Positions 1 to 64,000 of a stretch of 64,000 bases of DNA are shown here, in pieces. Where the stretch lies: contig CBDESZ010000031.1 in NCBI GenBank assembly GCA_965242725.1, positions 64,001-128,000 of the forward strand, given 5' to 3'. The DNA comes from Alkalispirochaeta sp. (GTDB lineage Bacteria; Spirochaetota; Spirochaetia; DSM-27196; Alkalispirochaetaceae). The notes below the pieces were generated by a model. It was not told the origin of the DNA and made no database searches. It saw only the letters and a list, made by a program, of their open reading frames with translations. The position numbers and the translations under genes were made by a program. The first letter of the stretch is position 1, and the number at the start of each line of letters is the position of its first letter.

Positions 1-1881
1 CTGATACCCAGCCCCTATATACGGGAGTCGAATATAGGAAAAGACTACGATCACAGTTATGTGTGGGTGGAGGAAGGGGAACTTCTGGGGTATATCCTGG
101 TATACTCGAACCGGTCCAATACCTCCTATCTCATATACAAGCTGGTCATCAGTCCCTTTGCCCGCGGGCGGGGAATCGGATCGGCGCTGGTCCAGCGCCT
201 GCTTCAAACAATTGCGGCGGATGCATCGGTGTATCTCTTTGTCTGGGAGAAGCACAGCGATACCCTTGAGTTTTTTGTAAAGCGCGGCTTCAAGGCCGGC
301 GAGTCTGTGGTCTATCGCAATCTCGTCTTCTTTTACCTCCACGGAACGAGCGGCGATATCCTCACCAACGCAGAAACGTCCTCCGCTGTAGAGATGGACG
401 CCACCGAGGAGATCGGTCGTACCCGACACGACGCCAGAAAGACGATACGTCTCCTCTCCAATATGGTGGATATGCTTTCCATAGAGAATTGCGGAAGGAT
501 CATTGAGGATATCAACCGGGAGACAACCTCTCTGGTAAATACCCTCAACGCCTTCCGGGACTCGATGTCGCGAATTCACGAAGTGAATATCACTGACCTC
601 ATTCTCGAGAGAATCGTACCGTATGTGGGGACCTCATCGGTGCGGTGTGAATTGCGGCTCAAGCTGCAGAAGACGAATGTCCTCGTACTCGGCAACTACG
701 TGAGTTTCGGTCGAGCCTTTGTCAATATTGTCGCCAATGCGCTTGAATCGATCGCCATGTCCCGACGGGAGTTCGGTATCCTTGAGGTGAAGATCGGGGA
801 GAGCGATCAAGGTCCCTTTATCCGGTTTCGGGACAACGGCATCGGCATGTCCCCGGAACAGCTGAAACGCGGTGCCGACGGCGTTCCCGCCTTTGTCGGC
901 AAGACGACCAAGGACCGACGGGAAGGCGAGGGACTTGGTTCGATACAGATCTTCAGTACCTTCGGACCGGAATACGTCGATGTGGAAAGCGTGCCGGGAA
1001 GGGGTTGCGCATGGACGATCCGCTTCAGAAAGGCATCCAGCGACAATGACCCGTGGTATTCCCGACTGGAACAGCGATACTATCTGATCACCACCCTGAC
1101 GGAGGTGAAAATTCCCGATACGGCGTCGTCGCGACAGGAAATGATCGCCTTCATCTGGCAGACGCGACAAATCGAAATCTTCCTCTTTGATGTGATTCTC
1201 CATTTCAGTGCCTACCAGAACATTCGTTCCATATTTCGCTCGCTCCTCTCGTTCCTGCAGGGCGACATGGACGCCGAGAAACTGCGCCGATTTGTCGACC
1301 GGCTGCGCGTTGATCGCCCCGTCCTGAGGCGGTGGATGACCCACACCGCGGAAACGGTCCGTGAGCGGTGGCGGGTCATCTCGGAGCTGCAGGAGACAAC
1401 GGACCTCCGGGGCGCGATGCTCAAGAGTTACGGACAGGCGATAGAAAACGTGATGATCTTCACCCTCAATCCGGAAACGGGACGGACTTTTGTCACCGAT
1501 CGGAAACTGGCGGAACATCTGGACTTTGCACCCTATCTGGGAGCCCGGAAGGAACGGCTGTTGCGGGGAGAGTTTACCGGTGACATCAATAACGACGAGA
1601 GGCCGATCTTCCTCGGTGTCTGGAATATCGGCTCCGAGGAGGACCTGATGAATAAGCTGCAGCTCCTCCGCGCGGGGGCGCGAAAACTCGTGGAAATCGG
1701 CATACACCGGGAAAAAAAGCTCGCCTTCTACCAGACCACATATATCCGCCACTCCCGGGACATCGACAGTGACGCGGTCACGACTTTTGGTGAATTCTCG
1801 GGCCTCGATGACGGAGAATTACTTCGATACGCCCGCGAAGCAGACGACGAACTGCAGGGATATCTCTCGGGGGTGGACTGA
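1..1881 (+). CDS. GNAT acetyltransferase / histidine-kinase-like ATPase fusion with unknown C-terminal domain (5'-truncated by window edge)
   Basis: Frame is open from base 1. GNAT motif A (ARGRGIGSALV), H-box-like RHDARKTI, N box NIVANALES, G1 DNGIGM, G2 TTK..GEGLG. Confidence 0.75.
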   Translation: MIPSPYIRESNIGKDYDHSYVWVEEGELLGYILVYSNRSNTSYLIYKLVISPFARGRGIGSALVQRLLQTIAADASVYLFVWEKHSDTLEFFVKRGFKAGESVVYRNLVFFYLHGTSGDILTNAETSSAVEMDATEEIGRTRHDARKTIRLLSNMVDMLSIENCGRIIEDINRETTSLVNTLNAFRDSMSRIHEVNITDLILERIVPYVGTSSVRCELRLKLQKTNVLVLGNYVSFGRAFVNIVANALESIAMSRREFGILEVKIGESDQGPFIRFRDNGIGMSPEQLKRGADGVPAFVGKTTKDRREGEGLGSIQIFSTFGPEYVDVESVPGRGCAWTIRFRKASSDNDPWYSRLEQRYYLITTLTEVKIPDTASSRQEMIAFIWQTRQIEIFLFDVILHFSAYQNIRSIFRSLLSFLQGDMDAEKLRRFVDRLRVDRPVLRRWMTHTAETVRERWRVISELQETTDLRGAMLKSYGQAIENVMIFTLNPETGRTFVTDRKLAEHLDFAPYLGARKERLLRGEFTGDINNDERPIFLGVWNIGSEEDLMNKLQLLRAGARKLVEIGIHREKKLAFYQTTYIRHSRDIDSDAVTTFGEFSGLDDGELLRYAREADDELQGYLSGVD

Positions 1882-1987
1882 TTTCATCCACCCCGCGATG
1901 CTGTGCGACCGGTAGCCCGGCCGGAAGAGTCAACGCTTCGGGGACGACCCGCCCCCCGGCCGCCCCCGGCCCCCCGGCCCGGGTCCG

Positions 1988-2668
1988 TCAGAGGCGCAAC
2001 GTTCCCAGCCCGCCGTCGACTCCGAGAATCTGTCCGGTGATCCAGGAGCTTTTCTCTCCCGACAGAAACGCAATGGCTTCAGCGATATCGTCGGGCCGCC
2101 CGATCCTCCCGAGGGGGTGACGTTTCCCCATGCGGTCCCGCTTCTCGTCAGTGTCGACGAGATGGCGAGTGAGATCGGAATCGGTAAGGGACGGTGCGAC
2201 CGCGTTAAACCGGATACCTTTCGGGGCGTATTCCGCGGCCAGTGACCTGACCAACCCCTCCAGTGCGCCCTTTGCCTGAGCGACGGACGCGTGGAATCCC
2301 ATACCCGTCTGGGCCGCCACGGTTGAAACGACCACTACCGACGGGTGGGTTCCCTTCATCAGTCTGGGAAGGGCAACCTGAAGGATTCTGATGAATCCCG
2401 CCACATTCACCTCCCAGTCTTCCCGAAAGTGGTCCAGAGTAATGCGTTGAAACGCCGCCAGACGGACCGTACCCGGAAAGTAGAGAAGACCGTCGAGCGT
2501 ATCGGGAAGCTCCGCGAGATCGCCCCGGACGTAGTCGGACACCACCGTTGCGCCGGGAATATCCTTCCGGGACCACTGAATAACCGCTGCTCCCTGATCC
2601 TTCAGGATCGTCACCGTTTCGCCGGCCAGGGCGGAGCTTGCCCCGACCACCAGTACCGTTCTTTTCAT
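1988..2668 (-). CDS. SDR family oxidoreductase
   Basis: N-terminal Rossmann VVGASS, NAVAPSLT, SWITGQILGVDGG. The YxxxK position reads VAQAK (atypical). ATG at 2668. Confidence 0.85.
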   Translation of the reverse strand: MKRTVLVVGASSALAGETVTILKDQGAAVIQWSRKDIPGATVVSDYVRGDLAELPDTLDGLLYFPGTVRLAAFQRITLDHFREDWEVNVAGFIRILQVALPRLMKGTHPSVVVVSTVAAQTGMGFHASVAQAKGALEGLVRSLAAEYAPKGIRFNAVAPSLTDSDLTRHLVDTDEKRDRMGKRHPLGRIGRPDDIAEAIAFLSGEKSSWITGQILGVDGGLGTLRL

Positions 2669-2756
2669 ACGTATATTATACAACCGCCGTGCCCTTCCGA
2701 TTGAGTTATTTGACACGTCGGGGAGGTCGATTTACGCTTTAGGTACGGTCCGGAGG

Positions 2757-3890
2757 TTGCGTGCCGTGAATGGACAGGACACCCGGTATCGTCGCAAGGT
2801 CGAAGCGCTCCTGCAGGGGACGGACATCCGGATTGGGGGCGACCGGCCGTGGGATATCCGGGTCAAAAACCCTCATTTTTTCAGGAAAGTTATTACCCAG
2901 GGAGCTCTGGGTCTCGGTGAATCCTACATGAACGAGTGGTGGGACAGCCCCCGGCTCGATGAGCTCATGACAAGGGTGCTCGCCGCTGGACTCGACAGGG
3001 CCGTTATCGCCCGCGTACTGGCGCTGGATCTCGTCGCAGCCATTCTTTTCAATCTTCAAAATCGAACGCGGGCGTGGATGATCGGACGCCGCCACTACGA
3101 CATCGGTAACGACCTGTACCGTCGGATGCTGGACCGCAACCTGATATACAGCTGCGGGTACTGGAAATCCGCGGATACCCTGGACGAAGCCCAGGAGGCA
3201 AAGGTCGACCTCGTCTGCCGCAAGCTTCAATTGCAGCCCCATATGCGGGTGCTCGATATCGGGTGCGGCTGGGGAGGCGCGGCAAAGTACGTGGCGGAAC
3301 GGTACGGCTGTTCCGTGGTGGGCGTCACCGTCTCCGAAGAACAGTACCGATTCGGCAAGGAGCTCTGTCGCGGGCTCCCGGTGGAAATTCGACTGCAGGA
3401 TTATCGTGACATCAGGGAAAACTTCGACCGGGTCTACTCCATAGGAATGTTTGAACATGTGGGTTACCGCAACTACCACCGGTTCATGAAGATCGTACGC
3501 TCCATTCTCCCCGAACACGGCCTCTTTCTGCTCCATACCATCGGGGGGAACCGCTCGGTCAGGACGACCGATCCATGGATTAAGCGATACATCTTCCCCA
3601 ACGGGATGCTGCCGTCGGTACGTCAGGTGGGTACTGCCATTGACGACCTCTTTGTCATGGAAGACTGGCACAATTTTGGTACCGACTACGATACGACGTT
3701 AATGCACTGGTTCAGTAACTTCGACGCGGCGTGGCCGGAGCTCGCCGAGCGCTACGGCCGGCGATTCTATCGCTTGTGGAAGTACTACCTGCTCACCTCA
3801 GCCGCCAGTTTTCGGGTGCGAAAGAACCAGCTCTGGCAGGTCGTTCTCTCCGCGGGCGGCGTTCCGGGCGGGTATGCGGCACCGCGGTGA
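2757..3890 (+). CDS. cfa: cyclopropane-fatty-acyl-phospholipid synthase
   Basis: HYDIGNDLY, YSCGYW, SAM motif VLDIGCGWGG, SIGMFEHVG, YIFPNG. Confidence 0.93.
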   Translation: MRAVNGQDTRYRRKVEALLQGTDIRIGGDRPWDIRVKNPHFFRKVITQGALGLGESYMNEWWDSPRLDELMTRVLAAGLDRAVIARVLALDLVAAILFNLQNRTRAWMIGRRHYDIGNDLYRRMLDRNLIYSCGYWKSADTLDEAQEAKVDLVCRKLQLQPHMRVLDIGCGWGGAAKYVAERYGCSVVGVTVSEEQYRFGKELCRGLPVEIRLQDYRDIRENFDRVYSIGMFEHVGYRNYHRFMKIVRSILPEHGLFLLHTIGGNRSVRTTDPWIKRYIFPNGMLPSVRQVGTAIDDLFVMEDWHNFGTDYDTTLMHWFSNFDAAWPELAERYGRRFYRLWKYYLLTSAASFRVRKNQLWQVVLSAGGVPGGYAAPR

Positions 3891-3933
3891 GAGGCGGGTG
3901 GATATTCGGCGCATCGGACAAATGTGTCACATC

Positions 3934-4488
3934 CTAGAAAGTTGGCGGTGAGTCGATCCAGATAGCCGTCGAAGGCTTGTCCGAAATATTACGAATTTTG
4001 TGGGGTTGCTCCGAGTTGATGGTTATGCTGTCTCCGGCGTTGAGAATATAAATTGTCCCGTCGATGGTAACTTCGAGTTTTCCTTCCAGAACGATGCCGC
4101 ATTCCACCCCTTCATGACGGATCTCGTCGCCTGTTTCCGCGCCGGGTTGAAATTCGTTGTAGAGAACTTCGATGGGACTGTCTTTGTGAACTCGAGTCAT
4201 GGGATAATAATTAATGCCGTTTGAGGTACGGGCGAGCTGTCGCTCGCTTTTCCTGACGACGGGGCTGTCATCCGGTTCAGCGGTATCAAAGAAAGTTCCG
4301 GCCGGAGTATTCAGTGCTTTTGAGATTGCCAGTAGTGTCGTGATTGACGGATTTGCCTTTGAGTTTTCTATCTGACTGAGCAGGCTTTCTGTCAGTCCCG
4401 TCATGTGGGCAACATCACTGAGTGTAAGGTTCTGCTCACGACGGATTTCTTTGATTTTCTGCCCCATCGTATGGAGTAATTCCTTCAC
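3934..4488 (-). CDS. XRE-family HTH + cupin transcriptional regulator
   Basis: HTH with LSQIENSKANPSI and cupin HEGVECGIVLEG...PHKIRN. GGAGG RBS before GTG. Divergent from the iolM operon. Confidence 0.9.
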   Translation of the reverse strand: MKELLHTMGQKIKEIRREQNLTLSDVAHMTGLTESLLSQIENSKANPSITTLLAISKALNTPAGTFFDTAEPDDSPVVRKSERQLARTSNGINYYPMTRVHKDSPIEVLYNEFQPGAETGDEIRHEGVECGIVLEGKLEVTIDGTIYILNAGDSITINSEQPHKIRNISDKPSTAIWIDSPPTF

Positions 4489-4618
4489 CTATATCCTCCG
4501 GAAATAAAATCATACCACTCGGTCAGTCCGGGGCGCAACAGAACACGTCGAGGTCTCAGCCGTGAAACTGTGAACCTGCCGATATTATAACACGAATAAA
4601 AATTAAATAATATTAAAG

Positions 4619-4658
4619 TTGACAGCAGATGAGACGGGTGATAGGGTTTAAATATAAT
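4619..4658 (+). promoter_or_regulatory. candidate sigma70 promoter of the iolM-iolG-iolN operon
   Basis: TTGACA at 4619 with TAGGGT 17 bp downstream and TATAAT at 4653, in an AT-rich divergent intergenic region. Confidence 0.45.
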
Positions 4659-4677
4659 TGAAATCGGAGGTGCGGCA

Positions 4678-5743
4678 ATGATGCAGAAAGTTTCCTTTTT
4701 ACATGGACCCCACGACTTGAAAGTCCATGAGGTAGAGGTTCCGTCCCCGGGTCCCGGGCAGGTTCTCATCAAGGTCAAAACGTGTGGAATTTGCGGTTCC
4801 GACGTGGAGTGTTTTGAAGGCAATAGCGCGGAAGGGCGCTACGATATCGCCCCGTACACGCCTGGTCACGAGTGGGCGGGAGAGATCATCGAGGTTGGCG
4901 CAAACTGTATGAGCGGACTCAAAGTAGGCAACAAGGTGATTGGTGACTGCGTGATGGGTTGCGGCAAATGCTACAATTGTAAGGAAGGCCGGATGCCCTC
5001 GGCGTGTCTGAATTTCCGTGAAATCGGGTTTCGACCGGACTCTCCCGGTGGTATGGGGGAATACATGGTCGTAGAGGAAGAGTACGTCCATGCCTTCCCC
5101 GACGATTGGAGCTGGGAACTCGGCGCCTGGCATGAACCATTTTCGATCGGTTATTACGGTGTGTGGGGGAAACGGTCACCATATCGACGCAAGTGATACG
5201 GCCCTCATTCTCGGTGCCGGTCCCATCGGTATGACCGCCGCAATCGTCGCAATGGCCAGCGGTGCAAAAGTGATCGTGGCTGATCCTCTGGAATCCCGTC
5301 GTCAGCGAGCGTTGAAATACGGTGTCGATGTAGCCCTCGATCCTTCCAGTAATTTTGTGCAAAAGGTGATGGACAATACCGCCGGTCGTGGCGCCGACGT
5401 TATGGTTGAATGCTCCGGTAACGACAACGCCCTCGCTTCTCTCTTTGACGTTGGCAGCCATAGCGCCCGGGTTCACCTCGTAGGTCATTCCATCGGTCGA
5501 AAGGTCCCGGTCGAGATTGGTAAGACGATCTGGAAGACATTCACAATCACCGGTTCCGGCGGCACCAAGAATTTCGCCCAGCGGACGATCCGCTTCATGG
5601 ACCGCATCAAGGACAAGTACGATATCACCGGACTTACCACGCATCGCTTTGACTTTGAAAAGATTCAGGATGCCTTTGATGTTGCGGTTCACGAAAAAGC
5701 GGCGGCGCTCAAGGTAATGCTGCAGATCGACAAGGACCTGTAG
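4678..5743 (+). CDS. iolM: Zn-dependent dehydrogenase, probable scyllo-inosose 3-dehydrogenase (IolM-like), split by one frameshift near 5165-5172
   Basis: CGSD, GHEWAG and CGKCYNC..C in ORF 4678-5196. GAGPIG Rossmann in ORF 5090-5743. Junction at a GGGGG/AAA run. Clustered with iolN and iolO. Confidence 0.65.
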
Positions 5744-5759
5744 GGAAGGTGCGGGAAAG

Positions 5760-6785
5760 ATGGCAATACGACTGGCTATTGTAGGGTTGGGGCGTCTCGG
5801 TTACGAGCATGCCCGGAATATCCACTACCGGATTCCGAATGCCGAGCTTGCTGCAATCTGTTCCGTCCGGGAGGAGGAACTTTATCGAGTACAGCAAGAG
5901 ATCCCAGTCGAGTTTGCAACGTTATCGTACGAGGAACTCCTGAAGTGGGGCCGATTTGACGGGCTGGTGATCGCTTCAACATCGGGGGTCCACGCCGATC
6001 AGATTTGCATGGCTATCGACGGCGGAGTCAGGCAACTCTACTCGGAAAAGCCAATTGGCATGGACATGGATGAGGTATGGCGTATTACCGAAACGGTTCG
6101 GAATGCCGGCGACGTGTTGTTCCAGGTAGGATACAACCACCGCTTTGATGAGGACCTGATTGCGGCGCGGGAAAAACTGATCTCCGGCGCCATCGGAACG
6201 CCGGTGTTTCTCCGGCTTGTCTCGCGGGACAAGATGATGGATCCGGAATTCCTGTTGCGTTTCAGTCCAACCAGCGGCGGACTCGTGTCGGACATGATGA
6301 CCCACGATTATGATACCGCCCGTTGGCTCCTGGGTGCGGAACCGGTCCGGATCTTCGGTCTTGGTAATACATACCACTACGAAGGCCTTCAGGAGATTGG
6401 AGATATCGACAACGCCGTAATTCTGATGGAGTTTTCCAACGGGACGATGGTTCAGCTCGAGTCCAGCCGAAACGCGTCATACGGCTATCACGCGCCGGCG
6501 GAGATCTTTGGTACGGCCGGCGCAATCAAGATGGGCGATGTGCCGCGGAAGACGCGTTCCGTGTACTTTGGGGCCGCCGGCGCGTCGGAGCCATGCCACC
6601 AATCCTTTTTTGAGTACTGGCAGGACACCTATCGAGCGGAGTTGCAGGACTTTGTGGACTGTATTCGGGAGAAACGTCCTCCCAAAGTCGGGCTGGAAGA
6701 CGGATTTAAAGCCGTTGAATGGGCCTTCACCGCTGCAGAAGCGGTACGGAACAAGAGCGTATTGGAGTATACCAGCACGTTTTAA
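5760..6785 (+). CDS. iolG: inositol 2-dehydrogenase-like Gfo/Idh/MocA oxidoreductase
   Basis: GLGRLG, SEKP, GYNHRFD, SGGL..DM..HDYD. Confidence 0.75.
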   Translation: MAIRLAIVGLGRLGYEHARNIHYRIPNAELAAICSVREEELYRVQQEIPVEFATLSYEELLKWGRFDGLVIASTSGVHADQICMAIDGGVRQLYSEKPIGMDMDEVWRITETVRNAGDVLFQVGYNHRFDEDLIAAREKLISGAIGTPVFLRLVSRDKMMDPEFLLRFSPTSGGLVSDMMTHDYDTARWLLGAEPVRIFGLGNTYHYEGLQEIGDIDNAVILMEFSNGTMVQLESSRNASYGYHAPAEIFGTAGAIKMGDVPRKTRSVYFGAAGASEPCHQSFFEYWQDTYRAELQDFVDCIREKRPPKVGLEDGFKAVEWAFTAAEAVRNKSVLEYTSTF

Positions 6786-6845
6786 ACTCGTGTCGGGTAG
6801 AATGAGAACTCCATCTACCCTGGAACACAACTCAAGGAGAAAAGA

Positions 6846-7955
6846 ATGCAAAAAAAATGGTTGACAACGGACTATCCTGAAATAGTTTTTGAGGATAACG
6901 AAGTCGGAAGATTGAAGAAGAAACTTTGGGATGCGTCTGATGCGGACATTGAGAAGATTCTTGAGGAATACGAAATCCCTTCGGAATCGGAACTCGGGAA
7001 GGGGTATACCTATATTCAGTCCACCCCCCGGGCCGTCGCCATCGAAAAACGACGGAAAAACGATATCGTCTTTGTTCCCATCGGGGTTACCGAAAACCAC
7101 GGCATGCACAATAACACCGGTCTGGACACGTACATGTGTACCCAGCTGGTAGAGGGCGTTCGGCGTTACACGGCCAAGCAGGGACATGAATGCAATATCT
7201 GTCTTCCCCCGTTGAACTTCGGCAACCATCCCCACCACCACCTTGGAATGGCGGGAACGATGATATTCCCGCCGGAAGTGGTGCAGGAGGCGCTGATTTA
7301 CACGATGGCCGGACTCTGGGACGACGGATACCGGAAGATCGTGTTTATCAATAACCACGGTCACCTCTGGACGCTGGTTGGCGCAATCCAGGAGTTCATG
7401 AAGCGCTTTCAGCTTCCCGCGGTCGTACGCGTTATCGACTGGCACCGGGCGATTCGGGAGTTTTTCTATGTGACCGACCGGAAAAACAGTTTGGAAACCA
7501 ACTTCATTCATGCCGCAGAAGCTGAAACGTCGGTTGCGCAACTGCTCTTCCCGTGGATGATCGACATGCAGTACGTCCAGGACTCTACGCCGGAGCGTAT
7601 GATAGAGGACGGCCATTTTGATTTGTCTGTTGACCCCTATCGCCGCCCCAGCCGCTGGTCAGAGGGAGAAGGACATTTTGCGATAGAGCGGTACGCCACT
7701 CCGGAAGGCGTCGTTGGAAGCCCCAGCAAGGCCCACGTGGACAAGGCCAAAAGGCCTATAGCGGCGATTCTCAGCTATTTGACGCAGGTCCACGATCACA
7801 TCCGGGCCGCTTTCCCGCCGGGGACCGTGCCCGATCCACGGAAGGTAACGCTTCGCGATCCTGCGGAAATCGAACCGTTTTGCCGGGAACCGATGTCCGA
7901 AGGATGGAAGTCGATCCACGAGCTTCCCAAGATCGGTATTTGGGACAAAGCGTAG
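6846..7955 (+). CDS. iolN: creatininase-family hydrolase, probable 3-dehydro-scyllo-inosose hydrolase
   Basis: PIGVTENHG, D-T-Y, NNHGH and HAAEAETS metal-ligand motifs. Lies between inositol dehydrogenases and iolO. Confidence 0.8.
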   Translation: MQKKWLTTDYPEIVFEDNEVGRLKKKLWDASDADIEKILEEYEIPSESELGKGYTYIQSTPRAVAIEKRRKNDIVFVPIGVTENHGMHNNTGLDTYMCTQLVEGVRRYTAKQGHECNICLPPLNFGNHPHHHLGMAGTMIFPPEVVQEALIYTMAGLWDDGYRKIVFINNHGHLWTLVGAIQEFMKRFQLPAVVRVIDWHRAIREFFYVTDRKNSLETNFIHAAEAETSVAQLLFPWMIDMQYVQDSTPERMIEDGHFDLSVDPYRRPSRWSEGEGHFAIERYATPEGVVGSPSKAHVDKAKRPIAAILSYLTQVHDHIRAAFPPGTVPDPRKVTLRDPAEIEPFCREPMSEGWKSIHELPKIGIWDKA

Positions 7956-7970
7956 ACACATTCCATTACG

Positions 7971-7996
7971 GGCCGCCTGTGGGCGGCTTCTTTTTG
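7971..7996 (+). terminator. intrinsic terminator after iolN
   Basis: GCCGCC-tgtg-GGCGGC stem followed by TTCTTTTT. Confidence 0.7.
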
Positions 7997-8067
7997 TAGC
8001 AGCCGTCGGAGGGCGACTTTCGGCGGACTCTTGAAATTCGCCGAACCCACCACGCAGGAGTTGGAAA

Positions 8068-8880
8068 ATGAAACTGTCTGTCGTCGTATCCACTCATCAG
8101 GCCTCCTTTGAGGCGGTTTCTTTCAAGGGACGGGTAGAAGAAAGTATGATCGCCGTTTCAGACGCCGGGTATGACGGCGTGGAACTGGCCGTGCGCAACG
8201 CGTCCGAGGTACATGGCCCTGACCTTGCGGGCATAGCACAAAACCTGGGGATCGGTATTCCGGCAGTGGGCACCGGACAGATGTGGGGGGAAGAGCGCCT
8301 CTCCCTGACCGCCATGGATGAGTCCGTCCGGGAGACGGCGATTACCCGTGTGAAAGACCATATTGCCCTTGCGGCGGAACTGGACGCCCTGGTCATTATC
8401 GGTCTGGTCCGAGGCGTTTTCCCTGCGCCGGCGCTCAAGGAAGCGTCTTGGAACTGGCTGGTCGAGGGGCTCCGTGAACTGGGGACCGCAGCAGACGCCG
8501 CCGGCGTCGGCATCGCAATCGAGGCGATAAACCGCTACGAGACCGCCTATGTGAATACCGTTTCCGACGGTCTCAATCTCATAGAGCGCGTTGGTCACGA
8601 CTCGATCGGTCTCCTCATGGATACCTTCCATATGAATATCGAAGAGGCCGACATGGAAGGGAGTATCCGGACGTGTGGGGACCGCCTCTTTCACTTCCAC
8701 GTGGCGGACTCCAACCGATGGTATCCTGGAGCGGGGCACATCGATTTCCCGCGGCTTATCAACACCCTTGTCGATACCGGCTATGACGGGTGGATTTCCG
8801 GGGAGTTCCTTCCAAAGCCGGATGGCCCGACTTCGATCGCGAAGGGAATTGAATATTTGAGATGCATCCTGCCAAAGTAG
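8068..8880 (+). CDS. iolO: 5-keto-L-gluconate epimerase (IolO-like, DTE family TIM barrel)
   Basis: MKLSVVVST..F.A..FKG, GTGQ, VIIGLVRG, NRYET, DTFHMNIEE, HVADSNRW.PG.GH closely resemble Thermotoga maritima IolO as I recall it. Confidence 0.85.
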   Translation: MKLSVVVSTHQASFEAVSFKGRVEESMIAVSDAGYDGVELAVRNASEVHGPDLAGIAQNLGIGIPAVGTGQMWGEERLSLTAMDESVRETAITRVKDHIALAAELDALVIIGLVRGVFPAPALKEASWNWLVEGLRELGTAADAAGVGIAIEAINRYETAYVNTVSDGLNLIERVGHDSIGLLMDTFHMNIEEADMEGSIRTCGDRLFHFHVADSNRWYPGAGHIDFPRLINTLVDTGYDGWISGEFLPKPDGPTSIAKGIEYLRCILPK

Positions 8881-8976
8881 GAAGATTATTATCAACATTT
8901 CGCCGGTTGGCGATTTGAACGTCGGTATTCGCCATCGAGAGGGTGAACGTCGGCCCGGCGGATTGAAGGAGGTGCT

Positions 8977-9912
8977 ATGCGACTATTTGTTACCGGTGGC
9001 ACAGGACTGGTTGGCAGTAATGTAATAAAGGTAGCTGCGGAGAAATACTCGGCGAATGTGTATGCATCGCAGCATACACGTAAAACCAATACTCTTCCTG
9101 CCGAGTTCATCGAGATGGATATCCGAGACAGGAACGAGGTCATCAGTACCATCGGGGATTGCAAGCCGGATGCGGTCATTCATTGTGCGGCGACCGTTGA
9201 TACCGCCACGCTGGAGACTGATCATCAACTTGGCTGGGATTTGATGGTTACGGCCACCCGGCACCTGGTCGATGCGTGCCGTGAGGTTGGCACAAAGTTG
9301 ATTTTCGTATCGACCGACTGGGTATTTGACGGAAAAACACCACCATTCTGCGAAACCTCAGTACCTGCACCCGTTTGCTATTACGGATTCTTAAAAGTTG
9401 TCGGCGAGACAATCGTGGCATCCTCAGGTATCGATTTCGCCGTTGCTCGGATTTCGGCGGTGTATGGACGCAACTGGGCATTTCCAAATTGGGAACCGAA
9501 TGAACGTGTCACAGGGTTTGGGACGCTGCCTAACTGGATGGTAAAGATGCTGCGGCAAGGTAAGGAAGTGGCTGAATGGACGGACCACGTAAATGTTTGT
9601 GCCAATCCGACACTTGCGTCCGACTGTGCCGACGCGATGATTGCAATCCATCAGAAAAAACTCAGCGGTACCTTCCATTGTTCCGGCAGTCAATGTGTCA
9701 GTCGCGTCGAGCTTGGCAAGATGGTTGCACGGATTTTTGGATATGACGACGGTTTGGTACGTGAAGCCCGGGATGAAGAGATGACCATGCCCGATGAAAA
9801 ACTCCCGCTGAAGACGTGTCTTGATGTTTCTGCCACGGAGCGCGCTCTCGACCGAAAAAACATACCTGTGATGCAGGGATTAGAAGTGTGGAAAAAACAA
9901 CTGTTGAATTGA
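8977..9912 (+). CDS. extended SDR, RfbD/RmlD-like NAD(P)-dependent oxidoreductase
   Basis: TGGTGLVG, HCAA, STDWVFDG, YGFLK. Confidence 0.8.
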   Translation: MRLFVTGGTGLVGSNVIKVAAEKYSANVYASQHTRKTNTLPAEFIEMDIRDRNEVISTIGDCKPDAVIHCAATVDTATLETDHQLGWDLMVTATRHLVDACREVGTKLIFVSTDWVFDGKTPPFCETSVPAPVCYYGFLKVVGETIVASSGIDFAVARISAVYGRNWAFPNWEPNERVTGFGTLPNWMVKMLRQGKEVAEWTDHVNVCANPTLASDCADAMIAIHQKKLSGTFHCSGSQCVSRVELGKMVARIFGYDDGLVREARDEEMTMPDEKLPLKTCLDVSATERALDRKNIPVMQGLEVWKKQLLN

Positions 9913-10099
9913 CGGCGGTAATAATCTGAACAGTCGGGCAAGCTGACGACGGTACAAACCAAAGCTCTGTAGGTTATCGATATGATTCGAGCGGCAAAAC
10001 CGGTAGCGAATACAACCAAGCCGGGCAAATTCGGCCATGACGCGCAACTGTTCCGCCCGCGTCACGGCCTTCTGTTCGCTTCTCTACATTCCTACTGTC

Positions 10100-10999
10100 C
10101 TACAGTCCAAGGGACGCCAGAAACTCCCTGTTGCGCCGTGCACACGCCGGCGGACTGCCCATACCGGGAAGGACGTCCTGTTCCACAACGACCCAGCCGT
10201 CGTAGTTGCGGCGTTTGAGTTCCGCTGTAATTGCGGGAAAGTCCACATCACCGTGGCCGAGTTCGCAAAACACGCCGTGTTGCACCGCTTCGAAGTAGTC
10301 CCATTTTTTAACGCGTGCATCCGCCGCGACGGATGCGGAGTAGTCCTTGTAGTGAATGTGCCAGATTCGCTCCCAGAAGAGATCAAGCGCAGCAAGGGGG
10401 TATCCGCCGGCGTACCGATAGTGTCCCATATCAAGGACAAGTCCCAGTGTGTCTTCCGGTGTTTCACTGAGGAGACGTTCCAGTTCTCCCGGAGTCTCCA
10501 CGTAGCCTGCGCAATGGTGGTGGATCACCGTTTTCAAGCCCGTCTCCTCTCGAACGGTACGGGCAAAACGGGCGGCACCCTCGATAATCGCCTTCCATCC
10601 CTCTTCACCGAGCATCAGATCCGGGGTGATCCGTCCCGCATTCTTCCGCCGGGCGTCAACGGAAGTGTTGTCGTCGGAAAGAACGATAAACGCGTGGTCA
10701 AAACCGGCTTTCTGCATGAGCGCCGCTGTCTGTACGCCCACATCGATTCCCTCCTGATGACGCCGCGGTTCAGACAACTTTACCGGAACAAAGGCACCGA
10801 CCAAATCAAGATCCCGTGAGGTAATCTCATCTCTCAGTTTTGATGGGTCGGTAGGCATAAATCCCCAGTCTCCCAGCTCCGTACCGGCATAGCCTGTTTC
10901 CTTCAATTCATCAAGAAACTGGGAGTATTCAACGGTTTCCCCTTCCAGATCAAATTCCAGTACTCCCCAGGAGCAGGGTGCATTTGCAACCTTTATCAT
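10100..10999 (-). CDS. iolE: myo-inosose-2 dehydratase-like TIM barrel protein (paralog 1)
   Basis: ANAPCSWG, GTELG, HHH, DMGH, HYKD, WVVVEQD. Confidence 0.7.
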   Translation of the reverse strand: MIKVANAPCSWGVLEFDLEGETVEYSQFLDELKETGYAGTELGDWGFMPTDPSKLRDEITSRDLDLVGAFVPVKLSEPRRHQEGIDVGVQTAALMQKAGFDHAFIVLSDDNTSVDARRKNAGRITPDLMLGEEGWKAIIEGAARFARTVREETGLKTVIHHHCAGYVETPGELERLLSETPEDTLGLVLDMGHYRYAGGYPLAALDLFWERIWHIHYKDYSASVAADARVKKWDYFEAVQHGVFCELGHGDVDFPAITAELKRRNYDGWVVVEQDVLPGMGSPPACARRNREFLASLGL

Positions 11000-11021
11000 T
11001 TTCCCTCCGAGATTGTTGTGA

Positions 11022-11032
11022 TTATCAGACAA
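11022..11032. promoter_or_regulatory. shared operator-like motif TTATCAGACAA, copy upstream of iolE paralog 1
   Basis: Exact 11-mer also at 17666, 42608 and, reversed, 48391. Confidence 0.65.
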
Positions 11033-11163
11033 TTCGCGCTTCGTCTTTAGTTGTACGTCATCTCGCGTCTCTGGTCAACAAAAACTTGTCCGGGTCAGGT
11101 CGAATGCGCTGTTGCCGGCCTGACGACATTTACAATTATCTGTCATCCGGGTAGGTTTTCGGA

Positions 11164-11925
11164 ATGGGCGCAACCGGTTTCGCATCGTTGGATTTCATCG
11201 TTCTCGCCGTCACGGCGTTTCTGGTCGGTATGCGGCGAGGGGGAGTCAACGGAGCCGCCGTCCTTGCGGTAATTCTCCTTGCTTCCCATTTCCCCGGGGC
11301 GTCCGCCGTCGGTATGGGAGTCCTTATATTTCTGTATGCCGATTTTCAGGCAACGGTGCTTCTGTTCAGGGATGTGGATTGGAAGGTTTTGTGGAAATTG
11401 CTGGGTCCGACAATTGTCGGTCTCGCCATTGGGGCTCTAGTTGGAAACCGGCTTCCTGTAAAGGTCTTCGAGTGGATCCTTTTTACCGTTATCCTCATCG
11501 CATATGGGGGAATGGTGGTTCAGCGTGCGCGAAGATTCCGCGATGCGCGGCGCACTCCACCAAAATGGGTGACCCCGCTGGCAGGATTCCTGTCCGGCTT
11601 CACCTCGATGATCGGAAACCTGGCGAGTGTTTTTGTGACCGTCTATTTTGCTGCAATGGGTACGATGAAGGCACAGTTCATCGCCACAAGCGTCTGGTTC
11701 TTCTTTGTGATGAATCTGACTAAGTTACCGATTCATATCTGGTGGTGGAGAACGCTCACCGCGGAAATGCTACTCCGTACACTCGTTCTGGTTCCGGTGG
11801 TCACTCTCGGAATCTGGACGGGGCGGGTCATTGTACGACGCATGTCGGAAGAGTCATATTGGCGTTTTGTGATCGTCGTAGCGGGCTCGGCGGTTCTCAG
11901 GTATCTATATGTCTTGTTACAGTAG
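11164..11925 (+). CDS. TauE/SafE-family membrane transporter
   Basis: Highly hydrophobic 253 aa protein with GFLSGFTSMIGN and FFFVMNLTKLP. Confidence 0.85.
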   Translation: MGATGFASLDFIVLAVTAFLVGMRRGGVNGAAVLAVILLASHFPGASAVGMGVLIFLYADFQATVLLFRDVDWKVLWKLLGPTIVGLAIGALVGNRLPVKVFEWILFTVILIAYGGMVVQRARRFRDARRTPPKWVTPLAGFLSGFTSMIGNLASVFVTVYFAAMGTMKAQFIATSVWFFFVMNLTKLPIHIWWWRTLTAEMLLRTLVLVPVVTLGIWTGRVIVRRMSEESYWRFVIVVAGSAVLRYLYVLLQ

Positions 11926-11927
11926 CG

Positions 11928-12977
11928 ATGTACCGGAAAGGGTGGAATAGTACTTTGGATGATGAAACTGCCAGTAGGAACGTATCCATTTACGACATTG
12001 CAAAAGCGGCAAACGTCAATCCTTCCACCGTTTCCCGGGCATTGAACAATCGGGACCGGATCGGTGCCGCGACGCGAAAACGAATCCTGCGCATTGCCGG
12101 GGAACTTGGGTATCAGCCGAGTGCAATTGCCCGCTCCCTTGCCACCAGTCGTACTCAAACGATCGGAGTTGTCGCTCCATCCCTGACCGATCCTTTTGTC
12201 GGAATGATTGTCGACAGCATCGAAGAACACGCAGGATACCACGACTATCGTGTGATATTCAGTACCTCCCGGCGCGACCCGGACCGGGAGCTCTCAATTG
12301 CAACCAACTTCCAGCGTCATCGGGTGGATGCCGTTATTATCGTCGCTACCCATCAGCGCTCGACCTATGACCTTTTTGAGCGAACATTGAGTGTTCCTGT
12401 CGTACTGGTCGGGCAGGAAGACCCGTCAAGTGACATCGCTGTTGTTGCAGTTGACGACTCGATGATGATCGACGCCGCTGCGCACCATCTTGTGGAGTTG
12501 GGACACCGGGATTTTGCCTTTATTGGAGTAAAGGATCGCCCGTTCTCCAGCACACGCAGGCTGGAGGCACTTGAACAGGGGGTGGCGCGGCGCCTGCCCG
12601 GTGGAACCGTTCATTCTATTCTGCCCGACGGAGGGTCGGATCTGATCCGCGGGAGCAACGCCCTCACGGAAGTTCTCCGGTTCGGCGTTACCGCGGTACA
12701 GGGCTACAACGATATGGTCGCCTTTGGGCTGGTCGGCGCCGCCATTCGGGAGGGAGTTGCAATTCCCCGGGATCTCAGCATCGTCGGTTGTGATGACCTT
12801 GACATAGCGGCGTCTCTGCCGCAGCCGCTTACCACTATTCGTCAACCCCGAGGCGAGATGGGACGACAGGCGGTTGAACTTGTGTTGGAGCGACTGGAAG
12901 GGAAAGGCTACCGAACGGCGCTCCTTCCCGGTGCACTTATTATCCGGGCAACTACCGCACCGCCCCGATTGCCTTAG
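11928..12977 (+). CDS. LacI-family transcriptional regulator
   Basis: [40 protein letters not shown]. Start uncertain. Confidence 0.92.
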
Positions 12978-13027
12978 TAATTCCGACCCGTACATCGATT
13001 GGTCCCAAGTGCAAGGTCACACATCGA

Positions 13028-13045
13028 TGCGCAACCGATTGCGCA
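13028..13045. promoter_or_regulatory. LacI-type operator TGCGCAACCGATTGCGCA
   Basis: Near-perfect 18-bp palindrome with central CG, directly after the lacI gene and upstream of the 13108 operon. Confidence 0.7.
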
Positions 13046-13107
13046 GGTTGTTATTCGGGTGTATTCTTGACACATATCTGGTGCACAACTACAGAGGGGG
13101 CGCATTT

Positions 13108-14271
13108 GTGACAAAGAAACAGTTTGGTATCGGTGTTATCGGAATGGGATGGATGGGACACGTTCATGCGCGGTCCTATCGTATGGTACCGGATCGGTTT
13201 ATAGACGAGGGGCTATATCCGGTTCTTGTGGTCTGTGCCGACGCGGATGAAAAACGTGCCCGCGCCGCCCGGGAACGATTCGGGTTTCAGAAATATGTAA
13301 CCGACTGGCGGGAGGTTATCAGCGATCCTGCGGTGGATGTGGTTGATATTACCGCACCCAACGGTATGCACCTTGAAATCGTAGAGGCTGCGGCATCGGC
13401 GGGCAAACACGTTGCCTGTGAAAAACCGGTGGGACGATTTCCCACCGAGACAATTGCGGCCGCCGACGCAGTCAAGCAGGCGGGGGTGATGAGTACTGTC
13501 GGGTACAATTATCGCTGGCCCCCGGTGGTGCAGTACGCCCGAGACTTGATCGCGGGGGGAAAGCTCGGGACCATCACCCACTATCATGGACGCTTTCTCA
13601 ACGGTTATGCCGGAAATCCTTTTGGGTTGCTTTCCTGGCGGTTTGAAGAAGAACATGGTCTGGGAACTCTTGGTGACCTGATGTCCCACGTCATAGATAT
13701 GGCCCACATGATTACCGGCGGTATCGAAAAGCTTGTGGGTGACCGGGAAACGTTCATCAAGGAGCGGCCGCTGCCCGACCCCAACGCGACTTCCCACTAC
13801 GCAGTTGGTACCGCAGAAAGTCCCACCGGACCGGTAACAAACGAGGACTATGTCAGTGCCATCGTCCGTTTTGCCGGTGGTGCTCACGGATTCCTGGAGG
13901 CGTGTCGTGTCGTAAACGGGGCCAAGTGTGATATGTCCTTTGAGGTGTACGGTACCAGGGGCGCAATCAAATGGAATATGGAACGTATGAATGAGCTGGA
14001 CGTCCAGTATCGGGATGATGAAAATCCCGCCGAGGATGGTTACAAGACGCTTCTCAGCGGTCCGGCCCATCCATTTCACGGCAATTTTAATCCAGCCTGG
14101 GGACTCAACCTCGGATACGAGGACACTAAGGTCATTGAAGCCAGGGAATTTCTGTGCTCCCTCCGGGACGGCATCCAGAGAGAACCGAGCCTTGAAGACG
14201 CACGAAAGGTCGCAAGGGTTCAGCAGGCGATTATTCGGTCCTGGGAATCAGGATCGTGGGAAACGGTTTAG
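13108..14271 (+). CDS. Gfo/Idh/MocA oxidoreductase
   Basis: GMGWMG, CEKP, GYNYR, SWRF, GTLGDL.SH. GTG start with GAGGGGG RBS. Confidence 0.88.
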
Positions 14272-14281
14272 GAGAGAAACA

Positions 14282-15178
14282 ATGATCAAGGTTGCCAATG
14301 CCCCGTGCTCCTGGGGGGTTATAGAAAACATTGAAGGTGAACGGATCACCTGGGAAAAGGTGCTTCACGAAATTCAGGAGACGGGCTACGTGGGGACGGA
14401 ACTGGGCGACTGGGGCTTTATGCCTACCGATCCGGCACATCTCTCCCATGAACTGAATTCTCGGGGTCTCGAGATGGTCGGCTCCTGGGTGTCCGTTCAT
14501 ATGCACGACGCCTCACAGTTGAATGCAGATATCGAAGTTGCGGTACGCACCGCACAATTGATGGCCGCCGTCGGTGGAGATACCCCGATTGTCGTCCTTG
14601 GTAACGATCCCTTTGTGGACCCTGTGCGGACCGGGAACGCAGGCAGGATCACCTCCGAGCATGAAATGGGTGCCGCCCAGTGGAAGACGTTCTGTTCCGG
14701 TGCGGAGGCAATCGCCCGGGCGGTGAAGGACGAAGCGGGGTTGCGTACGGTCCTGCACCACCATGTCGGAACGTGGATCGAGACACCTGAGGAGACAAAA
14801 CGTTTTCTCGAGAACACCGACCCGGCTCTCGTCGGACTCGTATTTGATACGGGGCACTGGAAATTCGGCGGTGGGGATCCTCTGCAGGGGATCAAAGCGT
14901 TCTGGGATCGTATCTGGCACGTTCACTTTAAGGGGTATTCAGAAGAGATTGCCCAAACGTCGCGGGAACATCGGTGGAACGCGGTAAAATCGTACGAAAA
15001 CGGGGTGTTCAGCGAACTAGAAACGGCAGATATCGATTTTGCGCCGCTCGCTGATTTTCTGAAAGAACGTGATTATGACGGGTGGATCGTTGTGGAGCAG
15101 GATGTCCTGCCCGGGATGGGTAAACCAAAAGAGAGTGCCCAACGCAATCGGGATTATTTGCGAACTATCGGACTGTAA
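14282..15178 (+). CDS. iolE: myo-inosose-2 dehydratase-like TIM barrel protein (paralog 2)
   Basis: ANAPCSWG, GTELG, HHH, DTGH, HFK, WIVVEQD. Confidence 0.65.
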   Translation: MIKVANAPCSWGVIENIEGERITWEKVLHEIQETGYVGTELGDWGFMPTDPAHLSHELNSRGLEMVGSWVSVHMHDASQLNADIEVAVRTAQLMAAVGGDTPIVVLGNDPFVDPVRTGNAGRITSEHEMGAAQWKTFCSGAEAIARAVKDEAGLRTVLHHHVGTWIETPEETKRFLENTDPALVGLVFDTGHWKFGGGDPLQGIKAFWDRIWHVHFKGYSEEIAQTSREHRWNAVKSYENGVFSELETADIDFAPLADFLKERDYDGWIVVEQDVLPGMGKPKESAQRNRDYLRTIGL

Positions 15179-15202
15179 TACGGACGGTAAGGGAGTAATG
15201 AT

Positions 15203-15551
15203 ATGATGAGAGCAGGTTTATTAGGAGCGCGGTACATCGCTAAGATTCACGCATCGAACGTGATTCGGTTAGTGCAGCGGAAGACGTGGACACGTCCATG
15301 CTTCTGATGAAACGTGCCGGGGAAGAATCTGCCAATATTGACAATAGCCGCCGGGCCGCATTTGGAAATGACGAACGAATTGAGCTGTTCGGGTCCAAAG
15401 GGGCAGCCTATTCCGATCGTCGCCGTACAAGTGGAGTCGTACAACTTGATGTAACCGGTCGCAAGACGGCGTCAAGGCGCGGGAGATCGCCGAGGCTGCG
15501 TTATCGTTGCGTAAGGAACACCGTCCGGTGAATATTGAGTACACCATATGA
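15203..15551 (+). pseudogene. iolG: internally deleted inositol 2-dehydrogenase remnant
   Basis: Three collinear fragments: MMRAGLLGARYIAKIHA, DVDTSML..NSRRAAFGNDERIELFGSKG and DGVKAREIAEAAL. They match the N-terminal, late and C-terminal parts of the intact IolG at 27210. Confidence 0.75.
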
Positions 15552-16692
15552 AAAATCGAAGACTGAGATTTGCGATTATCGGCGGTGCCTTCGACTCCTT
15601 TATGGGTCCGGTCCATCGCATTGCAGCGACGTTGGACGGTGACGCAGAGCTCGTTGCAGGTTCTTTTTCCCGGAACGTCGAAAAAAAATACAAAAAACCG
15701 CCGAAAAATGGCACGTGCCGTCGGAACACACCTATACGGACTATCGGGAGCTGTTGTCCGAGGAAGCCGGGAGTATCGAGTACGTCGTCATCGCGACGCC
15801 CAATAACACCCATGTGGAGATCGCGACGGCTGCGATCGAGGCGGGTCTTGCCGTTTCATCGGACAAACCGATCGGGATCAGTTCTGACGAAGGACGCAGG
15901 CTCAGGGAGGTGATCCGGAAAACATAACGCCGTCTACATGCTTACCCACAACTACATCGGGTATCCCATGGTTAAAGAAGCACGAGCACTCAGGGAGCGG
16001 GGGGAGAGCTCGGTACGATTCACCGCGTCGTCGTGGAAATGCCCCAGGGGTGGGTCCAGGGCATGATTGCCGCGACGGGTGAGGAGCCGAGGCTCTGGAG
16101 GATGGACCCGGGGATTGTAGGGCCCTCGTTGATCACGGCGGACGTAGGAACACATGCCCTGCATATGGCGGAATACGATACCGGCCTCAGAGTCGAGCGG
16201 TTGACTGCGGATCTCTCCAATCTACTCACCACGTCGGACCTGGAAAATGACGCAAATATCCTTGTTAGATTTCAGAACGGTGCGTCGGGAGTTATAACGG
16301 TATCGCAGTTTGCTACGGGTGATCGCAATCCCTTTCGATTGCGGGTGTATGGCACGAAACGTGCCGTCGAATGGGTGCAGGAGACCCCGGAACTGCTGAT
16401 TGTAAAAGAACCGTCGGGAAACGAACGCCGGTTGTATCGGGGACACACTCCCGATGCGGTTTCCACAACGTGGTCCCGGATACCACGCGGGCATCCTGAG
16501 GGATATCTCGAGGCGTTTGCCAATCTGTATGCTGAGTTCCACCGGGCTGTCCGGGACAGGATTGAAGGCCGTGACGATACATACGACTTTCCCGATGTGG
16601 ACGACGGAATACGGGGTATGGCATTTGTTGAGGCTGTGCTGAAAAGTTGTCCCTCCGACGGAAAATCAGAATGGACAATGGTTGGTTCGTAA
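15548..16692 (+). CDS. Gfo/Idh/MocA oxidoreductase with several apparent frameshifts
   Basis: Fragments IIGG..SFMGPVHRIAA, IATPNNTH..SDKP, THNY.GYPM, DVGTHA and GHPEGYLEAFAN lie in changing frames. Breaks at A or G runs near 15681-15697, 15920 and 16000. Confidence 0.8.
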
Positions 16693-16741
16693 TTTTTTTT
16701 TGTGCGATCAACGCGACAAACGATTAAACGAGGAGAATAGA

Positions 16742-17594
16742 ATGTCTGAACTGAAAATTGGGGTCAATCGGATGGTTGCTCCGACTCTCGACCTGAAAGG
16801 TTTTTTGGATCTCGCCGCTGCCGTAAATGCAGTGGGAGTGGAATTACGAAACGATCTGTCCGGATTTGACGTCATCGACGACGTCGACCCTGCAAAGGTC
16901 AGGGATTTGCTCACCGAAAGAAATCTTTCGGTGTTGACGATCAACGCCGTCCAACATTTTAATCTTCCCTCCGAGTTCGCCGCGGCTAACAGACGAACTC
17001 AAGCGGCTGATCCGCTTCTCCCGTAATCTGGACAATACGGCGATCGTGATGTGCCCCCCATTGTGATGTATCGGATAGCCGTTCGCGTGCGGAAATGGCA
17101 AAAGACACAAAAAAATCTCTGCAACACTATCTTCCGATGCTCGAGGACGCCGGGATGGTCGGTCTGGTTGAGCCTCTCGGGTTTCCCGAAAGCTCCCTTC
17201 GCGATACGGCCCTTGCCGCGGAAATTGTCTCGGAAAATCGGAAGCGACTCATATCGGCTGACCCTCGATACGTTTCACTTCGCCGTAGCCGGAATGGACC
17301 CGCAGATACTTGGGACTGAAGAACTACCGGTAGATCTGATCGGTCTGGTCCATCTCTCCGGTTGTGACAAAGGGAGGACCGGTTAGCGAGTTCCGCGATC
17401 CCGACCGTGTATATGTAGACGCCGGGGACCGGGTGGGGAATGTTGACACCTTGCATCGGATACTGGGGGCAGGTTTTCCCGGCGTGGCATCGTTTGAACC
17501 CTTTTCTCCTAGTGTACACGAGCTGGATAAAAATACGATGGAACAGCGAATCGTTGAAAGCAAGAAATATATATTAAATAAAATAATTAATTAG
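16742..17594 (+). CDS. xylose-isomerase-like TIM barrel (IolI-like inosose isomerase) with apparent frameshifts
   Basis: VELRND, TINA, GLVEPLGF..SSLR, DTFH, LVHLSG and SFEPF spread over four frame changes. Confidence 0.7.
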
Positions 17595-17665
17595 ATTATT
17601 AAATTTTTGTTGGTCAATGTGACCGAAAAAACCGGTTGAAAATTATCGAATGAGTGATTTTCATT

Positions 17666-17689
17666 TTATCAGACAATCTGTTCTTGACA
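17666..17689. promoter_or_regulatory. shared operator-like motif TTATCAGACAA next to a TTGACA -35 element of the ABC operon
   Basis: Motif at 17666-17676, TTGACA at 17684-17689. Confidence 0.6.
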
Positions 17690-17765
17690 AATCGGAAAAG
17701 CCGTTCTTTTATGGATATGTGGCGTGCAGGCCACATAATCCAAACAATCCCAAAGGAGGGGTTAT

Positions 17766-18733
17766 ATGAAACGATTTGTTGTTTCTGTTCTTGTAGTGAC
17801 GATGGTACTTGTCGCAAGTTCGGCGCTGTGGGGCCGGCGGTCAGGGTGAAGCAGAAGGTGAACGACAGTTGCATATCGGTGTTGCTGACGGCGAACTTTG
17901 ACGATAAGTGGATGTCCTACATGCACGAAGGTTTTGAAGAAGCTGCAGCGGAGCTTGGTGTACGAATCACGATGGTAGACGGTAAAAACGATGCAGCGGT
18001 TCAACAGGGACAGGTCGATACCTTCATAACCCAGGGTGTTGATGCGATTGTAATCGTACCTGTAGATGCCGGCACGATCGGTCCGATCATCAATGAAGCC
18101 GAATCCGCGGGCATCCCGATTGTTTCAGTCAACCGGAAACCCGGACCTGGCGACATTGAACGACTGGCAACCTACGTTGGTTCGGACGAAGTGTACGCGG
18201 GGACCGTTCAGATGGAAGCCGTCGCCGAACTGCTCGGTGGTGAAGGAAACGTCGTGATCATGAACGGTGAGATCGGTCACTCCGGTATGATCGGACGTAC
18301 CCAGGGTAACAAGGATGTCCTTGCCCAGAATCCCGGAATGCAGCTCGTTGCCGAAGACACGGCGCAATGGCAGCGTTCTCTCGGCCTTACTCTCATGGAA
18401 AACTGGATTCAAACCGGAATGGAGATTGACGCGGTTGTTGCGAACAACGATGAAATGGCGATCGGCGCGATCCTTGCTCTTGAGCAGGTTGGAATGCTTG
18501 ATGAAGTAGTCGTTGCTGGTGTAGACGCCACCCCGGATGCTCTCATGATGATGAAAGAAGGCAAGTTGAACGTGTCGGTGTTCCAGAACGCATACGGCCA
18601 GGGGTACGCCGGTATTGAATCGGCCGTTAAGGCGGCGCAGGGAGAAGATCTTCCTGAAATGGTATCCGTCCCCTTCGAACCTGTACTCCCGAAGGACGTA
18701 GATAAATACCTGGCTCTTTGGGGTGTTGAATAA
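17766..18733 (+). CDS. sugar (probably inositol) ABC transporter substrate-binding protein, RbsB-like, with N-terminal frameshifts
   Basis: AGGAGG RBS then MKRFVVSVLVV..ALW-AGGQGE signal region, joining the ORF with YVGSDE, ANNDEMAIGA and GVDAT. Confidence 0.85.
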
Positions 18734-18760
18734 CCCGTACTTGATCGTATCGGGCGTAGT

Positions 18761-18795
18761 AAAATCGGCGCCGTTAAAGGCGCCGATTTTCTTTT
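18761..18795 (+). terminator. stem-loop after the binding-protein gene (attenuating or mRNA-stabilising)
   Basis: AAAATCGGCGCC-gttaaa-GGCGCCGATTTT followed by CTTTT. Confidence 0.75.
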
Positions 18796-18814
18796 GGCCT
18801 AAGGAGAGAATGGA

Positions 18815-20320
18815 ATGGCGGAAGAATACCTCCTTGAAATGGAGCATATCACAAAGGGTTTTCCCGGAGTGTTGGCCCTCGATGATGTGTTTCTCAAGGT
18901 ACGACCGGCTACCGTCCATGCCCTGATGGGAGAAAACGGAGCGGGAAAATCGACCTTGATGAAGGTGCTTCTCGGGATCTACACGCCGAACGACGGTGTG
19001 ATTCGGTTCGACGGGACGGAACACCTTCAAATGGATGTTAGAAGCAGTCTGAATCACGGGATATCGATGATCCATCAAGAACTAACACCGATACCCCATA
19101 TGACGGTAGCCGAGAATATATGGCTCGGGCGTGAACCCACCAGAGGGAAGACCGGTTGGGTTGACGGGAAGAGGCTCATTCAACAGACCCAGGAACTCTT
19201 TGATACCCTGGATATCAAAATTGATCCATCGAAAAAAATGAAAGATCTCAGTATTGCGAGTATGCAGATGGTAGAGATTGCCAATGCGATTTCCTACAAC
19301 TCGAAGCTGATCATTATGGATGAGCCGACATCTGCAATTACCGAAAAAGAAGTCGCCCACCTGTTTCGCATGATCAATAACCTGCGAAAGAAGGGTGTTG
19401 CCGTCATTTACATCACCCACAAGATGGACGAAGTATTTCAGATCTCCGATGAGGTTACAGTTCTTCGTGATGGTCGTTACGTTGGAACAAAAGCGGCGAC
19501 GGATATCACCAAGCACGAGTTGATCTCAATGATGGTTGGTCGAGAGCTCACGAATTTCTTTCCGAAAGAGGATGCGGATATTACGGACGTGAAACTCGAG
19601 GTCAGAAATATCTCTCTTGAAGGCAAATTTCGAAACGTCTCCTTTAAAGTCCGTAAGGGAGAAATCTTCGGGATCGCGGGTCTGATGGGTTCGGGACGAA
19701 CAGAAATAATAGAGAGCATCTTCGGCGTTTACCCTCCCGATTCCGGGGAAATTTTTGTAGATGGCGAGCCGGTGAGTGTCGGCCAACCAATAGATGCAAT
19801 ACGGGCCGGGATGGGCCTCCTCACTGAGGACCGGAAGCAATCCGGTCTCTTTCTCCCGCTTTCGGTCCAGGACAATATGGTTTATTCCAATATTGACAAA
19901 TATGTCGGGAAAGTTGGCCTCGACTTTCGATCAATGACTCAGGATTGTGAGCGGCAACGTGCAGCTCTCAATGTGAAGACCCCGAGTTTGCATCAGTTGG
20001 TGGTGAACTTGAGCGGCGGAAATCAGCAGAAAGTATTGATTGCCCGTTGGCTCCTGACTGAACCGGATATTCTCATTCTTGATGAGCCTACTCGAGGAAT
20101 CGACGTTGGCGCCAAATCAGAGATTCATAAACTAATGACAAAACTCGCCCAGTCGGGTAAGGCGATCATCATGGTCTCTTCTGAAATGCCGGAAGTCCTG
20201 GGTATGAGCGATCGTATCATGGTGATGCACGAGGGTGAAAAAGCGGGAGAGTTGACCCGCGAACAGGCAACGCAGGAACGGGTGTTGCAACTTGCCTCGG
20301 GTGAGGCACTGACGATTTGA
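18815..20320 (+). CDS. sugar ABC transporter ATP-binding protein (RbsA/MglA type)
   Basis: [35 protein letters not shown]. Confidence 0.95.
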
Positions 20321-20336
20321 GTAACGGAGGAATACA

Positions 20337-21351
20337 ATGAGTGCAGACAGTGCAACCCCCGAAAAGAAGGGTGGTTTTGATTTCAAGGCGTTTGTGAACA
20401 GATACGGGATATTACTCGTTTTTATCGGTATCTGTATTCTGCTCGCAATTCTGACGATCGATAATGGCGTGTCGATCTTTTTGAAATTCCGAAACATCGT
20501 TAACGTACTTCGGCAGTCCGCTGTAATCGGCCATAATCGCTCTGGGTGTTACGTTTGTCATTATCACCGGAGGAATCGACCTTTCTTCAGGCTCCCTGGT
20601 AGCGATGATCGGAGTTATTTCCGCGATGGTCGCGCGGGATGCTTACGCATTACCGGTCTTCTTGCCTGTCATCGTTGCTTTGGTGCTCGGGGTGATTGCC
20701 GGAGGTATCAATGGTACGCTTCACGCAAAATTCAAGATTCCACCATTTATTGCAACTCTTGGCATGATGACCAGTGCTCGGGGCGTGGGTTATCTCGTGA
20801 CCAATGGGCGTCCGGTAGATAATCTTTCCGAATCATTTCAGTGGATCGGACAAGGCTCGATCCTGAATTTGAGTCAGAATTTCTTTATTCCGATCCCGGT
20901 ACTTATCTTTATTGCTCTCGCATTTGTTTCTCATTTCTTGCTTTCCAGTACACGTTTCGGAAAGTACACGTACGCCTTGGGCGGTAACGAACAAGCCGCA
21001 TACATCTGCGGTGTCAATGTTGATCGGCAAAAAATTCTTGTCTATGCATATGCCGGCCTTTTGACGAGTGTTGCTGCAGTCGTTCTGACAGCTCGAGTCA
21101 GTTCCGGCCAACCCAGTACCGGTATTATGTATGAGCTCGATGCGATTGCATCTGCAGTCATCGGCGGCACCAGCCTGCAAGGTGGCATCGGGACTATCGG
21201 TGGCACAGTCGTCGGTACGCTCATCATCGCGGTAATGAATAACGGTCTTCAGTTGATGGGTGTATCTTCATACTGGCAGCAGATTATGAAAGGTGTGATC
21301 ATAGTGGTGGCAGTGATCATCGACACAATGCGCAACCGAGGTAAGAAATAA
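20337..21351 (+). CDS. sugar ABC transporter permease (RbsC type), frameshift near 20531
   Basis: [33 protein letters not shown]. The N-terminus is in another frame. Confidence 0.9.
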
Positions 21352-21491
21352 GGTGAACGATTCCGGTGTTCGCCTGCGTTGTGACCGGCCGGCAGCGGCC
21401 GGGTATTAATGTCTGAATGTCGGTTTAACGGATCTTACAGGGTAGTATGCGAGAGTCGGAGAAGGTGGCATAATACCTTGTTGGGGGAAAT

Positions 21492-22247
21492 GTGCAAAAA
21501 GAAGCTGAAAGCGACTTGCTTACACAGAAACCGATCTCAAAGAATACCATCGTCACGCAAGTGATGGCCCGGATAAAGGAATTGATTGCGTCAGGGAAAT
21601 ACCGGCCGGGTGATCGACTTCCTACGGAGCAGGAGTTGGCCACACTTTTCGGAGTCGGCCGCTCCTCTATCCGGGAAGCGATAAAGGTATTTCAACACCT
21701 CGGCGTCGTTGACTCAAAAGCCGCCAAGGGGACCTTTGTACAGGACCGGGCCAATATCTCACTCGAGGCGATCACCTGGGCACTGCTTCTGGGAAATGAT
21801 GATATCCGTGACGTCTACGAACTCAGGGAAGCGATAGAATCAATCTCGTTCCGGCGTGTGGCGGGACGGCTGCAGCGCCACGAGGAATCGGGCCAGAAAA
21901 CGCTGGATCGATTACGGGACGTCGTCCGGGAGATGTATGACGCTGCGGAAAACGATGATTGGGACGGAATGGCTGAAGCGGATTATCACTTTCACCAGGC
22001 GATAATTGAAGGAGGTGAGAACCACCTTTTTTACGATGTCTATCATACCCTTCAGGCATTTATGAAGAACGCGATCCGACAGACGTATCAGCATATGGAA
22101 ACTATGAAAGTCGTCGCAGACGATCATGCGGATATTGTTCGGGTTCTGGAAACAAAATCCGTTGAAGAAGCGGTAACCAGACATTGGCAGCATTTCAGGC
22201 GTACCAGAAGACTCATTGGCTTACCAAAGACACAGAATGATGAATGA
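21492..22247 (+). CDS. GntR/FadR-family transcriptional regulator
   Basis: GDRLPTEQELA..FGVGRSSIREA, KGTFV, FCD-like DYHFH. Confidence 0.92.
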   Translation: MQKEAESDLLTQKPISKNTIVTQVMARIKELIASGKYRPGDRLPTEQELATLFGVGRSSIREAIKVFQHLGVVDSKAAKGTFVQDRANISLEAITWALLLGNDDIRDVYELREAIESISFRRVAGRLQRHEESGQKTLDRLRDVVREMYDAAENDDWDGMAEADYHFHQAIIEGGENHLFYDVYHTLQAFMKNAIRQTYQHMETMKVVADDHADIVRVLETKSVEEAVTRHWQHFRRTRRLIGLPKTQNDE

Positions 22248-23067
22248 CATGCAGCATACACAGACACATGCCGTGATCACCGGGGGCACACACGGACTTG
22301 GTTTTGCCGTGGCAAAGCGCCTCATACGGGACGGTGCGCAAGCGGTTGCAATTTGCGGGCGTGATGAAAAACAGGGCGAGGCGGCGATAGGAGAACTGCG
22401 TGAGTACGCAAGAGCCGTTTCCGGGGATGTGGAATGCAATCATGGATTGCCCGAACTCCTGTACGTCCCGACAGATCTGGCCGATCCTGACCAGGCAACC
22501 GGTTTTGTAAAAACAGCAATCGCTCAATTCGGTACGGTAAACGCTTTGCTGAACAACGCGGGATATCCCGGCAGGGGCGGGCTCCTGGATACGGACAAGG
22601 ATATGTGGGACCGTCATATGGCGATCAATCTGCGTGCTCCCTTTTTGACGATGCAGGAGTTTGTCCGGCACGTGAAGGAAATCGGCAGTCCCGGAACGAT
22701 CGTTAACGTATTAAGTATGGTGGTCCACTGCGGCCAGTCGTATCTCACGCCGTATTCCACCGCAAAAGGCGGACTGGCGACGCTCACAAAAAACGTAGCC
22801 AACGCGTTCGTGAAGGACCGGATCCGCTGCAACGGAGTACTCACCGGTTGGATGGAGACCGCCGGGGAGGCTGAAATCCAGAGGGAGTACCACGGCGCCG
22901 GAGCCGACTGGGCGGAGGAGGCGGGAAAGCGGTTGCCCCTGGGACAGCTTGTCCAGCCTGAGCAGCTCGCCGGATTGATTTCCTATATGTTGAGTCCGGA
23001 GTCGGGGGTCATGACGGGCTCACTGGTGGACTATGACCAGGTCGTGGCGGGGGCATACCCGGAATGA
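22237..23067 (+). CDS. SDR family oxidoreductase
   Basis: TGGTHGLG, NNAG, YSTAKGG. Confidence 0.9.
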   Translation: MMNDMQHTQTHAVITGGTHGLGFAVAKRLIRDGAQAVAICGRDEKQGEAAIGELREYARAVSGDVECNHGLPELLYVPTDLADPDQATGFVKTAIAQFGTVNALLNNAGYPGRGGLLDTDKDMWDRHMAINLRAPFLTMQEFVRHVKEIGSPGTIVNVLSMVVHCGQSYLTPYSTAKGGLATLTKNVANAFVKDRIRCNGVLTGWMETAGEAEIQREYHGAGADWAEEAGKRLPLGQLVQPEQLAGLISYMLSPESGVMTGSLVDYDQVVAGAYPE

Positions 23068-23888
23068 TCCTCACATTGCACGGACAGGTGACACTTCACG
23101 GCAATATCCTCTCCGACGTAAGGATCGCCCGTGATGCGGGGTACGGCGCCCTGGAAGTGCACACCGACAAGTTGATGCGCTATCTCGACGCGGGGGGAAC
23201 GGCGGCGGAGCTGAAGTCCGCTCTCGATGCCTTCGGGATCGAGGCCGCGGCGATCGATATAATAGGCGGAATTGAGGTGACCGGCCGGTCCGAGCGGGCG
23301 GAGTTATTCACCCGGACCGAACGGCTCTGTGAAGTAGCCCGCGTGATCGGCGCTCCGACGATACAGGTCAACCCCTTTTCCGCCCTGGACGGCCTGCCCC
23401 TGGACGAGGTGATACGACTTACCGCCCTCAACTTGAAGGAGATCGCCTCGATCGGATCCGCAAAAAGGATTCGTTTTCAAATTGAGGGCGCCGCGTGGAC
23501 CCCGATTCATACACTTGACGATTGTCTCCGATTGATCGATACAACAGGACGGGACAACGTCGGACTGGTAATAGACTACTGGCATTTCTGGGCGAGCCGT
23601 GGCGCGAAACCTGCGGATATCGTCCACCTTGATCCGTCCCTGATTTACGGCGTACACCTCTGCGACGGATTTCGACCGGGACCCGGTGAATCGTGGGTCG
23701 ATGAACGGGAGTTACGGGGTGTCCTGCCCGGTGATGGTGAGCTGCCCGTTCAGGAATGGACGGATGCTGTCAAGGCGACAGGATTTCACGGATACATCTC
23801 CGGTGAGTTTCTAAACTGGCGTCTATGGGAGCATGATCATCTGGAAGTCGCTACGGAAATGCGTCGTCGCATCGAGAACTATCTATAG
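23064..23888 (+). CDS. sugar phosphate isomerase/epimerase TIM barrel (IolI-like)
   Basis: E...DYWH...HLCD...LPGDG...SGE metal motifs. Coupled to the SDR by an ATGA overlap. Confidence 0.8.
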   Translation: MILTLHGQVTLHGNILSDVRIARDAGYGALEVHTDKLMRYLDAGGTAAELKSALDAFGIEAAAIDIIGGIEVTGRSERAELFTRTERLCEVARVIGAPTIQVNPFSALDGLPLDEVIRLTALNLKEIASIGSAKRIRFQIEGAAWTPIHTLDDCLRLIDTTGRDNVGLVIDYWHFWASRGAKPADIVHLDPSLIYGVHLCDGFRPGPGESWVDERELRGVLPGDGELPVQEWTDAVKATGFHGYISGEFLNWRLWEHDHLEVATEMRRRIENYL

Positions 23889-23902
23889 CGCGTGGTCTGC
23901 AA

Positions 23903-24874
23903 TTGGACCGATATTTCCCTTTCCGCTCCAATGACGAAACCCCGATTACCGTTGAGCGGGTTATCCGTGGCGGTTCGGTGGAGCTCCACAAACATCTCTT
24001 CTATGAGTTCGTTTTGGTCAGTCGTGGATCCTGTGTTCACACGTATGACGGGAGTGACGTTGTCCTCCTGCCTGGAGACGTGTTTCTTCTTCCGCCCCAG
24101 GAAAGTCACGCATTCCGCGTCGACGGTGATATGTCCATATATAACTTGCAGTTTTTTCCCCACCGGATTGGCGCGCGATGGCACGGGCACGTTCGCCAGG
24201 GGGAGGCGCCGGGCGGCGAGAACGATCCATCGAGTATCAATGCTCCGTTGAAAGAGCGGTGGGACGATATTCTGCGGGCGGTCTCACTGGGGCGCAATGT
24301 AAGTACCGCAGGGGGACAACACGGCGAAATACTACGCCGCCACGCCGATCTCAATGCGCAGGGTATCATTCACCTTGATGAAGGATATCGCCGGAAAGTT
24401 GAAGAAATGCTCGAGGAGATTATCACCGAGCAGACGACCCAAAACATCGGTTTTGAGTTTATTAAGCACGCGTATCTTGAGATCATCCTGGTTATGCTGA
24501 TCAGGGTGCAGCGGGAACAGCTCCCCCAGCCCGGGGAAAACCGTACTCGTAAACGAGAAATTGTCGCCAAGGCGCTCAATCGGATTGAAGGCAATCTCAT
24601 GTATCCGCCGGAGATCGAAACGATTGCGGCGGAATCATATGTTACTCCCAACTATTTCAGAACGGTCTTCAAGGAGATTACCGGGCTTACCCCGACAAAC
24701 TACATCAACCGCCTCCGCATCACTCGAGCTCTCGAGCATCTCCGAAATGGCGGTATGTCCGTCGCCGAAGCGGCGGAAGCGGTGGGCATCGCCGACCCGA
24801 ACTACTTTTCCCGCCTTTTCAAGAAAGTTGTTGGGCATTCACCTCGCAGGTCCATCCCCTCTTCTTTCGGGTAG
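23903..24874 (+). CDS. AraC-family transcriptional regulator
   Basis: Cupin HKHLFYE and C-terminal double HTH ending NYFSRLFKK. Confidence 0.9.
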   Translation: MDRYFPFRSNDETPITVERVIRGGSVELHKHLFYEFVLVSRGSCVHTYDGSDVVLLPGDVFLLPPQESHAFRVDGDMSIYNLQFFPHRIGARWHGHVRQGEAPGGENDPSSINAPLKERWDDILRAVSLGRNVSTAGGQHGEILRRHADLNAQGIIHLDEGYRRKVEEMLEEIITEQTTQNIGFEFIKHAYLEIILVMLIRVQREQLPQPGENRTRKREIVAKALNRIEGNLMYPPEIETIAAESYVTPNYFRTVFKEITGLTPTNYINRLRITRALEHLRNGGMSVAEAAEAVGIADPNYFSRLFKKVVGHSPRRSIPSSFG

Positions 24875-24897
24875 GGAGATGTAATTCTGTGCGAATT

Positions 24898-24910
24898 TGC
24901 AAACGTTTCG
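24898..24910. promoter_or_regulatory. possible LacI-type operator TGCAAACGTTTCG
   Basis: AAACGTTT core upstream of the 24948 operon, similar to the site at 29241. Confidence 0.4.
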
Positions 24911-24947
24911 TCCTAACCGGTTTTGTCAGAATGTCGTACAATAGGGT

Positions 24948-25973
24948 ATGAGCTCGAACGAAGGTCGATTCCAACCGGTTCGTTGGGGGGTGCTGGGAAC
25001 CGCCAATATCGCACGGGCCCGCGTTGTTCCTGGTATGGTCGCGAGTCCCGCTGCAGAGGTGGTTGCAGTGGCATCCCGGAGTTTAGAAAAGGCACAATCA
25101 TTCGCCGACGAGTTCGACGTCGAGAGACGGTACGATACGTACGAGGCGCTCCTCAGCGATTCTGATATCGAAGCGGTGTACATTCCTCTTCCCAACCATA
25201 TGCATGTCGACTACGCCAGGGCCGCCCTTGATGCGGGAAAGCACGTTTTGTGCGAAAAACCGGTAGCTTTGAACGCGGCAGAGGCGCAGCGCCTGGCGGA
25301 CATACCCGAAGGGTTGCTCTTTGGTGAGGCCTTTATGGTCAGACACAACCCGCAGTGGAAGAAAACCCGTGAGCTGCTGCGGTCCGGTGAATACGGCAAG
25401 GCGATGGCGGTGCAGATTATCCTCGGATTTCACCTCGAAGCGCCGGCGGATTTCCGGTTCCGTCCGGAGTATGGCGGCGGCGCCCTCTATGACCTCGGTT
25501 GTTATGCAATCATGAGTTCCCGATACATTTTCGAATCCGAACCGATCCGCGTCTTTGCGTCAATGGACACCGATCCGTCAACCGGTACGGACCGTCTCGT
25601 GACGGCCATCCTCGATTTCGGCGACGGCAGATACTCGACGTTTACATCCTGGTTACACGTTGCGGCGATGCAGCGGGTGCAGATCGTCTGTGAAAGGGGT
25701 TCCATCGACCTTCCCGCTCCGTACGTTCCGACTGAGACGTCGCCGGCGGAACTCTATGCGGACAGCCACAACAGTTTTGATGACATCGATCGCCGACGGA
25801 TCGAGGTATCTCAGGTTGATCAGTATACCCAGGAAATTACCGATTTTTCTCGGGCGATTCGTGGAGAGTTTCGGTACGAGTTTGGACTGGACGACGCGAT
25901 AGCGCAAATGAAAACGATGGATGCGATCTTTACCTCCGCGGGTAGCGGTCAATGGGAGGCGGTAGCTCCATGA
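24948..25973 (+). CDS. Gfo/Idh/MocA oxidoreductase
   Basis: WGVLGTANIA, YIPLPN, CEKP, GGGALYDLGCY. Confidence 0.9.
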   Translation: MSSNEGRFQPVRWGVLGTANIARARVVPGMVASPAAEVVAVASRSLEKAQSFADEFDVERRYDTYEALLSDSDIEAVYIPLPNHMHVDYARAALDAGKHVLCEKPVALNAAEAQRLADIPEGLLFGEAFMVRHNPQWKKTRELLRSGEYGKAMAVQIILGFHLEAPADFRFRPEYGGGALYDLGCYAIMSSRYIFESEPIRVFASMDTDPSTGTDRLVTAILDFGDGRYSTFTSWLHVAAMQRVQIVCERGSIDLPAPYVPTETSPAELYADSHNSFDDIDRRRIEVSQVDQYTQEITDFSRAIRGEFRYEFGLDDAIAQMKTMDAIFTSAGSGQWEAVAP

Positions 25974-27136
25974 AAGAGTACGGCATTGCGGTTCTCGGAG
26001 CGGGTATGATCGCTGCGGCACACGCTGCCGGGTATCATACCTACAGGCATCGCTTTGAAGAACAGGGCGCTAAATTTGCGCTCCGGACGGTGTGCGACAT
26101 TGAATCATCAGCGGCCGGGACACTCGCCCGCCGTTACGGCGTTGAACGGACGGCCGACGACTGGCGCGCGGTGATGGATGATCCCCGGGTGGACATCGTC
26201 AGCGTGGCATTACCGAACTACGAACATGGAAAGGCTACCGCCGCCGCATTGGACGCGGGTAAACATGTTCTGTGTGAGAAACCGCTCGCCCTGTCCGCCG
26301 CTGAGGCGAGAGATATCGTCGAAAAGGGGAATCGCGCGACCGTCGTCGCCGGGTCGGTATTCAATTACCGTCGCATACCGGCGGTTGCGGAGATTCAAAG
26401 AAGAGTTGTCGCAGGCGATATCGGTGATCTGATCCACATGACCGCCGAGTATCACTCGGATTACGCTGCAGACCCGTTGGTACCGTATAGTTGGCGTTAT
26501 GAACGCGCCCGTTCCGGTGGCGGGGCGCTTCACGACCTGGGGGCTCATCCCATCGATACAGTACGATTTATCGCCGGGGAAGTAACGGAAGTCCTCAGTG
26601 CCGCCTCGACGATCACCGTACCGGAACGCTATCTCCCCGCAGGGGCTACCCGGGGACATGATCTCGGCGCTCTGAGCAACGAGAAGCGTATAGTGGACAA
26701 CGACGATATGACAACGGCGATGCTTCGAGTAGAAAATGGTGCAACGGTGCACTTCACCGCGAGTCGCGTCACGGTGGGAATGGGAAACACGATGCACCTA
26801 TGCGCCGTCGGGACAAAAGGGACAATTACGTTCACCACGGCGCGACCGGGCGAGTACACCATTGCTCAAGTCGGCAAAACCTCGCCGTATCCGTTTCGGA
26901 CGGTATTGAACCACCCCGCGTTCCCCCACGTTTCCGAATATGCGCCGGTGCCCCACGATCGCGTTGCCATCGGCTGGGCCGAGAGTTTCGGATACATGAT
27001 CGCGGAGTTCATGGAAGCGATTGCGACCGGCGGCGTATTTACCGGGGGCTCGCTGATCGACGGGCTGCGTGTAGCGGAAATACTCGAGGCGATCCAACGG
27101 GCCGCCGACGGGGGCGGTTCGGTACGGACCGTCTGA
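25970..27136 (+). CDS. Gfo/Idh/MocA oxidoreductase
   Basis: GAGMIA, CEKP, FNYRR, SWR, GGALHDLGAH. Confidence 0.9.
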   Translation: MKEYGIAVLGAGMIAAAHAAGYHTYRHRFEEQGAKFALRTVCDIESSAAGTLARRYGVERTADDWRAVMDDPRVDIVSVALPNYEHGKATAAALDAGKHVLCEKPLALSAAEARDIVEKGNRATVVAGSVFNYRRIPAVAEIQRRVVAGDIGDLIHMTAEYHSDYAADPLVPYSWRYERARSGGGALHDLGAHPIDTVRFIAGEVTEVLSAASTITVPERYLPAGATRGHDLGALSNEKRIVDNDDMTTAMLRVENGATVHFTASRVTVGMGNTMHLCAVGTKGTITFTTARPGEYTIAQVGKTSPYPFRTVLNHPAFPHVSEYAPVPHDRVAIGWAESFGYMIAEFMEAIATGGVFTGGSLIDGLRVAEILEAIQRAADGGGSVRTV

Positions 27137-27209
27137 TGACGACGCGGAAAATCAGTGAACGGACGGCCCCGGTCGGGGCCGGAATACATACAGGAAGAAG
27201 GAGAAGAAC

Positions 27210-28202
27210 ATGATACACGTAGGACTCATCGGAGCAGGCCGAATAGGGAAAATTCATGCAGGCAGTGTCGGAGGAAGCGGGAAAGCAAAATTGCGGTACG
27301 TCTCCGATGTTTATGCTCCCGCGGCCAAGGAGCTCGCGGCGGCATACGGTGCGGAGGTTGCCACGATAGACCACATCCTTCAGGACCCGGATATAGACCT
27401 GGTGATGATCTGTTCAATTACCGAGACACATGCCGACCTGATAGAACGCTCGGCGAAAGCGGGGAAAGCAATCTTCTGCGAGAAACCCATCGACCTCGAT
27501 ATCAAGCGCGTACAGGGCGTGCTCAACGTCGTCAAAGAGACGGACGCCACGTTGATGGTCGGTTTCAACCGTCGTTTTGATCCCAATTTTATGACCCTCA
27601 AGAAGAGGCTCGACGACGGTGATGCTGGAGACGTGGAGTTGGTGACGATAGCTTCACGCGATCCCGGCGCTCCCCCGGTAGAATACATTAAAGGATCGGG
27701 AGGACTCTTTCGGGACATGACGATCCACGACTTTGATATGGCGCGATGGCTCCTGGGTGAGGAGCCGACTCAGGTATATGCCAGCGCCGCAACGTTGACG
27801 GATCCAGAAATCGAAAAGGCCGGGGACGTCGATACTGCGGTTGTAACGCTCACCTGTCCAAGCGGCCGTATGGCGGTCATCACCAACAGTCGCCGGGCGA
27901 CCTATGGGTATGATCAGCGGATAGAGGTACACGGCAGCAAGGGGATGCTTCAGGCGGGGAACGTAGCGGAACACACCGTTGCCTTTGCCGGCGAGACCGG
28001 CATCACGGCGGCGAAACCGATGTTCTTTTTCCTCGAACGGTACGCCAAGGCGTATCAGAACGAATTTGCAGCCCTTGTGGACGCTCTGGAAGCGGGCACA
28101 GCCATTGGTCCGGGCGGTGAAGATGGTTTGCGATCACTGGAGCTTGCGGATGCGGCCTTCGAGTCGCTCAAGACCGGTGCATCTGTCCAGGTTGGAAAAT
28201 AA
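27210..28202 (+). CDS. iolG: myo-inositol 2-dehydrogenase
   Basis: GAGRIGKIHA, CEKP, GFNRRFD, SRDP, SGGLFRDMTIHDFD, YGYDQRIE. Confidence 0.9.
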   Translation: MIHVGLIGAGRIGKIHAGSVGGSGKAKLRYVSDVYAPAAKELAAAYGAEVATIDHILQDPDIDLVMICSITETHADLIERSAKAGKAIFCEKPIDLDIKRVQGVLNVVKETDATLMVGFNRRFDPNFMTLKKRLDDGDAGDVELVTIASRDPGAPPVEYIKGSGGLFRDMTIHDFDMARWLLGEEPTQVYASAATLTDPEIEKAGDVDTAVVTLTCPSGRMAVITNSRRATYGYDQRIEVHGSKGMLQAGNVAEHTVAFAGETGITAAKPMFFFLERYAKAYQNEFAALVDALEAGTAIGPGGEDGLRSLELADAAFESLKTGASVQVGK

Positions 28203-28204
28203 GA

Positions 28205-29167
28205 ATGAAAATCGGAATGGTCACTGACAGTCTCGGCAATCTTGGATTTGACGAGATGCTCGATGTGGCGGCGGAGCTTGGTCTTGAAACGGTGGAATTT
28301 GCTACCGGCAACTGGTCGACTGCGCCGCATCTGGACCTCGACAGATTGCTGGCCGATGGGAATGCCCGGCGGAATTTTCTCGCGGCGGTGAAAGATCGCG
28401 GTCTGGAGATTTCGGCACTCACCGCAAACGGCAACCAGCTCCACCCGGCGGCGGAGGGTAGGGACCACGACCGCGTCGTCCGCCGGACAATCGAACTGGC
28501 GTCGATGATCGGCCTTGATCGCGTTGTTCTGATGTCGGGACTTCCCGGGGCTCCAGGTGACTCACATCCCAATTGGATTACCCTCACCTGGCCGCCGGAG
28601 ACGGTCCGAATCCTGGAGTACCAGTGGAACGAGGTTGCAATCCCGTACTGGAAGGACCTTGTAACGTATGCCAAGCGCTATGGAGTCACCAAACTGGCTC
28701 TGGAAATCCACGGGGGACAGCTCGTGTATAACGTACCGTCCTTTTTCCGCCTCCGTGACGCCGTCGGCGAAACGGTGGGCGTCAATTTTGACCCCAGCCA
28801 CCTGATATGGATGGGGGCCGACCCGCTGGCAGCAGTTGATGCGCTGGGCGACGCAATTTATCACGTCCACGCAAAAGACGCGATGATCGTCGAGCGGAAT
28901 CGGGCGACCAACTCGCTACTTGAGACGATCCCGCCGACCCACGCCTCAATCCGCGGGTGGAATTACGTGACACTGGGGTACGGCCGGGATGAAGCGTGGT
29001 GGAAAAACTTCTGCTTCCGCCTCAGGACGAACGGGTACGATGATACCCTCAGTATTGAACATGAGGATGTCACCATGTCTCGCATGGAAGGTATGAAAAA
29101 ATCGGTACACCTGTTGCGGAGCTGTATGCTTACGGAGCCGTCAGATTACCAGTTACCGGCAATATAG
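28205..29167 (+). CDS. sugar phosphate isomerase/epimerase (AP-endonuclease-2 TIM barrel)
   Basis: EIH, NFDPSHL.W.G.DP, HVHAKD, SIEHED. Confidence 0.85.
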   Translation: MKIGMVTDSLGNLGFDEMLDVAAELGLETVEFATGNWSTAPHLDLDRLLADGNARRNFLAAVKDRGLEISALTANGNQLHPAAEGRDHDRVVRRTIELASMIGLDRVVLMSGLPGAPGDSHPNWITLTWPPETVRILEYQWNEVAIPYWKDLVTYAKRYGVTKLALEIHGGQLVYNVPSFFRLRDAVGETVGVNFDPSHLIWMGADPLAAVDALGDAIYHVHAKDAMIVERNRATNSLLETIPPTHASIRGWNYVTLGYGRDEAWWKNFCFRLRTNGYDDTLSIEHEDVTMSRMEGMKKSVHLLRSCMLTEPSDYQLPAI

Positions 29168-29179
29168 GCGCTGCCGTCG

Positions 29180-29209
29180 GGCCGCCCGGAAGATCCCGGG
29201 CGGCCTTTT
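29180..29209 (+). terminator. intrinsic terminator
   Basis: GGCCGCCCGG-aagatc-CCGGGCGGCC followed by TTTT. Confidence 0.8.
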
Positions 29210-29240
29210 ACATTCCATCAAAATATGGTTTGCAAAATGA

Positions 29241-29278
29241 TGCAAACGATTGCAAAATGCTCGTTGTCGTAGTAGGAT
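29241..29278 (+). promoter_or_regulatory. promoter of the iolE-D-C-B-G operon with an overlapping LacI-type operator
   Basis: Palindrome TGCAAACGATTGCA (29241-29254) overlaps TTGCAA-17 bp-TAGGAT. Confidence 0.65.
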
Positions 29279-29298
29279 GACCTGAAAAGGAGAATCCA

Positions 29299-30195
29299 TT
29301 GATACGCGTAGCAAACGCGCCTTGCTCATGGGGCGTCATAGAAAATGTGGAGGGCAGCCGTCTCACCTACGAGAATGTACTTGATGAAATGGCTGCCACC
29401 GGATACGCCGGTACGGAACTCGGTGACTGGGGTTTTATGCCCACAGATCCCGACGTACTCGCGGCGGCGTTGGAGCGACGGAACCTTTCATTGGTAGCTT
29501 CGTGGGTATCGGTGTTCCTCCACGATCCGTCCCTCCTGGACAACAGCATTGCCGAGGCAATCCGCACCGCCCGACTGCTCCGCGCCGTGGGTGGTGAAGA
29601 AGCGTTGGTTGTACTCGGAAATGATCCCCATACCGACATTATTAGAACCAATAATGCGGGTCGTGTGAGCCCCGAGATGTCCTTGACGGCGGCACAGTTC
29701 AACAAATTCACCGACGGAGCAAACGCGATTGCCCGTGCGATACGAGACGAAACGGGGCTGCGCACCGTCTTTCACCCGCACATCGCTACCTTTGTGGAGA
29801 CTCCGGCGGAAATCGAGACCTTTGTCGCAGGTACCGACCCCGACCTCGTTGGTATTGCCTTTGATACCGCCCACATCGCGTACGGCGGGGGAGACCCCAT
29901 ATCGGCATTGCGGAAATATGCCGATCGGATCCGCCATGTGCACTTCAAAGGATACAGTGAATCGGCGGCGCGAAGGTGTCGGGCAAACAGGATCGACGGG
30001 GTTTCAGCCGTGGGCGAAGGGGTCTTTTGTGAGCTTGCTGAGAGTGACATCGATTTCTCCAAGGTGCTGTCGGTACTCAAAGACGTCGAGTACGACGGGT
30101 GGATCGTCATTGAACAGGACGTATTGCCGGGGACGGGAACGCCCCGGGACAACGCCCAACGTAACCGGGAATATCTGAAATCGATCGGCATATGA
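29299..30195 (+). CDS. iolE: myo-inosose-2 dehydratase-like TIM barrel protein (paralog 3)
   Basis: ANAPCSWG, HPH, DTAH, HFK, IEQD. TTG start after AGGAG. Directly upstream of iolD. Confidence 0.75.
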   Translation: MIRVANAPCSWGVIENVEGSRLTYENVLDEMAATGYAGTELGDWGFMPTDPDVLAAALERRNLSLVASWVSVFLHDPSLLDNSIAEAIRTARLLRAVGGEEALVVLGNDPHTDIIRTNNAGRVSPEMSLTAAQFNKFTDGANAIARAIRDETGLRTVFHPHIATFVETPAEIETFVAGTDPDLVGIAFDTAHIAYGGGDPISALRKYADRIRHVHFKGYSESAARRCRANRIDGVSAVGEGVFCELAESDIDFSKVLSVLKDVEYDGWIVIEQDVLPGTGTPRDNAQRNREYLKSIGI

Positions 30196-30205
30196 TAAGG
30201 GGTGA

Positions 30206-32074
30206 ATGATGGAAACGATGAGACTGACCGCGGGACAGGCACTGGTGAAGTTTCTTGATAATCAATACCTGCAGGTAGATGATCGGGAAATCAAGTTTGT
30301 CGAGGGTATATTTGGTATCTTTGGTCATGGCGTCGTCGTCGGCCTCGGGGAGGCGATCCAGGAGCCGAACCACAACCTGACCTTTTACCAGGGGCGAAAC
30401 GAACAGGGCATGGCTCACGCTGCGATGGCGTACGCCAAGCAGAACAATCGACATAAAATCATCGCCGTCACAAGTTCCATCGGACCGGGAGCGCTGAACA
30501 TGGTTACCGCCGCGGGAACGGCCACTTCCAACAGGATTCCGCTGCTCCTGTTGCCTGGAGATGCATTTGCGTGTCGGCAACCGGACCCGGTTCTTCAGCA
30601 AATAGAACAGAGTTATGACTATACCGTCACGGCCAACGATGCCTTCAAAGCGGTAAGCAAGTATTGGGATCGTATCGCCCGACCGGAACAACTCATGACT
30701 GCAGCGATAAATGCGATGCGCGTCCTGACGGACCCGGCGGAGACGGGTGCAGTCGTACTGGCCCTGCCTCAGGACGTACAGGGCGAAGCGTTTGATTATC
30801 CTGCCGATTTCTTTGCACGGCGGGTCCATCGCTTTTCCCGTCGGCCGCTCGCATCGGGTGAGGCGGAGGCGATTGCAGCCGTCATCGCCGGAAAAAAACG
30901 ACCCATGATAATCTGTGGAGGCGGTGTTCGGTATTCAGAGGCGGGCAATGCGCTGGCTTCTTTTGCAGAGGAATTTGGGATTCCCATCGGAGAAACTCAG
31001 GCCGGCAAGGGTGCTGTACGGTGGGACCACCCCCAGAATCTCGGCGGCCTTGGTGTAACGGGGACACTCGCCGCCAATCGGATTGCCCGTGAGGCAGATC
31101 TCATTCTCGCGGTAGGAACTCGTCTCAACGATTTTCACACCGCCAGCAAATCGGCGTTCCAGGCCCCGGGGGTTCAAATCGTAACGATCAATGTAAATGC
31201 TTTTGACGCATACAAGATGAACGCGGCCCCGTATATCGCCGATGCCCGTACCGCCTTGGAAGAGCTTGCGCCCGTTCTGCGAAGGAAAAAGTATGTTGCC
31301 TCCTACGGTGGTGACGTCGGCAAAGCCAAGGCAGCATGGAATGCCGAAGTCGATCGGCTTTTTGCCCTCGACGATACCGACGGGCTTACCCAGACACGGG
31401 TCATTGGAATGCTCGGCGACTTCATGAGTGAAGAAGATGTCATCGTTTCGGCATCCGGAAGTTTGCCGAGCGACCTTGAACGCCTGTGGCGTCCTGTTTC
31501 GCCGGACAATTACCATCTTGAGTATGGTTTTTCCTGTATGGGATACGAGGTGCCGGGGGCCTTGGGCGCAAAGCTCGCCGTGGGAAAGGATCGTGAAGTA
31601 TATACCCTCGTCGGAGACGGCGGATTCCTGATGCTCCATTCGGAACTGATCAGTGCCCTGCAGGAACAGCAGAAGATCACTATCGTTCTTGTTGACAATA
31701 TGGGATTTCATTGTATCGATAATCTACAGGGCTCAAAAGGAATACCTCATTTTGGGTGTGAATTTCGCTACCGGGATGAAACATCCAATACACTCAGCGG
31801 CGACGATATCGCGATTGACTATGCAATGGTCGCCAAAGGGTACGGATGCGACTCATTTTCCGCGCGCACTGCAAAGGAGCTCAAAGACGCGTTACATGAG
31901 GCGCGTAAAAGCATCCGTCCAGTTCTGATCGACGTAAAGACGGTAAAAAAATCGATGACCGACGGATACGAAGCGTGGTGGCGCGTCGGAATCCCTGAGG
32001 TTTCCAATAAAAAAGAGGTAGTAGAGGCGTACGAGGAGCAGCAGGAGATGCTCAAGAAGGTAAGGCTCTACTGA
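30206..32074 (+). CDS. iolD: 3D-(3,5/4)-trihydroxycyclohexane-1,2-dione acylhydrolase
   Basis: IFGHG, NEQGMAH, PDPVLQQ, YHLEYGFSCMGYE, ThDP motif GDGG..N, WWRVG. Confidence 0.93.
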   Translation: MMETMRLTAGQALVKFLDNQYLQVDDREIKFVEGIFGIFGHGVVVGLGEAIQEPNHNLTFYQGRNEQGMAHAAMAYAKQNNRHKIIAVTSSIGPGALNMVTAAGTATSNRIPLLLLPGDAFACRQPDPVLQQIEQSYDYTVTANDAFKAVSKYWDRIARPEQLMTAAINAMRVLTDPAETGAVVLALPQDVQGEAFDYPADFFARRVHRFSRRPLASGEAEAIAAVIAGKKRPMIICGGGVRYSEAGNALASFAEEFGIPIGETQAGKGAVRWDHPQNLGGLGVTGTLAANRIAREADLILAVGTRLNDFHTASKSAFQAPGVQIVTINVNAFDAYKMNAAPYIADARTALEELAPVLRRKKYVASYGGDVGKAKAAWNAEVDRLFALDDTDGLTQTRVIGMLGDFMSEEDVIVSASGSLPSDLERLWRPVSPDNYHLEYGFSCMGYEVPGALGAKLAVGKDREVYTLVGDGGFLMLHSELISALQEQQKITIVLVDNMGFHCIDNLQGSKGIPHFGCEFRYRDETSNTLSGDDIAIDYAMVAKGYGCDSFSARTAKELKDALHEARKSIRPVLIDVKTVKKSMTDGYEAWWRVGIPEVSNKKEVVEAYEEQQEMLKKVRLY

Positions 32075-32075
32075 G

Positions 32076-33092
32076 ATGGCCTCATTTCCGCTGGCCGTTC
32101 CGTCCGGGCGGACACGCGACTGTGTCACCTTTGGAAGGGCCAACATGGACCTCTATACCCAGAGTGGTCGCTCCATAGAGGAAACGCCGGTATTTGCCAA
32201 ATCGGTCGGCGGTACTCCTGCGAATATCGCCGCGGCGATGGCGCGTCTCGGCATGAAAGTGGGTATGATTACCCGCGCCGCCGCCGATCCCATCGGCCGT
32301 TTTGTCGTTGAGTCGCTGCAGCGGCTGGGTGTCGATACGTCGCACATCGTCTTTGATCACAGCGGCGCCCGCACGAGCATCGCCTTTGCCGAGACGCGGA
32401 GCGCCGGTTCAAATACGGTTCTCTACCGGAATAACGCGGCCGATCTTCTCGTTAACCCGACGGACATTGATGCAGAGTATATCCGGTCAACGGCGATGCT
32501 CCTCCTTTCCGGTACGGCGTTATCTGAGTCCCCGTCGCGGGACGCAGCGATGCTCGCGGTAGGCATTGCCCGGAAAGCCGGAACGCTTATTGCACTGGAT
32601 ATTGACTTCAGACCCTACTCGTGGCGCAACCGCGAGTCGGCGTCGGTTGCCCTCATGTTTGCGGCGGAATCCTGCGACATCGTGATCGGTACCAGGGAGG
32701 AGTTTGACGTACTGGAACTGGTCTACGGAAATGACGCTATCGCCGACAGAGACCGGGACGCCTTAACCGCGCGGCGCCTGATTGAGGCCGGAAACTCCGT
32801 CGTCGTCGTGAAACGGGGAGAGGATGGATCCACCGCATACACTGCAACGGGCAGGACGGTACAAGGACCGGTGTTTCCCGTCGTCCCGGCAAAGGTGTAC
32901 GGAGCCGGAGACGCCTTTGCAGGCGCGTTGCTCGCACGTCTCCTAGTTGGTGCTGAACTCGACGAGGCTTTGACGGCGGGAGCGGCAAACGCTTCAATAA
33001 ATATTTCCAGAACCCGGTGCGCCGAAGATATGGCCACATGGGAAGAACTTGTACAATTCATCAAGGAGAAGAACTATGCCGTATCACATTAG
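32076..33092 (+). CDS. iolC: 5-dehydro-2-deoxygluconokinase (PfkB family, single domain)
   Basis: GRANMDLY, VGGTPANIA, DIDFRPYSW, GAGDAF. Confidence 0.9.
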   Translation: MASFPLAVPSGRTRDCVTFGRANMDLYTQSGRSIEETPVFAKSVGGTPANIAAAMARLGMKVGMITRAAADPIGRFVVESLQRLGVDTSHIVFDHSGARTSIAFAETRSAGSNTVLYRNNAADLLVNPTDIDAEYIRSTAMLLLSGTALSESPSRDAAMLAVGIARKAGTLIALDIDFRPYSWRNRESASVALMFAAESCDIVIGTREEFDVLELVYGNDAIADRDRDALTARRLIEAGNSVVVVKRGEDGSTAYTATGRTVQGPVFPVVPAKVYGAGDAFAGALLARLLVGAELDEALTAGAANASINISRTRCAEDMATWEELVQFIKEKNYAVSH

Positions 33093-33921
33093 GCCTTATA
33101 ACAATGAGAACAGGCCGGTTATCGATGTAGACAACAACTGGACGCCCCTGATCTATTTCAACGACATACGTCTTGCTTCGGGTATGTCCTATTCCCATCG
33201 CCTGGAAGAACACGAGTCTGTCTGTGTGGTTGTATCGGGTACGGTACATATAGAGGTTGAAGGCGTCAGATTTGAAAGTGTGGGAAAGAGGGAACATCTC
33301 TGGGCCGGCAAGCCTGATTCGGTATATGTACCGCCCGGGTTCAAAGCGACAATCACCGCGGCGGGTGACGGCGCCGAGGTCTTCGTTGCCGGCGGGCAAA
33401 CGGGAGGTGGCAAAGAACCATTTCGGGTTACACCTGATGATGTCGATACCGTCCAATATGGAAGCGACGACACCAAGACGCACCGTCGTATTTACCACAT
33501 CCTCGGAAAAAACGTTGAAGGGCACACGGGGAACCTTCTTGTAAGTGAGCTTTTTACCGTCGGAGCGGGAGGGTGGTCGGGATTTCCGCCGCACAAGCAT
33601 CACATCGAACGACCGCCGGTGGAAAGCGATTTTGAGGAGGCATTTCACTACCGCTTTAACCCTGATCACGGATTCGGTGCGCAGTTTGCGTATATCGGCG
33701 ATGACGATTTCGGGCCTGTATACCATGTAAAACACGGGAGTACCATTCTGCTTGATAAGAGTTACCATCCCTCCGTTGCAGCGCCGGGCTATGAGATGTA
33801 CTACTTTACGATCCTTGCGGGACGTAACCGACGCTCCCTGATTCAATATTTCCACCCCGATCATGAGTACCAGGTCCATACCATCCCGGGGCTCAAAGAC
33901 ATGATCGCAAAGTTCAAGTAG
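33076..33921 (+). CDS. iolB: 5-deoxy-glucuronate isomerase
   Basis: KduI/IolB cupin motifs WSGFPPHKH, EE..HYRF.P..GFG, YHP.VAAPGY. Confidence 0.88.
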   Translation: MPYHIRPYNNENRPVIDVDNNWTPLIYFNDIRLASGMSYSHRLEEHESVCVVVSGTVHIEVEGVRFESVGKREHLWAGKPDSVYVPPGFKATITAAGDGAEVFVAGGQTGGGKEPFRVTPDDVDTVQYGSDDTKTHRRIYHILGKNVEGHTGNLLVSELFTVGAGGWSGFPPHKHHIERPPVESDFEEAFHYRFNPDHGFGAQFAYIGDDDFGPVYHVKHGSTILLDKSYHPSVAAPGYEMYYFTILAGRNRRSLIQYFHPDHEYQVHTIPGLKDMIAKFK

Positions 33922-33937
33922 TAAAGGAGACAACGAT

Positions 33938-34951
33938 ATGCAGGAAGTCAGACTCGGAATCGTCGGCCTCGGTCGACTGGGCAAACGGCACGCGGAAAAC
34001 CTGCGTTATCGCGTACCGGGAGCACAACTCGTTGCGGCGTGTAGCGTCGTACCTGATGAACTCGATTGGGCGAGAACCAAACTGGGTGTGAAAAAGACTT
34101 ACGATTCCTACGACGAAATGCTCGGCGACGATGAGGTTGATGCGGTCTTTCTCGTCTCTACCTCGAGCGTCCATGCAGAGCAGATTATGGCGGGACTCGC
34201 GGCGGGAAAACACGTTTTTTCGGAAAAACCGATGGGCGTCACTATCGAGGAGTGCCTCGAAGTGGAACGGGCCGTCGCCTCGGCTCCCGAGCTCCATTTC
34301 CAGCTCGGTTTTGTCCGCCGCTTTGATCCGAGCCTCGCATACGCCAAGCAAAAGATTGACGAGGGCGCTATCGGTGAACCCTTCCTCGTTCGGGCCCAAA
34401 CGGTCGATACAGATGAATTTGCTGAGTTTCAGATAAAATTTGTACCCACATCGGGCGGAATCTTCATGGACATGAACTCCCACGACATCGATCTTGCGCG
34501 CTGGTTCATCGGGGCGGAAATAAAGAGCGTCTACGCGATTGGCGGGAGCTATGTGCATCGAGGTTTTGCAGAGGTGAACGACGCGGACAACACCGTTGCG
34601 CTCTGCCGGTTTGAAGACGGGAAGATGGCCGTCATTTCGGCGAGCCGTACCGCGTTTCACGGCCACGATACGCACACCGAGATAACCGGTTCCAAAGGAA
34701 TTCTCAAGATCGGTATGACCCCTTCAAAAAATCGCGTGGAAATATTTGATACTGAAGGCGCGCGTGTCGAGTGCGTCCAGGACTTTTTTGAACGATTTCA
34801 CGAGGGGTTCCTTCTGGAAGCGCAGAGTTTTGTAAGCGGAATCATGAACGGAGTCAAGCCCTCGATTTTTGCGACCGACGGGACAAAGGCGACGGAAGTG
34901 GGGTTTGCCCTGACAAAATCATTCAAGGAGAACAGGGTCGTCGAATTGTGA
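33938..34951 (+). CDS. iolG: inositol 2-dehydrogenase-like oxidoreductase
   Basis: GLGRLG, SEKP, GFVRRFD, SGGIFMDM..HDID. Confidence 0.8.
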   Translation: MQEVRLGIVGLGRLGKRHAENLRYRVPGAQLVAACSVVPDELDWARTKLGVKKTYDSYDEMLGDDEVDAVFLVSTSSVHAEQIMAGLAAGKHVFSEKPMGVTIEECLEVERAVASAPELHFQLGFVRRFDPSLAYAKQKIDEGAIGEPFLVRAQTVDTDEFAEFQIKFVPTSGGIFMDMNSHDIDLARWFIGAEIKSVYAIGGSYVHRGFAEVNDADNTVALCRFEDGKMAVISASRTAFHGHDTHTEITGSKGILKIGMTPSKNRVEIFDTEGARVECVQDFFERFHEGFLLEAQSFVSGIMNGVKPSIFATDGTKATEVGFALTKSFKENRVVEL

Positions 34952-35979
34952 CACTGAAAGATATTGCACAACTCGCAGGAACCAGTGTTGCCACCGTATC
35001 GCGCAGTCTGAATGACAGCCATCTTGTCGCGGATGAGACGAGGCGAAGAATCAAGGCAATAGCGGCAGAACATGGCTTCGAGTTCAATGCAAGTGCCCGC
35101 GGCCTCGTTACGAGAACGACCGGTACGATCGGCGTTATTCTCCCTGAGAACTACGACCGATTTGATGTATTGCTCTACCATGCGGCGCTGCATAACGATT
35201 TCCGGATGAGTCTGGAACGGGCAGATAAGGATATGATTGTCGCGTTTCTGACGAATCGTTTCAGCGGGCTTCGGAACGTTGAAAAACTCGTTATGCGCAA
35301 GAAAGTAGACGGGCTGATTATCGTTCAGTCGGCCATTGATCAGGAGACGGTGCGGTATCTCAGGCGACGGAACGTACCGTTCGTCATGACCCAGTATCCT
35401 CCCGCCGAACCGGATCCGGACTACGACGTGGTCTATTCCGACAACTGGACGGGGGGCAAGCTGGTTGCCGACCACTTTATTGAACGAGGCTTTTCCTCAT
35501 GTGCATGTATCACCGGCGGTGACGAGGCGCAGTCACGGCAGCGTCTCGCCGGCTTTCTGGACACCATGTCCGCCCACGGAATCACCGTTCCCGATGACCT
35601 GATTCTGACCGGAGACTTTCAGAGCGATACGGCGGTACGTCTGGTCAGAGAACATCTCGACAAACTACAGGGAGTTGAGGCACTTTTTGCGGTCAATGAT
35701 CTTATGGCGTTTGGCGCGATGCAGATACTGCAGGCGTCGGGGCGGCGCGTACCCGACGACATCGCCGTCGTCGGGTATGACGATACGCCCCTCGCGGAAA
35801 TCACGTTACCCGGTCTTACCTCTGTTCACCAGTCCCGGGAGGAGATCGCGTTACTCGCGTGTCAGCTCCTCCTTGAGCGCGTCGAGGAGTATGTGGACGA
35901 ACCTGCCCGGTATCACGAGCACCGGGCGATTGCGATCCAGCCGCGCCTGATCGTCCGGGAAAGCTCGCACGGACGATAA
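34948..35979 (+). CDS. LacI-family transcriptional regulator
   Basis: TLKDIAQLAGTSVATVSRSLN, VPDDIAVVGYDD, LTSVHQ. Confidence 0.93.
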   Translation: MTLKDIAQLAGTSVATVSRSLNDSHLVADETRRRIKAIAAEHGFEFNASARGLVTRTTGTIGVILPENYDRFDVLLYHAALHNDFRMSLERADKDMIVAFLTNRFSGLRNVEKLVMRKKVDGLIIVQSAIDQETVRYLRRRNVPFVMTQYPPAEPDPDYDVVYSDNWTGGKLVADHFIERGFSSCACITGGDEAQSRQRLAGFLDTMSAHGITVPDDLILTGDFQSDTAVRLVREHLDKLQGVEALFAVNDLMAFGAMQILQASGRRVPDDIAVVGYDDTPLAEITLPGLTSVHQSREEIALLACQLLLERVEEYVDEPARYHEHRAIAIQPRLIVRESSHGR

Positions 35980-36016
35980 GGAACGGATAGCTCGATCCTT
36001 CGCCGCCAATCGTTCA

Positions 36017-36982
36017 TCATAGATTTGCCTCCGACAGGGCGGCCAGACCGGATGCGGTTAATCCGTTCTCCTTGAGGAGGAATGCGTGGTCGCCCAGTTT
36101 CTGGAACTTGTCGCCCAGACTTGCCATGACCTGTCGGGGTGCATTGGAGAAACCCGCCTTGTACTCGGCGACTGCGCTGCCGAGTCCACCTATGGGTGAG
36201 TGCTCCTCAACCGTTACAACGAGCCTGTTTTCCGCAAATACGGAATCGAGCATGTCGGTATCCAGAGGTTTTACCGTGTGCATATCGATTACACGTGTCG
36301 AAATACCCCTGGACTCAAGGATCTCCGCCGCGCCGACGGATTCAGACAGGAGAGAGCCGCAGGAGATCAACGCGACATCGGTACCCTTTCGGTATTCGAT
36401 AGCTCTTCCTATTTGAAAATCAAAATCGTCCTGGTACATCACCGGAAAGCCGGGTCCTCCGGTCAGTCGGATATATACCGGTCCATCGTGATCGGCGGCG
36501 GCACGTAACGCTTTGTGAACCGTCAGCGGATCAGACGGCGCAATGACGGTAAAGTTGGGAATTGCCCGGGTCACAGCTATGTCATCCATCGCATAGTGTG
36601 TATTGCCAAGAGGGCCGAAGCGGACACCCGCCTCAATCGAGACAACTGTGGCTTTCAGATTCATATAGGCGAGGGTGTCCCGCATCTGCTCGGCAGTGCG
36701 CATAGGCACGATCGCCGCGAGGGCAACGGCAAACGGCAGTATTCCCTCGACGGCGAGGCCCGCGGAAAAATCGATAAGGTTTTGCTCTGCGATACCGACG
36801 TCAAAAAACCGATCAGGATAGGTGTCTCTGAATCCGGTGAGTCTGGCGGTAGGGGTGAGGTCGGCCGTTACGGTGACCATTTCCGGCCGTTCAGCGGCGA
36901 GCATCACCAGGGTGTCGCCCAATACATTTCGATGGCCCAGGCGGGACCACTCCTGCAGTTGTTCTGCAGACACCTTTGTCAT
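36017..36982 (-). CDS. split transketolase, C-terminal (pyrimidine-binding) subunit
   Basis: DVGIAEQN, GNTHYAMDD, PVYIRL, HTVKPLD, EEHS..GGLGS. Confidence 0.9.
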   Translation of the reverse strand: MTKVSAEQLQEWSRLGHRNVLGDTLVMLAAERPEMVTVTADLTPTARLTGFRDTYPDRFFDVGIAEQNLIDFSAGLAVEGILPFAVALAAIVPMRTAEQMRDTLAYMNLKATVVSIEAGVRFGPLGNTHYAMDDIAVTRAIPNFTVIAPSDPLTVHKALRAAADHDGPVYIRLTGGPGFPVMYQDDFDFQIGRAIEYRKGTDVALISCGSLLSESVGAAEILESRGISTRVIDMHTVKPLDTDMLDSVFAENRLVVTVEEHSPIGGLGSAVAEYKAGFSNAPRQVMASLGDKFQKLGDHAFLLKENGLTASGLAALSEANL

Positions 36983-36998
36983 AGCAGCTTCTCGGCCG

Positions 36999-37835
36999 TC
37001 ATTCATCGTTGAGCTCCTTCATCGCCGTCTCGTAAAATTCTTTTGGTAATGATCGGGCATGCCATTCCAGGCTGTCCTCCATAAAGGAGATTCCTTTACC
37101 TTTTGTGGTGTCGGCGATAATCACACGGGGTTTTTCACTTACTGCGTCTCTCATTTTCCTGAGAGCATCGATAACGTCGGACACCGAGTTTCCATGGCGT
37201 ACTACCAGAACATCCCAACCGGCTGCGCCCCAGAGCGCCTCGATATCGATGTTCATGATTTCCTTTGTCTTACCGGCCAGTTGAACACCATTGCGGTCAA
37301 CGATCGCTACCAGGTTGTTCAGCTCATTCTTTGCGGCGTTCATCGCCGACTCCCAGACGAGGCCCTCGTTGCATTCTCCGTCGCCGACAAGACAAAAGAT
37401 GTTGTGCGTTTCACCTTTCATCTTCGCCGCTTTTGCCATTCCGCAGGCGACGGAAAATCCGTGTCCCAGAGATCCGGAGGAGATTTCGATACCGTATTGC
37501 ACGTTGCGGCTCGGGTGTCCTGATAGAAAACTGCCGTCGGCCTTAAAGGTGTACATTTGCTCCCTGGTGATATATCCGCTTTCCACCAGTGCGCTGTAGT
37601 AGGAAAGACATGCGTGTCCTTTGCTTTGGACAAACCGATCCCGTTGCGGCCACCGGGGATTCCCGGGATCGTGGTTCATAATGCCAAAAAAAAGTCCGGC
37701 TACAATCTCAATACTGGAGAGGGCGGGTCCAAAATGGGCTCCCCGGTCGCCGGCGACGTAGCCCATTTCAATGACGTTCCGACGCATCTTCCGTGTAATG
37801 TCTTCAATCCGTGTAATCGTCGCTTGATCGACCAT
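36999..37835 (-). CDS. split transketolase, N-terminal (ThDP-binding) subunit
   Basis: AHFG..LS, DRFVQSKGHA, GHP, GSLGHG, GDGECNEG..N, TTKGKG, WH. Confidence 0.92.
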   Translation of the reverse strand: MVDQATITRIEDITRKMRRNVIEMGYVAGDRGAHFGPALSSIEIVAGLFFGIMNHDPGNPRWPQRDRFVQSKGHACLSYYSALVESGYITREQMYTFKADGSFLSGHPSRNVQYGIEISSGSLGHGFSVACGMAKAAKMKGETHNIFCLVGDGECNEGLVWESAMNAAKNELNNLVAIVDRNGVQLAGKTKEIMNIDIEALWGAAGWDVLVVRHGNSVSDVIDALRKMRDAVSEKPRVIIADTTKGKGISFMEDSLEWHARSLPKEFYETAMKELNDE

Positions 37836-37857
37836 TATATGATTCTCCTTGTTTCGT

Positions 37858-38748
37858 TTATCTTTGTTCCGCAATGGTGTAGAGATGCCCGCTGTAACGT
37901 CCCATTGGTATCACTCTGGCTTGTTCCCGGGCGAGTTCAATCAACCGGGGGACAGCCACCCCTGTGGTGTAGCCCATTTCCGACAACATGAATGCGAGGT
38001 CTTCTGTCGCCAGGTTTCCCGACGCACCTGGCGCAAAGGGACATCCTCCCAGCCCGCCTAATGTGGACTGGACCTTTCGGACGCCCCGTTCAATTGCGGC
38101 GAGGGTATTGACCATTCCCATGTTGCGGGTGTCGTGAATATGAATCTGGAGATCCAATGACGGGTACTCCGCCTGGAGTGCGTCGATCGTTTCTCGCACC
38201 TGGGCGGGGTTTGCGATGCCGATCGTGTCGCAGAGCGTTACCGACGTGATCCCGCTTTGCACGTACGGCTTAAGAAAGGGTATGACGTCTTCAGGACCCT
38301 TTTTCCCTTCAAAGGGACAACCGAATGAGGTCGCCAGGTCGAGTCCGACCTCGAGATCGGGGAGGGTGTCCCGTATCCCCGACAGTTCCGCGAAGGATTC
38401 CCCATGGAATCGCCGGGTATTGGCGCGATTATGACTTTCACTGACGGATACGACAAAGGAAACCCATCTCATGCCCGAATCCCACGCCGCCTGTGCTCCC
38501 CGCAAGTTGGGAACCAGGGCAAACAGGTCGGCATCGGGATATTTTTCGATACATCTTTCCGTCAGCTCCCGGGCGTCTTTCATCTGGGGAACGGCCCTGG
38601 GGCTCACAAAGGAGGTGATTTGAAGATGTTTCAATCCGGAGGCGATCAGCCCGTCGATTATGCGAAGCTTGGTTTCCAGTGGAATGTATTCATCAACGTT
38701 CTGGAATCCGTCGCGGGGTCCGACTTCATAGAGTTCGACCGTCTTCAT
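37858..38748 (-). CDS. HMG-CoA lyase family protein
   Basis: EVGPRDGFQN, SFVSP..VPQM, FGCPFEG, DTIG, HIHDTR, GLGGCPFAPGASGN. Confidence 0.92.
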   Translation of the reverse strand: MKTVELYEVGPRDGFQNVDEYIPLETKLRIIDGLIASGLKHLQITSFVSPRAVPQMKDARELTERCIEKYPDADLFALVPNLRGAQAAWDSGMRWVSFVVSVSESHNRANTRRFHGESFAELSGIRDTLPDLEVGLDLATSFGCPFEGKKGPEDVIPFLKPYVQSGITSVTLCDTIGIANPAQVRETIDALQAEYPSLDLQIHIHDTRNMGMVNTLAAIERGVRKVQSTLGGLGGCPFAPGASGNLATEDLAFMLSEMGYTTGVAVPRLIELAREQARVIPMGRYSGHLYTIAEQR

Positions 38749-40210
38749 TCCGTTTCTCCATCATCGATCCACTCTCCTTGAGTCTCCGGTACCAGGCAAA
38801 GGCTTCTTCCGGAAGCTGTGGGTGGTGGCCGCCACAGTGTCGGCGGGCATTCTGAAGGTACGACGACAATTGATCGCGGTACGAGTCGGAAGCACATCGT
38901 GCAATAATCGCGTCCGATCGCTCGTGGTCATCCAGGCCGCGCAGATCCGCCACGCCATTCTCGGTTACGACGATATCGACGTCGTGCTCACCGATATCCT
39001 GGTGGGATACCATGGGCACGATATTGGAAATCGCACCGCCTTTTGCCGTGGAGGGAATGAGAATTACCGAGAGAGCTGCGTTCCGGGCAAAGCCCGCTCC
39101 GCCGCCGATGCCGTTCACCACCCGGCTGCCGGCGATATGACTCGAGTTTACGTTCCCATAGATATCAATTTCGATACCGGTATTAAGGGCAACCACGCCG
39201 AGGCGACCGACGACCTCCGCACTGTTGGTGATATCGCCATTGCGAATTACAAGGTGGTTGTGAATTTCCGGTATGTCCCGGAGGATTTCTTCAACCCGTT
39301 CGCTCATTCCCAGCCCACCGGTAGAAAGGGCGGTTGCCTTTCCCGACGCCAGAAGTTCCATAACCGGCTCAGTAATTCCGCCACAGAAAAATTGCAGGTC
39401 ATGGAACGCCGATTGACGGAAGGCATCGACAACGGAATCGGCGATACTCCCGAAACCGGTCTGAATCGGCGGAAGGGTATTGCCGAGATTCCGGTATTCT
39501 CCTTCCAGGAAGGTGAAGAGATGATCGGCGATACGCTTTGTGAGGGAAGTACCCTTCGGGGGCGTTCCCAGGCGTTCCGGTATGTTGGTTTCCACGACAT
39601 GGGAAATCCGGTTCCAATCAACCGGAATTCCACCGCTGCCGATGCGCTCATTGACTCGGGTAAGAGGAATCGGCCTGGTGTACGGCGGTGCCAGGGGAAT
39701 GTACACGTCATGTAACGATTTGAGCTTCTTCGGCTGTGCCGCATTTATTTCGACGATAATCTCATCCGCCGCCGCGGTGAGGTAGTGCGTCATGCCGACG
39801 GAGCTGGTCGGGATCAGGTTGTTCTCGTCGTCAAAGCCCAGGGCTTCGACGACGGCGATATCTATTCTGCCGAAGTTGCCGTCCCGGAGCATTCGCGGCA
39901 TGTTACACATCTGCTGCTCCACGTACCGCACCGATCCTCTGTTTGTCTGAGACGCCAGTGTCTTGTCGGCGACCATCGGCGTCCGTCGTGCGATAATTTC
40001 CGCCGCGGCGAGTTTTTCATCGAGCCAGGGTACGTTGGCACCGGTAAGGAGATTGATAGACAGCTCTTCTCCCCCCTTTTTTCGTGCCGTCAGTTCCTCC
40101 ACAACTGCTTTTGGATAACCGGCCATGGCGTAACCACTCATCGCGACGGTCATTCCGCTTCGGATGGTTGCGACGGCCTCCTGTGCGGTCGAAATATCTA
40201 TATTCCTCAT
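38726..40210 (-). CDS. acetyl-CoA hydrolase/transferase (AarC-like fold) protein with atypical active site
   Basis: GYPK, PIQTG.G, EIDIYGNVNSSH, NGIGG, IVPMVSH.D..EHDVDIVVTENG.ADLRGL. Confidence 0.85.
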   Translation of the reverse strand: MRNIDISTAQEAVATIRSGMTVAMSGYAMAGYPKAVVEELTARKKGGEELSINLLTGANVPWLDEKLAAAEIIARRTPMVADKTLASQTNRGSVRYVEQQMCNMPRMLRDGNFGRIDIAVVEALGFDDENNLIPTSSVGMTHYLTAAADEIIVEINAAQPKKLKSLHDVYIPLAPPYTRPIPLTRVNERIGSGGIPVDWNRISHVVETNIPERLGTPPKGTSLTKRIADHLFTFLEGEYRNLGNTLPPIQTGFGSIADSVVDAFRQSAFHDLQFFCGGITEPVMELLASGKATALSTGGLGMSERVEEILRDIPEIHNHLVIRNGDITNSAEVVGRLGVVALNTGIEIDIYGNVNSSHIAGSRVVNGIGGGAGFARNAALSVILIPSTAKGGAISNIVPMVSHQDIGEHDVDIVVTENGVADLRGLDDHERSDAIIARCASDSYRDQLSSYLQNARRHCGGHHPQLPEEAFAWYRRLKESGSMMEKRNEDGRTL

Positions 40211-40230
40211 GGGTACCCTTGGACGATTTC

Positions 40231-41643
40231 TCACGACCGCGGCGTGAACCCGGAGAACAGCTCTTCATCCGATGGTTCGTGGTTGGGTATTTCCCGGATG
40301 ACCCATGTATTGTTCATGTAATGTTTGAGAGCAATGTTCTCCGACGCGATGTTTCCGCCCCAGGTGCCGCAACCAAGGGAACTGGTAAAGGGCATTCCGC
40401 TGACCCAACTCCCCGTATTGGTCGCGCCCTGGGGCAGGTTCACGACGACACGAGTGGTATAGGTTCTTTCTGCGACTTTCGTCACGTTCTCCGTGGTATT
40501 GGAAAATATTCCGCACGAGTGGCCGGCCCCTGAAGAGGCGTGATTCTCGTTTATTATTCGTATTGCATCGTCGATTCCCGTGCTTTTGTAGACAGTCGTG
40601 ACGAGACTCATTTTTTCTCCGGCAAACGGAGTTGAATCGCCGGTAACGTCCTCTTCGACCAGCAGAAACGATGTCCCTTCGGGAACGTCAATACCTGCAA
40701 TTTCCGCGATATTCCTGACCGACGATGCGACGATATCGCGATTTATGACGCGACTATCAGGCCACTCGGGCCAGATTGCCTTTTTCAGTTTTTCTTTTTC
40801 ATCCGAATTCAGGAGGTGGGCGCCGACCTTTTTAAACTCACCGAGCATGTCGGTGTACACTGATTCGTCGATGACGACGCTGTTATCGCATGAACAACCG
40901 GCGGCGAGGTCAAATGTCTTGCTGATCTTGATCTTGGCCGCAGCATCTGCGAGGTCCGCCGTCCGGTCAACCACGATGACGGAATTGCCGGCACCGACTC
41001 CGAATGCGGGTGTGCCTGAGCTGTAGGCGGCACGGACCATCTGGGCACCGCCCGTCGCCATAACCAAATCACACTGTTTCATGAGTTCGCCGGTTATCGG
41101 GACCGAAGGTTCTTTGATGGTTATGAACAGATCTTCCGGAGCGTCATACTTTTTCATCACGCCTCGAATGAGGTCAACGGTCTTGGTGGCGGTACCTTTG
41201 CTTCGCGGATGCGGTGAGAAGATTATGGCATCACGGGCCTTTACGGCAAATATCGCCTGTATGAGAGGATGCATCTCCGCCTGGGTACTTGGAACAAGTG
41301 AACCTATCACTCCCACCGGTTTTGTCAGTCTGACGAGTCCGCGCTCGGGTATCTCTTCTACAATGCCGACCGTCCTGACGTTCTTCACATCGTAAAAGAC
41401 GCCGCGACATTTCACGGAGACCTTGGTGAATTTTGACTGAACGTCACCGAGCCGACACTCCTCATAGGAGTACTCGGCAAGCTCCCTGACCAAGTTATCG
41501 TTGGCCGCAATTTCCCAGGTGATGGCTGCGGCAAGTTCATCCACCTTTGCCTGTGAGAATGTTTCAGCAATACGTTGCGCCTTCCGTGCCCGTTTCATCA
41601 ACGCCGATACTATTGCCGCAGCGTCTGCTCGGTTTTGTTCCAT
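40231..41643 (-). CDS. CoA-acylating aldehyde dehydrogenase (SucD/SauS/EutE-like), copy 1
   Basis: KPVGVIG, SPHP, ATGG..MV.AAYSSG.PA.GVGAGN, KTFD....C, EKMS, GH, LGCGTWG.N. Confidence 0.88.
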   Translation of the reverse strand: MEQNRADAAAIVSALMKRARKAQRIAETFSQAKVDELAAAITWEIAANDNLVRELAEYSYEECRLGDVQSKFTKVSVKCRGVFYDVKNVRTVGIVEEIPERGLVRLTKPVGVIGSLVPSTQAEMHPLIQAIFAVKARDAIIFSPHPRSKGTATKTVDLIRGVMKKYDAPEDLFITIKEPSVPITGELMKQCDLVMATGGAQMVRAAYSSGTPAFGVGAGNSVIVVDRTADLADAAAKIKISKTFDLAAGCSCDNSVVIDESVYTDMLGEFKKVGAHLLNSDEKEKLKKAIWPEWPDSRVINRDIVASSVRNIAEIAGIDVPEGTSFLLVEEDVTGDSTPFAGEKMSLVTTVYKSTGIDDAIRIINENHASSGAGHSCGIFSNTTENVTKVAERTYTTRVVVNLPQGATNTGSWVSGMPFTSSLGCGTWGGNIASENIALKHYMNNTWVIREIPNHEPSDEELFSGFTPRS

Positions 41644-41680
41644 TTCTGCCTCCAACTTCCGTAAAGTACGAATTATGAAA

Positions 41681-41751
41681 TTTCGTTCGAAGCGATATAG
41701 GCATCATATAGCTTTCTATCGGAATAGTAAAGTTTCGATTATATTTCGATT
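41681..41751. promoter_or_regulatory. candidate DeoR-family operator array (TTTCG repeats)
   Basis: TTTCGTT at 41681, and TTTCGATT at 41733 and 41744 (11-bp period), in the AT-rich divergent region. Confidence 0.5.
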
Positions 41752-41787
41752 GAAGAATATTAGGTTATGTTGTATCGTGTATATGCT

Positions 41788-42558
41788 ATGAAAGCTCAAT
41801 CGATGAACCGGGTCGAAGAGATCAGGACCCTTTTAAAGAGAAACGGTAAGGTCTATGTCGCGGACCTGAGCGCAGAGTTGGGTGTGAGCGAAGTATCAAT
41901 ACGGAAGTATCTGTCCAGAATTGAACGGGAAGGGTTTGCAACACGATTTTATGGGGGTGCGGCGCTGAAAGATCCCGCTCCCGCAAACAACGCCTTGCAG
42001 GAAATCTACGATGATCCAATTCGAACGGCCCTTGCCCGGGCAGCACGTAACCATGTTGTAGACGGTGATTCCATATTTGTCGGTTCCGGTAGGTCGTGTT
42101 GCGCCCTGGCCCACGAGCTGACCGGGTTTACCGACCTGACCGTATTCACAAACAATATTACTGCCCTTCCGGAGCTTATTACCAACGCCTCACGGGTATA
42201 TCTGATCGGCGGGGAAGTCACCAGCACCGACAATCATACTTTGTTTTCGAGCTGGGAGTCGCCGCACGCACAAATGGAAAATATCTTCGTAAACAAGGCG
42301 TTTACAAGTGTGTCCGGAATTGACCTGAAAGCGGGACTGACCGTTGATTCCGTTATCAGCACCCGTATTTTCAAACAGATACCCACGATGGCGCATCGCT
42401 GGTATTTGATTGCCGATGTAAAAAAGTTTGACAAGATTTCGATTTATCCCGTCGCGGAGCTCGAACAAATACACACATTAATCACCGACACACTCCCGGA
42501 CCACTATGCAGAAAGACTTCGTGCGATTCGCGTCGAAATCGTTCAAAGTCCACGGTAG
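41788..42558 (+). CDS. DeoR/GlpR-family transcriptional regulator
   Basis: V.DLS..LGVSEVSIRKYL, R.YGGA, GDSIF..SG, VFTN, LIGG. Confidence 0.9.
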   Translation: MKAQSMNRVEEIRTLLKRNGKVYVADLSAELGVSEVSIRKYLSRIEREGFATRFYGGAALKDPAPANNALQEIYDDPIRTALARAARNHVVDGDSIFVGSGRSCCALAHELTGFTDLTVFTNNITALPELITNASRVYLIGGEVTSTDNHTLFSSWESPHAQMENIFVNKAFTSVSGIDLKAGLTVDSVISTRIFKQIPTMAHRWYLIADVKKFDKISIYPVAELEQIHTLITDTLPDHYAERLRAIRVEIVQSPR

Positions 42559-42571
42559 AAACCTCTTTCGT

Positions 42572-42618
42572 TTGACAGCTCCAGATTCCATGGATACAAT
42601 GTTCTTATTATCAGACAA
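42572..42618 (+). promoter_or_regulatory. sigma70 promoter of iolB2-iolD2 with operator-like motif near +1
   Basis: TTGACA (42572)-17 bp-TACAAT (42595), then TTATTATCAGACAA (42605-42618). Confidence 0.8.
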
Positions 42619-42659
42619 ATACGACTCGTCGCTCGGGCGGTCGTACTTGAGGAGGCGTT

Positions 42660-43514
42660 GTGATCATACGGAGGAATGGGGAACCCTTTTCCCTTGGATA
42701 TACTTCAATAACCGAGTTGGACGGGAAAAACGGCGACATGCTCATGGACTTTGGTATTCTCAAACTCGCCGGCGGCGAATCCGTTTCCAGCGATGACCAA
42801 AAAGAACGGGCTTTCCTGTTAATGACCGGGAATGTCCGTTTTCAATGGAGCGACCCCGACGGACATCAGTCGGTTCAGATTACACGGAACAGCGTCCTCG
42901 ATGAAGAGCCGACAGCCTTGCACGTGCCTGCGGGTGCCGACGTGACGGTGACGTGTATCGACGGGGAGGCAGAGATCGCGATACAGAAAGTCAAGAACTC
43001 CAAATCCTTCGCGCCCCGTCTCTGGCGTCCCGGAGACTACCGTTCAGACCGTTTTGGTGAAGGAACGCTTCAGGACACGAGCACCCGTACCGTTCGGACG
43101 ATATTTGACGCTGCGACTGCACCGGAAAGTGAAATGGTGCTGGGTGAAGTGATAAACCATCCCGGCAAGTGGTCCAGTTATCCGCCCCACGACCACGCCC
43201 AGCCGGAAGTGTATCACTATCGGTTTTTTCCGAGTCATGGATGGGGCCACGCCGAGCAGGAAGATGATGTCTTTAAAGTCAAAAACGGCGACAGTTATGC
43301 TATTCCGCCAGGTGTGACCCATTCGCAGTGTGCCGCTCCGGGATATACAATGTACTATATCTGGATGATTCCGCACCTTCCCGACGACCGTTTTGGTCCC
43401 GACTCGCGGATTTTTCGCAAGGAACACATGTGGGTTATGGATGGGGACGCTCCGATTTGGCCGGATGCGCCTCTCGAGACGGTTCTTGCGTATCAAACGA
43501 ATCTTAAACGATAA
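42660..43514 (+). CDS. iolB: 5-deoxy-glucuronate isomerase, second and divergent copy
   Basis: R.VRTIFD, LGEV...PG.WSSYPPH.H, EVYHYRF.P..G, H.QCAAPGY.MYYIW. Confidence 0.85.
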   Translation: MIIRRNGEPFSLGYTSITELDGKNGDMLMDFGILKLAGGESVSSDDQKERAFLLMTGNVRFQWSDPDGHQSVQITRNSVLDEEPTALHVPAGADVTVTCIDGEAEIAIQKVKNSKSFAPRLWRPGDYRSDRFGEGTLQDTSTRTVRTIFDAATAPESEMVLGEVINHPGKWSSYPPHDHAQPEVYHYRFFPSHGWGHAEQEDDVFKVKNGDSYAIPPGVTHSQCAAPGYTMYYIWMIPHLPDDRFGPDSRIFRKEHMWVMDGDAPIWPDAPLETVLAYQTNLKR

Positions 43515-43535
43515 CATTGACAAGATGAGGAGTAA

Positions 43536-45443
43536 GTGAAGGTGAAAACGGTACGATTGACGACCGCACAGGCGTTATTACGCTTTCTGGATAATCAGTA
43601 TATCGAGGTTGACGGCGAAGAGACCAAATTTGTCGAAGGTATTTTCGGGATATTTGGCCATGGTAATGTCGTCGGCTTTGGCGAAGCAATTGTCGAGACA
43701 GAGCATAATTTGATATTCCGCCAGGGAAAGAATGAGCAGGCTATGGCGCACGCTGCCATTGGGTTTGCAAAGCAGAATAATCGGCGAAAAATCTATGCGG
43801 TTACCAGTTCGGTTGGTCCCGGTGCCTTGAATATGGTGACCGCCGCAGGGACCGCGACGGTGAATCGAATACCGGTCCTCTTTCTTCCCGGCGACACATA
43901 CGCGGACCGACAGCCTGATCCGGTTCTTCAACAGGTAGAGCATGGGAACAATCCCAATATCACGGCGAATGATGCGTTTCAGGCGGTGAGTACCTATTGG
44001 GACCGCGTATCCCGTCCTGAACAACTCATGAGTTCTCTGATTAACGCCATGCGTGTACTGACCGACCCGGCGGAAACCGGCGCGGTGACGATCGGCCTTC
44101 CTCAGGATGCCCAAGCGGAAAGTTACGACTATCCTGAAGAATTCTTCCGAAAACGCGTTCACCATGTCGAGAGGCGCCCGCTGACCGACAATGCGATCCA
44201 GCGGGCGGCGGAACTCATTGGAGCAAGCAGGAAGCCAATTATGGTCTGCGGCGGCGGTGTTCGCTACTCCGAAGCCGGCGATGTGTTTGCGGCGTTTGCG
44301 GAGGAGTTTGGTCTTCCTTTCGGTGAAACTCAGGCGGGGAAGGGCACCGTATCGTGGGATCATCCGTGGAATCTTGGTGGTATCGGCGTTACCGGCGGCG
44401 AGGCCGCCAATGTGATTGCGAAGGACGCCGATCTTCTTATAGCCGTGGGTACCCGTCTCGGTGATTTTACCACGGCAAGTAAGGGAGCTTTTCAGAACTC
44501 AGATTTAAAAGTGCTCACTATCAATGCAAATAGATTTGACTCATATAAGATGGATGCAGAACCATTTGTGGCCGACGCCCGTATGGCGTTGACGCAGCTC
44601 GCTGAAGCCCTGAGGCACAAGAAGTACACCAGCGGATATTCCGATGAAGTACGCAAGGTTCGTGAAGCATGGAACGCTGAAGTCGACCGTCTCTATACAA
44701 CGGATGATCCCGGTGGACTGAGTCAGACCCGCGTTCTGGGAGAGTTGAACGAGAAATTGCTGAATCCGGACGATGTGGTCGTCAGTGCTTCGGGCAGCCT
44801 TCCCGGAGACATGCAGCGCGTCTGGCGGCCTCGCCAACGCGATACCTATCATATGGAGTACGGTTTCAGTTGCATGGGATATGAGGTAAATGCCGCATAC
44901 GGCGCCCAGATCGCAGCCCCCGACCGGAATGTGTACGCTCTTGTCGGCGACGGCGGATTTGTCATGCTGCACAGTGAATTACTCTCCGCGGTTCAGGAGG
45001 GCATTCCATTTACCATTATCCTCTTTGACAACCATGGCTTTCAGGTTATCGATAACCTGCAAACCAACCAGGGAATATCCAGTTATGCCAATGAGTGGCG
45101 GAAACGGACCACCGATGCGGTGAAATCGACAGTTCCACCCTACGGAGGGCACGATAGAAAGCTTCTGGGCGAGTATCTGGAAGTTGATTACGCCGGAATC
45201 GCGGCAGGATATGGTGCCATCGGCATCACGGTTCGAACAATTGAAGAGCTTGCCGAAGCGATCAGGTCAACCCGAAACGTCGGACGACCGGTGTTGATTG
45301 ATGTGAAAGTCACACAGAAATCGATGACTCACGGCTACGAAAGCTGGTGGCGCGTCGGCGTACCGGAAGTATCGGCAAGTACCAAGGTTCAGGAAGCCCG
45401 CAAGGACCTGGACGACCATATGGAGACCGCCCGGAAGTTCTGA
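43536..45443 (+). CDS. iolD: 3D-(3,5/4)-trihydroxycyclohexane-1,2-dione acylhydrolase, second copy
   Basis: IFGHGN, PDPVLQQ, YHMEYGFSCMGYE, GDGG, WWRVG. Collinear with 30206. Confidence 0.93.
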   Translation: MKVKTVRLTTAQALLRFLDNQYIEVDGEETKFVEGIFGIFGHGNVVGFGEAIVETEHNLIFRQGKNEQAMAHAAIGFAKQNNRRKIYAVTSSVGPGALNMVTAAGTATVNRIPVLFLPGDTYADRQPDPVLQQVEHGNNPNITANDAFQAVSTYWDRVSRPEQLMSSLINAMRVLTDPAETGAVTIGLPQDAQAESYDYPEEFFRKRVHHVERRPLTDNAIQRAAELIGASRKPIMVCGGGVRYSEAGDVFAAFAEEFGLPFGETQAGKGTVSWDHPWNLGGIGVTGGEAANVIAKDADLLIAVGTRLGDFTTASKGAFQNSDLKVLTINANRFDSYKMDAEPFVADARMALTQLAEALRHKKYTSGYSDEVRKVREAWNAEVDRLYTTDDPGGLSQTRVLGELNEKLLNPDDVVVSASGSLPGDMQRVWRPRQRDTYHMEYGFSCMGYEVNAAYGAQIAAPDRNVYALVGDGGFVMLHSELLSAVQEGIPFTIILFDNHGFQVIDNLQTNQGISSYANEWRKRTTDAVKSTVPPYGGHDRKLLGEYLEVDYAGIAAGYGAIGITVRTIEELAEAIRSTRNVGRPVLIDVKVTQKSMTHGYESWWRVGVPEVSASTKVQEARKDLDDHMETARKF

Positions 45444-45625
45444 CGATGTCCGGTAACCCCTGATCCCGTCCCGGGTCGGAACGGTGGCGGGGAGGGGGGC
45501 ACGTATCTACGACTGAAATTGCCGACGTTTTATCCGGACGGTCAAGCTGGTATCGGATTCTCCGACGTCGGGGCGAACCAATACGGGCACAAAACGCACC
45601 CGCCCACCACATTTCCCACAATAAC

Positions 45626-45667
45626 AAAAGAAAAGGCGTCGCACCTGTATCAGGTTACGACGCCTTT
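45626..45667 (-). terminator. intrinsic terminator of the transaldolase-ALDH operon
   Basis: AAAGGCGTCG..ACCTG-tat-CAGGT..CGACGCCTTT stem with a + strand A-tract (U-tract on the minus strand). Confidence 0.7.
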
Positions 45668-45694
45668 GAATATCTGTGGTCTAGGGTATTCAGA

Positions 45695-47083
45695 TCACTT
45701 TCCGTACGTTTCCCAATGTTTCCCGAATATTTTGTTTTCGTCGGGGATTACCGGAGGTATTGGTTTTGAAACCCACGTTACATTACGGAAGTGCCAGTAC
45801 GATATGTTCTCTGAGGTGATATTTCCTCCCCATGAACCACATCCAAGGGTGAGTGAAAAGGGCATACCGTTGTCGTAGTTGCCGCTATTGGCCGCACTTT
45901 GGGCCTGGCGTACCATGATACGGCTCACCGGAGCTTTCATTGCGAGTTCTTCCACTCGATCGTCCCTGGTTGTGTGAATACCGCATGAATGGCCGTAGCC
46001 GGAAAACCCGGTGATGTCCTTGACGTACTGGATCGCCTTTTGAAAACCGCTGTACTTCCAGAGGGTCATCACGACCGAAAGTTTCTCACCGGCAAAAAGC
46101 TCGTCTGGACCTACTTCTGATGCCTCCACCATGATAAACCGTGTTTCGGGCGGCACGGAAAATCCGGCAAGTTCCGCAATTTTGGGCGCCGGTTGCGCAA
46201 CGATCGCCCTGTTGAGCGCGTGCCCGTCTGGCCACATGGTGCGTTTCAGTTTTTCTTTTTCCTCGGGGCTGCAGAGATATCCATTGAGCTTCCGGAACTC
46301 CTCGAGCATTGTATCGTAAATGGTCGATTCTATGACGACCGAATTTTCGCTGGAGCAGCTCGTGGCGTTGTCAAAGGTTTTACCCAGAAAAATTTTCTTT
46401 GCGGCATCTTCCAGGTCCGCCGTTTCATCGACAATAACCGTGGCGTTACCCGCGCCGACGCCATAGGCTGGTGTACCGCTGGAATAGGCCGCCTTGACCA
46501 TACCGGGGCCGCCGGTGGCGACTACGAGGTCAACGGCCGCCATCAATTCCTGGGTCAGTTGCACTGAGGGTTCCTCAATCCACTGTACCAGGTCTTCCGG
46601 GCCACCCATTTTTCTGATACCGTCCCGGAGTTTCTGCGCTGCGAGACCGGAACAACCCTTACCGCTCGGATGCGGCGCAAAAATCACGGCATTTCGGTTT
46701 TTAAGGATCGACAGTCCGTTACAACCAACTGATGAAGTGGGATTTGTGACCGGAATGAGCGCACCGACGACACCAACGGGCTTGATTACCTTCATGAGTC
46801 CCTTTTCGGGGATTTCCTCAAGAATACCGACAGACTTTACGCCGTCGAGATCCCGCAGTGTTCCGAGAATTTTCTTCTGATGCTTGAGCAGTTTATCTTC
46901 GTATACGCCGAGCTTTGTCTCTTTATGGGCGAGGGTTGCACATTCAACGGCGCTCTCCTTTTTGTAGACTTCCCAACCCGCTGCCGCAACGAGCTCGTCG
47001 ATTTGTTCCTGCGACCAGGAATCCACTATTTTCTGGGCCGCCCGGGCGCGGGCCAGTTTTTCCTGAATGATACTCATGTTCAT
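45695..47083 (-). CDS. CoA-acylating aldehyde dehydrogenase (SauS/SucD-like), copy 2
   Basis: KPVGVVG..PVTNP, GVGAGN, KTFDNATSCSSENS, EKLS, GHSCGIH, LGCGSWGGN. Confidence 0.9.
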   Translation of the reverse strand: MNMSIIQEKLARARAAQKIVDSWSQEQIDELVAAAGWEVYKKESAVECATLAHKETKLGVYEDKLLKHQKKILGTLRDLDGVKSVGILEEIPEKGLMKVIKPVGVVGALIPVTNPTSSVGCNGLSILKNRNAVIFAPHPSGKGCSGLAAQKLRDGIRKMGGPEDLVQWIEEPSVQLTQELMAAVDLVVATGGPGMVKAAYSSGTPAYGVGAGNATVIVDETADLEDAAKKIFLGKTFDNATSCSSENSVVIESTIYDTMLEEFRKLNGYLCSPEEKEKLKRTMWPDGHALNRAIVAQPAPKIAELAGFSVPPETRFIMVEASEVGPDELFAGEKLSVVMTLWKYSGFQKAIQYVKDITGFSGYGHSCGIHTTRDDRVEELAMKAPVSRIMVRQAQSAANSGNYDNGMPFSLTLGCGSWGGNITSENISYWHFRNVTWVSKPIPPVIPDENKIFGKHWETYGK

Positions 47084-47161
47084 ACTCCTCAATAACACGC
47101 GCGCGACCGGCTGCCGATGGCGACAAATCGCGAGCGTTCATAATCCTATTGCGTTATCCGG

Positions 47162-48250
47162 TTATTTGTCCGGATTTGGAACCATAAGGTCACGGATGAT
47201 ACGGCAGAGTTCGTCGTACCCGCCGATGAACTGTCTGAGCGTACGCGCCGTTGCACCATACGAGTCAAATTCTTCCGGTTTCATACCGTCCGGTTCATAT
47301 GCCCGTCGGAAGTCGACAAACTTCTTAGAGAGTTCTTTCACGATCGCCGGGTCAACCGGAGTGTGAATCCGGTCCCTGCGGTCCTTTACGGTCACATCGG
47401 ATTCGTTAAACCGTTTTGCCCATTTGTACGGGATTGTACAAACGACGTCACCACCGATGAACTCTGACCAGTGATAGTGGTTGCGATATGCAGCCGCCAA
47501 TAGACGTGTGCGATATCCGCGCTCTTCATATATCCGGTACGCGTTCTTGAACACCGCAACACCCGCCCACTCCAGGTAGTCCGCGTTGGTGATAATATTT
47601 TCCTTATTGGCAATTACTTTCAGCCAATCGTCCGTGCGTCCGACCATAATTGTACACACCGGCGCCATCGTTGAGATGTCGTGTCCGTCCGCTTCTCGGC
47701 GCGTTAATCCCCGTTCCACCGCTTCGGCGACGGCAATCGCCTGAGGCGCGGTAAATGACACCGTCGCGTTTACGCTCACTCCGTAATACGTTGCCTCTTC
47801 GATAGCTTTTACACCCGCCTCGGTGACCGGCATTTTCACGTTGAGATTAGGGATGACCTCGGCAAAATGGAGAGCCTGTTTTACCATTGCGTCGGCGTCA
47901 CGGTAAAACTTGGCGTTGGTTTGCATGGAAAGTCGGCCTTTTTTGCCGTTTGTTGCCTTGAATGTCGGCTCCAGGAGCTTTGCCGCTTTCACGGCCATCT
48001 CGTCTATCAACTTCCAGGCAATGTCGTCTTCCGTTGCGGTGGGCATTTCCGTGATAAGATCCCGGATTCTGCCCTCCCAGGCGGCGTAGTCTTTTTGAAG
48101 CACATTTACCACAATCACGGGATTGGTCGTAGCCCCTACCGCGCCATGTTCAATTCCATATTCCAGTTCGGAAATAGAACTGGAATCATTCCAATAATCG
48201 GTCGGTGTGGTCTCGCTCATCTCGTGCAGCGGACTTTTAAAGTCGCCCAT
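47162..48250 (-). CDS. transaldolase-family protein (non-canonical active site)
   Basis: W.DS, GATTNP, Schiff-base VKMP, VNATVSF, VGR.DD, YRN. Confidence 0.85.
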   Translation of the reverse strand: MGDFKSPLHEMSETTPTDYWNDSSSISELEYGIEHGAVGATTNPVIVVNVLQKDYAAWEGRIRDLITEMPTATEDDIAWKLIDEMAVKAAKLLEPTFKATNGKKGRLSMQTNAKFYRDADAMVKQALHFAEVIPNLNVKMPVTEAGVKAIEEATYYGVSVNATVSFTAPQAIAVAEAVERGLTRREADGHDISTMAPVCTIMVGRTDDWLKVIANKENIITNADYLEWAGVAVFKNAYRIYEERGYRTRLLAAAYRNHYHWSEFIGGDVVCTIPYKWAKRFNESDVTVKDRRDRIHTPVDPAIVKELSKKFVDFRRAYEPDGMKPEEFDSYGATARTLRQFIGGYDELCRIIRDLMVPNPDK

Positions 48251-48318
48251 AAACTCTCCTCCGTGGTCTGTTTATACACTGAACCGGAACGTCAGTATAA
48301 AATTATAAGAAAAACCGT

Positions 48319-48404
48319 TGATCAGACAAAAGAATTATATCATATCGCGTTGGCGTGTCAACAAAATTAGCTGTTGTTCAGTTAATCACATTGTCTGATA
48401 ATAA
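48319..48404 (-). promoter_or_regulatory. promoter of the transaldolase-ALDH operon flanked by two operator-like motifs
   Basis: Minus-strand TTGACA (48361-48356)-16 bp-TATAAT (48339-48334) with extended TG. TGATCAGACAA at 48319 and TTGTCTGATAATAA at 48391. Confidence 0.75.
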
Positions 48405-48444
48405 CAGACCGTTCGAAAAAACCAGTCTAAGGTCTCGTTGAGGA

Positions 48445-49168
48445 GTGACGTGCGACAAATCGCGAAGCAGTTCAGCACATGAATTCATACGGGAGCAAGT
48501 CTCTTTCGCGGTGGTGAAGAACGCGTCAATCAACAACATGACAAGGGAAAGCTCACCGCCCGGGAGCGGTATCACCTCATTTCGGTACGCTACGAAGCAG
48601 GAATGTATGGACGGTGTCCGGCGCCTCCTATCGTATATTCCTTCCTCAAACCAGGAACAACTACCCATTGTGCCCACGGAAGATTCCGTTGATCGAACCA
48701 CGCCTGAATTGTTGGAAATGGTACCGGACGAGGAGCGACGCGGTTATGACGTCCGGAATGTAATTGCATCGGTCTTTGATCGTGAGAGCTTCATGGAGGT
48801 CCATCGAGACTATGCACCAAATGTGGTTATTGGATTTGCCCGTCTGGCAGGCCGAACGTTGGGGATCTTTGCAAATCAACCGAACCTGCTTGCGACTGCG
48901 CTGGACATCAACTTCAACGATAAAAGCGTCCGTTTTATCCGGTTCTGAGACGCATTCAACGTTCCGATCATTTCCCTTGTCGACGTTCCCGGTTTTCTGC
49001 CCGGTATCGGCGGACATTGCCGTGATGGGTGCCGAAGGTGCTGCCGATATACTCTTTCGGCGGGAAATCGCTGATGCGGAAGATCCGGAAACGACCAGGG
49101 CGGAAAAAATACGGGAGTGTAAAGAGGAGGTGTTGGATACGTCTTTCTCACCTCCGGGGCTGGAATGA
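48445..49168 (+). pseudogene. decayed acyl-CoA carboxyltransferase (PccB/MmdA-like) remnant
   Basis: Fragments GGEERVNQQHDKGKLTARER, LLSYIPSSN..YDVR.VI..GFARL.G..ANQP..RFIRF*DAFNVP..VDVPGFLPG and IAVMGAEGAADILFR, with a stop codon and large deletions. Confidence 0.85.
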
Positions 49169-49717
49169 GCGTCGTGTTTTTCGAATTGATTTTTCTACGT
49201 TTCATGATGCTGATGATTCGGATCATATGTGCCGATCGCCCTGCCGATCGCCCTGGCGGTCGGTCACACCGGGAACAGAGTAGTGTATCTCAATGAAGAA
49301 GAAGGGCTGCGCGCCCCAGCGGCATCCCCTGGGTTACCCGCCGAATTGGACAGTGAGGCGAAAAGAGAAACTTTGAAACGGGAATTACGTTTCAGGTCGG
49401 TGACCGTGAGGTTACCGTAGAATGATAGGGGGCGGTGTACTTCTGGCCTTTTTAGGGATTGCACGCAAGTATGAACCACTGCTCCTTGTACCTATCGGAT
49501 CTGGCCCGCTCCCTGCCAGGCCATATACCTTTCTCCTCGGCGCGGCGTATCGTTATTAGGCCTTTGTCCCGGTCATACAACCACCGATTATCAAGTTGCT
49601 GACGACTGCGGAACAGCGAAAAATCGTCATGGGTGATGTCACCATCATGCGTGGCGGTCACGAAAGTGAAGATCGTACCGGGAGCGAAAAACCACCACGC
49701 TCCCGGTGACGCACCGT

Positions 49718-50779
49718 CTACGTAAGCTCTTCATCAAAGACGACGGCGACCTTGCCGCATTTTCCCGTCGCCATGAGGGAGTACGCCTCATCGGCCTTTT
49801 CAAGAGGAAAGCGGTGGGTTACCAGGTCTTCGGGATGAATGTTCCACCGAACCAGCCGTTCCACGAGGTCTTCCATACGGCCGATTGAGGTGACCCAGGA
49901 GCCGTAGATCGTTTTCTGGTCGTGAATGATGTCGGGGCTTGGGTTGAATTTGACTTCACCGCCTTCACCGATGAAGACGATTTTCCCCCATTGCCGGGCG
50001 GCCCGGATCGCCAGCGCTCTTCCGTCGGGATGGGCGGAACAGTCTACGGTCTTTTCAAAACCCCGTCCGCGGGTCAGCTTTTTCACCGCTTCAAGGGCGT
50101 CCGGGCCGGCTTTGACGATATGGTCGGCGAGGCCCGTCTCCCTTGCGATCTCTATACGCCGGTCGTTCACCTCCACGCCGACGAGCTGGTTTGCCCCCAT
50201 CGCCCGCGCCAGCATGAGCGCCGCGAGCCCTACAGGTCCAAGGCCGACGACGAGTACCGCGTCGTTACCCGATATACCTATTTTTTCCAGCCCTTCATAG
50301 ACCGTCCCAAAACCACATGCGACTTGTGCGCCGTCGGTATAGGTGAGTTCCTCCGGCAGCTCGACAAGATCCTTCTCGTCCGCCAGAAGATAACTCGCCA
50401 TGCCTCCGTCACGTTGCCAGCCGTATGCAGCCCGCAGGGGACTGCTGCATGAGATCATATACCCCTGCCGGCAGTCATGACATACGCCGCATCCGGAAAT
50501 GTGGTAGACGATAACCCGGTCTCCCTCCTTGAACCGTTTGAGTCCGGGGCCGATCGCAACGATCTGCCCCGCAGGTTCATGACCGGCAATGACATTCTGA
50601 TACGCTTCCGGTCCCTTGCCGAGATGTTCCCGGTATATCGCCCTGATGTCTGAACCGCAAATTGTAGATGCTTTCACCTTGATCAGGGCCTGGCCGTGGC
50701 CGGGGGTTGGTACGTCAAATTCCTTGAATTGTACGGTACTGTTCCCCGGGAGAACGGCGCCGATCATCGTACGTTCCAT
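49718..50779 (-). CDS. Zn-dependent polyol dehydrogenase
   Basis: [24 protein letters not shown]. Confidence 0.9.
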
Positions 50780-50842
50780 AGTTACCTTCTCTCCCTTGTT
50801 AAGTATTGCTCGATTGCCCTGTCAACGGCCCGCGCCGGGAAG

Positions 50843-51640
50843 TTACCAGGCGCAGTACCCGCCGTCTATCAACATGTCCGCACCGGTCATATAGTCGGAA
50901 ACCTCCGCAGCGAGATAGACCGCCGCACCCTGAAGATCTTCCGTTGTCGCCATGCGCCCCATGGGGATGCGCTCAAGCCACTTGGGAAGCATCGACTGTC
51001 CCTCGGGACTTTCAAGGAGTTTTTCAACCAGTGCGGTTTTTGTGTACCCCGGGCTGATGCTGTTGACCCGAATCCCCCGGTCGGCCCACTCCGCGGCAAG
51101 GCTGCGTGTCATGTGAAGCACCCCCGCTTTCGTTGCGTTATAGGCGACCTGTTTCTGCGGCGTATTGGAGATGTGGGCGGACATTGAGGCGGTATTTATC
51201 ATCTTGCCGTATCCCGCCTGGAGCATGACTTCACTTTCCGCCTGGGCACAGAGAAACACGCCGTTGAGATTGAGATCGACAATCTTTTTCCATTCTCCGT
51301 AGTCCATCGTTTCCGCGGGTCGCCACAGTCCCATGCCGGCGTTGTTCACCGCAATGGTGAGGGTGCCCCACGTTTCCATGACCGTCTGCACCATCTTTTT
51401 GACATCGTCCTGATTGGTAACGTCGGTGACGATGGAGATCGCGTCGATACCTTTGTTTGCGAGTTCATTGACGACCGTTGAAGCCGATGCCTCGTCGCGA
51501 TCGACGACGGCGATACGTGCTCCCGCTTCTCCGAGGGCGTGACAGAAACTCCTTCCGATACCTTGCCCGCCACCCGTCACCAGGGCGGTTCTCCCATCGA
51601 GGCGAAACCTGTCGAGAATACTCGTGCCTTCTCTCTCCAT
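50843..51640 (-). CDS. SDR polyol dehydrogenase (sorbose reductase / arabitol 2-dehydrogenase-like)
   Basis: [36 protein letters not shown]. Confidence 0.88.
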
Positions 51641-51716
51641 CAAATCTGCTCCTTTCGTTATGCGTGCATCCGCTTCCTGAATACGCGGCCGGACGGTACC
51701 GGGCCGTGTCTTCCCA

Positions 51717-53210
51717 CTATAAACCCGATTTCAGTATTTGGCGGATCGTCTCCCGGGGACCCTGCCGGCGAAGACCGTGAAACCACTTGTCCACTTCCTT
51801 CCTGAATCCTTCACTCAGCCGCAGCGCAGCAGGGAATATGCTTTCCTGTTCGAGAAAGGGGGCGACCGACTGCTCACATTTCCCGGCGGCAGCCTGGATG
51901 GCGGAGGCGTTTGGATCCTTTACCGGTATGACGGCGCCGTTGTCGTCGGTACCCTGGAGAAAGACGATCCATGAGGCGACCGCAAAAGCTGCATGGGGAT
52001 ACGCCTTCCCTTCACGGTGAAGTTCAGCAACGGGATCAAGGATCATATTTGGGATTTTGCGAGACCCGTCCTCGCACAGCCGCAGGACCTGATCCCGGAT
52101 GGCGGCGTTGGAAAACCGTTCGACCAGTTTGTTCTGGTACTCCCGGAGATTGACCCCTGGAACTGATCCGACGGTCGGTTCAATCTCCTTCATGTATCTC
52201 CGTACATAGTTATTCACATCATTGTCGGCCATCGCGTCGTCGACGGCGCGAAAGCCGAGAAGGTAGGAAATATAGGCGAGGGCTGAATGTGATCCGTTGA
52301 GCAATCGAATTTTCATGCGCTCAAAGGGCGTTACGTCGGCTACCATGACCGCCCCTGCCTCTTCCCATCGGGGCCGGCCGTCGGAAAAGTCGTCTTCAAT
52401 AAACCACTGGATAAAATCCTCACACATGACGGGCCACCCGTCACGTATACCCCACGTCACGGCGACATATTCCCGATCCTTGTCCTCCGTTCCGGGCGTG
52501 ATTCGGTCTACCATGCAGTTGGGAAACTTCCCTATTTCCCGCAGTCGATCGGAGACCGAAGGATCGACTCTGTCGCTGTACTGGAGTACCAGTTTGCGGA
52601 GAATTGACCCGTTGTGGGGCAGGTTGTCGCAGGAAAGGAAGGTCGGGAGGGTTTTTCCGCCCTGGATTCTCAGCTGAGCGATGCGAAAGAGGCATCCAAT
52701 GACCGTTCCCGGGTTCTCCGGATTCTCCACATCCCGGATGATTGCGGGATCGGAAAAATCGAGATTCCGTTCATCTCCGACATAATGGTATCCGTTTTCG
52801 GTCACCGTCATGGAGACAATATGAAAGTCCCCGTCGGCAACCGCCTTGCACAGGTTGCCCGCACCGTCGGGAACATGAAAGTAGTCCGTAATGGAGCCGA
52901 CCACGCGGGCTTGTTCCTCCCGCGGGCCCCTGGCGACCATTGTATAGAGGCCGTCCTGGGAGTCCAGCGTCTCCGCCATCGTACGATCCCGTTCCGTGAG
53001 TCCGACACCGTTAATGACCCAGTCGCCGATCCCTCTGTTGAGAAGCTCGTCGGTGTAGACGGCCATATGGGCACGGTGAAATCCGCCGACACCGATGTGG
53101 AGGATCTTATGTGTCGAATCCTTGCGATTGTACGTCGGTACGGGCAGACGTTTTCCGATTTCCCGCAGTGTCGACGAGTTGAGGGGTAGTGTCGATCCAT
53201 CTTTCATCAC
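51717..53210 (-). CDS. mannitol dehydrogenase family long-chain polyol dehydrogenase
   Basis: [40 protein letters not shown]. Confidence 0.92.
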
Positions 53211-53241
53211 GTTCCTCCTGTGTGCTTCAATTGCGCCAATT

Positions 53242-54687
53242 TCACCCGTCCTCGTAAGGGACGGGACGTTTCTCCGAGGTGTAATTTTCATAGACACCGG
53301 CTCCGACGCCGGCGATGATCGCCGCACCGACGGCCGCCTCTTCCTTGTTTACCGGGTGCAGCACGGAAAGCCCGAGCTCATCTTGAAGAATTCTCTTGAG
53401 CAGCGGGTTTCTTCTGAGCGCGTTTCCAACACCGACAATATTTGTGTATTGATTCCGCAGCTCCCGCGGCAACTCCTGAAAAAACCCCTTGAGCTCACCG
53501 ACAATCCCCCTGAGGAATCCCTCAACGAGATAGTCAGGGGTGAGGTTTGATTTTCCGATTCCGGAAATCCGGCCGCGGGCGTCGGGATTCTGTCTCGTCC
53601 CGAGAAACTGCGTCTCCACGGTCAGTTTTTGGGCGTCCTGAAGGGAGTCGTAGGGTATTGAATTCATCTTCTGGAAAATATTACCCGGGTCTTTTCCGCC
53701 GTAGGTTATGCATATGTTCCTGAATAACTGCTCCAGAAGCTTGTATGAACTGCCTCCCGCGATGGAAGCGCCGGATATCAGCGTTCCCCCTCCCGGGAAC
53801 GGGCGGAGTTCGAGCGGCCCCAGCCACCCCGTATAGCGACCGGTGGAACGGTCGCGCAGCGTGTCAGCCCCATCCCTGGAGTAGACGCTGATCTGTGCAG
53901 AGGTACCGATGCCCACGAGGTATGACGAGTCAAAACTGCGGATCGCGCCGATACAGCTCGCCTGGTTGTCTCCGACGGCGGGAAAGATCGGTATGCCCTC
54001 CCGGGTGGTACCGATCGTCTCCCGGGACGGCGTGACGACGGGCAGGACGTCCTTCGATATTCCCAGACGATCAAGCGCCGCGACGTCGAACGTGCCGGAA
54101 GGTAAGTCGAAGCAGCCGAGGGAGTGGGCGTCCGTTGCGTCCAGACGGGGGATTTTGGAGCCGCTCAGGCGCATTGAAAGGTAGCCGAGAATTGTGGTGA
54201 GAAACGCGGCTTCCCCGGGTACTTTGTGTTCAAATTCATTGATTCGATGGGTTAAAAACCCGTAGCCGGGAGGAACGTACGAACCGGCGGCACCGCTCGC
54301 CCAGCGGGACCAGCTGCCGCCTGTTCCATCGAGGCCATTGTCGAGCCTTCCCCTCGTGTCCTGCCACGTATAGAGGGGACTCACATGTCGTCCCGTGTCG
54401 TCGACGTACACTATTCCGTGGACCTGTCCGGTGACCGATATCGCCCCGACATCTCCGCCAGGACCTCCCGCGTTCTGTTTCTCCTTCGCGGTACGCACGA
54501 GGGTAGAGACGATACCCAGTGCCGTCCCGACAATACGTTCAGGATCCTGAAGGTCTTCCTCCGTATAGTCCGACGGAATCCGCGCCTGGTGTTCCTCACT
54601 CACCAGGGCTTCAAGCTCAGCAGTTACGCTGTTGAGAAGGACGCCGGAAATTGAAGTCGTTCCCGCATCAATTCCGATAAGCCTCAT
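53242..54687 (-). CDS. FGGY carbohydrate kinase, sedoheptulokinase-like
   Basis: GIDAGTTS, TGQVHG, LYTWQD.R, GYG..T, GDNQAS, IGTSAQ, ELRPF, AS..GG, FLGTR. Confidence 0.75.
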   Translation of the reverse strand: MRLIGIDAGTTSISGVLLNSVTAELEALVSEEHQARIPSDYTEEDLQDPERIVGTALGIVSTLVRTAKEKQNAGGPGGDVGAISVTGQVHGIVYVDDTGRHVSPLYTWQDTRGRLDNGLDGTGGSWSRWASGAAGSYVPPGYGFLTHRINEFEHKVPGEAAFLTTILGYLSMRLSGSKIPRLDATDAHSLGCFDLPSGTFDVAALDRLGISKDVLPVVTPSRETIGTTREGIPIFPAVGDNQASCIGAIRSFDSSYLVGIGTSAQISVYSRDGADTLRDRSTGRYTGWLGPLELRPFPGGGTLISGASIAGGSSYKLLEQLFRNICITYGGKDPGNIFQKMNSIPYDSLQDAQKLTVETQFLGTRQNPDARGRISGIGKSNLTPDYLVEGFLRGIVGELKGFFQELPRELRNQYTNIVGVGNALRRNPLLKRILQDELGLSVLHPVNKEEAAVGAAIIAGVGAGVYENYTSEKRPVPYEDG

Positions 54688-54859
54688 GGTCGACCCCTTG
54701 CCAAAAAATTTTCATTGACGAATAATTAATTCAATGTAACAATACACTGGATTAAGTAATCCCGCAAGGGTGATTTTTCAGGGGAGTCAATGGGACTTCA
54801 TAAGTCAGGTGGTTAACGGTTTCGTCGAAACCGTAAATATTTTTTACAAGGAGGGTGAG

Positions 54860-56242
54860 ATGAAAAATATCTCTACCAAAGCTGTCTGGTCACTGATGCT
54901 TGTTGTCTTTCTCGTGACGGGTGCACAGGTATTCGCCGGGGGACAGGGAGAACAGGCGGCAACGTCGGGCGGGCCGGTGACGATCAACATCGCCTTGGCA
55001 AACAACCCGCTTTCACAGGCACTCTCGAGACTCGCCAACGAGTACTACGAGGAAGAAGGGGTTACGGTCAACATCGCTGTTCTGCCGGAGAACGACCTTC
55101 GACAGAGACTGACGACGGAAGCTTCGACGGGCGGTACGACCTACGACATGTTCTACGTCGGTCCCTATGAAGCCAACAACTGGGCCCGGAACGGCTGGCT
55201 TGAAAACCTGGAACCCTATTTTGACGCCATGTCCGCCGAGGAACGGGAATGGTATGATGCAGATGATCTGATCCAGGGTATGGTGGACTCCCTCTCTCTT
55301 GATGGTGAGCGATACGGTCTGCCCTTCTACGGTGAAGCGTCTTTCATCATGTACAACAAGGAACTCTTCGAGCAAAACGGTCTGACCATGCCGGAACAGC
55401 CGACGTGGGAAGAGATCTATGATCTCGCGGTACAGATCCACGATCCCGCAAACGGCGTTGTCGGAATGACGATGCGCGGCGCACCCGGATGGGGTATGAG
55501 CGGTGCACCATTTGTAACGATGGTAAACGCCTTCGGCGGCCGGTTCTACGACATGGACTGGAACGCAACGGTGGACACTCCCGAGCAGCGCGCCGCCTGG
55601 CAGATGTACAAGAACATTCTCCGTGACGCAGGCCAGGAAGACATCCTTTCCTATACCTACAACGAGTGTATCGCTCTCATGCAGTCAGGTGGTGCCGGTA
55701 TGTACTATGACGCCACTTCCATCGCGCCTCCTCTTGAATCCGACGAGTCGGCCATTCAGGGAAAGGTCGGATATGCATTGCCGCCGGTACAAGTAAAAGA
55801 AGGGAATACGTCATGGCTGTGGAACTGGGCGATGGGCATCAACCCCAACTCAACCCAGGCCAAGAAAGAAGCGGTCTTTGACTTCATGCTCTGGGCGACG
55901 TCCAAAGAGTACATCAACCTTTCCATGGAAGTTGATCCCACCGGTGCAAGCACGCCGCCTGCTTCCCGTTCTTCCACGTACGAGCATCCGGTGTACGCCG
56001 ACGTGCCCTACGCCGACATGACCCTGCGGACCCTGGAGTCAATTGACTTCACCGATCCGACTGTTGATCCCGTACCGTATGTCGGTCTGCAGTACATCGC
56101 GATTCCCGAATTTGCAAACGCCGGAACTCAAATGACCGAGTGGCTGGCAGCATACGTGGTTGACGAAATGAGCCTCGACGAAGCGATTCGTCGCACCAAT
56201 GACCTCTTCAACCAGGTCGCGGTCGACGGTGGTTACCGATAA
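54860..56242 (+). CDS. polyol ABC transporter substrate-binding protein (SmoE/MtlE-like)
   Basis: Signal region ending FAGGQGE, LPENDLR, PFYGE.S, RG.PGWG, WLW.W, VPYVG.QY..IPEF. Confidence 0.88.
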   Translation: MKNISTKAVWSLMLVVFLVTGAQVFAGGQGEQAATSGGPVTINIALANNPLSQALSRLANEYYEEEGVTVNIAVLPENDLRQRLTTEASTGGTTYDMFYVGPYEANNWARNGWLENLEPYFDAMSAEEREWYDADDLIQGMVDSLSLDGERYGLPFYGEASFIMYNKELFEQNGLTMPEQPTWEEIYDLAVQIHDPANGVVGMTMRGAPGWGMSGAPFVTMVNAFGGRFYDMDWNATVDTPEQRAAWQMYKNILRDAGQEDILSYTYNECIALMQSGGAGMYYDATSIAPPLESDESAIQGKVGYALPPVQVKEGNTSWLWNWAMGINPNSTQAKKEAVFDFMLWATSKEYINLSMEVDPTGASTPPASRSSTYEHPVYADVPYADMTLRTLESIDFTDPTVDPVPYVGLQYIAIPEFANAGTQMTEWLAAYVVDEMSLDEAIRRTNDLFNQVAVDGGYR

Positions 56243-56268
56243 TCCCGGATGCCGTGGTATCATATACA

Positions 56269-56293
56269 CTCCCCGATCCTCTGGATCGGGGAG
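56269..56293 (+). terminator. stem-loop after the binding-protein gene
   Basis: CTCCCCGATCC-tct-GGATCGGGGAG. Confidence 0.65.
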
Positions 56294-56322
56294 GCTCATC
56301 TTTTCAAGGGGGTGGCTGAATC

Positions 56323-57213
56323 ATGATAAAAAAGAAACATGATGGGGCTTTTATCATTCCGGCAATTGTAATCGTCGCCGTGATGACGCAGGTGCCGTTT
56401 CTCCTCACCATTATCTATTCCACGTTGCGATGGAACCTTGCGCGTCCCGACCTCCCGATACAGTTTACCGGCCTTGACAACTACATCCACTTTTTTGAAG
56501 CGCCCTATTTCCCTGAACTCCCGGTACTGTACCATGTTGTATGGCAGACAATTGTGATGACCGGCGGCGCACTTGTCCTCTGTACCGTTATCGGTTTCCT
56601 TCTTGCCATTCTGCTGGATAACGAAATTCCCGGTATCAACCTGGCCCGGACCCTCATACTCGGCCCATTTTTCGTCATGTCAACGGCGAGCGGGGTTATA
56701 TGGAAGACGACGATCTTCAATACGACCTTCGGCTGGTACGGGGTAGTGGCGCGGGCATTCGGCGTCCAGCCGGTTGATCTGCTGAGCAATTTCCCGATGG
56801 CCGTCATTATCCTGCTCTTTACCTGGCGATGGATGCCCTTTTTCGTGCTCATCATGCTGGCGGGGTTGCAGAGTATCTCCGAGGATCTCATAGACGCGAC
56901 AAAGATCGACGGTACCAACTGGTTTCAGGCAACCTTTTTTGTGAAGCTGCCGGTTATCAGTAAGCATGTGACCGTCGCGGTCATGCTTGGTCTCATTTTC
57001 ATCGTGAAGGAGTTTGGTCTGATCCTTGTCACAACGGCGGGCGGACCGGGTACGAGTTCCTATAACCTTCCCTTTGCGGTATACATGCAGGTCTTCAACG
57101 CCTCCAACGTCGGACGCGCCGGGGCGCTTGCAACGTTGACGGTAATTCTGAGCCTCTTTGCGGTGAGCATGGTATATCGGCTGCTCAAGAAGCAGAGCGC
57201 CATTTATGACTAA
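56323..57213 (+). CDS. carbohydrate ABC transporter permease
   Basis: GLDNY, W.WMPF...LAGLQS, EAA-like DATKIDG. Confidence 0.9.
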   Translation: MIKKKHDGAFIIPAIVIVAVMTQVPFLLTIIYSTLRWNLARPDLPIQFTGLDNYIHFFEAPYFPELPVLYHVVWQTIVMTGGALVLCTVIGFLLAILLDNEIPGINLARTLILGPFFVMSTASGVIWKTTIFNTTFGWYGVVARAFGVQPVDLLSNFPMAVIILLFTWRWMPFFVLIMLAGLQSISEDLIDATKIDGTNWFQATFFVKLPVISKHVTVAVMLGLIFIVKEFGLILVTTAGGPGTSSYNLPFAVYMQVFNASNVGRAGALATLTVILSLFAVSMVYRLLKKQSAIYD

Positions 57214-57228
57214 TTCGAGGAGAGCGTT

Positions 57229-58098
57229 ATGAGTAACGAAACCGTTGCGATGAAGCAACACCGTATAACCATGTTCAAGAGGCTGTCCAGAAAAAGCATT
57301 CTCACCATCATCATATTCGGCGTGGCGATTCTCTATTTTTTTCCAGTGCTCTACATGTTTCTGACGGCATTCAAGACTGAGGCGCAGGCTGCCACTCCGG
57401 CGCTTACATTTGATCCTACCCTGCAGACGATCAGAAAGGTACTGGGCGACCGGAATATGCTTGGATTCCTGAGGAACTCCCTCTTTCAGGTCGTGGCAGG
57501 TACCTTTTTCTGCCTCCTCCTGGGCATACCTGCGGCGTTTGCCCTCGTATTCGGGCAGTTCAAGAAAAAGACGACAAATGAAAAGCTCTATGTATGGTTT
57601 ATAACCACCATTCTCCTGCCTCCCGTGGCGGTCATCATACCCCTCTACACGTGGTTTCAGCAGTTTAATCTCATCGGAAGTCCCCTGGGTCTTCTGCTTG
57701 CATACATCGGATTTCATGTGCCCATTGTGGTATGGATGCTTCACTCCTTCTTTGCGGACGTTCCGAAATCGGTGATCGAAGCGTCCGAAATAGACGGCTG
57801 CAATCGCTTCCAGCAGCTGATACTTATTGCGATACCTCTTGTACGGGTCGGTATATTCTCCGCAGGACTTCTTGTGGCCGTCTTCATATGGAACGAGTTT
57901 TTTCTCGCCTTTAACCTGACGGGAAATACCACGGCCACCCTGCCGGTATATATGGCGCGATTCAGGGAACAGCAGGGTATGTTCACCGCCCAGCTGTCCG
58001 CCGCCTCGACGGTGGCGATATTACCGCCGGTGATATTCGGGTGGCTTACCCAGAAATCCCTCGTAAAGGGCCTGACCCTCGGATCGGTGAAAGGATAG
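57229..58098 (+). CDS. carbohydrate ABC transporter permease
   Basis: NSL, P.SVIEASEIDG, WNEF, QKSLVKGLT.G.VKG. Confidence 0.9.
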   Translation: MSNETVAMKQHRITMFKRLSRKSILTIIIFGVAILYFFPVLYMFLTAFKTEAQAATPALTFDPTLQTIRKVLGDRNMLGFLRNSLFQVVAGTFFCLLLGIPAAFALVFGQFKKKTTNEKLYVWFITTILLPPVAVIIPLYTWFQQFNLIGSPLGLLLAYIGFHVPIVVWMLHSFFADVPKSVIEASEIDGCNRFQQLILIAIPLVRVGIFSAGLLVAVFIWNEFFLAFNLTGNTTATLPVYMARFREQQGMFTAQLSAASTVAILPPVIFGWLTQKSLVKGLTLGSVKG

Positions 58099-58231
58099 GG
58101 AATAGACGATATACTGCCCGTTACGAAAACAGCTTTTGTTGTGCTGCAGTCGTTTCGGTTGCTGCGTTGCGGCAACCGGAATCACGAAGATATCCGGCTG
58201 ACGCCGCCTATTTTCGTAGTAGGGAGGAATA

Positions 58232-59425
58232 GTGTATCTGGTTGAAGGTTTGAATCAAAAACGGGCGCAGGTTCTGAACCGCTCGTTGGTGCTCAACATT
58301 CTGCGTCAGGCCGGGGTCTGTTCCCGGGCGGATCTCGCCCGGCGGGCAAATCTGCGGCAGGCGACGATCACAAATATCACCAAGGAGCTCATCGCCCTGG
58401 GGTATATCAGGGAAACGGGGTATCTGCCGGGAAACAGCGGGCGTCGCTCCGTCGGCCTCGCCGTAGACGAGACGCGGCACCGCATCATTGCCGCACGTCT
58501 CACCCGACAGCACTTCACGGTCGGTCTCTTTACCGTCCTCGGTACGGAGCTGAGTGAAGAACGGGAAAAGATCAGCGTAAACGACGGTATAGAAAACGCC
58601 CTTGACCGCATGGCCGAGGTTGTCAATCGCATGGTCAATAGTATCGGCCGGGAGCAGATACTGGGCCTCGGTCTCGGTGTGCCGGGACCGTTTATCCGCA
58701 ATGAGTCACGGATAGCCCTTGTTACGGGCTTTCCGGGGTGGTCCCACATCTCCCTTCGCGATGAAATCGAGCAGCGTATCGACCTGCCCCTGATTCTGGA
58801 GCACGATGCAAATGCCGGCGCCGTGGCGGAATGGTGGATCGGCGCGGGAAGTACCGGTGAATACAATTCGATGGTCTATTTTGTCGTCGGTCAGGGCGTA
58901 GGGGCAGGTATCATTCACAACGGAAGGCTCTTTCGGGGCGCCCTCGGCACGGCGGGGGAGGTTGGCCATCACACGATCCGGTATGACGGTCCCCAGTGCG
59001 AGTGCGGCAACAGGGGCTGTCTGGAACTTTACTGTTCCAGCAGGGCGATGACGGGCAACTACCGCACCGAGCTGGAACGACGGGACGGCGTACCGTTGAA
59101 TCGTGAAGTGACCTTTGACGATCTCGTATCAGCCTACAACGACAACGAACCGACCGCCCGGGGGGTGGTGGACGCGGCGGCGGGCTTCATGGCCGTCGGT
59201 CTTGCAAACATCGTAAACGTACTGAATCCGAATATGATCGTCATCGGCGACGAAATCCCCGCCTTTGGTGACGATCTGGTCAATTCGGTGAGGGAAAAAC
59301 TCGAGCCGCTGCTGGTTCGGGACATGTACGACGGTGTCGACATTCGCAGATCGTCCTTTGGGGACGACGCGACGATTCGCGGTATGGCAATGATCGTGGC
59401 AGAGGAAACGCTGTCGCTTGAGTAA
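58232..59425 (+). CDS. ROK-family transcriptional regulator
   Basis: N-terminal HTH SRADLAR, GRR, HDANAGA.AE, GEVGH, CECGNRGCLE. Confidence 0.93.
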   Translation: MYLVEGLNQKRAQVLNRSLVLNILRQAGVCSRADLARRANLRQATITNITKELIALGYIRETGYLPGNSGRRSVGLAVDETRHRIIAARLTRQHFTVGLFTVLGTELSEEREKISVNDGIENALDRMAEVVNRMVNSIGREQILGLGLGVPGPFIRNESRIALVTGFPGWSHISLRDEIEQRIDLPLILEHDANAGAVAEWWIGAGSTGEYNSMVYFVVGQGVGAGIIHNGRLFRGALGTAGEVGHHTIRYDGPQCECGNRGCLELYCSSRAMTGNYRTELERRDGVPLNREVTFDDLVSAYNDNEPTARGVVDAAAGFMAVGLANIVNVLNPNMIVIGDEIPAFGDDLVNSVREKLEPLLVRDMYDGVDIRRSSFGDDATIRGMAMIVAEETLSLE

Positions 59426-59465
59426 CGGACACATACCGAAACATCGAGGAAAGGAAGGAACAGCA

Positions 59466-60254
59466 ATGAAATTCGAGGGAAAAAATATTCTCGTCACCGG
59501 AGCGGCGGGAGACATCGGTTTTGCCGTGGCGGAGCGCTTTGCCGCGGAAGGCGCGCAGGTGCTGCTCACGGATCTGCAGGAAGAAAAGCTGCAGAGCCGT
59601 AAAGAGCAGATCCGGGAAGCCGGCGGTTCGGCAAAAACATATATCGCCGATGTCACCGATATGGATTCCCTAACCGCGATGGTTCGGGACATCGAAGACG
59701 CCCGATTGCGTATCGACTTTCTCTTTAACAATGCAGGGTATCAGGGCGCCTTTCAAAAGACATTCGAGTATCCCCCCGAGGATTTCAAGAAAGTTATAGA
59801 AATCAATCTGATCGGGGCTTTCAACGTGCTGCGGATCGTCTCGGAACACATGGTCCGGCACGGCGGTGGATGCATCGTCAATACGGCGAGTATGGCCGGG
59901 GTGGAAGGGCCGCCCAACATGATCGCCTACGGGGCGAGCAAGTTCGGCGTCGTTGGCATAACCGAGAGCGCCTCCAAAGACCTTGCTCCCTACAACATTC
60001 GCGTCAACGCGATCTCTCCCGCCTTTATGGGACCGGGCTTTATGTGGGAACGGCAAGTGGAGCTGCAGGCGAAGGCCGGCTCGCAGTACTTTGATTCAAA
60101 CCCGGACGTGGTCAAGAAACAGATGATCGGCTCGGTGCCGATGCGGCGCTACGGCGACCTGCGGGAAATACCAGGCACGGTGGTGTATCTCATGAGCGAC
60201 GATGCGAGCTACGTGACGGGCGTCAACATTCCCATCGCCGGCGGTATCCTCTAG
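59466..60254 (+). CDS. NAD-dependent xylitol dehydrogenase-like SDR
   Basis: DFLFNNAGYQGAF, GPPNM.AYG.SK, GPGFMWERQVELQAK.GSQYF and MIGSVPMRRYGD resemble Gluconobacter xylitol dehydrogenase as I recall it. Confidence 0.8.
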   Translation: MKFEGKNILVTGAAGDIGFAVAERFAAEGAQVLLTDLQEEKLQSRKEQIREAGGSAKTYIADVTDMDSLTAMVRDIEDARLRIDFLFNNAGYQGAFQKTFEYPPEDFKKVIEINLIGAFNVLRIVSEHMVRHGGGCIVNTASMAGVEGPPNMIAYGASKFGVVGITESASKDLAPYNIRVNAISPAFMGPGFMWERQVELQAKAGSQYFDSNPDVVKKQMIGSVPMRRYGDLREIPGTVVYLMSDDASYVTGVNIPIAGGIL

Positions 60255-60261
60255 AGGGCGT

Positions 60262-61320
60262 ATGGCACATATTGCGATTGTCGGAGCGGGGCTGATGGGA
60301 AGCGCCGTGGCGTGGCCGCTGTCCGATAACGGGCATACCGTCTCCCTGGTGGGTACGCACCTTGATGGAGATATCATCGATCAGGCCAGGAAGTCCGGTT
60401 TCCATCGGACCTTGCGGCGGCAGCTGCCGCCGAGGGTGACGCCGTATGGGATTGAGGAGATTGAAAAGGCTGTCGAAACGGCGGACCTCGTCGTCTCGGG
60501 GGTGAACTCCTGGGGAGTTGAGTGGATCGGAGAAACCCTCTCCCGTGTCCTGAAACGGGGCCGTGACGTCATCGCCGTGACAAAGGGACTCAAGACAACC
60601 GACGACGGATCGGTGCAGATCTTTCCCGACGTGATTGCCGCGTATCTGCCGGAGGCGGTGCGGGAGTCGAGCCATTTCATGGCCATCGGCGGACCGTGCA
60701 TCGCCGGGGAACTTGCCGGCAGAAGACCGACCTGTGTCCTGTTCGGGGCGAGGGATGGAGCGGCGGCTCGCCGGACGGCGGAGCTCTTCCGGACCGACTA
60801 TTATCACATCTGGCCGACGGCGGACCTGTGGAGTCTCGAGCTGGCGGTGGCTCTGAAGAATGCCTACGTCCTCGGCGTGGGAATCGCAAACGGCATGCTC
60901 GAGGCGGCGGGCGGTGAAGACGGAGCGGGGGCGCGCATGTACAACTCCGCGGCGGCGACCTTCGCCCAGGGGTTGTACGAAATGGAGCAAATCCTCACCG
61001 CTCTGGGCGGGAACGGAGCGTACGCCCACAGCCTGCCCGGGGCGGGAGACCAGTACGTGACCGCCATGGGAGGCCGGACGGTGCGTCTGGGGACGCTCAT
61101 CGGACGGGGCTACCGCTATACTGAAGCGCGGGCCGAGATGGCGGGCGAAACGCTTGAAAGCACGTCGATCATTGAGGCGATGGGGCGCCTCTATCCCCGC
61201 CTTCGGGACAATCGGGACATACGGGACGGTTCACTTCCACTTCTTGAAACGCTCATCGCGGCGATTGTAGGGAACGAGCAGGTGAAACTTCCTTTCGATC
61301 GATATTTTTCTTCACTGTGA
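60262..61320 (+). CDS. NAD(P)-dependent glycerol-3-phosphate dehydrogenase family protein (divergent GpsA-like)
   Basis: GAGLMGSA, TKGL, GGP..A.E, ALKN, G.GD..VT..GGR. Confidence 0.8.
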   Translation: MAHIAIVGAGLMGSAVAWPLSDNGHTVSLVGTHLDGDIIDQARKSGFHRTLRRQLPPRVTPYGIEEIEKAVETADLVVSGVNSWGVEWIGETLSRVLKRGRDVIAVTKGLKTTDDGSVQIFPDVIAAYLPEAVRESSHFMAIGGPCIAGELAGRRPTCVLFGARDGAAARRTAELFRTDYYHIWPTADLWSLELAVALKNAYVLGVGIANGMLEAAGGEDGAGARMYNSAAATFAQGLYEMEQILTALGGNGAYAHSLPGAGDQYVTAMGGRTVRLGTLIGRGYRYTEARAEMAGETLESTSIIEAMGRLYPRLRDNRDIRDGSLPLLETLIAAIVGNEQVKLPFDRYFSSL

Positions 61321-61392
61321 TGTGACGAACGGGGTGATTCCGGACAGGCACCGTATGGAAGAGGGACGGTGCCATACCATAAGGAGGAAACG

Positions 61393-62238
61393 ATGCAATT
61401 TGGTGCTCACGCCTTTGTGTGGGAAGGTGAATGGAACCGTGAGGCGGCAAAACGGGTCATAGAAGGAGCCGCCGGCGCCGGCCTTGATTTTGTCGAGATA
61501 CCGCTCCTCCGGCTCGATACCTACGATCCGGCCGAGACAAAGCGTATGCTCGAGGCAAACGGCCTGTACGCAACATTCTCCCTCGGTCTCCCCGCAACGG
61601 CGAGCCTTCCTGAAAACCCCGTCGGAGCGGAACGGTTTCTCACGGAGGTTCTCCGGAAAGTCGCCGAAACCGGCTCACAGACGCTGACGGGAGTCATTTA
61701 TGGAACCCTTGGTGAACTTCCAGGCCGACGTCCAACTGAAGGGGACTACGAGACGATCGCAGGGGTCCTCGGAAAGATTGCGGGAGAGGCGCGCTCCCGG
61801 GGAATCCGTATCGGAATAGAACCTGTAAACCGGTACGAGACGTTCCTCGTCAACACCGCCGCCCAGGCGATCGATCTCATTGAGCGGATCGGTGCGGAGA
61901 ACGTCTTTGTTCACCTCGATACCTACCACCTCAACATCGAGGAGACCTCATTTGGTGACGCAATCCGGACCGCCGGATCGAGAATGGAGTACATCCACCT
62001 CTCCGAGAGTCATCGCGGGACTCCCGGCACCGGTACCGTCAATTGGGACGACGTCTTTCAGGGGCTGAAGGACATAGAGTTCCCCGGTGCGCTCACCATG
62101 GAATCTTTTGTAAAACTGAATCCCGACATCGCCCGGGCGACGTGCATGTGGCGGGATATCGTCAGGGATCCGAAGAAGCTCGTTCAGGACGGCGTGGCCT
62201 TCCTGCGCGGTAAAGCGGAGGAGTACGGTCTTCAATAA
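61393..62238 (+). CDS. ketose 3-epimerase (D-tagatose/D-psicose/L-ribulose 3-epimerase family)
   Basis: EPVNRYE, HLDTYH.NIEE, HLSESHRG.PG.G, MESF, WR. Confidence 0.88.
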   Translation: MQFGAHAFVWEGEWNREAAKRVIEGAAGAGLDFVEIPLLRLDTYDPAETKRMLEANGLYATFSLGLPATASLPENPVGAERFLTEVLRKVAETGSQTLTGVIYGTLGELPGRRPTEGDYETIAGVLGKIAGEARSRGIRIGIEPVNRYETFLVNTAAQAIDLIERIGAENVFVHLDTYHLNIEETSFGDAIRTAGSRMEYIHLSESHRGTPGTGTVNWDDVFQGLKDIEFPGALTMESFVKLNPDIARATCMWRDIVRDPKKLVQDGVAFLRGKAEEYGLQ

Positions 62239-62609
62239 CGGGTCGGGTCGGAAATGTCGTCTATCCCCTTCGGACGGCCGAGAATCTCCTTCATGACGAT
62301 CGCCCGCTGCAACGGCGGATAGCGATCGAACCGTTTCAGCGAGGCCGCTTCGGTGGTACCGGAAGAGACGGATGCCTCGACAAGCGGTCTGTATTCCCCA
62401 CCGGCGGGGAAATTGGAACTGATCTGCGAAAAGCGGTCCGCCCCGTGCCCAACCCGCCGACCACGTAGAACGTCGCTACGACGGTCCGACTCCTGCGTAT
62501 ATTGCATCCGCGCCGCCCGTCGGCGCCTGCGGGAGCGCATGACCAGGAGATAGAGCGGAAGGGATGCGAGAAAGAGCGCCCCGATCAGCTCGAGGAGGGA
62601 ATCGATCAT
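62232..62609 (-). CDS. small membrane-anchored protein (YqfB-like) of the floA operon
   Basis: N-terminal TM segment, C-terminal [14 protein letters not shown], and coupling to floA. Confidence 0.6.
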
Positions 62610-63637
62610 TGACCGGATTCTCCTCCGGAGGGCGATCCATCCTCGCCGCCGATGGCGTTGCGCATCTGGGTATCCGCCTGGACGTTCCGCAGGCGATAGT
62701 AGTCCATAATTCCAAGATGACCTTCCCGGAACGCCTCGGCGATGGCGGTAGGAATTTCGGCCTCCGCGAGGACAACTTTGGCGCGGTTCTCCTGAACCTG
62801 GGCGCGCATCTCCTGTTCCTTTGCCTCCGCAGCGGCGCGTCGCTTCTCCGCTTCCGCCTGAAAACGTCGCTTGTCCGCCTCCGCCTGGTCCGCCTGCAGC
62901 TTGGCACCGACGTTCTGGGCGACATCGATATCGGCTATATCAATGGACAGAATCTCAAAGGCCGTCCCCGCGTCGAGCCCTTTTTCCAGGACACGTCGGG
63001 AAATGAGATCAGGGTTCTCCAGGACTGCTTTGTACGTCTCGGAAGAGCCGATGGTGGTGACGATGCCCTCGCCGACACGGGCGATGATCGTTTCCTCGGT
63101 GGCGCCGCCGACGAGGCGTTCGATATTTGCCCGGACGGTGACACGGGCCTTCACCCGTAGCTGAATGCCGTCTTTGGCCACCGCCTCGATCGCCTCCTTC
63201 CCCTTGGAAGGATCGGGACAGTCGATAACCTTTGGATTGACGCTTGTTTTCACCGCGTCGAGTACGTCGCGCCCCGCCAGGTCGATTGCCGCGGACCGCT
63301 GAAAGTTCAACGGAATATTCGCCTTGCTCGCCGCCACGAGGGCCTGGCTTACTCGGGGGACATCGCCCCGTGCGAGATAGTGTGTCTCCAGAAGATCGGG
63401 GTCCATGGGAATCCCCGCCTTCACCAGGACAATACGACTGTCGACGATCACCGACGGATTCACCTTACGGAGCCACATGCCGATGATGCGTGTGATCGGT
63501 ACCGGCGCACCCGACAGGAGCGCCCTGAACCACAGTCCGAAAAAGCGTACAAAGACGAAAATGACGCCCACCGCCAGCAGCCCGAGCACGACATAGAGAA
63601 TAATCATCTCAAATCCCAGATTAAGACCCATCTTCAT
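62606..63637 (-). CDS. floA: flotillin-like protein FloA (YqfA)
   Basis: [72 protein letters not shown]. Confidence 0.93.
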
Positions 63638-64000
63638 ACCTCCTTACGACGATCCGGGCGCCTTCCACGGCGGTCACCACGACGGGTGTCCCGGATTCCA
63701 GAAACTCACCGGCTGTCACGACACTCACCCGGCTTCCGGAGAAATCGGCGGTGCCGCCTGGATGCAGAGTCGTCAGCGACCTGCCCGTGGCACCTACACT
63801 GACGGCGTTGTCTTCTACTCCCGGTGATGTGGACTGATCCGTTGCGAGAATCATTCGTCTGCCGAAGAAACTTCTCGGAAATCGCCGGAAGCCGCCAAAC
63901 ACCACCGTCGGTACCACCACAAGGGCGGCAAGAAGGAGCACCGTTCCCCATGGTTCGGGATGAGACCGGAAACCGTGAACCACCGCGCCGACCACCGTCG
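63621..64000 (-). CDS. NfeD-family protein, C-terminal part (runs off the window)
   Basis: TM segments followed by OB-fold G.SLT.LHPGG.A...V.VV..GEF...G..V.V..VEG.RIVV. Upstream of floA. Confidence 0.85.

What the first reader, a model, noticed from the sequence alone, without database searches (positions are those of the whole stretch)
36017..41643. Candidate new inositol lower pathway: transketolase, acylating ALDH, CoA shift and HMGL-type lyase
Seen: five tightly packed co-oriented genes (acylating ALDH, CoA-transferase-fold protein, HMG-CoA-lyase-family enzyme, transketolase N and C subunits) lie between two iolB/iolD clusters, and no iolJ or iolA is recognisable in the window. Established: the IolB product 2-deoxy-5-keto-D-gluconate (DKG) is 5-deoxy-D-fructuronate, with the D-threo ketose configuration transketolases need. 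Split transketolase plus acylating ALDH is used on an anionic, unphosphorylated ketose in the sulfo-transketolase route of sulfoquinovose catabolism. (R)-citramalyl-CoA lyase belongs to the HMGL family, whereas (S)-malyl-CoA lyases are CitE-like. Inference: DKG + GAP gives xylulose-5-P + (R)-malic semialdehyde, then 1-malyl-CoA, 4-(R)-malyl-CoA, and finally acetyl-CoA + glyoxylate. This would be an ATP-free bypass of IolC/IolJ/IolA that accounts for every gene. An alternative donor is a 5-keto-hexonate from the IolMNO branch, giving tartrate semialdehyde. I do not know this route to be described.
Basis: partly seen in the sequence, partly recalled or inferred. Interest (0 to 1): 0.9.

Follow-up and report, generated by a model that had tools for sequence, protein, structure and literature searches.

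The report
Transketolase branch of inositol breakdown
A five-gene operon set among inositol-degradation genes probably splits the six-carbon acid made from inositol with an unusual transketolase and then breaks down the leftover four-carbon acid through CoA esters, a route that no paper I could search describes.

Summary
Window 36017-41643 (- strand) carries five overlapping genes: acylating ALDH, ScpC/Cat1-type CoA-transferase, HMG-CoA-lyase-family enzyme, and split transketolase N and C. They lie between two iolB/iolD sets. Neither the window nor the 92%-complete genome shows an IolJ or IolA.

The cassette recurs in the same order in 40 of 80 related loci, in at least five phyla. IolD scores over its curated cut-off in 38 of 43 cassette genomes. 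It does so in 1 of 37 genomes that have the lyase homologue but no transketolase.

The transketolase keeps all catalytic residues, but its phosphate pocket is rebuilt in every copy (H461E, D469L, R520 lost, new R465). This recalls the change reported for sulfofructose transketolases.

In the nearest relative, iolB-iolD continue into a second transketolase, a type II GAPDH, a PGK and two tartrate/D-malate dehydrogenases. That fits a D-malate-semialdehyde intermediate.

The individual steps (DKG to malate semialdehyde, 1-malyl-CoA, 4-malyl-CoA, then acetyl-CoA plus glyoxylate) remain inference.

The scan had already flagged other transketolase-iol operons on other DNA, but not this CoA variant.

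The parts
40231..41643 (-). ALDH1: CoA-acylating aldehyde dehydrogenase (EutE/SucD/SauS type), first gene of the operon
   Evidence: Start ATG 41643 with GGAGG upstream.
38726..40234 (-). Class I CoA-transferase (ScpC/Cat1/AarC type, succinyl-CoA:acetate-like)
37858..38748 (-). HMG-CoA-lyase-family lyase; proposed D-malyl-CoA lyase
   Evidence: Homologues of 55-79% identity in 80 loci.
36999..37874 (-). Transketolase N subunit (ThDP-binding). H26, H66, H100, H261, the GDG motif and N185 are conserved.
36017..37006 (-). Transketolase C subunit with a rebuilt substrate pocket: R358 kept, S385T, H461E, G465R, D469L, R520G (E. coli numbering)
41644..41766 (.). Divergent control region between ALDH1 and DeoR. 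It has a promoter-like site on the - strand (41731-41703) and repeated TTTCG(A) words.
   Evidence: These are consensus matches only.
41767..42558 (+). DeoR-family regulator, diverging from the operon. Homologues (>=30% identity) lie beside the cassette in 13 of 42 loci.
42660..43514 (+). IolB-like isomerase (KduI/IolB family, divergent)
   Evidence: A promoter-like site (11 of 12 matches) lies at 42572-42600.
43536..45443 (+). IolD2, ring-opening ThDP hydrolase (899 bits, cut-off 715)
45695..47098 (-). ALDH2: second acylating ALDH (SauS model 542 of 600 bits), partner of the transaldolase
47162..48250 (-). Divergent transaldolase, iol-linked in relatives. A perfect sigma-70-like site lies at 48361-48334.
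27210..35979 (+). iol cluster 1: iolG, AP_endonuc_2 gene, iolE-like, iolD1, iolC, iolB1, iolG-like, LacI. There is no iolJ.
4678..8880 (+). Thermotoga-type oxidative branch: IolM-like (in two ORFs), IolG-like, IolN (276 bits, cut-off 245), IolO (315 bits, cut-off 300)

Best explanation
The five genes form one operon, probably under the divergent DeoR regulator. It encodes a transketolase-dependent lower branch of inositol catabolism.

Shown:
- It is a tightly packed, widely conserved cassette.
- It co-occurs with IolD and IolB.
- Its transketolase is catalytically complete but has a rebuilt anion pocket.

Inferred, step by step:
1. IolD and IolB make 2-deoxy-5-keto-D-gluconate (DKG), a D-threo ketose that carries a carboxylate.
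2. The transketolase moves the two-carbon ketol unit of DKG onto glyceraldehyde-3-P, giving xylulose-5-P. This leaves D-malate semialdehyde (3-hydroxy-4-oxobutanoate).
3. ALDH1 oxidises that aldehyde to the C1 thioester (1-malyl-CoA), which conserves the energy of the oxidation.
4. The Cat1/ScpC-type transferase moves CoA to the other carboxylate. It does so either directly through free malate or through acetate and acetyl-CoA.
5. The HMG-CoA-lyase-type enzyme cleaves the resulting 3-hydroxyacyl-CoA to acetyl-CoA and glyoxylate.
6. Glyoxylate is probably reduced to glycolate, because the genome has no malate synthase.

I put about 0.75 on the general claim: an inositol-linked TK route through a four-carbon hydroxy-dicarboxylyl-CoA. 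I put 0.45 on the full step order as written.
For: -
- All five genes are in the same order and on the same strand in 40 of 80 loci. By record titles these come from Spirochaetes, Acidimicrobiia, Gemmatimonadales, Clostridia and Anaerolineae.
- IolD is over its cut-off in 38 of 43 cassette genomes, against 1 of 37 controls. The IolB family is present in 41 of 43.
- IolB or IolD/E lie directly upstream in one operon in L033, L036, L037, L045, L080 and L083.
- IolA is absent from 34 of 43. Eight genomes lack IolC, the transaldolase and IolA all together.
- IolN (12 of 43) and UxaE (11 of 43) are much rarer than IolD.
- In the TK, the catalytic histidines and ThDP/Mg ligands are conserved in 42 of 42 sequences. 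H461E, D469L and loss of R520 are seen in 42 of 42, and R465 in 40 of 42. The genome's two ordinary TKs keep the E. coli residues.
- Sulfofructose TKs carry RAFDR in place of RSFHR, that is, the same histidine is replaced by an acidic residue (PMC11659671, section 3.4).
- ALDH1 and the CoA-transferase are nearest to succinate-semialdehyde and succinyl-CoA enzymes. That fits a hydroxylated C4 skeleton.
- Module logic elsewhere: ALDH-CoAT-HMGL sits with an Fe-ADH or GMC oxidoreductase and a TRAP transporter in 11 TK-less loci. L066 has the same TRAP and HMGL, but with a non-acylating ALDH and a family III CoA-transferase. So the lyase's substrate is a dicarboxylyl-CoA made from an aldehyde-acid.
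- In the nearest relative, iolB2-iolD2 are followed by a TK with the RAFDR motif, a type II GAPDH, a PGK and two proteins over the tartrate-DH cut-off.
- Malic semialdehyde to D-malate to pyruvate is a proven route in carnitine catabolism (PMC11353897, abstract).
- D-2-hydroxyacid or glyoxylate-reductase-like genes lie beside the module in L023, L024, L031, L033, L050, L055, L065 and L071.
Against: - No enzyme was assayed, and no RNA data exist for the locus.
- IolC sits in the cassette operon or right beside it in L036, L037, L046, L080 and L083. L037 also has an IolJ-like aldolase. The proposed route does not need either gene.
- The closest relative has a second, sulfo-TK-like transketolase directly after iolD2. 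That enzyme, rather than the cassette TK, may be the one that acts on DKG.
- Loss of H461 and R520 also removes two ligands for the phosphate of the presumed acceptor, GAP/xylulose-5-P.
- D469, which binds the hydroxyl that DKG still has, is replaced by Leu. That would suit a shorter donor or one without that hydroxyl.
- 26 of 43 cassette genomes also have an iol-linked GAPDH/PGK pair. It could oxidise the same aldehyde, which would make ALDH1 redundant or give it another substrate.
- The HMGL scores as an HMG-CoA lyase. No sequence feature examined here proves malyl-CoA specificity.
- The CoA shift by a class I transferase has no precedent that I know of.
- The co-occurrence counts are not corrected for shared ancestry.
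Confidence: 0.45

Rival explanations
1. Same route as far as malate, but the ALDH acts last. The TK product is oxidised to free D-malate by another enzyme (the iol-linked type II GAPDH/PGK pair in relatives). The transferase makes D-malyl-CoA and the lyase gives acetyl-CoA plus glyoxylate. ALDH1 then oxidises glyoxylate to oxalyl-CoA, which serves as the CoA donor.
For: - The GAPDH/PGK pair is iol-linked in 26 of 43 cassette genomes. Under this reading it complements ALDH1 rather than duplicating it.
- HMGL-only loci pair the lyase with a dicarboxylate transporter and a CoA-transferase, with no ALDH.
- ALDH1 belongs to a group that takes small anionic aldehydes (SauS-like).
Against: - The window's own genome has no close GAPDH/PGK or tartrate-DH orthologue (identity at most 38%). 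Nothing in it would then make D-malate.
- The five-gene cassette would not be self-sufficient, although it travels as a unit.
- Oxalate as an end product yields more NADH in fermenters. That does not fit the glyoxylate-reductase-like neighbours.
Confidence: 0.12
2. The transketolase's donor is not DKG. It is a fully hydroxylated keto-uronate from the IolM/N/O-UxaE branch (D-fructuronate or a 5-keto-hexonate). That gives a tartrate semialdehyde, then tartryl-CoA, then glycolyl-CoA plus glyoxylate.
For: - In L015 and L013, IolN/IolO/IolM-like genes, IolG and UxaE lie directly beside DeoR and the cassette, and L028 has IolN/IolO nearby.
- The window has IolN and IolO over their cut-offs.
- The relative's tartrate dehydrogenases would also suit tartrate.
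Against: - IolN (12 of 43) and UxaE (11 of 43) are far rarer in cassette genomes than IolD (38 of 43) and IolB (41 of 43).
- The IolM-like gene of the window is split into two ORFs.
- In this scheme the CoA-transferase, which is always conserved, has no necessary role.
Confidence: 0.15
3. The order is reversed. ALDH1 acts on the aldehyde 5-deoxy-glucuronate itself. The transferase shifts CoA to the C6 carboxylate. The lyase removes acetyl-CoA. The C4 aldehyde-acid left over is isomerised to a keto-acid, and the transketolase splits that to glyoxylate plus a ketol unit.
For: - The gene order ALDH-CoAT-HMGL-TK matches this reaction order.
- The TK pocket lacks the distal phosphate ligands and D469, as would suit a very short donor.
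Against: - IolB would be unnecessary, yet it sits directly upstream of ALDH1 in several operons and is present in 41 of 43 genomes.
- The scheme needs an extra isomerase that is not part of the cassette.
Confidence: 0.07
4. The cassette replaces IolA. It disposes of malonate semialdehyde made by IolC plus an aldolase, or by the transaldolase.
For: - IolC (and IolJ-like in L037) share the operon with the cassette, while IolA is absent.
- ALDH1 is SauS-like, and malonate semialdehyde is isosteric with sulfoacetaldehyde.
Against: - I found no sensible role for the transketolase, the transferase and the lyase on malonyl-CoA.
- Eight cassette genomes have neither IolC nor the transaldolase.
- The window has a separate ALDH2 paired with the transaldolase.
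Confidence: 0.08
5. The operon has nothing to do with inositol. It would be a true HMG-CoA lyase or some other sugar-acid pathway, and its place among iol genes is coincidence.
For: - The HMGL is over the HMG-CoA-lyase subfamily cut-off.
- 24 of 42 cassette loci show no IolB or IolD within the fetched 10 kb flanks.
Against: - 38 of 43 against 1 of 37 for IolD at genome level.
- Shared operons with IolB, IolD and IolE in two phyla.
- Many flanks are cut off by contig ends.
Confidence: 0.03

Closest known systems
Canonical myo-inositol catabolism (IolG, IolE, IolD, IolB, IolC, IolJ, IolA; Bacillus subtilis type; pathway recalled, families tested with NCBIfam)
   Same: The upper pathway is the same. 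IolG, an IolE-like gene, two IolD, two IolB-family genes and IolC are present in the window.
   Different: No IolJ or IolA is found in the genome. In their place stand a TK/ALDH/CoA-transferase/lyase cassette and a transaldolase/ALDH pair.
Sulfo-transketolase pathway of sulfoquinovose (SqwGH split TK, SqwD acylating sulfoacetaldehyde DH) and the bifurcated sulfo-TK/sulfo-TAL pathway of Faecalicatena (PMC11659671: abstract, section 3.4 and passages of the introduction read)
   Same: - A split TK acts on an unphosphorylated anionic ketose with GAP as acceptor.
- An acylating ALDH conserves the energy of oxidation.
- TK and TAL branches lie side by side.
- The phosphate-binding histidine is replaced by an acidic residue.
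   Different: - The anion would be a carboxylate, not a sulfonate.
- The cassette TK has R-T-x-E-G, not RAFDR, and a new R465.
- There is no second TK round and no CoA ligase. A CoA-transferase and a lyase break the C4 skeleton instead.
Carnitine catabolism of Acinetobacter baumannii: malic semialdehyde to D-malate to pyruvate (PMC11353897, abstract read)
   Same: It has the same proposed intermediate, 3-hydroxy-4-oxobutanoate of D configuration. It shows that cells need special enzymes for the D-malate skeleton.
   Different: There the aldehyde is oxidised to free D-malate and decarboxylated. Here a CoA route to acetyl-CoA plus glyoxylate is proposed. The D-malate-DH solution appears in the relative's TK2 operon instead.
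HMG-CoA lyase / (R)-citramalyl-CoA lyase of Chloroflexus (HMGL family; the latter recalled, no sequence at hand)
   Same: The fold and the catalytic motifs are the same. The reaction is of the same type: cleavage of a 3-hydroxy-dicarboxylyl-CoA to acetyl-CoA plus an oxo-acid.
   Different: The proposed substrate is D-malyl-CoA (product glyoxylate). Specificity was not tested.
Clostridium kluyveri Cat1-SucD-4Hbd set (succinyl-CoA:acetate CoA-transferase, acylating succinate-semialdehyde DH, Fe-ADH; recalled) and the mesaconyl-CoA C1-C4 CoA-transferase (recalled)
   Same: The three enzyme families are the same as in the TK-less module. Moving CoA between the two ends of a C4/C5 dicarboxylate is a known idea.
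   Different: The direction is oxidative, the skeleton is hydroxylated and a lyase is added. The known C1-C4 transferase is a family III enzyme, whereas this one is class I.

Membership tests
Canonical iol pathway | IolD ring-opening hydrolase (TIGR04377 over its cut-off) | tested here: met
   911 and 899 bits against a cut-off of 715.
Canonical iol pathway | IolC kinase (TIGR04382 over its cut-off) | tested here: met
   334 bits against 300, at window 32076-33092.
Canonical iol pathway | IolJ aldolase (DUF2090 fusion or an operon-encoded class II aldolase) | tested here: not met
   There is no DUF2090. The only class II aldolase lies on another contig. There is no hit to the IolJ-like aldolase of L037. 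The genome is 91.8% complete.
Canonical iol pathway | IolA, CoA-acylating (methyl)malonate-semialdehyde DH (TIGR01722 over its cut-off) | tested here: not met
   The best hit is 327 bits against 448.5.
Transketolase | ThDP/Mg ligands and catalytic histidines (E. coli H26, H66, H100, H261, H473, E411, GDG, N185) | tested here: met
   Conserved in the window protein and in 41 orthologues. The numbering was checked on E. coli tktA.
Transketolase | Sugar-phosphate pocket R358, S385, H461, R520, and D469 for the C4 hydroxyl | tested here: not met
   R358 is kept. The others are T, E and G/A/D/S, and D469 is L, in 42 of 42 sequences.
Sulfofructose transketolase (SqwGH) | RAFDR motif in place of RSFHR (PMC11659671, section 3.4) | tested here: not met
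   The cassette TK has R-T-(L/I/M)-E-(G/A/D/S). The second TK of relatives L010 and L038 does have R-A-F-D-R.
Acylating sulfoacetaldehyde DH SauS/SqwD | NF047625 over its cut-off of 600 bits | tested here: not met
   ALDH1 scores 459 bits and ALDH2 542 bits. They are related but are not members.
HMG-CoA lyase subfamily | NF004283 over its cut-off, and catalytic motifs | tested here: met
   252 bits against 246. The PRDG, HxH and GGCP motifs align with 6nds and 1ydo. Which residues are catalytic is recalled.
HMG-CoA lyase subfamily | Substrate is HMG-CoA | not testable with these tools
   The context argues for a C4 dicarboxylyl-CoA, but there is no assay.
Succinyl-CoA:acetate CoA-transferase (ScpC/Cat1/AarC) | NF053853 or TIGR03458 over its cut-off | tested here: inconclusive
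   486 against 500 bits and 496 against 658.7 bits. The closest structures are 2g39 and AarC.

The most novel reading that the evidence does not exclude
This lineage runs a kinase-free, two-armed lower inositol pathway on DKG.

- The transketolase arm yields xylulose-5-P plus D-malate semialdehyde. The aldehyde is burnt through 1-malyl-CoA, a positional CoA shift by a class I CoA-transferase, and the first natural D-malyl-CoA lyase of the HMG-CoA-lyase family. The products are acetyl-CoA and glyoxylate, and glyoxylate serves as an internal electron sink.
- The transaldolase arm yields fructose-6-P plus malonate semialdehyde, which goes on to malonyl-CoA.

Together with the GAPDH/PGK/tartrate-DH variant seen in relatives, this would mean that bacteria have solved the 'D-malate semialdehyde problem' in several independent ways.
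Probability: 0.33. Interest if true: 0.85.

Novelty: new variant of a known kind. Interest (0 to 1): 0.8.

Why it matters
- Inositols and phytate breakdown products are abundant carbon sources in soil, sediment and guts. The known bacterial route needs ATP, an aldolase and IolA.
- Many anaerobes carry IolD and IolB without IolA, so current genome-based predictions call their pathway incomplete.
- A transketolase/CoA route would close that gap and would change the predicted products to xylulose-5-P, acetyl-CoA and glyoxylate or glycolate.
- It would add new activities to four well-known enzyme families.
- It would show that the logic first found for sulfoquinovose (TK or TAL acting on an unphosphorylated anionic ketose) is a general solution.
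- The cassette is a compact five-gene unit that can be tested directly by reconstitution.

Tried and rejected
- Literature. Ten full-text searches found no paper describing a transketolase or transaldolase route for inositol, or a D-malyl-CoA lyase. They covered combinations of inositol, transketolase, transaldolase, IolD/IolB, malyl-CoA, malate or malonate semialdehyde, D-malate and sulfo-TK. The library lacks most subscription journals, so this is not proof of absence.
- Expression. No RNA holder was listed for window 36017-45443, and read laying was not used. This says nothing about expression.
- IolJ. I looked for it in the own genome by DUF2090, by class II aldolase Pfam and by tblastn with a relative's operon aldolase. 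None was found near the iol genes.
- Fate of products in the own genome. There is no malate synthase and no phosphoketolase. At least nine D-2-hydroxyacid-DH paralogues exist, but none is linked to the locus.
- Mevalonate idea. I considered that the TK-less module oxidises mevalonate to HMG-CoA. I could not exclude this for those loci. It does not fit a TK product, and it leaves the always-present CoA-transferase without a role.
- C-methyl-inositol idea (citramalyl-CoA). I considered it but found no evidence.
- Schemes in which IolC-phosphorylated DKG feeds the cassette. Rejected, because 22 of 43 cassette genomes lack IolC and a ketose 1-phosphate is not a TK donor (established TK chemistry, recalled).
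- Earlier scan notes. No note exists for this genome, and none for the HMGL sequence.
- No structure was predicted. The tools return no coordinates, so the pocket could not be modelled with a ligand.

Full report
THE LOCUS

Window 36017-41655 (- strand) holds five ORFs that overlap by 4, 23, 17 and 8 bases. In order of transcription they are as follows.
- A CoA-acylating aldehyde dehydrogenase. It scores 459 bits on the SauS model (cut-off 600). Its closest solved relatives are AdhE ALDH domains and an acylating succinate-semialdehyde dehydrogenase.
- A class I CoA-transferase. It scores 486 bits on the ScpC model (cut-off 500). Its closest structures are 2g39 and Acetobacter AarC.
- An HMG-CoA-lyase-family protein. 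It scores 252 bits on NF004283, over the cut-off of 246, and its catalytic motifs align with solved lyases.
- The N and C halves of a split transketolase.

The likely start of the first gene is the ATG at 41643, behind a GGAGG.

A DeoR-family regulator diverges from the operon across 123 bases. It is followed by an IolB-like gene and a second IolD. Upstream, and converging on the operon, lies a first iol cluster: iolG, an iolE-like gene, iolD, iolC, iolB, an iolG-like gene and LacI.

Two points were missed. IolC is present. Directly after iolD2 sit a divergent transaldolase and a second acylating ALDH on the opposite strand, behind a perfect sigma-70-like site.

The genome (34 contigs, 91.8% complete) has no IolA over the cut-off, no DUF2090 aldolase and no aldolase linked to the iol genes.

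IS IT MORE THAN CHANCE, AND IS IT TIED TO INOSITOL?

With the lyase protein as query, 124 relatives were found in one-genome-per-species contigs and 80 loci were kept.
- 40 loci carry all five genes in the same order and on the same strand.
- 3 more are cassettes cut off by contig ends.
- 11 have ALDH, transferase and lyase without a transketolase.
- 26 have the lyase alone.

By their record titles, the cassette loci come from Spirochaetes, Acidimicrobiia, Gemmatimonadales, Clostridia and Anaerolineae.

At genome level, IolD is over its curated cut-off in 38 of the 43 cassette genomes. Two more hold a partial or broken copy. The three without IolD are small draft genomes. IolD is over the cut-off in only 1 of the 37 genomes with the lyase homologue but no transketolase. 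A KduI/IolB-family gene is present in 41 of 43.

Within the fetched flanks, many of which are truncated, IolD and/or IolB lie beside the cassette in 18 of 42 loci. They lie beside it in 0 of 37 non-TK loci. In L033, L036, L037, L045, L080 and L083 they share one operon with it.

IolA is over its cut-off in only 9 of 43, and IolC in 21 of 43. Eight genomes lack IolC, the transaldolase and IolA all together.

The Thermotoga-type branch is much rarer: IolN in 12 of 43 and UxaE in 11 of 43. These counts are not corrected for shared ancestry. The spread over five phyla makes a purely phylogenetic artefact unlikely.

THE TRANSKETOLASE

I aligned the window protein and 41 orthologues with E. coli TktA and with the genome's two ordinary transketolases. 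The residue identities I recalled for E. coli were verified on the tktA gene.

All catalytic and cofactor residues are kept in 42 of 42 sequences: H26, H66, H100, H261, E411, H473, GDG and N185.

The tail pocket is rebuilt in every copy. R358 is kept. The changes are S385T, H461E, D469L, Q474Y/F and R520 to G/A/D/S, and a new arginine appears at 465 in 40 of 42.

PMC11659671 (section 3.4, read in full) reports that sulfofructose transketolases carry RAFDR where ordinary enzymes have RSFHR. That is the same histidine replaced by an acid.

A second split transketolase lies directly after iolD2 in the two closest relatives (L010, L038). It has exactly R-A-F-D-R.

The cassette enzyme is therefore a working transketolase adapted to something other than a sugar phosphate. 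What that is cannot be read from the sequence. The loss of D469 and R520 leaves room for a shorter donor.

WHAT THE ALDH-TRANSFERASE-LYASE MODULE DOES

The module's other contexts are informative.
- In 11 TK-less loci it sits with an Fe-alcohol dehydrogenase (9 loci) or a GMC oxidoreductase, with TRAP or MFS transporters and a LacI regulator. In L050, L055 and L065 there is also a D-2-hydroxyacid dehydrogenase.
- In L066 the same TRAP binding protein (63% identity) and the same lyase go with an Fe-ADH. There, however, a non-acylating ALDH and a family III CoA-transferase take the place of the acylating ALDH and class I transferase.
- In Sedimentibacter, Anaerotignum and Clostridioides loci, the lyase pairs with a dicarboxylate transporter and a family III transferase.

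The common denominator is this. An aldehyde-acid or a dicarboxylate is brought to a dicarboxylyl-CoA, and the lyase cleaves that.

ALDH1 and the transferase are nearest to enzymes of succinate semialdehyde and succinyl-CoA. So a hydroxylated C4 skeleton (malyl) is the simplest fit.

Transketolase cleavage of DKG would leave exactly such an aldehyde, 3-hydroxy-4-oxobutanoate, with D configuration. This follows from the structure of DKG and from established TK chemistry. It is inference.

An acylating ALDH would put CoA on the carbon next to the hydroxyl. A Claisen-type lyase cannot cleave that thioester. This explains why a transferase is always present.

INDEPENDENT SUPPORT FROM RELATIVES

In the closest relative (protein identities mostly 67-87% across the locus), the DeoR-iolB2-iolD2 operon continues as follows:
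- the RAFDR transketolase;
- a type II (archaeal-type) phosphorylating GAPDH (416 bits, cut-off 185);
- a PGK-family protein;
- two proteins over the tartrate-dehydrogenase cut-off (472 and 491 bits against 470).

Tartrate dehydrogenases also decarboxylate D-malate (recalled). Malate semialdehyde is isosteric with glyceraldehyde-3-P.

The route malic semialdehyde to D-malate to pyruvate is proven in carnitine catabolism (PMC11353897, abstract). So a C4 D-hydroxy-acid downstream of an iol-linked transketolase is the natural reading there.

The GAPDH/PGK pair has orthologues of 64-96% identity in most of the 26 cassette genomes (of 43) where it was found. It often lies next to IolD, IolE or IolB. 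The window's genome lacks the pair.

Earlier notes of this scan describe iolD-TK operons with a LeuB-family enzyme in other genomes. I did not see those sequences. The relative's operon is a similar case that I checked myself.

WHAT SPEAKS AGAINST THE EXACT SCHEME

- IolC sits in or beside the cassette operon in five Clostridial loci, once with an IolJ-like aldolase.
- Relatives own a second transketolase that may be the DKG enzyme.
- The GAPDH/PGK pair could make ALDH1 redundant.
- The transketolase has lost two ligands for the phosphate of its presumed acceptor.
- Glyoxylate as product rests only on reductase-like neighbours in eight loci, and on the absence of malate synthase in this genome.

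I therefore keep four rival orders of reaction (see the rival explanations). I put about 0.75 on the broader claim of an inositol-linked transketolase route through a C4 hydroxy-dicarboxylyl-CoA.

THE TRANSALDOLASE PAIR

Orthologues of the window's transaldolase (50-83% identity) occur in 16 of the 43 cassette genomes.
- Six of the 12 fetched stretches show the TAL-ALDH2 pair.
- Several show it fused to iol operons: IolB-IolD-TAL-ALDH2 in L113, TAL-IolD-IolE-IolG in L114, and IolB-x-TAL-ALDH2 in L106.

On DKG, a transaldolase would give fructose-6-P and malonate semialdehyde. ALDH2 is SauS-like, and sulfoacetaldehyde is isosteric with that aldehyde. This is a second candidate kinase-free branch. 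It mirrors the bifurcated sulfo-TK/sulfo-TAL pathway of Faecalicatena (PMC11659671, abstract).

NOVELTY

Ten full-text searches found no description (calls listed under Tried and rejected). The enzyme families are ordinary. The combination, its link to inositol and the proposed D-malyl-CoA chemistry are not. I class it as a new variant of a known kind of system. The scan had already found transketolase-bearing iol operons on other DNA, but none with this CoA module.

Noticed in passing
window 45695-48250 (- strand), promoter-like site 48361-48334: A divergent transaldolase and a second acylating ALDH form a conserved pair that is iol-linked in relatives. TAL orthologues occur in 16 of 43 cassette genomes, and IolB-IolD-TAL-ALDH2 operons exist in Anaerolineae. 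It is a candidate transaldolase branch: DKG plus GAP to fructose-6-P plus malonate semialdehyde, then malonyl-CoA.
   Followed up: partly
window 48442-49170 (+ strand): A decayed carboxyltransferase gene. It matches Carboxyl_trans profile positions 196-324 and then continues in two other frames, and it lacks its N-terminal part. It may be a remnant of an acyl-CoA (malonyl-CoA?) decarboxylase or carboxylase beside the transaldolase pair.
   Followed up: no
window 4678-8880: A Thermotoga-type oxidative inositol branch. IolN (276 bits, cut-off 245) and IolO (315 bits, cut-off 300) are intact. The IolM-like Zn-dehydrogenase is in two overlapping ORFs (4678-5196 and 5090-5743), which points to a frameshift or an assembly error.
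   Followed up: partly
window 32076-33921, compared with L010 at about 14950-15800: IolC is kept in the window, but the class II aldolase that lies between iolB1 and the iolG-like gene in the closest relative is missing here. iolB1 and the iolG-like gene are only 16 bases apart.
   Followed up: partly
L128 7506-14001 (closest relative); also L112, L115, L129-L138: The operon is iolB2-iolD2-TK2 (RAFDR motif)-type II GAPDH-PGK-2x tartrate/D-malate dehydrogenase-GFO. The GAPDH/PGK pair is iol-linked in 26 of 43 cassette genomes. It may form an ATP-yielding route from malate semialdehyde through an acyl phosphate to D-malate, or the two genes may be plain glycolytic enzymes.
   Followed up: partly
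own genome C11:43090-49905 (L127 9087-15905): A second cluster: a GntR regulator, a three-subunit molybdenum hydroxylase (FAD, 2Fe-2S and Moco subunits), a fused divergent transketolase (708 aa) and a transaldolase paralogue 57% identical to the window's.
   Followed up: no
L039, L044, L050, L055-L058, L063, L065, L025, L019: A TK-less ALDH-CoA-transferase-HMGL module sits with an Fe-ADH or GMC oxidoreductase, TRAP/MFS/MIP transport, LacI and often a D-2-hydroxyacid DH, in Bacillota and others. It is a candidate pathway for an omega-hydroxy acid such as 3,4-dihydroxybutyrate. L050 comes from a cultured strain.
   Followed up: partly
L067, L070, L089, L066: Lyase homologues (57-60% identity) lie with a sigma-54 PrpR-type activator, a DASS/CitMHS dicarboxylate transporter and a family III CoA-transferase. 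L089 is from Clostridioides difficile. This looks like an unstudied hydroxy-dicarboxylate catabolic unit.
   Followed up: no
L043 6248-6931; also L021, L047, L048, L051, L054, L115, L133: A Cytidylate_kin2-family P-loop protein recurs between the sugar ABC transporter or IolG and the cassette or the GAPDH gene in Sphaerochaeta-type loci. It could be an unrecognised kinase step. There is no homologue in the window.
   Followed up: no
window 49718-54687 (- strand): A polyol-type cluster downstream: Zn-ADH, SDR, a mannitol-dehydrogenase-family protein and an FGGY kinase, followed by an ABC sugar transporter and a ROK regulator.
   Followed up: no

Follow-up and report, generated by a model that had tools for sequence, protein, structure and literature searches.

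Introduction

Phytate-derived inositol is a major plant carbon source. In B. subtilis, myo-inositol is degraded by IolG, IolE, IolD, IolB, IolC, IolJ and IolA, the last of which decarboxylates malonate semialdehyde to acetyl-CoA. Surveys repeatedly meet bacteria that carry iolG, iolE, iolD and iolB without iolC or iolJ. In Megamonas MAGs these four genes are present and iolC/iolJ are missing, a gap left unexplained in the available portions of that report (PMC13617567). For D. welbionis a class II aldolase acting on a phosphorylated intermediate has been proposed and not, in the accessible sections of the paper, a transaldolase (PMC13311982). A transaldolase that accepts an unphosphorylated ketose is described in the available text on SftT, the 6-deoxy-6-sulfofructose transaldolase, which uses such a ketose and glyceraldehyde 3-phosphate (GAP) to form fructose 6-phosphate (F6P) and an aldehyde (PMC7491151). 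Full-text searches of CC-licensed PMC papers and bioRxiv preprints returned no paper on a transaldolase in inositol catabolism, and none on a SucD/SauS-type enzyme as malonate-semialdehyde dehydrogenase.

Here we describe a two-gene operon of Alkalispirochaeta sp. that encodes a divergent transaldolase-family protein, P0001, and a CoA-acylating aldehyde dehydrogenase, P0002. Judged from sequence comparison and gene context, the pair most likely stands in for three textbook enzymes of the inositol pathway, namely the kinase, the aldolase and the last dehydrogenase.

Organisation and control of the operon

The operon occupies positions 48250-45695 on the minus strand of the window, that is, of the whole 64,000-nucleotide stretch of DNA analysed. 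The transaldolase-family gene (47162-48250) comes first, followed by the dehydrogenase gene (45695-47098); both open reading frames of a preliminary description of the locus were confirmed, at 362 and 467 aa respectively. The likelier start codon of P0002 is not the GTG at 47098 but the ATG at 47077, which a GAGGAG precedes by 8 nt. A terminator-like hairpin with a T-run (45634..45646, minus strand; a pattern match only) lies ~50 nt past the dehydrogenase stop. Across a 251-bp spacer the operon converges on iolB2-iolD2 (42660..45443, plus strand), iolD2 ending at 45443. The product of iolD2 (43536-45443) scores 899 bits on TIGR04377 (cut-off 715); that of iolB2 (42660-43514) scores 180 bits on PF04962 KduI/IolB and only 90 on TIGR04378 (cut-off 205). 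From these assignments, iolB2-iolD2 would make the proposed substrate of P0001, 5-dehydro-2-deoxy-D-gluconate (DKG).

A predicted promoter for the operon (48334..48361, minus strand) consists of TTGACA, a 16-nt spacer and a TG-extended TATAAT, matching the consensus at 12/12 positions, and stands 84 nt upstream of the transaldolase start codon (48250). Adjoining its -35 hexamer on the upstream side is a candidate operator word, TTATTATCAGACAA (48391..48404, minus strand). The same 14-mer recurs exactly upstream of iolB2-iolD2 (42605..42618, plus strand), which bears out the earlier claim that the two convergent units have an operator in common. A second candidate core, ATCAGACAA (48321..48329, plus strand), lies inverted just downstream of the -10 hexamer, and the placing of cores at 48321 and 48391 on either side of the promoter suggests a repressor-site layout. 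Operator-like words were also found with one mismatch at 11019..11032 (plus strand), upstream of a TauE/SafE-family membrane protein gene (11164-11925), and with two mismatches at 17663..17676 (plus strand), at the start of sugar ABC transporter genes (17654-21351). The window has five copies of the 9-mer core where 0.47 would be expected, a count reached in 0 of 100 shuffles, and all four copies of the 11-mer core TTATCAGACAA in the entire 4.34-Mb genome fall within the window's island. A palindrome, GTCTG-N7-CAGAC, was also considered as operator but, with 3 matches where 1.5 were expected, was set aside in favour of the direct word. The candidate binder is a DeoR-family regulator (41767..42558, plus strand), which has NCBIfam AgaR/DeoR matches and is assigned a binding role by its position only. 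A single repressor, probably this protein, would govern the operon, iolB2-iolD2, the ABC transporter and the TauE-family gene through the operator word.

The transaldolase-family protein

P0001 is a member of the transaldolase superfamily, with 153.7 bits on Pfam PF00923 (cut-off 27). An AF2 model (pLDDT 92.4) found 3r5e as its top Foldseek match (TM 0.80, E 1.5e-16) and matched TalB entries at TM 0.68, the same fold. Identity with E. coli TalB is 26%, and all curated NCBIfam transaldolase models score far below their cut-offs: 119.2 against 367 for NF002881, 74.9 against 233.75 for TIGR00876 and 58.7 against 396.2 for TIGR00874. On the basis of PF00923 membership, active-site mapping and gene context, P0001 is proposed to be a DKG:GAP dihydroxyacetone transferase.

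The translation contains GATTNP, GRLSMQ, NVKMP, TIMVGR and AAAYRN. TTNP, the Schiff-base Lys, a Gln as in FsaA, TIMVGR and AAYR had all been reported in the preliminary description and were all read here; its reference motifs, given from recall, were checked by alignment to E. coli TalB and FsaA (NC_000913). K139 aligns with TalB K132 and FsaA K85, the Schiff-base Lys, and is invariant in both alignments. R205 aligns with TalB R181 and A254-Y255-R256 with TalB S226-F227-R228, so that both phosphate-site (anion-binding) Arg are retained, as are Asp22 and Asn43. Q110 aligns with TalB E96 and FsaA Q59, and M202 with TalB F178; the Gln and the Met are each invariant in 15/15 aligned clade members. 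The absence of the canonical catalytic Glu (TalB Glu96) counts against P0001 as a DKG transferase.

The alignment of Gln110 with FsaA Gln59, and not with TalB Glu96, would suit an FSA-like true aldolase that splits DKG into free dihydroxyacetone and malonate semialdehyde without an acceptor, the rest of the pathway being unchanged. At the site of TalB Phe178, FsaA presumably has Tyr, FsaA being gapped at this motif in the P0001/TalB/FsaA alignment. F178Y is the single change that converts TalB to a dihydroxyacetone aldolase, according to the available part of the source (PMC3962226), but P0001 has Met there and not Tyr, which makes transfer to an acceptor appear likelier than free aldol cleavage. 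Against an FSA-like enzyme stand also the length of 362 aa, compared with the ~220-aa FSA short form, a score of 54.1 bits on the FSA model TIGR00875 (cut-off 245.95), and the absence of dihydroxyacetone kinase among the 30 commonest neighbour clusters. We consider an acceptor-free aldolase rather unlikely.

The acylating dehydrogenase

P0002 (45695..47098, minus strand) is a CoA-acylating aldehyde dehydrogenase whose profile matches, structural relatives and distribution suggest a malonyl-CoA-forming malonate-semialdehyde dehydrogenase. The KTFDNATSCSSENS loop is present in its translation. Its earlier assignment to the SauS/succinate-semialdehyde type of acylating enzyme agrees with its top matches: SauS in NCBIfam (NF047625, 541.7 bits, below the equivalog cut-off of 600) and C. 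kluyveri SucD in the PDB (8cei, 336 bits over residues 10-443). A paralogue at 40231-41655 scores 459.4 bits on the SauS model, also below 600. In SucD, Lys70 and Ser243 are described in the accessible text as binding the distal carboxylate (PMC10249356). The catalytic CSSE of P0002, with a Ser right after the catalytic Cys, aligns with the CSSE of SucD, and VYEDKllK aligns with VYEDKvaK, so that the distal-carboxylate Lys is kept. TIGR01722, the model for IolA and methylmalonate-semialdehyde dehydrogenase, is not among the profile matches of P0002, which would be a functional replacement of IolA only and not its homologue.

The SauS match also brings in sulfonate metabolism, in which a sulfofructose-type transaldolase would be paired with a SauS sulfoacetaldehyde dehydrogenase. 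Such a transaldolase pathway exists, and the operator-like word at the TauE/SafE-family gene fits sulfonate pathways too, an observation that speaks against the DKG-transferase reading. However, besides the sub-threshold SauS score, P0001 matches the sulfofructose transaldolase BmSF-TAL (8bc3) at only 29 bits, no sulfoquinovosidase or sulfoquinovose isomerase family match was found among the scanned window ORFs, across phyla the clade is accompanied by iolD, iolB and IolA, and a carboxyltransferase partner (below) does not suit sulfoacetyl-CoA. A role in sulfonate metabolism is therefore highly improbable.

Inositol genes and missing steps in the genome

The window holds iolG, iolE, two copies of iolD and two of iolB. 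It also holds an iolC (5-dehydro-2-deoxygluconokinase) in the first iol cluster (32076..33092, plus strand; TIGR04382, 333.8 bits, cut-off 300), so this genome is not itself kinase-free, which runs against a kinase-free reading.

The preliminary description had allowed for canonical iolJ and iolA elsewhere in the genome, which is 92% complete, and neither was found in it: no IolA scores above the cut-off (best 326.7 bits against 448.5, TIGR01722), and no IolJ of either type, class II or DeoC-type, was detected. The only class II aldolase is a housekeeping FBA adjoining mevalonate kinase, and no kinase-aldolase fusion was found in the genome. Three genes only belong to PF00923, each with Gln at the Gln110 site of P0001; there is no canonical Glu-type transaldolase. 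One P0001 paralogue, on contig C11, has transketolase and molybdenum aldehyde oxidoreductase genes as neighbours.

Divergent from the transaldolase gene lies a decayed MmdA-like carboxyltransferase pseudogene (48507..49132, plus strand), in three pieces and three frames; of the 512 model positions they match only 16-39, 219-371 (where a TGA occurs) and 417-463. The pieces are 63-70% identical to an intact copy on contig C2, which belongs to a four-gene decarboxylase operon that includes the carboxyltransferase, a biotin carrier protein and a Na+-decarboxylase beta subunit. That the carboxyltransferase next to the operon is a pseudogene counts against a malonyl-CoA ending in this genome.

Distribution of the transaldolase clade

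An 81%-identical protein occurs in a cultured relative, an Alkalispirochaeta isolate. Relatives of P0001 occupy at least 588 places in a species-representative genome collection, in Acidobacteriota, Spirochaetota, Chloroflexota, Bacteroidota and other phyla; the best 80 loci were analysed. At half of these (40/80) the retrieved flank contains iolD or iolB, and where each side extends for 5 kb or more (44 loci) the fraction with either gene beside the transaldolase rises to 31/44. Within the same best 80, iolB occurs at 36 and an iolC-like gene at 2. iolD, iolB and an IolA-type dehydrogenase are the neighbours met most often, and the aldehyde-oxidising partners near the clade are IolA-type enzymes, CoA-acylating enzymes and molybdenum aldehyde oxidoreductases. 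When whole genomes of the 40 iolD/B-linked loci were searched, IolC was above the cut-off in 3 and missing at that level from 37, and IolA was above it in 31. A P0002 homologue (49-91% identity) is found in 6 of the 9 genomes without IolA, compared with 1 of the 31 with it, an outcome in favour of the preliminary description, which had asked whether genomes with the pair lack iolA. The homologue adjoins the transaldolase at L021, L023, L026, L028 and L100, and a carboxyltransferase is also present at L023, L028 and L100. The occurrence of the clade in iolD/iolB clusters across phyla, with P0002 homologues where IolA is missing, supports the replacement of IolJ and IolA first proposed for this pair.

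Among 151 sampled Spirochaetota genomes just four encode a clade member, which indicates that it is not a housekeeping enzyme, and the housekeeping reading was rejected. Where IolD is above the cut-off in this sample without the clade transaldolase, IolA is present in 7/7 genomes and IolC above its cut-off in 6/7. Two observations point the other way: IolD above the cut-off is absent from the three other clade-bearing Spirochaetota genomes, and in a 101-genome Acidobacteriota sample two of three further IolD-positive genomes have neither the clade transaldolase nor IolC. An ordinary pentose-phosphate transaldolase that happens to lie near sugar genes, next to a generic acetaldehyde/succinate-semialdehyde dehydrogenase, would agree with the PF00923 fold and with the lack of a canonical Glu-type enzyme in a genome whose three family members are all Gln-type. 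The rarity of the clade, the replaced catalytic Glu, the low scores on curated models, the position inside iolC-less iol clusters across phyla and the operator in common with iolB2-iolD2 nevertheless make it very unlikely.

A closer competitor has P0001 act on another non-phosphorylated keto-acid of the island, such as one formed by the Thermotoga-type IolM/IolN/IolO branch (5-keto-L-gluconate, tagaturonate or fructuronate, for example), and pass a different aldehyde, e.g. tartronate semialdehyde, to P0002. IolM, IolN and IolO are encoded in the window at 4678-8880, and elsewhere in the clade such genes stand beside the transaldolase: IolN, IolO and a Zn-ADH immediately before it at L025, and an IolM-like gene immediately after it at L029. 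At the 40 of the best 80 loci without iolD or iolB in the flank, SDR, Zn-ADH and IolA-type ALDH genes are found, which argues against a clade devoted to inositol, and the grouping of the C11 paralogue with transketolase and oxidoreductase genes fits as well. The exact operator word, however, is common to iolB2-iolD2 and not to the IolM/N/O genes, iolD, iolB and the IolA-type dehydrogenase are the commonest partners, and a carboxyltransferase partner points to a carboxylated acyl-CoA such as malonyl-CoA. On balance a different keto-acid is unlikely for P0001 itself.

A tree of the clade was built from 68 of the 80 loci, twelve being left out with a transaldolase frame below 300 aa after trimming. 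The iolD/B label changes 14 times on it, compared with 24 when shuffled; context labels are clustered but interleaved, so that no clean inositol-specific subclade can be defined. A broader view, which we regard as a tentative possibility, is that the clade is a general family of non-phosphorylated keto-acid transferases and that the island offers three endings for opened inositol. One would be an ATP-free C3+C3 transaldolase route into a Na+-pumping malonyl-CoA decarboxylase, conserving energy. A transketolase route of the C2+C4 kind (36017-41655) would be another: its four-carbon semialdehyde would be converted to a CoA thioester, which an HMG-CoA-lyase-like enzyme would split. The third would be the Thermotoga-type IolM/N/O route.

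Proposed pathway

The operon would thus provide a different lower half for the myo-inositol pathway, in which, as we think probable, DKG and GAP yield F6P and malonate semialdehyde, the latter then being oxidised to malonyl-CoA. By homology, IolG, IolE, IolD and IolB first open the ring to give DKG. P0001 would then bind unphosphorylated DKG as a Schiff base between Lys139 and the keto end of the substrate, whose CH2OH-CO-CHOH-CHOH arrangement is that of fructose 6-phosphate. Carbons 1-3 of DKG would leave as malonate semialdehyde, and the dihydroxyacetone unit would pass to GAP to form F6P, a step needing neither the kinase IolC nor the aldolase IolJ. The substrate is most likely unphosphorylated DKG and not DKG-6-P because 37 of the 40 genomes lack IolC above the cut-off; with this substrate, P0001 would replace IolC as well as IolJ. 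With CoA and NAD(P)+, P0002 would next oxidise malonate semialdehyde to malonyl-CoA. Finally, a biotin-dependent carboxyltransferase and a Na+-pumping decarboxylase, represented here by the intact operon on C2, would turn malonyl-CoA into acetyl-CoA.

If this is correct, a DKG-cleaving transaldolase would close the iolC/iolJ gap in bacteria that bear iolG, iolE, iolD and iolB, and the transaldolase family would gain a new reaction. In the acylating variant the carboxyl group would be kept for the sodium-pumping decarboxylase, which would also alter the energetics of inositol fermentation under anaerobic conditions.

Comparison with known systems

The B. subtilis pathway has its upper part in common with the spirochaete island, and malonate semialdehyde is the C3 product both there and in the proposed route. 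The spirochaete genome differs in that no IolJ or IolA was detected in it. In the proposed cleavage the intermediate carries no phosphate and the catalyst is a Schiff-base transferase instead of a metal-dependent class II aldolase, and the last step would retain the carboxyl group, as malonyl-CoA, rather than lose it.

Like the proposed route, the sulfo-TAL pathway of SftT transfers a C3 unit from an unphosphorylated ketose to GAP and yields an anionic C3 aldehyde for subsequent oxidation (PMC7491151). P0001 nevertheless lies on a different branch of the family—BmSF-TAL is ~220 aa long and its 29.1-bit match covers ~65 residues—and it differs in substrate and pathway; convergent recruitment is the likely source of the resemblance. 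With TalB and FsaA, P0001 has in common the fold, the Schiff-base Lys, the Asp, the Asn and the two phosphate-site Arg; its combination of Gln at the Glu96 site and Met at the Phe178 site is unlike the Glu and Phe of TalB and unlike the Tyr that makes an aldolase. P0002, like SucD (8cei) and SauS, is of the CoA-acylating type, with a catalytic Cys and with a Lys and a Ser to hold the distal anionic group, as in the accessible account of SucD (PMC10249356). It differs from SauS in falling under the equivalog cut-off, and from both in its context, where inositol genes together with a carboxyltransferase suggest a C3 substrate.

The operon and its control

The window is a spirochaete island for inositol catabolism, and within it the genes for the transaldolase-family protein P0001 (47162–48250, minus strand; 362 aa) and the CoA-acylating aldehyde dehydrogenase P0002 (45695–47098, minus strand) form a two-gene operon that runs convergent to iolD2. 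ORF calls and translations bear out both reading frames at these coordinates, with an intergenic gap of 63–84 nt depending on the start codon of the second gene. The operon has a promoter that matches TTGACA-16-TG-TATAAT perfectly (48361–48334) and a terminator-like hairpin at its downstream end (45646–45634). The operator word that the preliminary description took to be common to both operons, TTATTATCAGACAA, stands without mismatch ahead of both iolB2 and the transaldolase gene, and an inverted second copy of its core lies directly 3' of the operon's -10 hexamer. Across the genome (4.34 Mb) there are four copies of the 11-mer core, all within the window; the remaining two, counted together with the genes they precede, span 11019–11925 (a TauE/SafE-family membrane protein) and 17663–21351 (the sugar ABC transporter).

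The transaldolase-family protein

P0001 belongs to PF00923 (153.7 bits), and its predicted model (pLDDT 92.4) superposes on solved transaldolases, with a TM score of 0.80 to 3r5e. Its top sequence match in the PDB scores 73 bits, and among the NCBIfam models it falls well short of every curated transaldolase or FSA cut-off. The motif comparisons with TalB and FsaA, originally made from recall, hold against the E. coli proteins from NC_000913. In alignment to TalB, the Schiff-base lysine (K139), Asp22, Asn43, Asn161 and Thr163 are conserved, as are both arginines of the phosphate site (R205 and R256), while TalB Glu96 is replaced by Gln and Phe178 by Met; kept and changed positions alike are invariant in all 15 aligned clade members. 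In TalB, R181 is described as part of the phosphate site, and F178Y alone as converting the enzyme to a dihydroxyacetone aldolase (PMC3962226). The Met at the F178 position would favour transfer over free cleavage in P0001, and the arginine pair may bind either a carboxylate (that of 5-dehydro-2-deoxygluconate, DKG, or of malonate semialdehyde) or an acceptor's phosphate, for instance that of glyceraldehyde 3-phosphate (GAP).

Two paralogues are encoded in the same genome. One, 57% identical, lies on contig C11 (9091–15918 of locus L108), where its operon also encodes a 752-aa transketolase and a molybdenum aldehyde oxidoreductase of the xanthine-dehydrogenase family, FAD subunit included, close to a GntR regulator; this arrangement is repeated in another spirochaete, G127. 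The other, on contig C3, is 25% identical and also of the Gln type.

The dehydrogenase and its carboxyltransferase partner

Judged by sequence, P0002 is a CoA-acylating enzyme: it scores 336 bits against Clostridium kluyveri SucD (8cei) and 541.7 bits on the SauS model, under the cut-off of 600. It has a Lys-x-x-Lys helix and a Ser following the catalytic Cys, residues reported to grip the distal carboxylate in SucD (PMC10249356), and their retention predicts an aldehyde bearing a distal anionic group as substrate. Divergent from the transaldolase gene lies an MmdA-like carboxyltransferase pseudogene (48507–49132), spread over three frames with deletions and an internal TGA and retaining about 225 of 512 model positions. 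Contig C2 has an intact operon whose products are a carboxyltransferase, a small protein, a biotin carrier and the beta subunit of a Na+-translocating decarboxylase. In relatives, the carboxyltransferase is found in the same gene group as the transaldolase (L023, L028 and L100), which implies that the predicted product of P0002 is a carboxylated acyl-CoA, namely malonyl-CoA.

Distribution and gene neighbours

The transaldolase clade is large and strongly conserved. All 8000 scored candidates matched P0001 significantly, the best 120 at 65–87% identity, and the nearest homologues (81–87%) come from Spirochaetaceae MAGs and Alkalispirochaeta. In a collection of species-representative genomes, relatives with 60–83% identity are encoded at no fewer than 588 places across phyla. 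ORFs around the best 80 of these at least 588 loci were compared with the window's proteins (blastp E ≤ 1e-15, alignment over 50% or more of the window protein's length). iolD or iolB lies within the fetched flank at 40 of the 80, and at 31 of the 44 loci having at least 5 kb on each side. Individually, iolB is found at 36 of the 80, iolE at 27 and iolG at 33; an iolC-like gene is found at just two. Conservation of iolB without iolC is expected if the enzyme's substrate is the unphosphorylated ketose DKG. An IolA-type dehydrogenase is a conserved neighbour at 26 of the 80 (representative 561 bits, TIGR01722).

Among the 40 whole genomes behind the iolD/iolB loci, IolC is above cut-off in three and IolA in 31. 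A P0002 homologue (49–91% identity) is present in six of the nine genomes lacking IolA as against one of the 31 with it, the other P0002 matches being AdhE-type proteins of about 35–39% identity. This homologue adjoins the transaldolase in L021, L023, L026, L028 and L100.

The host genome and other phyla

Canonical genes elsewhere in the host were sought across the whole genome (92% complete). No iolA scores above cut-off, the sole class II aldolase is a housekeeping FBA adjoining mevalonate kinase instead of an iolJ, and no kinase-aldolase fusion was found. Across 151 evenly sampled Spirochaetota genomes, IolD is above cut-off in eight and the transaldolase clade present in four, the window's genome counted in both. 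None of the seven other IolD-positive genomes has a transaldolase of this clade, and all seven have IolA; IolC is above cut-off in six of them (277 bits in the seventh), and four of these six frames run to about 640 aa, as long as a kinase-aldolase fusion. A sample of 101 Acidobacteriota genomes added three IolD-positive genomes, one with the transaldolase and without IolC. The other two (G266 and G278) have neither, and are either incomplete MAGs or hold yet another solution.

Beyond inositol alone

Several observations count against a simple inositol-only picture. The window retains iolC (32076–33092; 333.8 bits against a cut-off of 300), in a genome without IolJ of either type, and IolC also occurs in three genomes with the transaldolase and iol genes. 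Half of the best 80 loci have no iolD or iolB in the flank; they carry SDR, zinc-ADH, GntR regulator, transporter and IolA-type dehydrogenase genes. IolD above cut-off was not found in the three other Spirochaetota genomes carrying the clade, where its context is an acylating dehydrogenase, or a transketolase with a molybdenum aldehyde oxidoreductase. In two Spirochaetaceae/Spirochaetales MAGs (L025, 1602–5747; L029, 9860–12141) the transaldolase adjoins IolN, IolO or IolM-type zinc-ADH genes in place of iolD and iolB, and in a tree of 71 sequences the context labels are clustered yet interleaved. Given these mixed contexts, it is likely that the clade acts on more than one keto-acid, or else that its module frequently sits apart from the genes for ring opening.

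Other gene sets of the island

NCBIfam scans place in the window a Thermotoga-type set of IolM, an IolG-like protein, IolN and IolO (4678–8880), a sugar ABC transporter (17654–21351), a first canonical cluster of iolG, iolE, iolD1, iolC, iolB1 and iolG (27210–34951), a minus-strand operon for a split transketolase, an HMG-CoA-lyase-like protein, a CoA-transferase and an acylating aldehyde dehydrogenase (36017–41655), a DeoR regulator (41767–42558) and iolB2-iolD2 (42660–45443). The IolM-like zinc dehydrogenase (4678–5743) is broken into overlapping ORFs (4678–5196 and 5090–5743), each matching one half of the IolM profile; a frameshift or an error in sequencing may account for the split.

The transketolase operon is a candidate for ending the inositol pathway by a transketolase (C2+C4) route. 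Its CoA-transferase is of the succinyl-CoA:acetate type, and its acylating dehydrogenase is 45% identical to P0002. In the closest relative (L021), its genes directly follow iolD and iolB on a single strand (13432–21075), and a GhrA-like glyoxylate/hydroxypyruvate reductase and a GlcD-like FAD oxidase are encoded upstream of the transaldolase (6838–9485), a pair that would be consistent with glyoxylate being formed by the transketolase and lyase operon next to it. Specific to the window are the transaldolase alongside iolC, the transketolase operon and an IolM/N/O route, the exact operator tie to iolB2-iolD2, and the decayed carboxyltransferase.

Comparison with known systems

Every computational check named in the preliminary description supports its prediction that the transaldolase and dehydrogenase replace IolJ and IolA. 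Its proposed substrate, DKG or DKG-6-P, is narrowed to unphosphorylated DKG, so that the predicted cleavage by P0001 would be kinase-free. Searches of openly licensed papers and preprints found none that describes a transaldolase in the breakdown of inositol. The closest functional analogue of the proposed activity is sulfofructose transaldolase, which, unlike P0001, is of the short-form branch and matches it at just 29 bits; this enzyme is described as converting an unphosphorylated ketose and GAP to fructose 6-phosphate and an anionic C3 aldehyde (PMC7491151).
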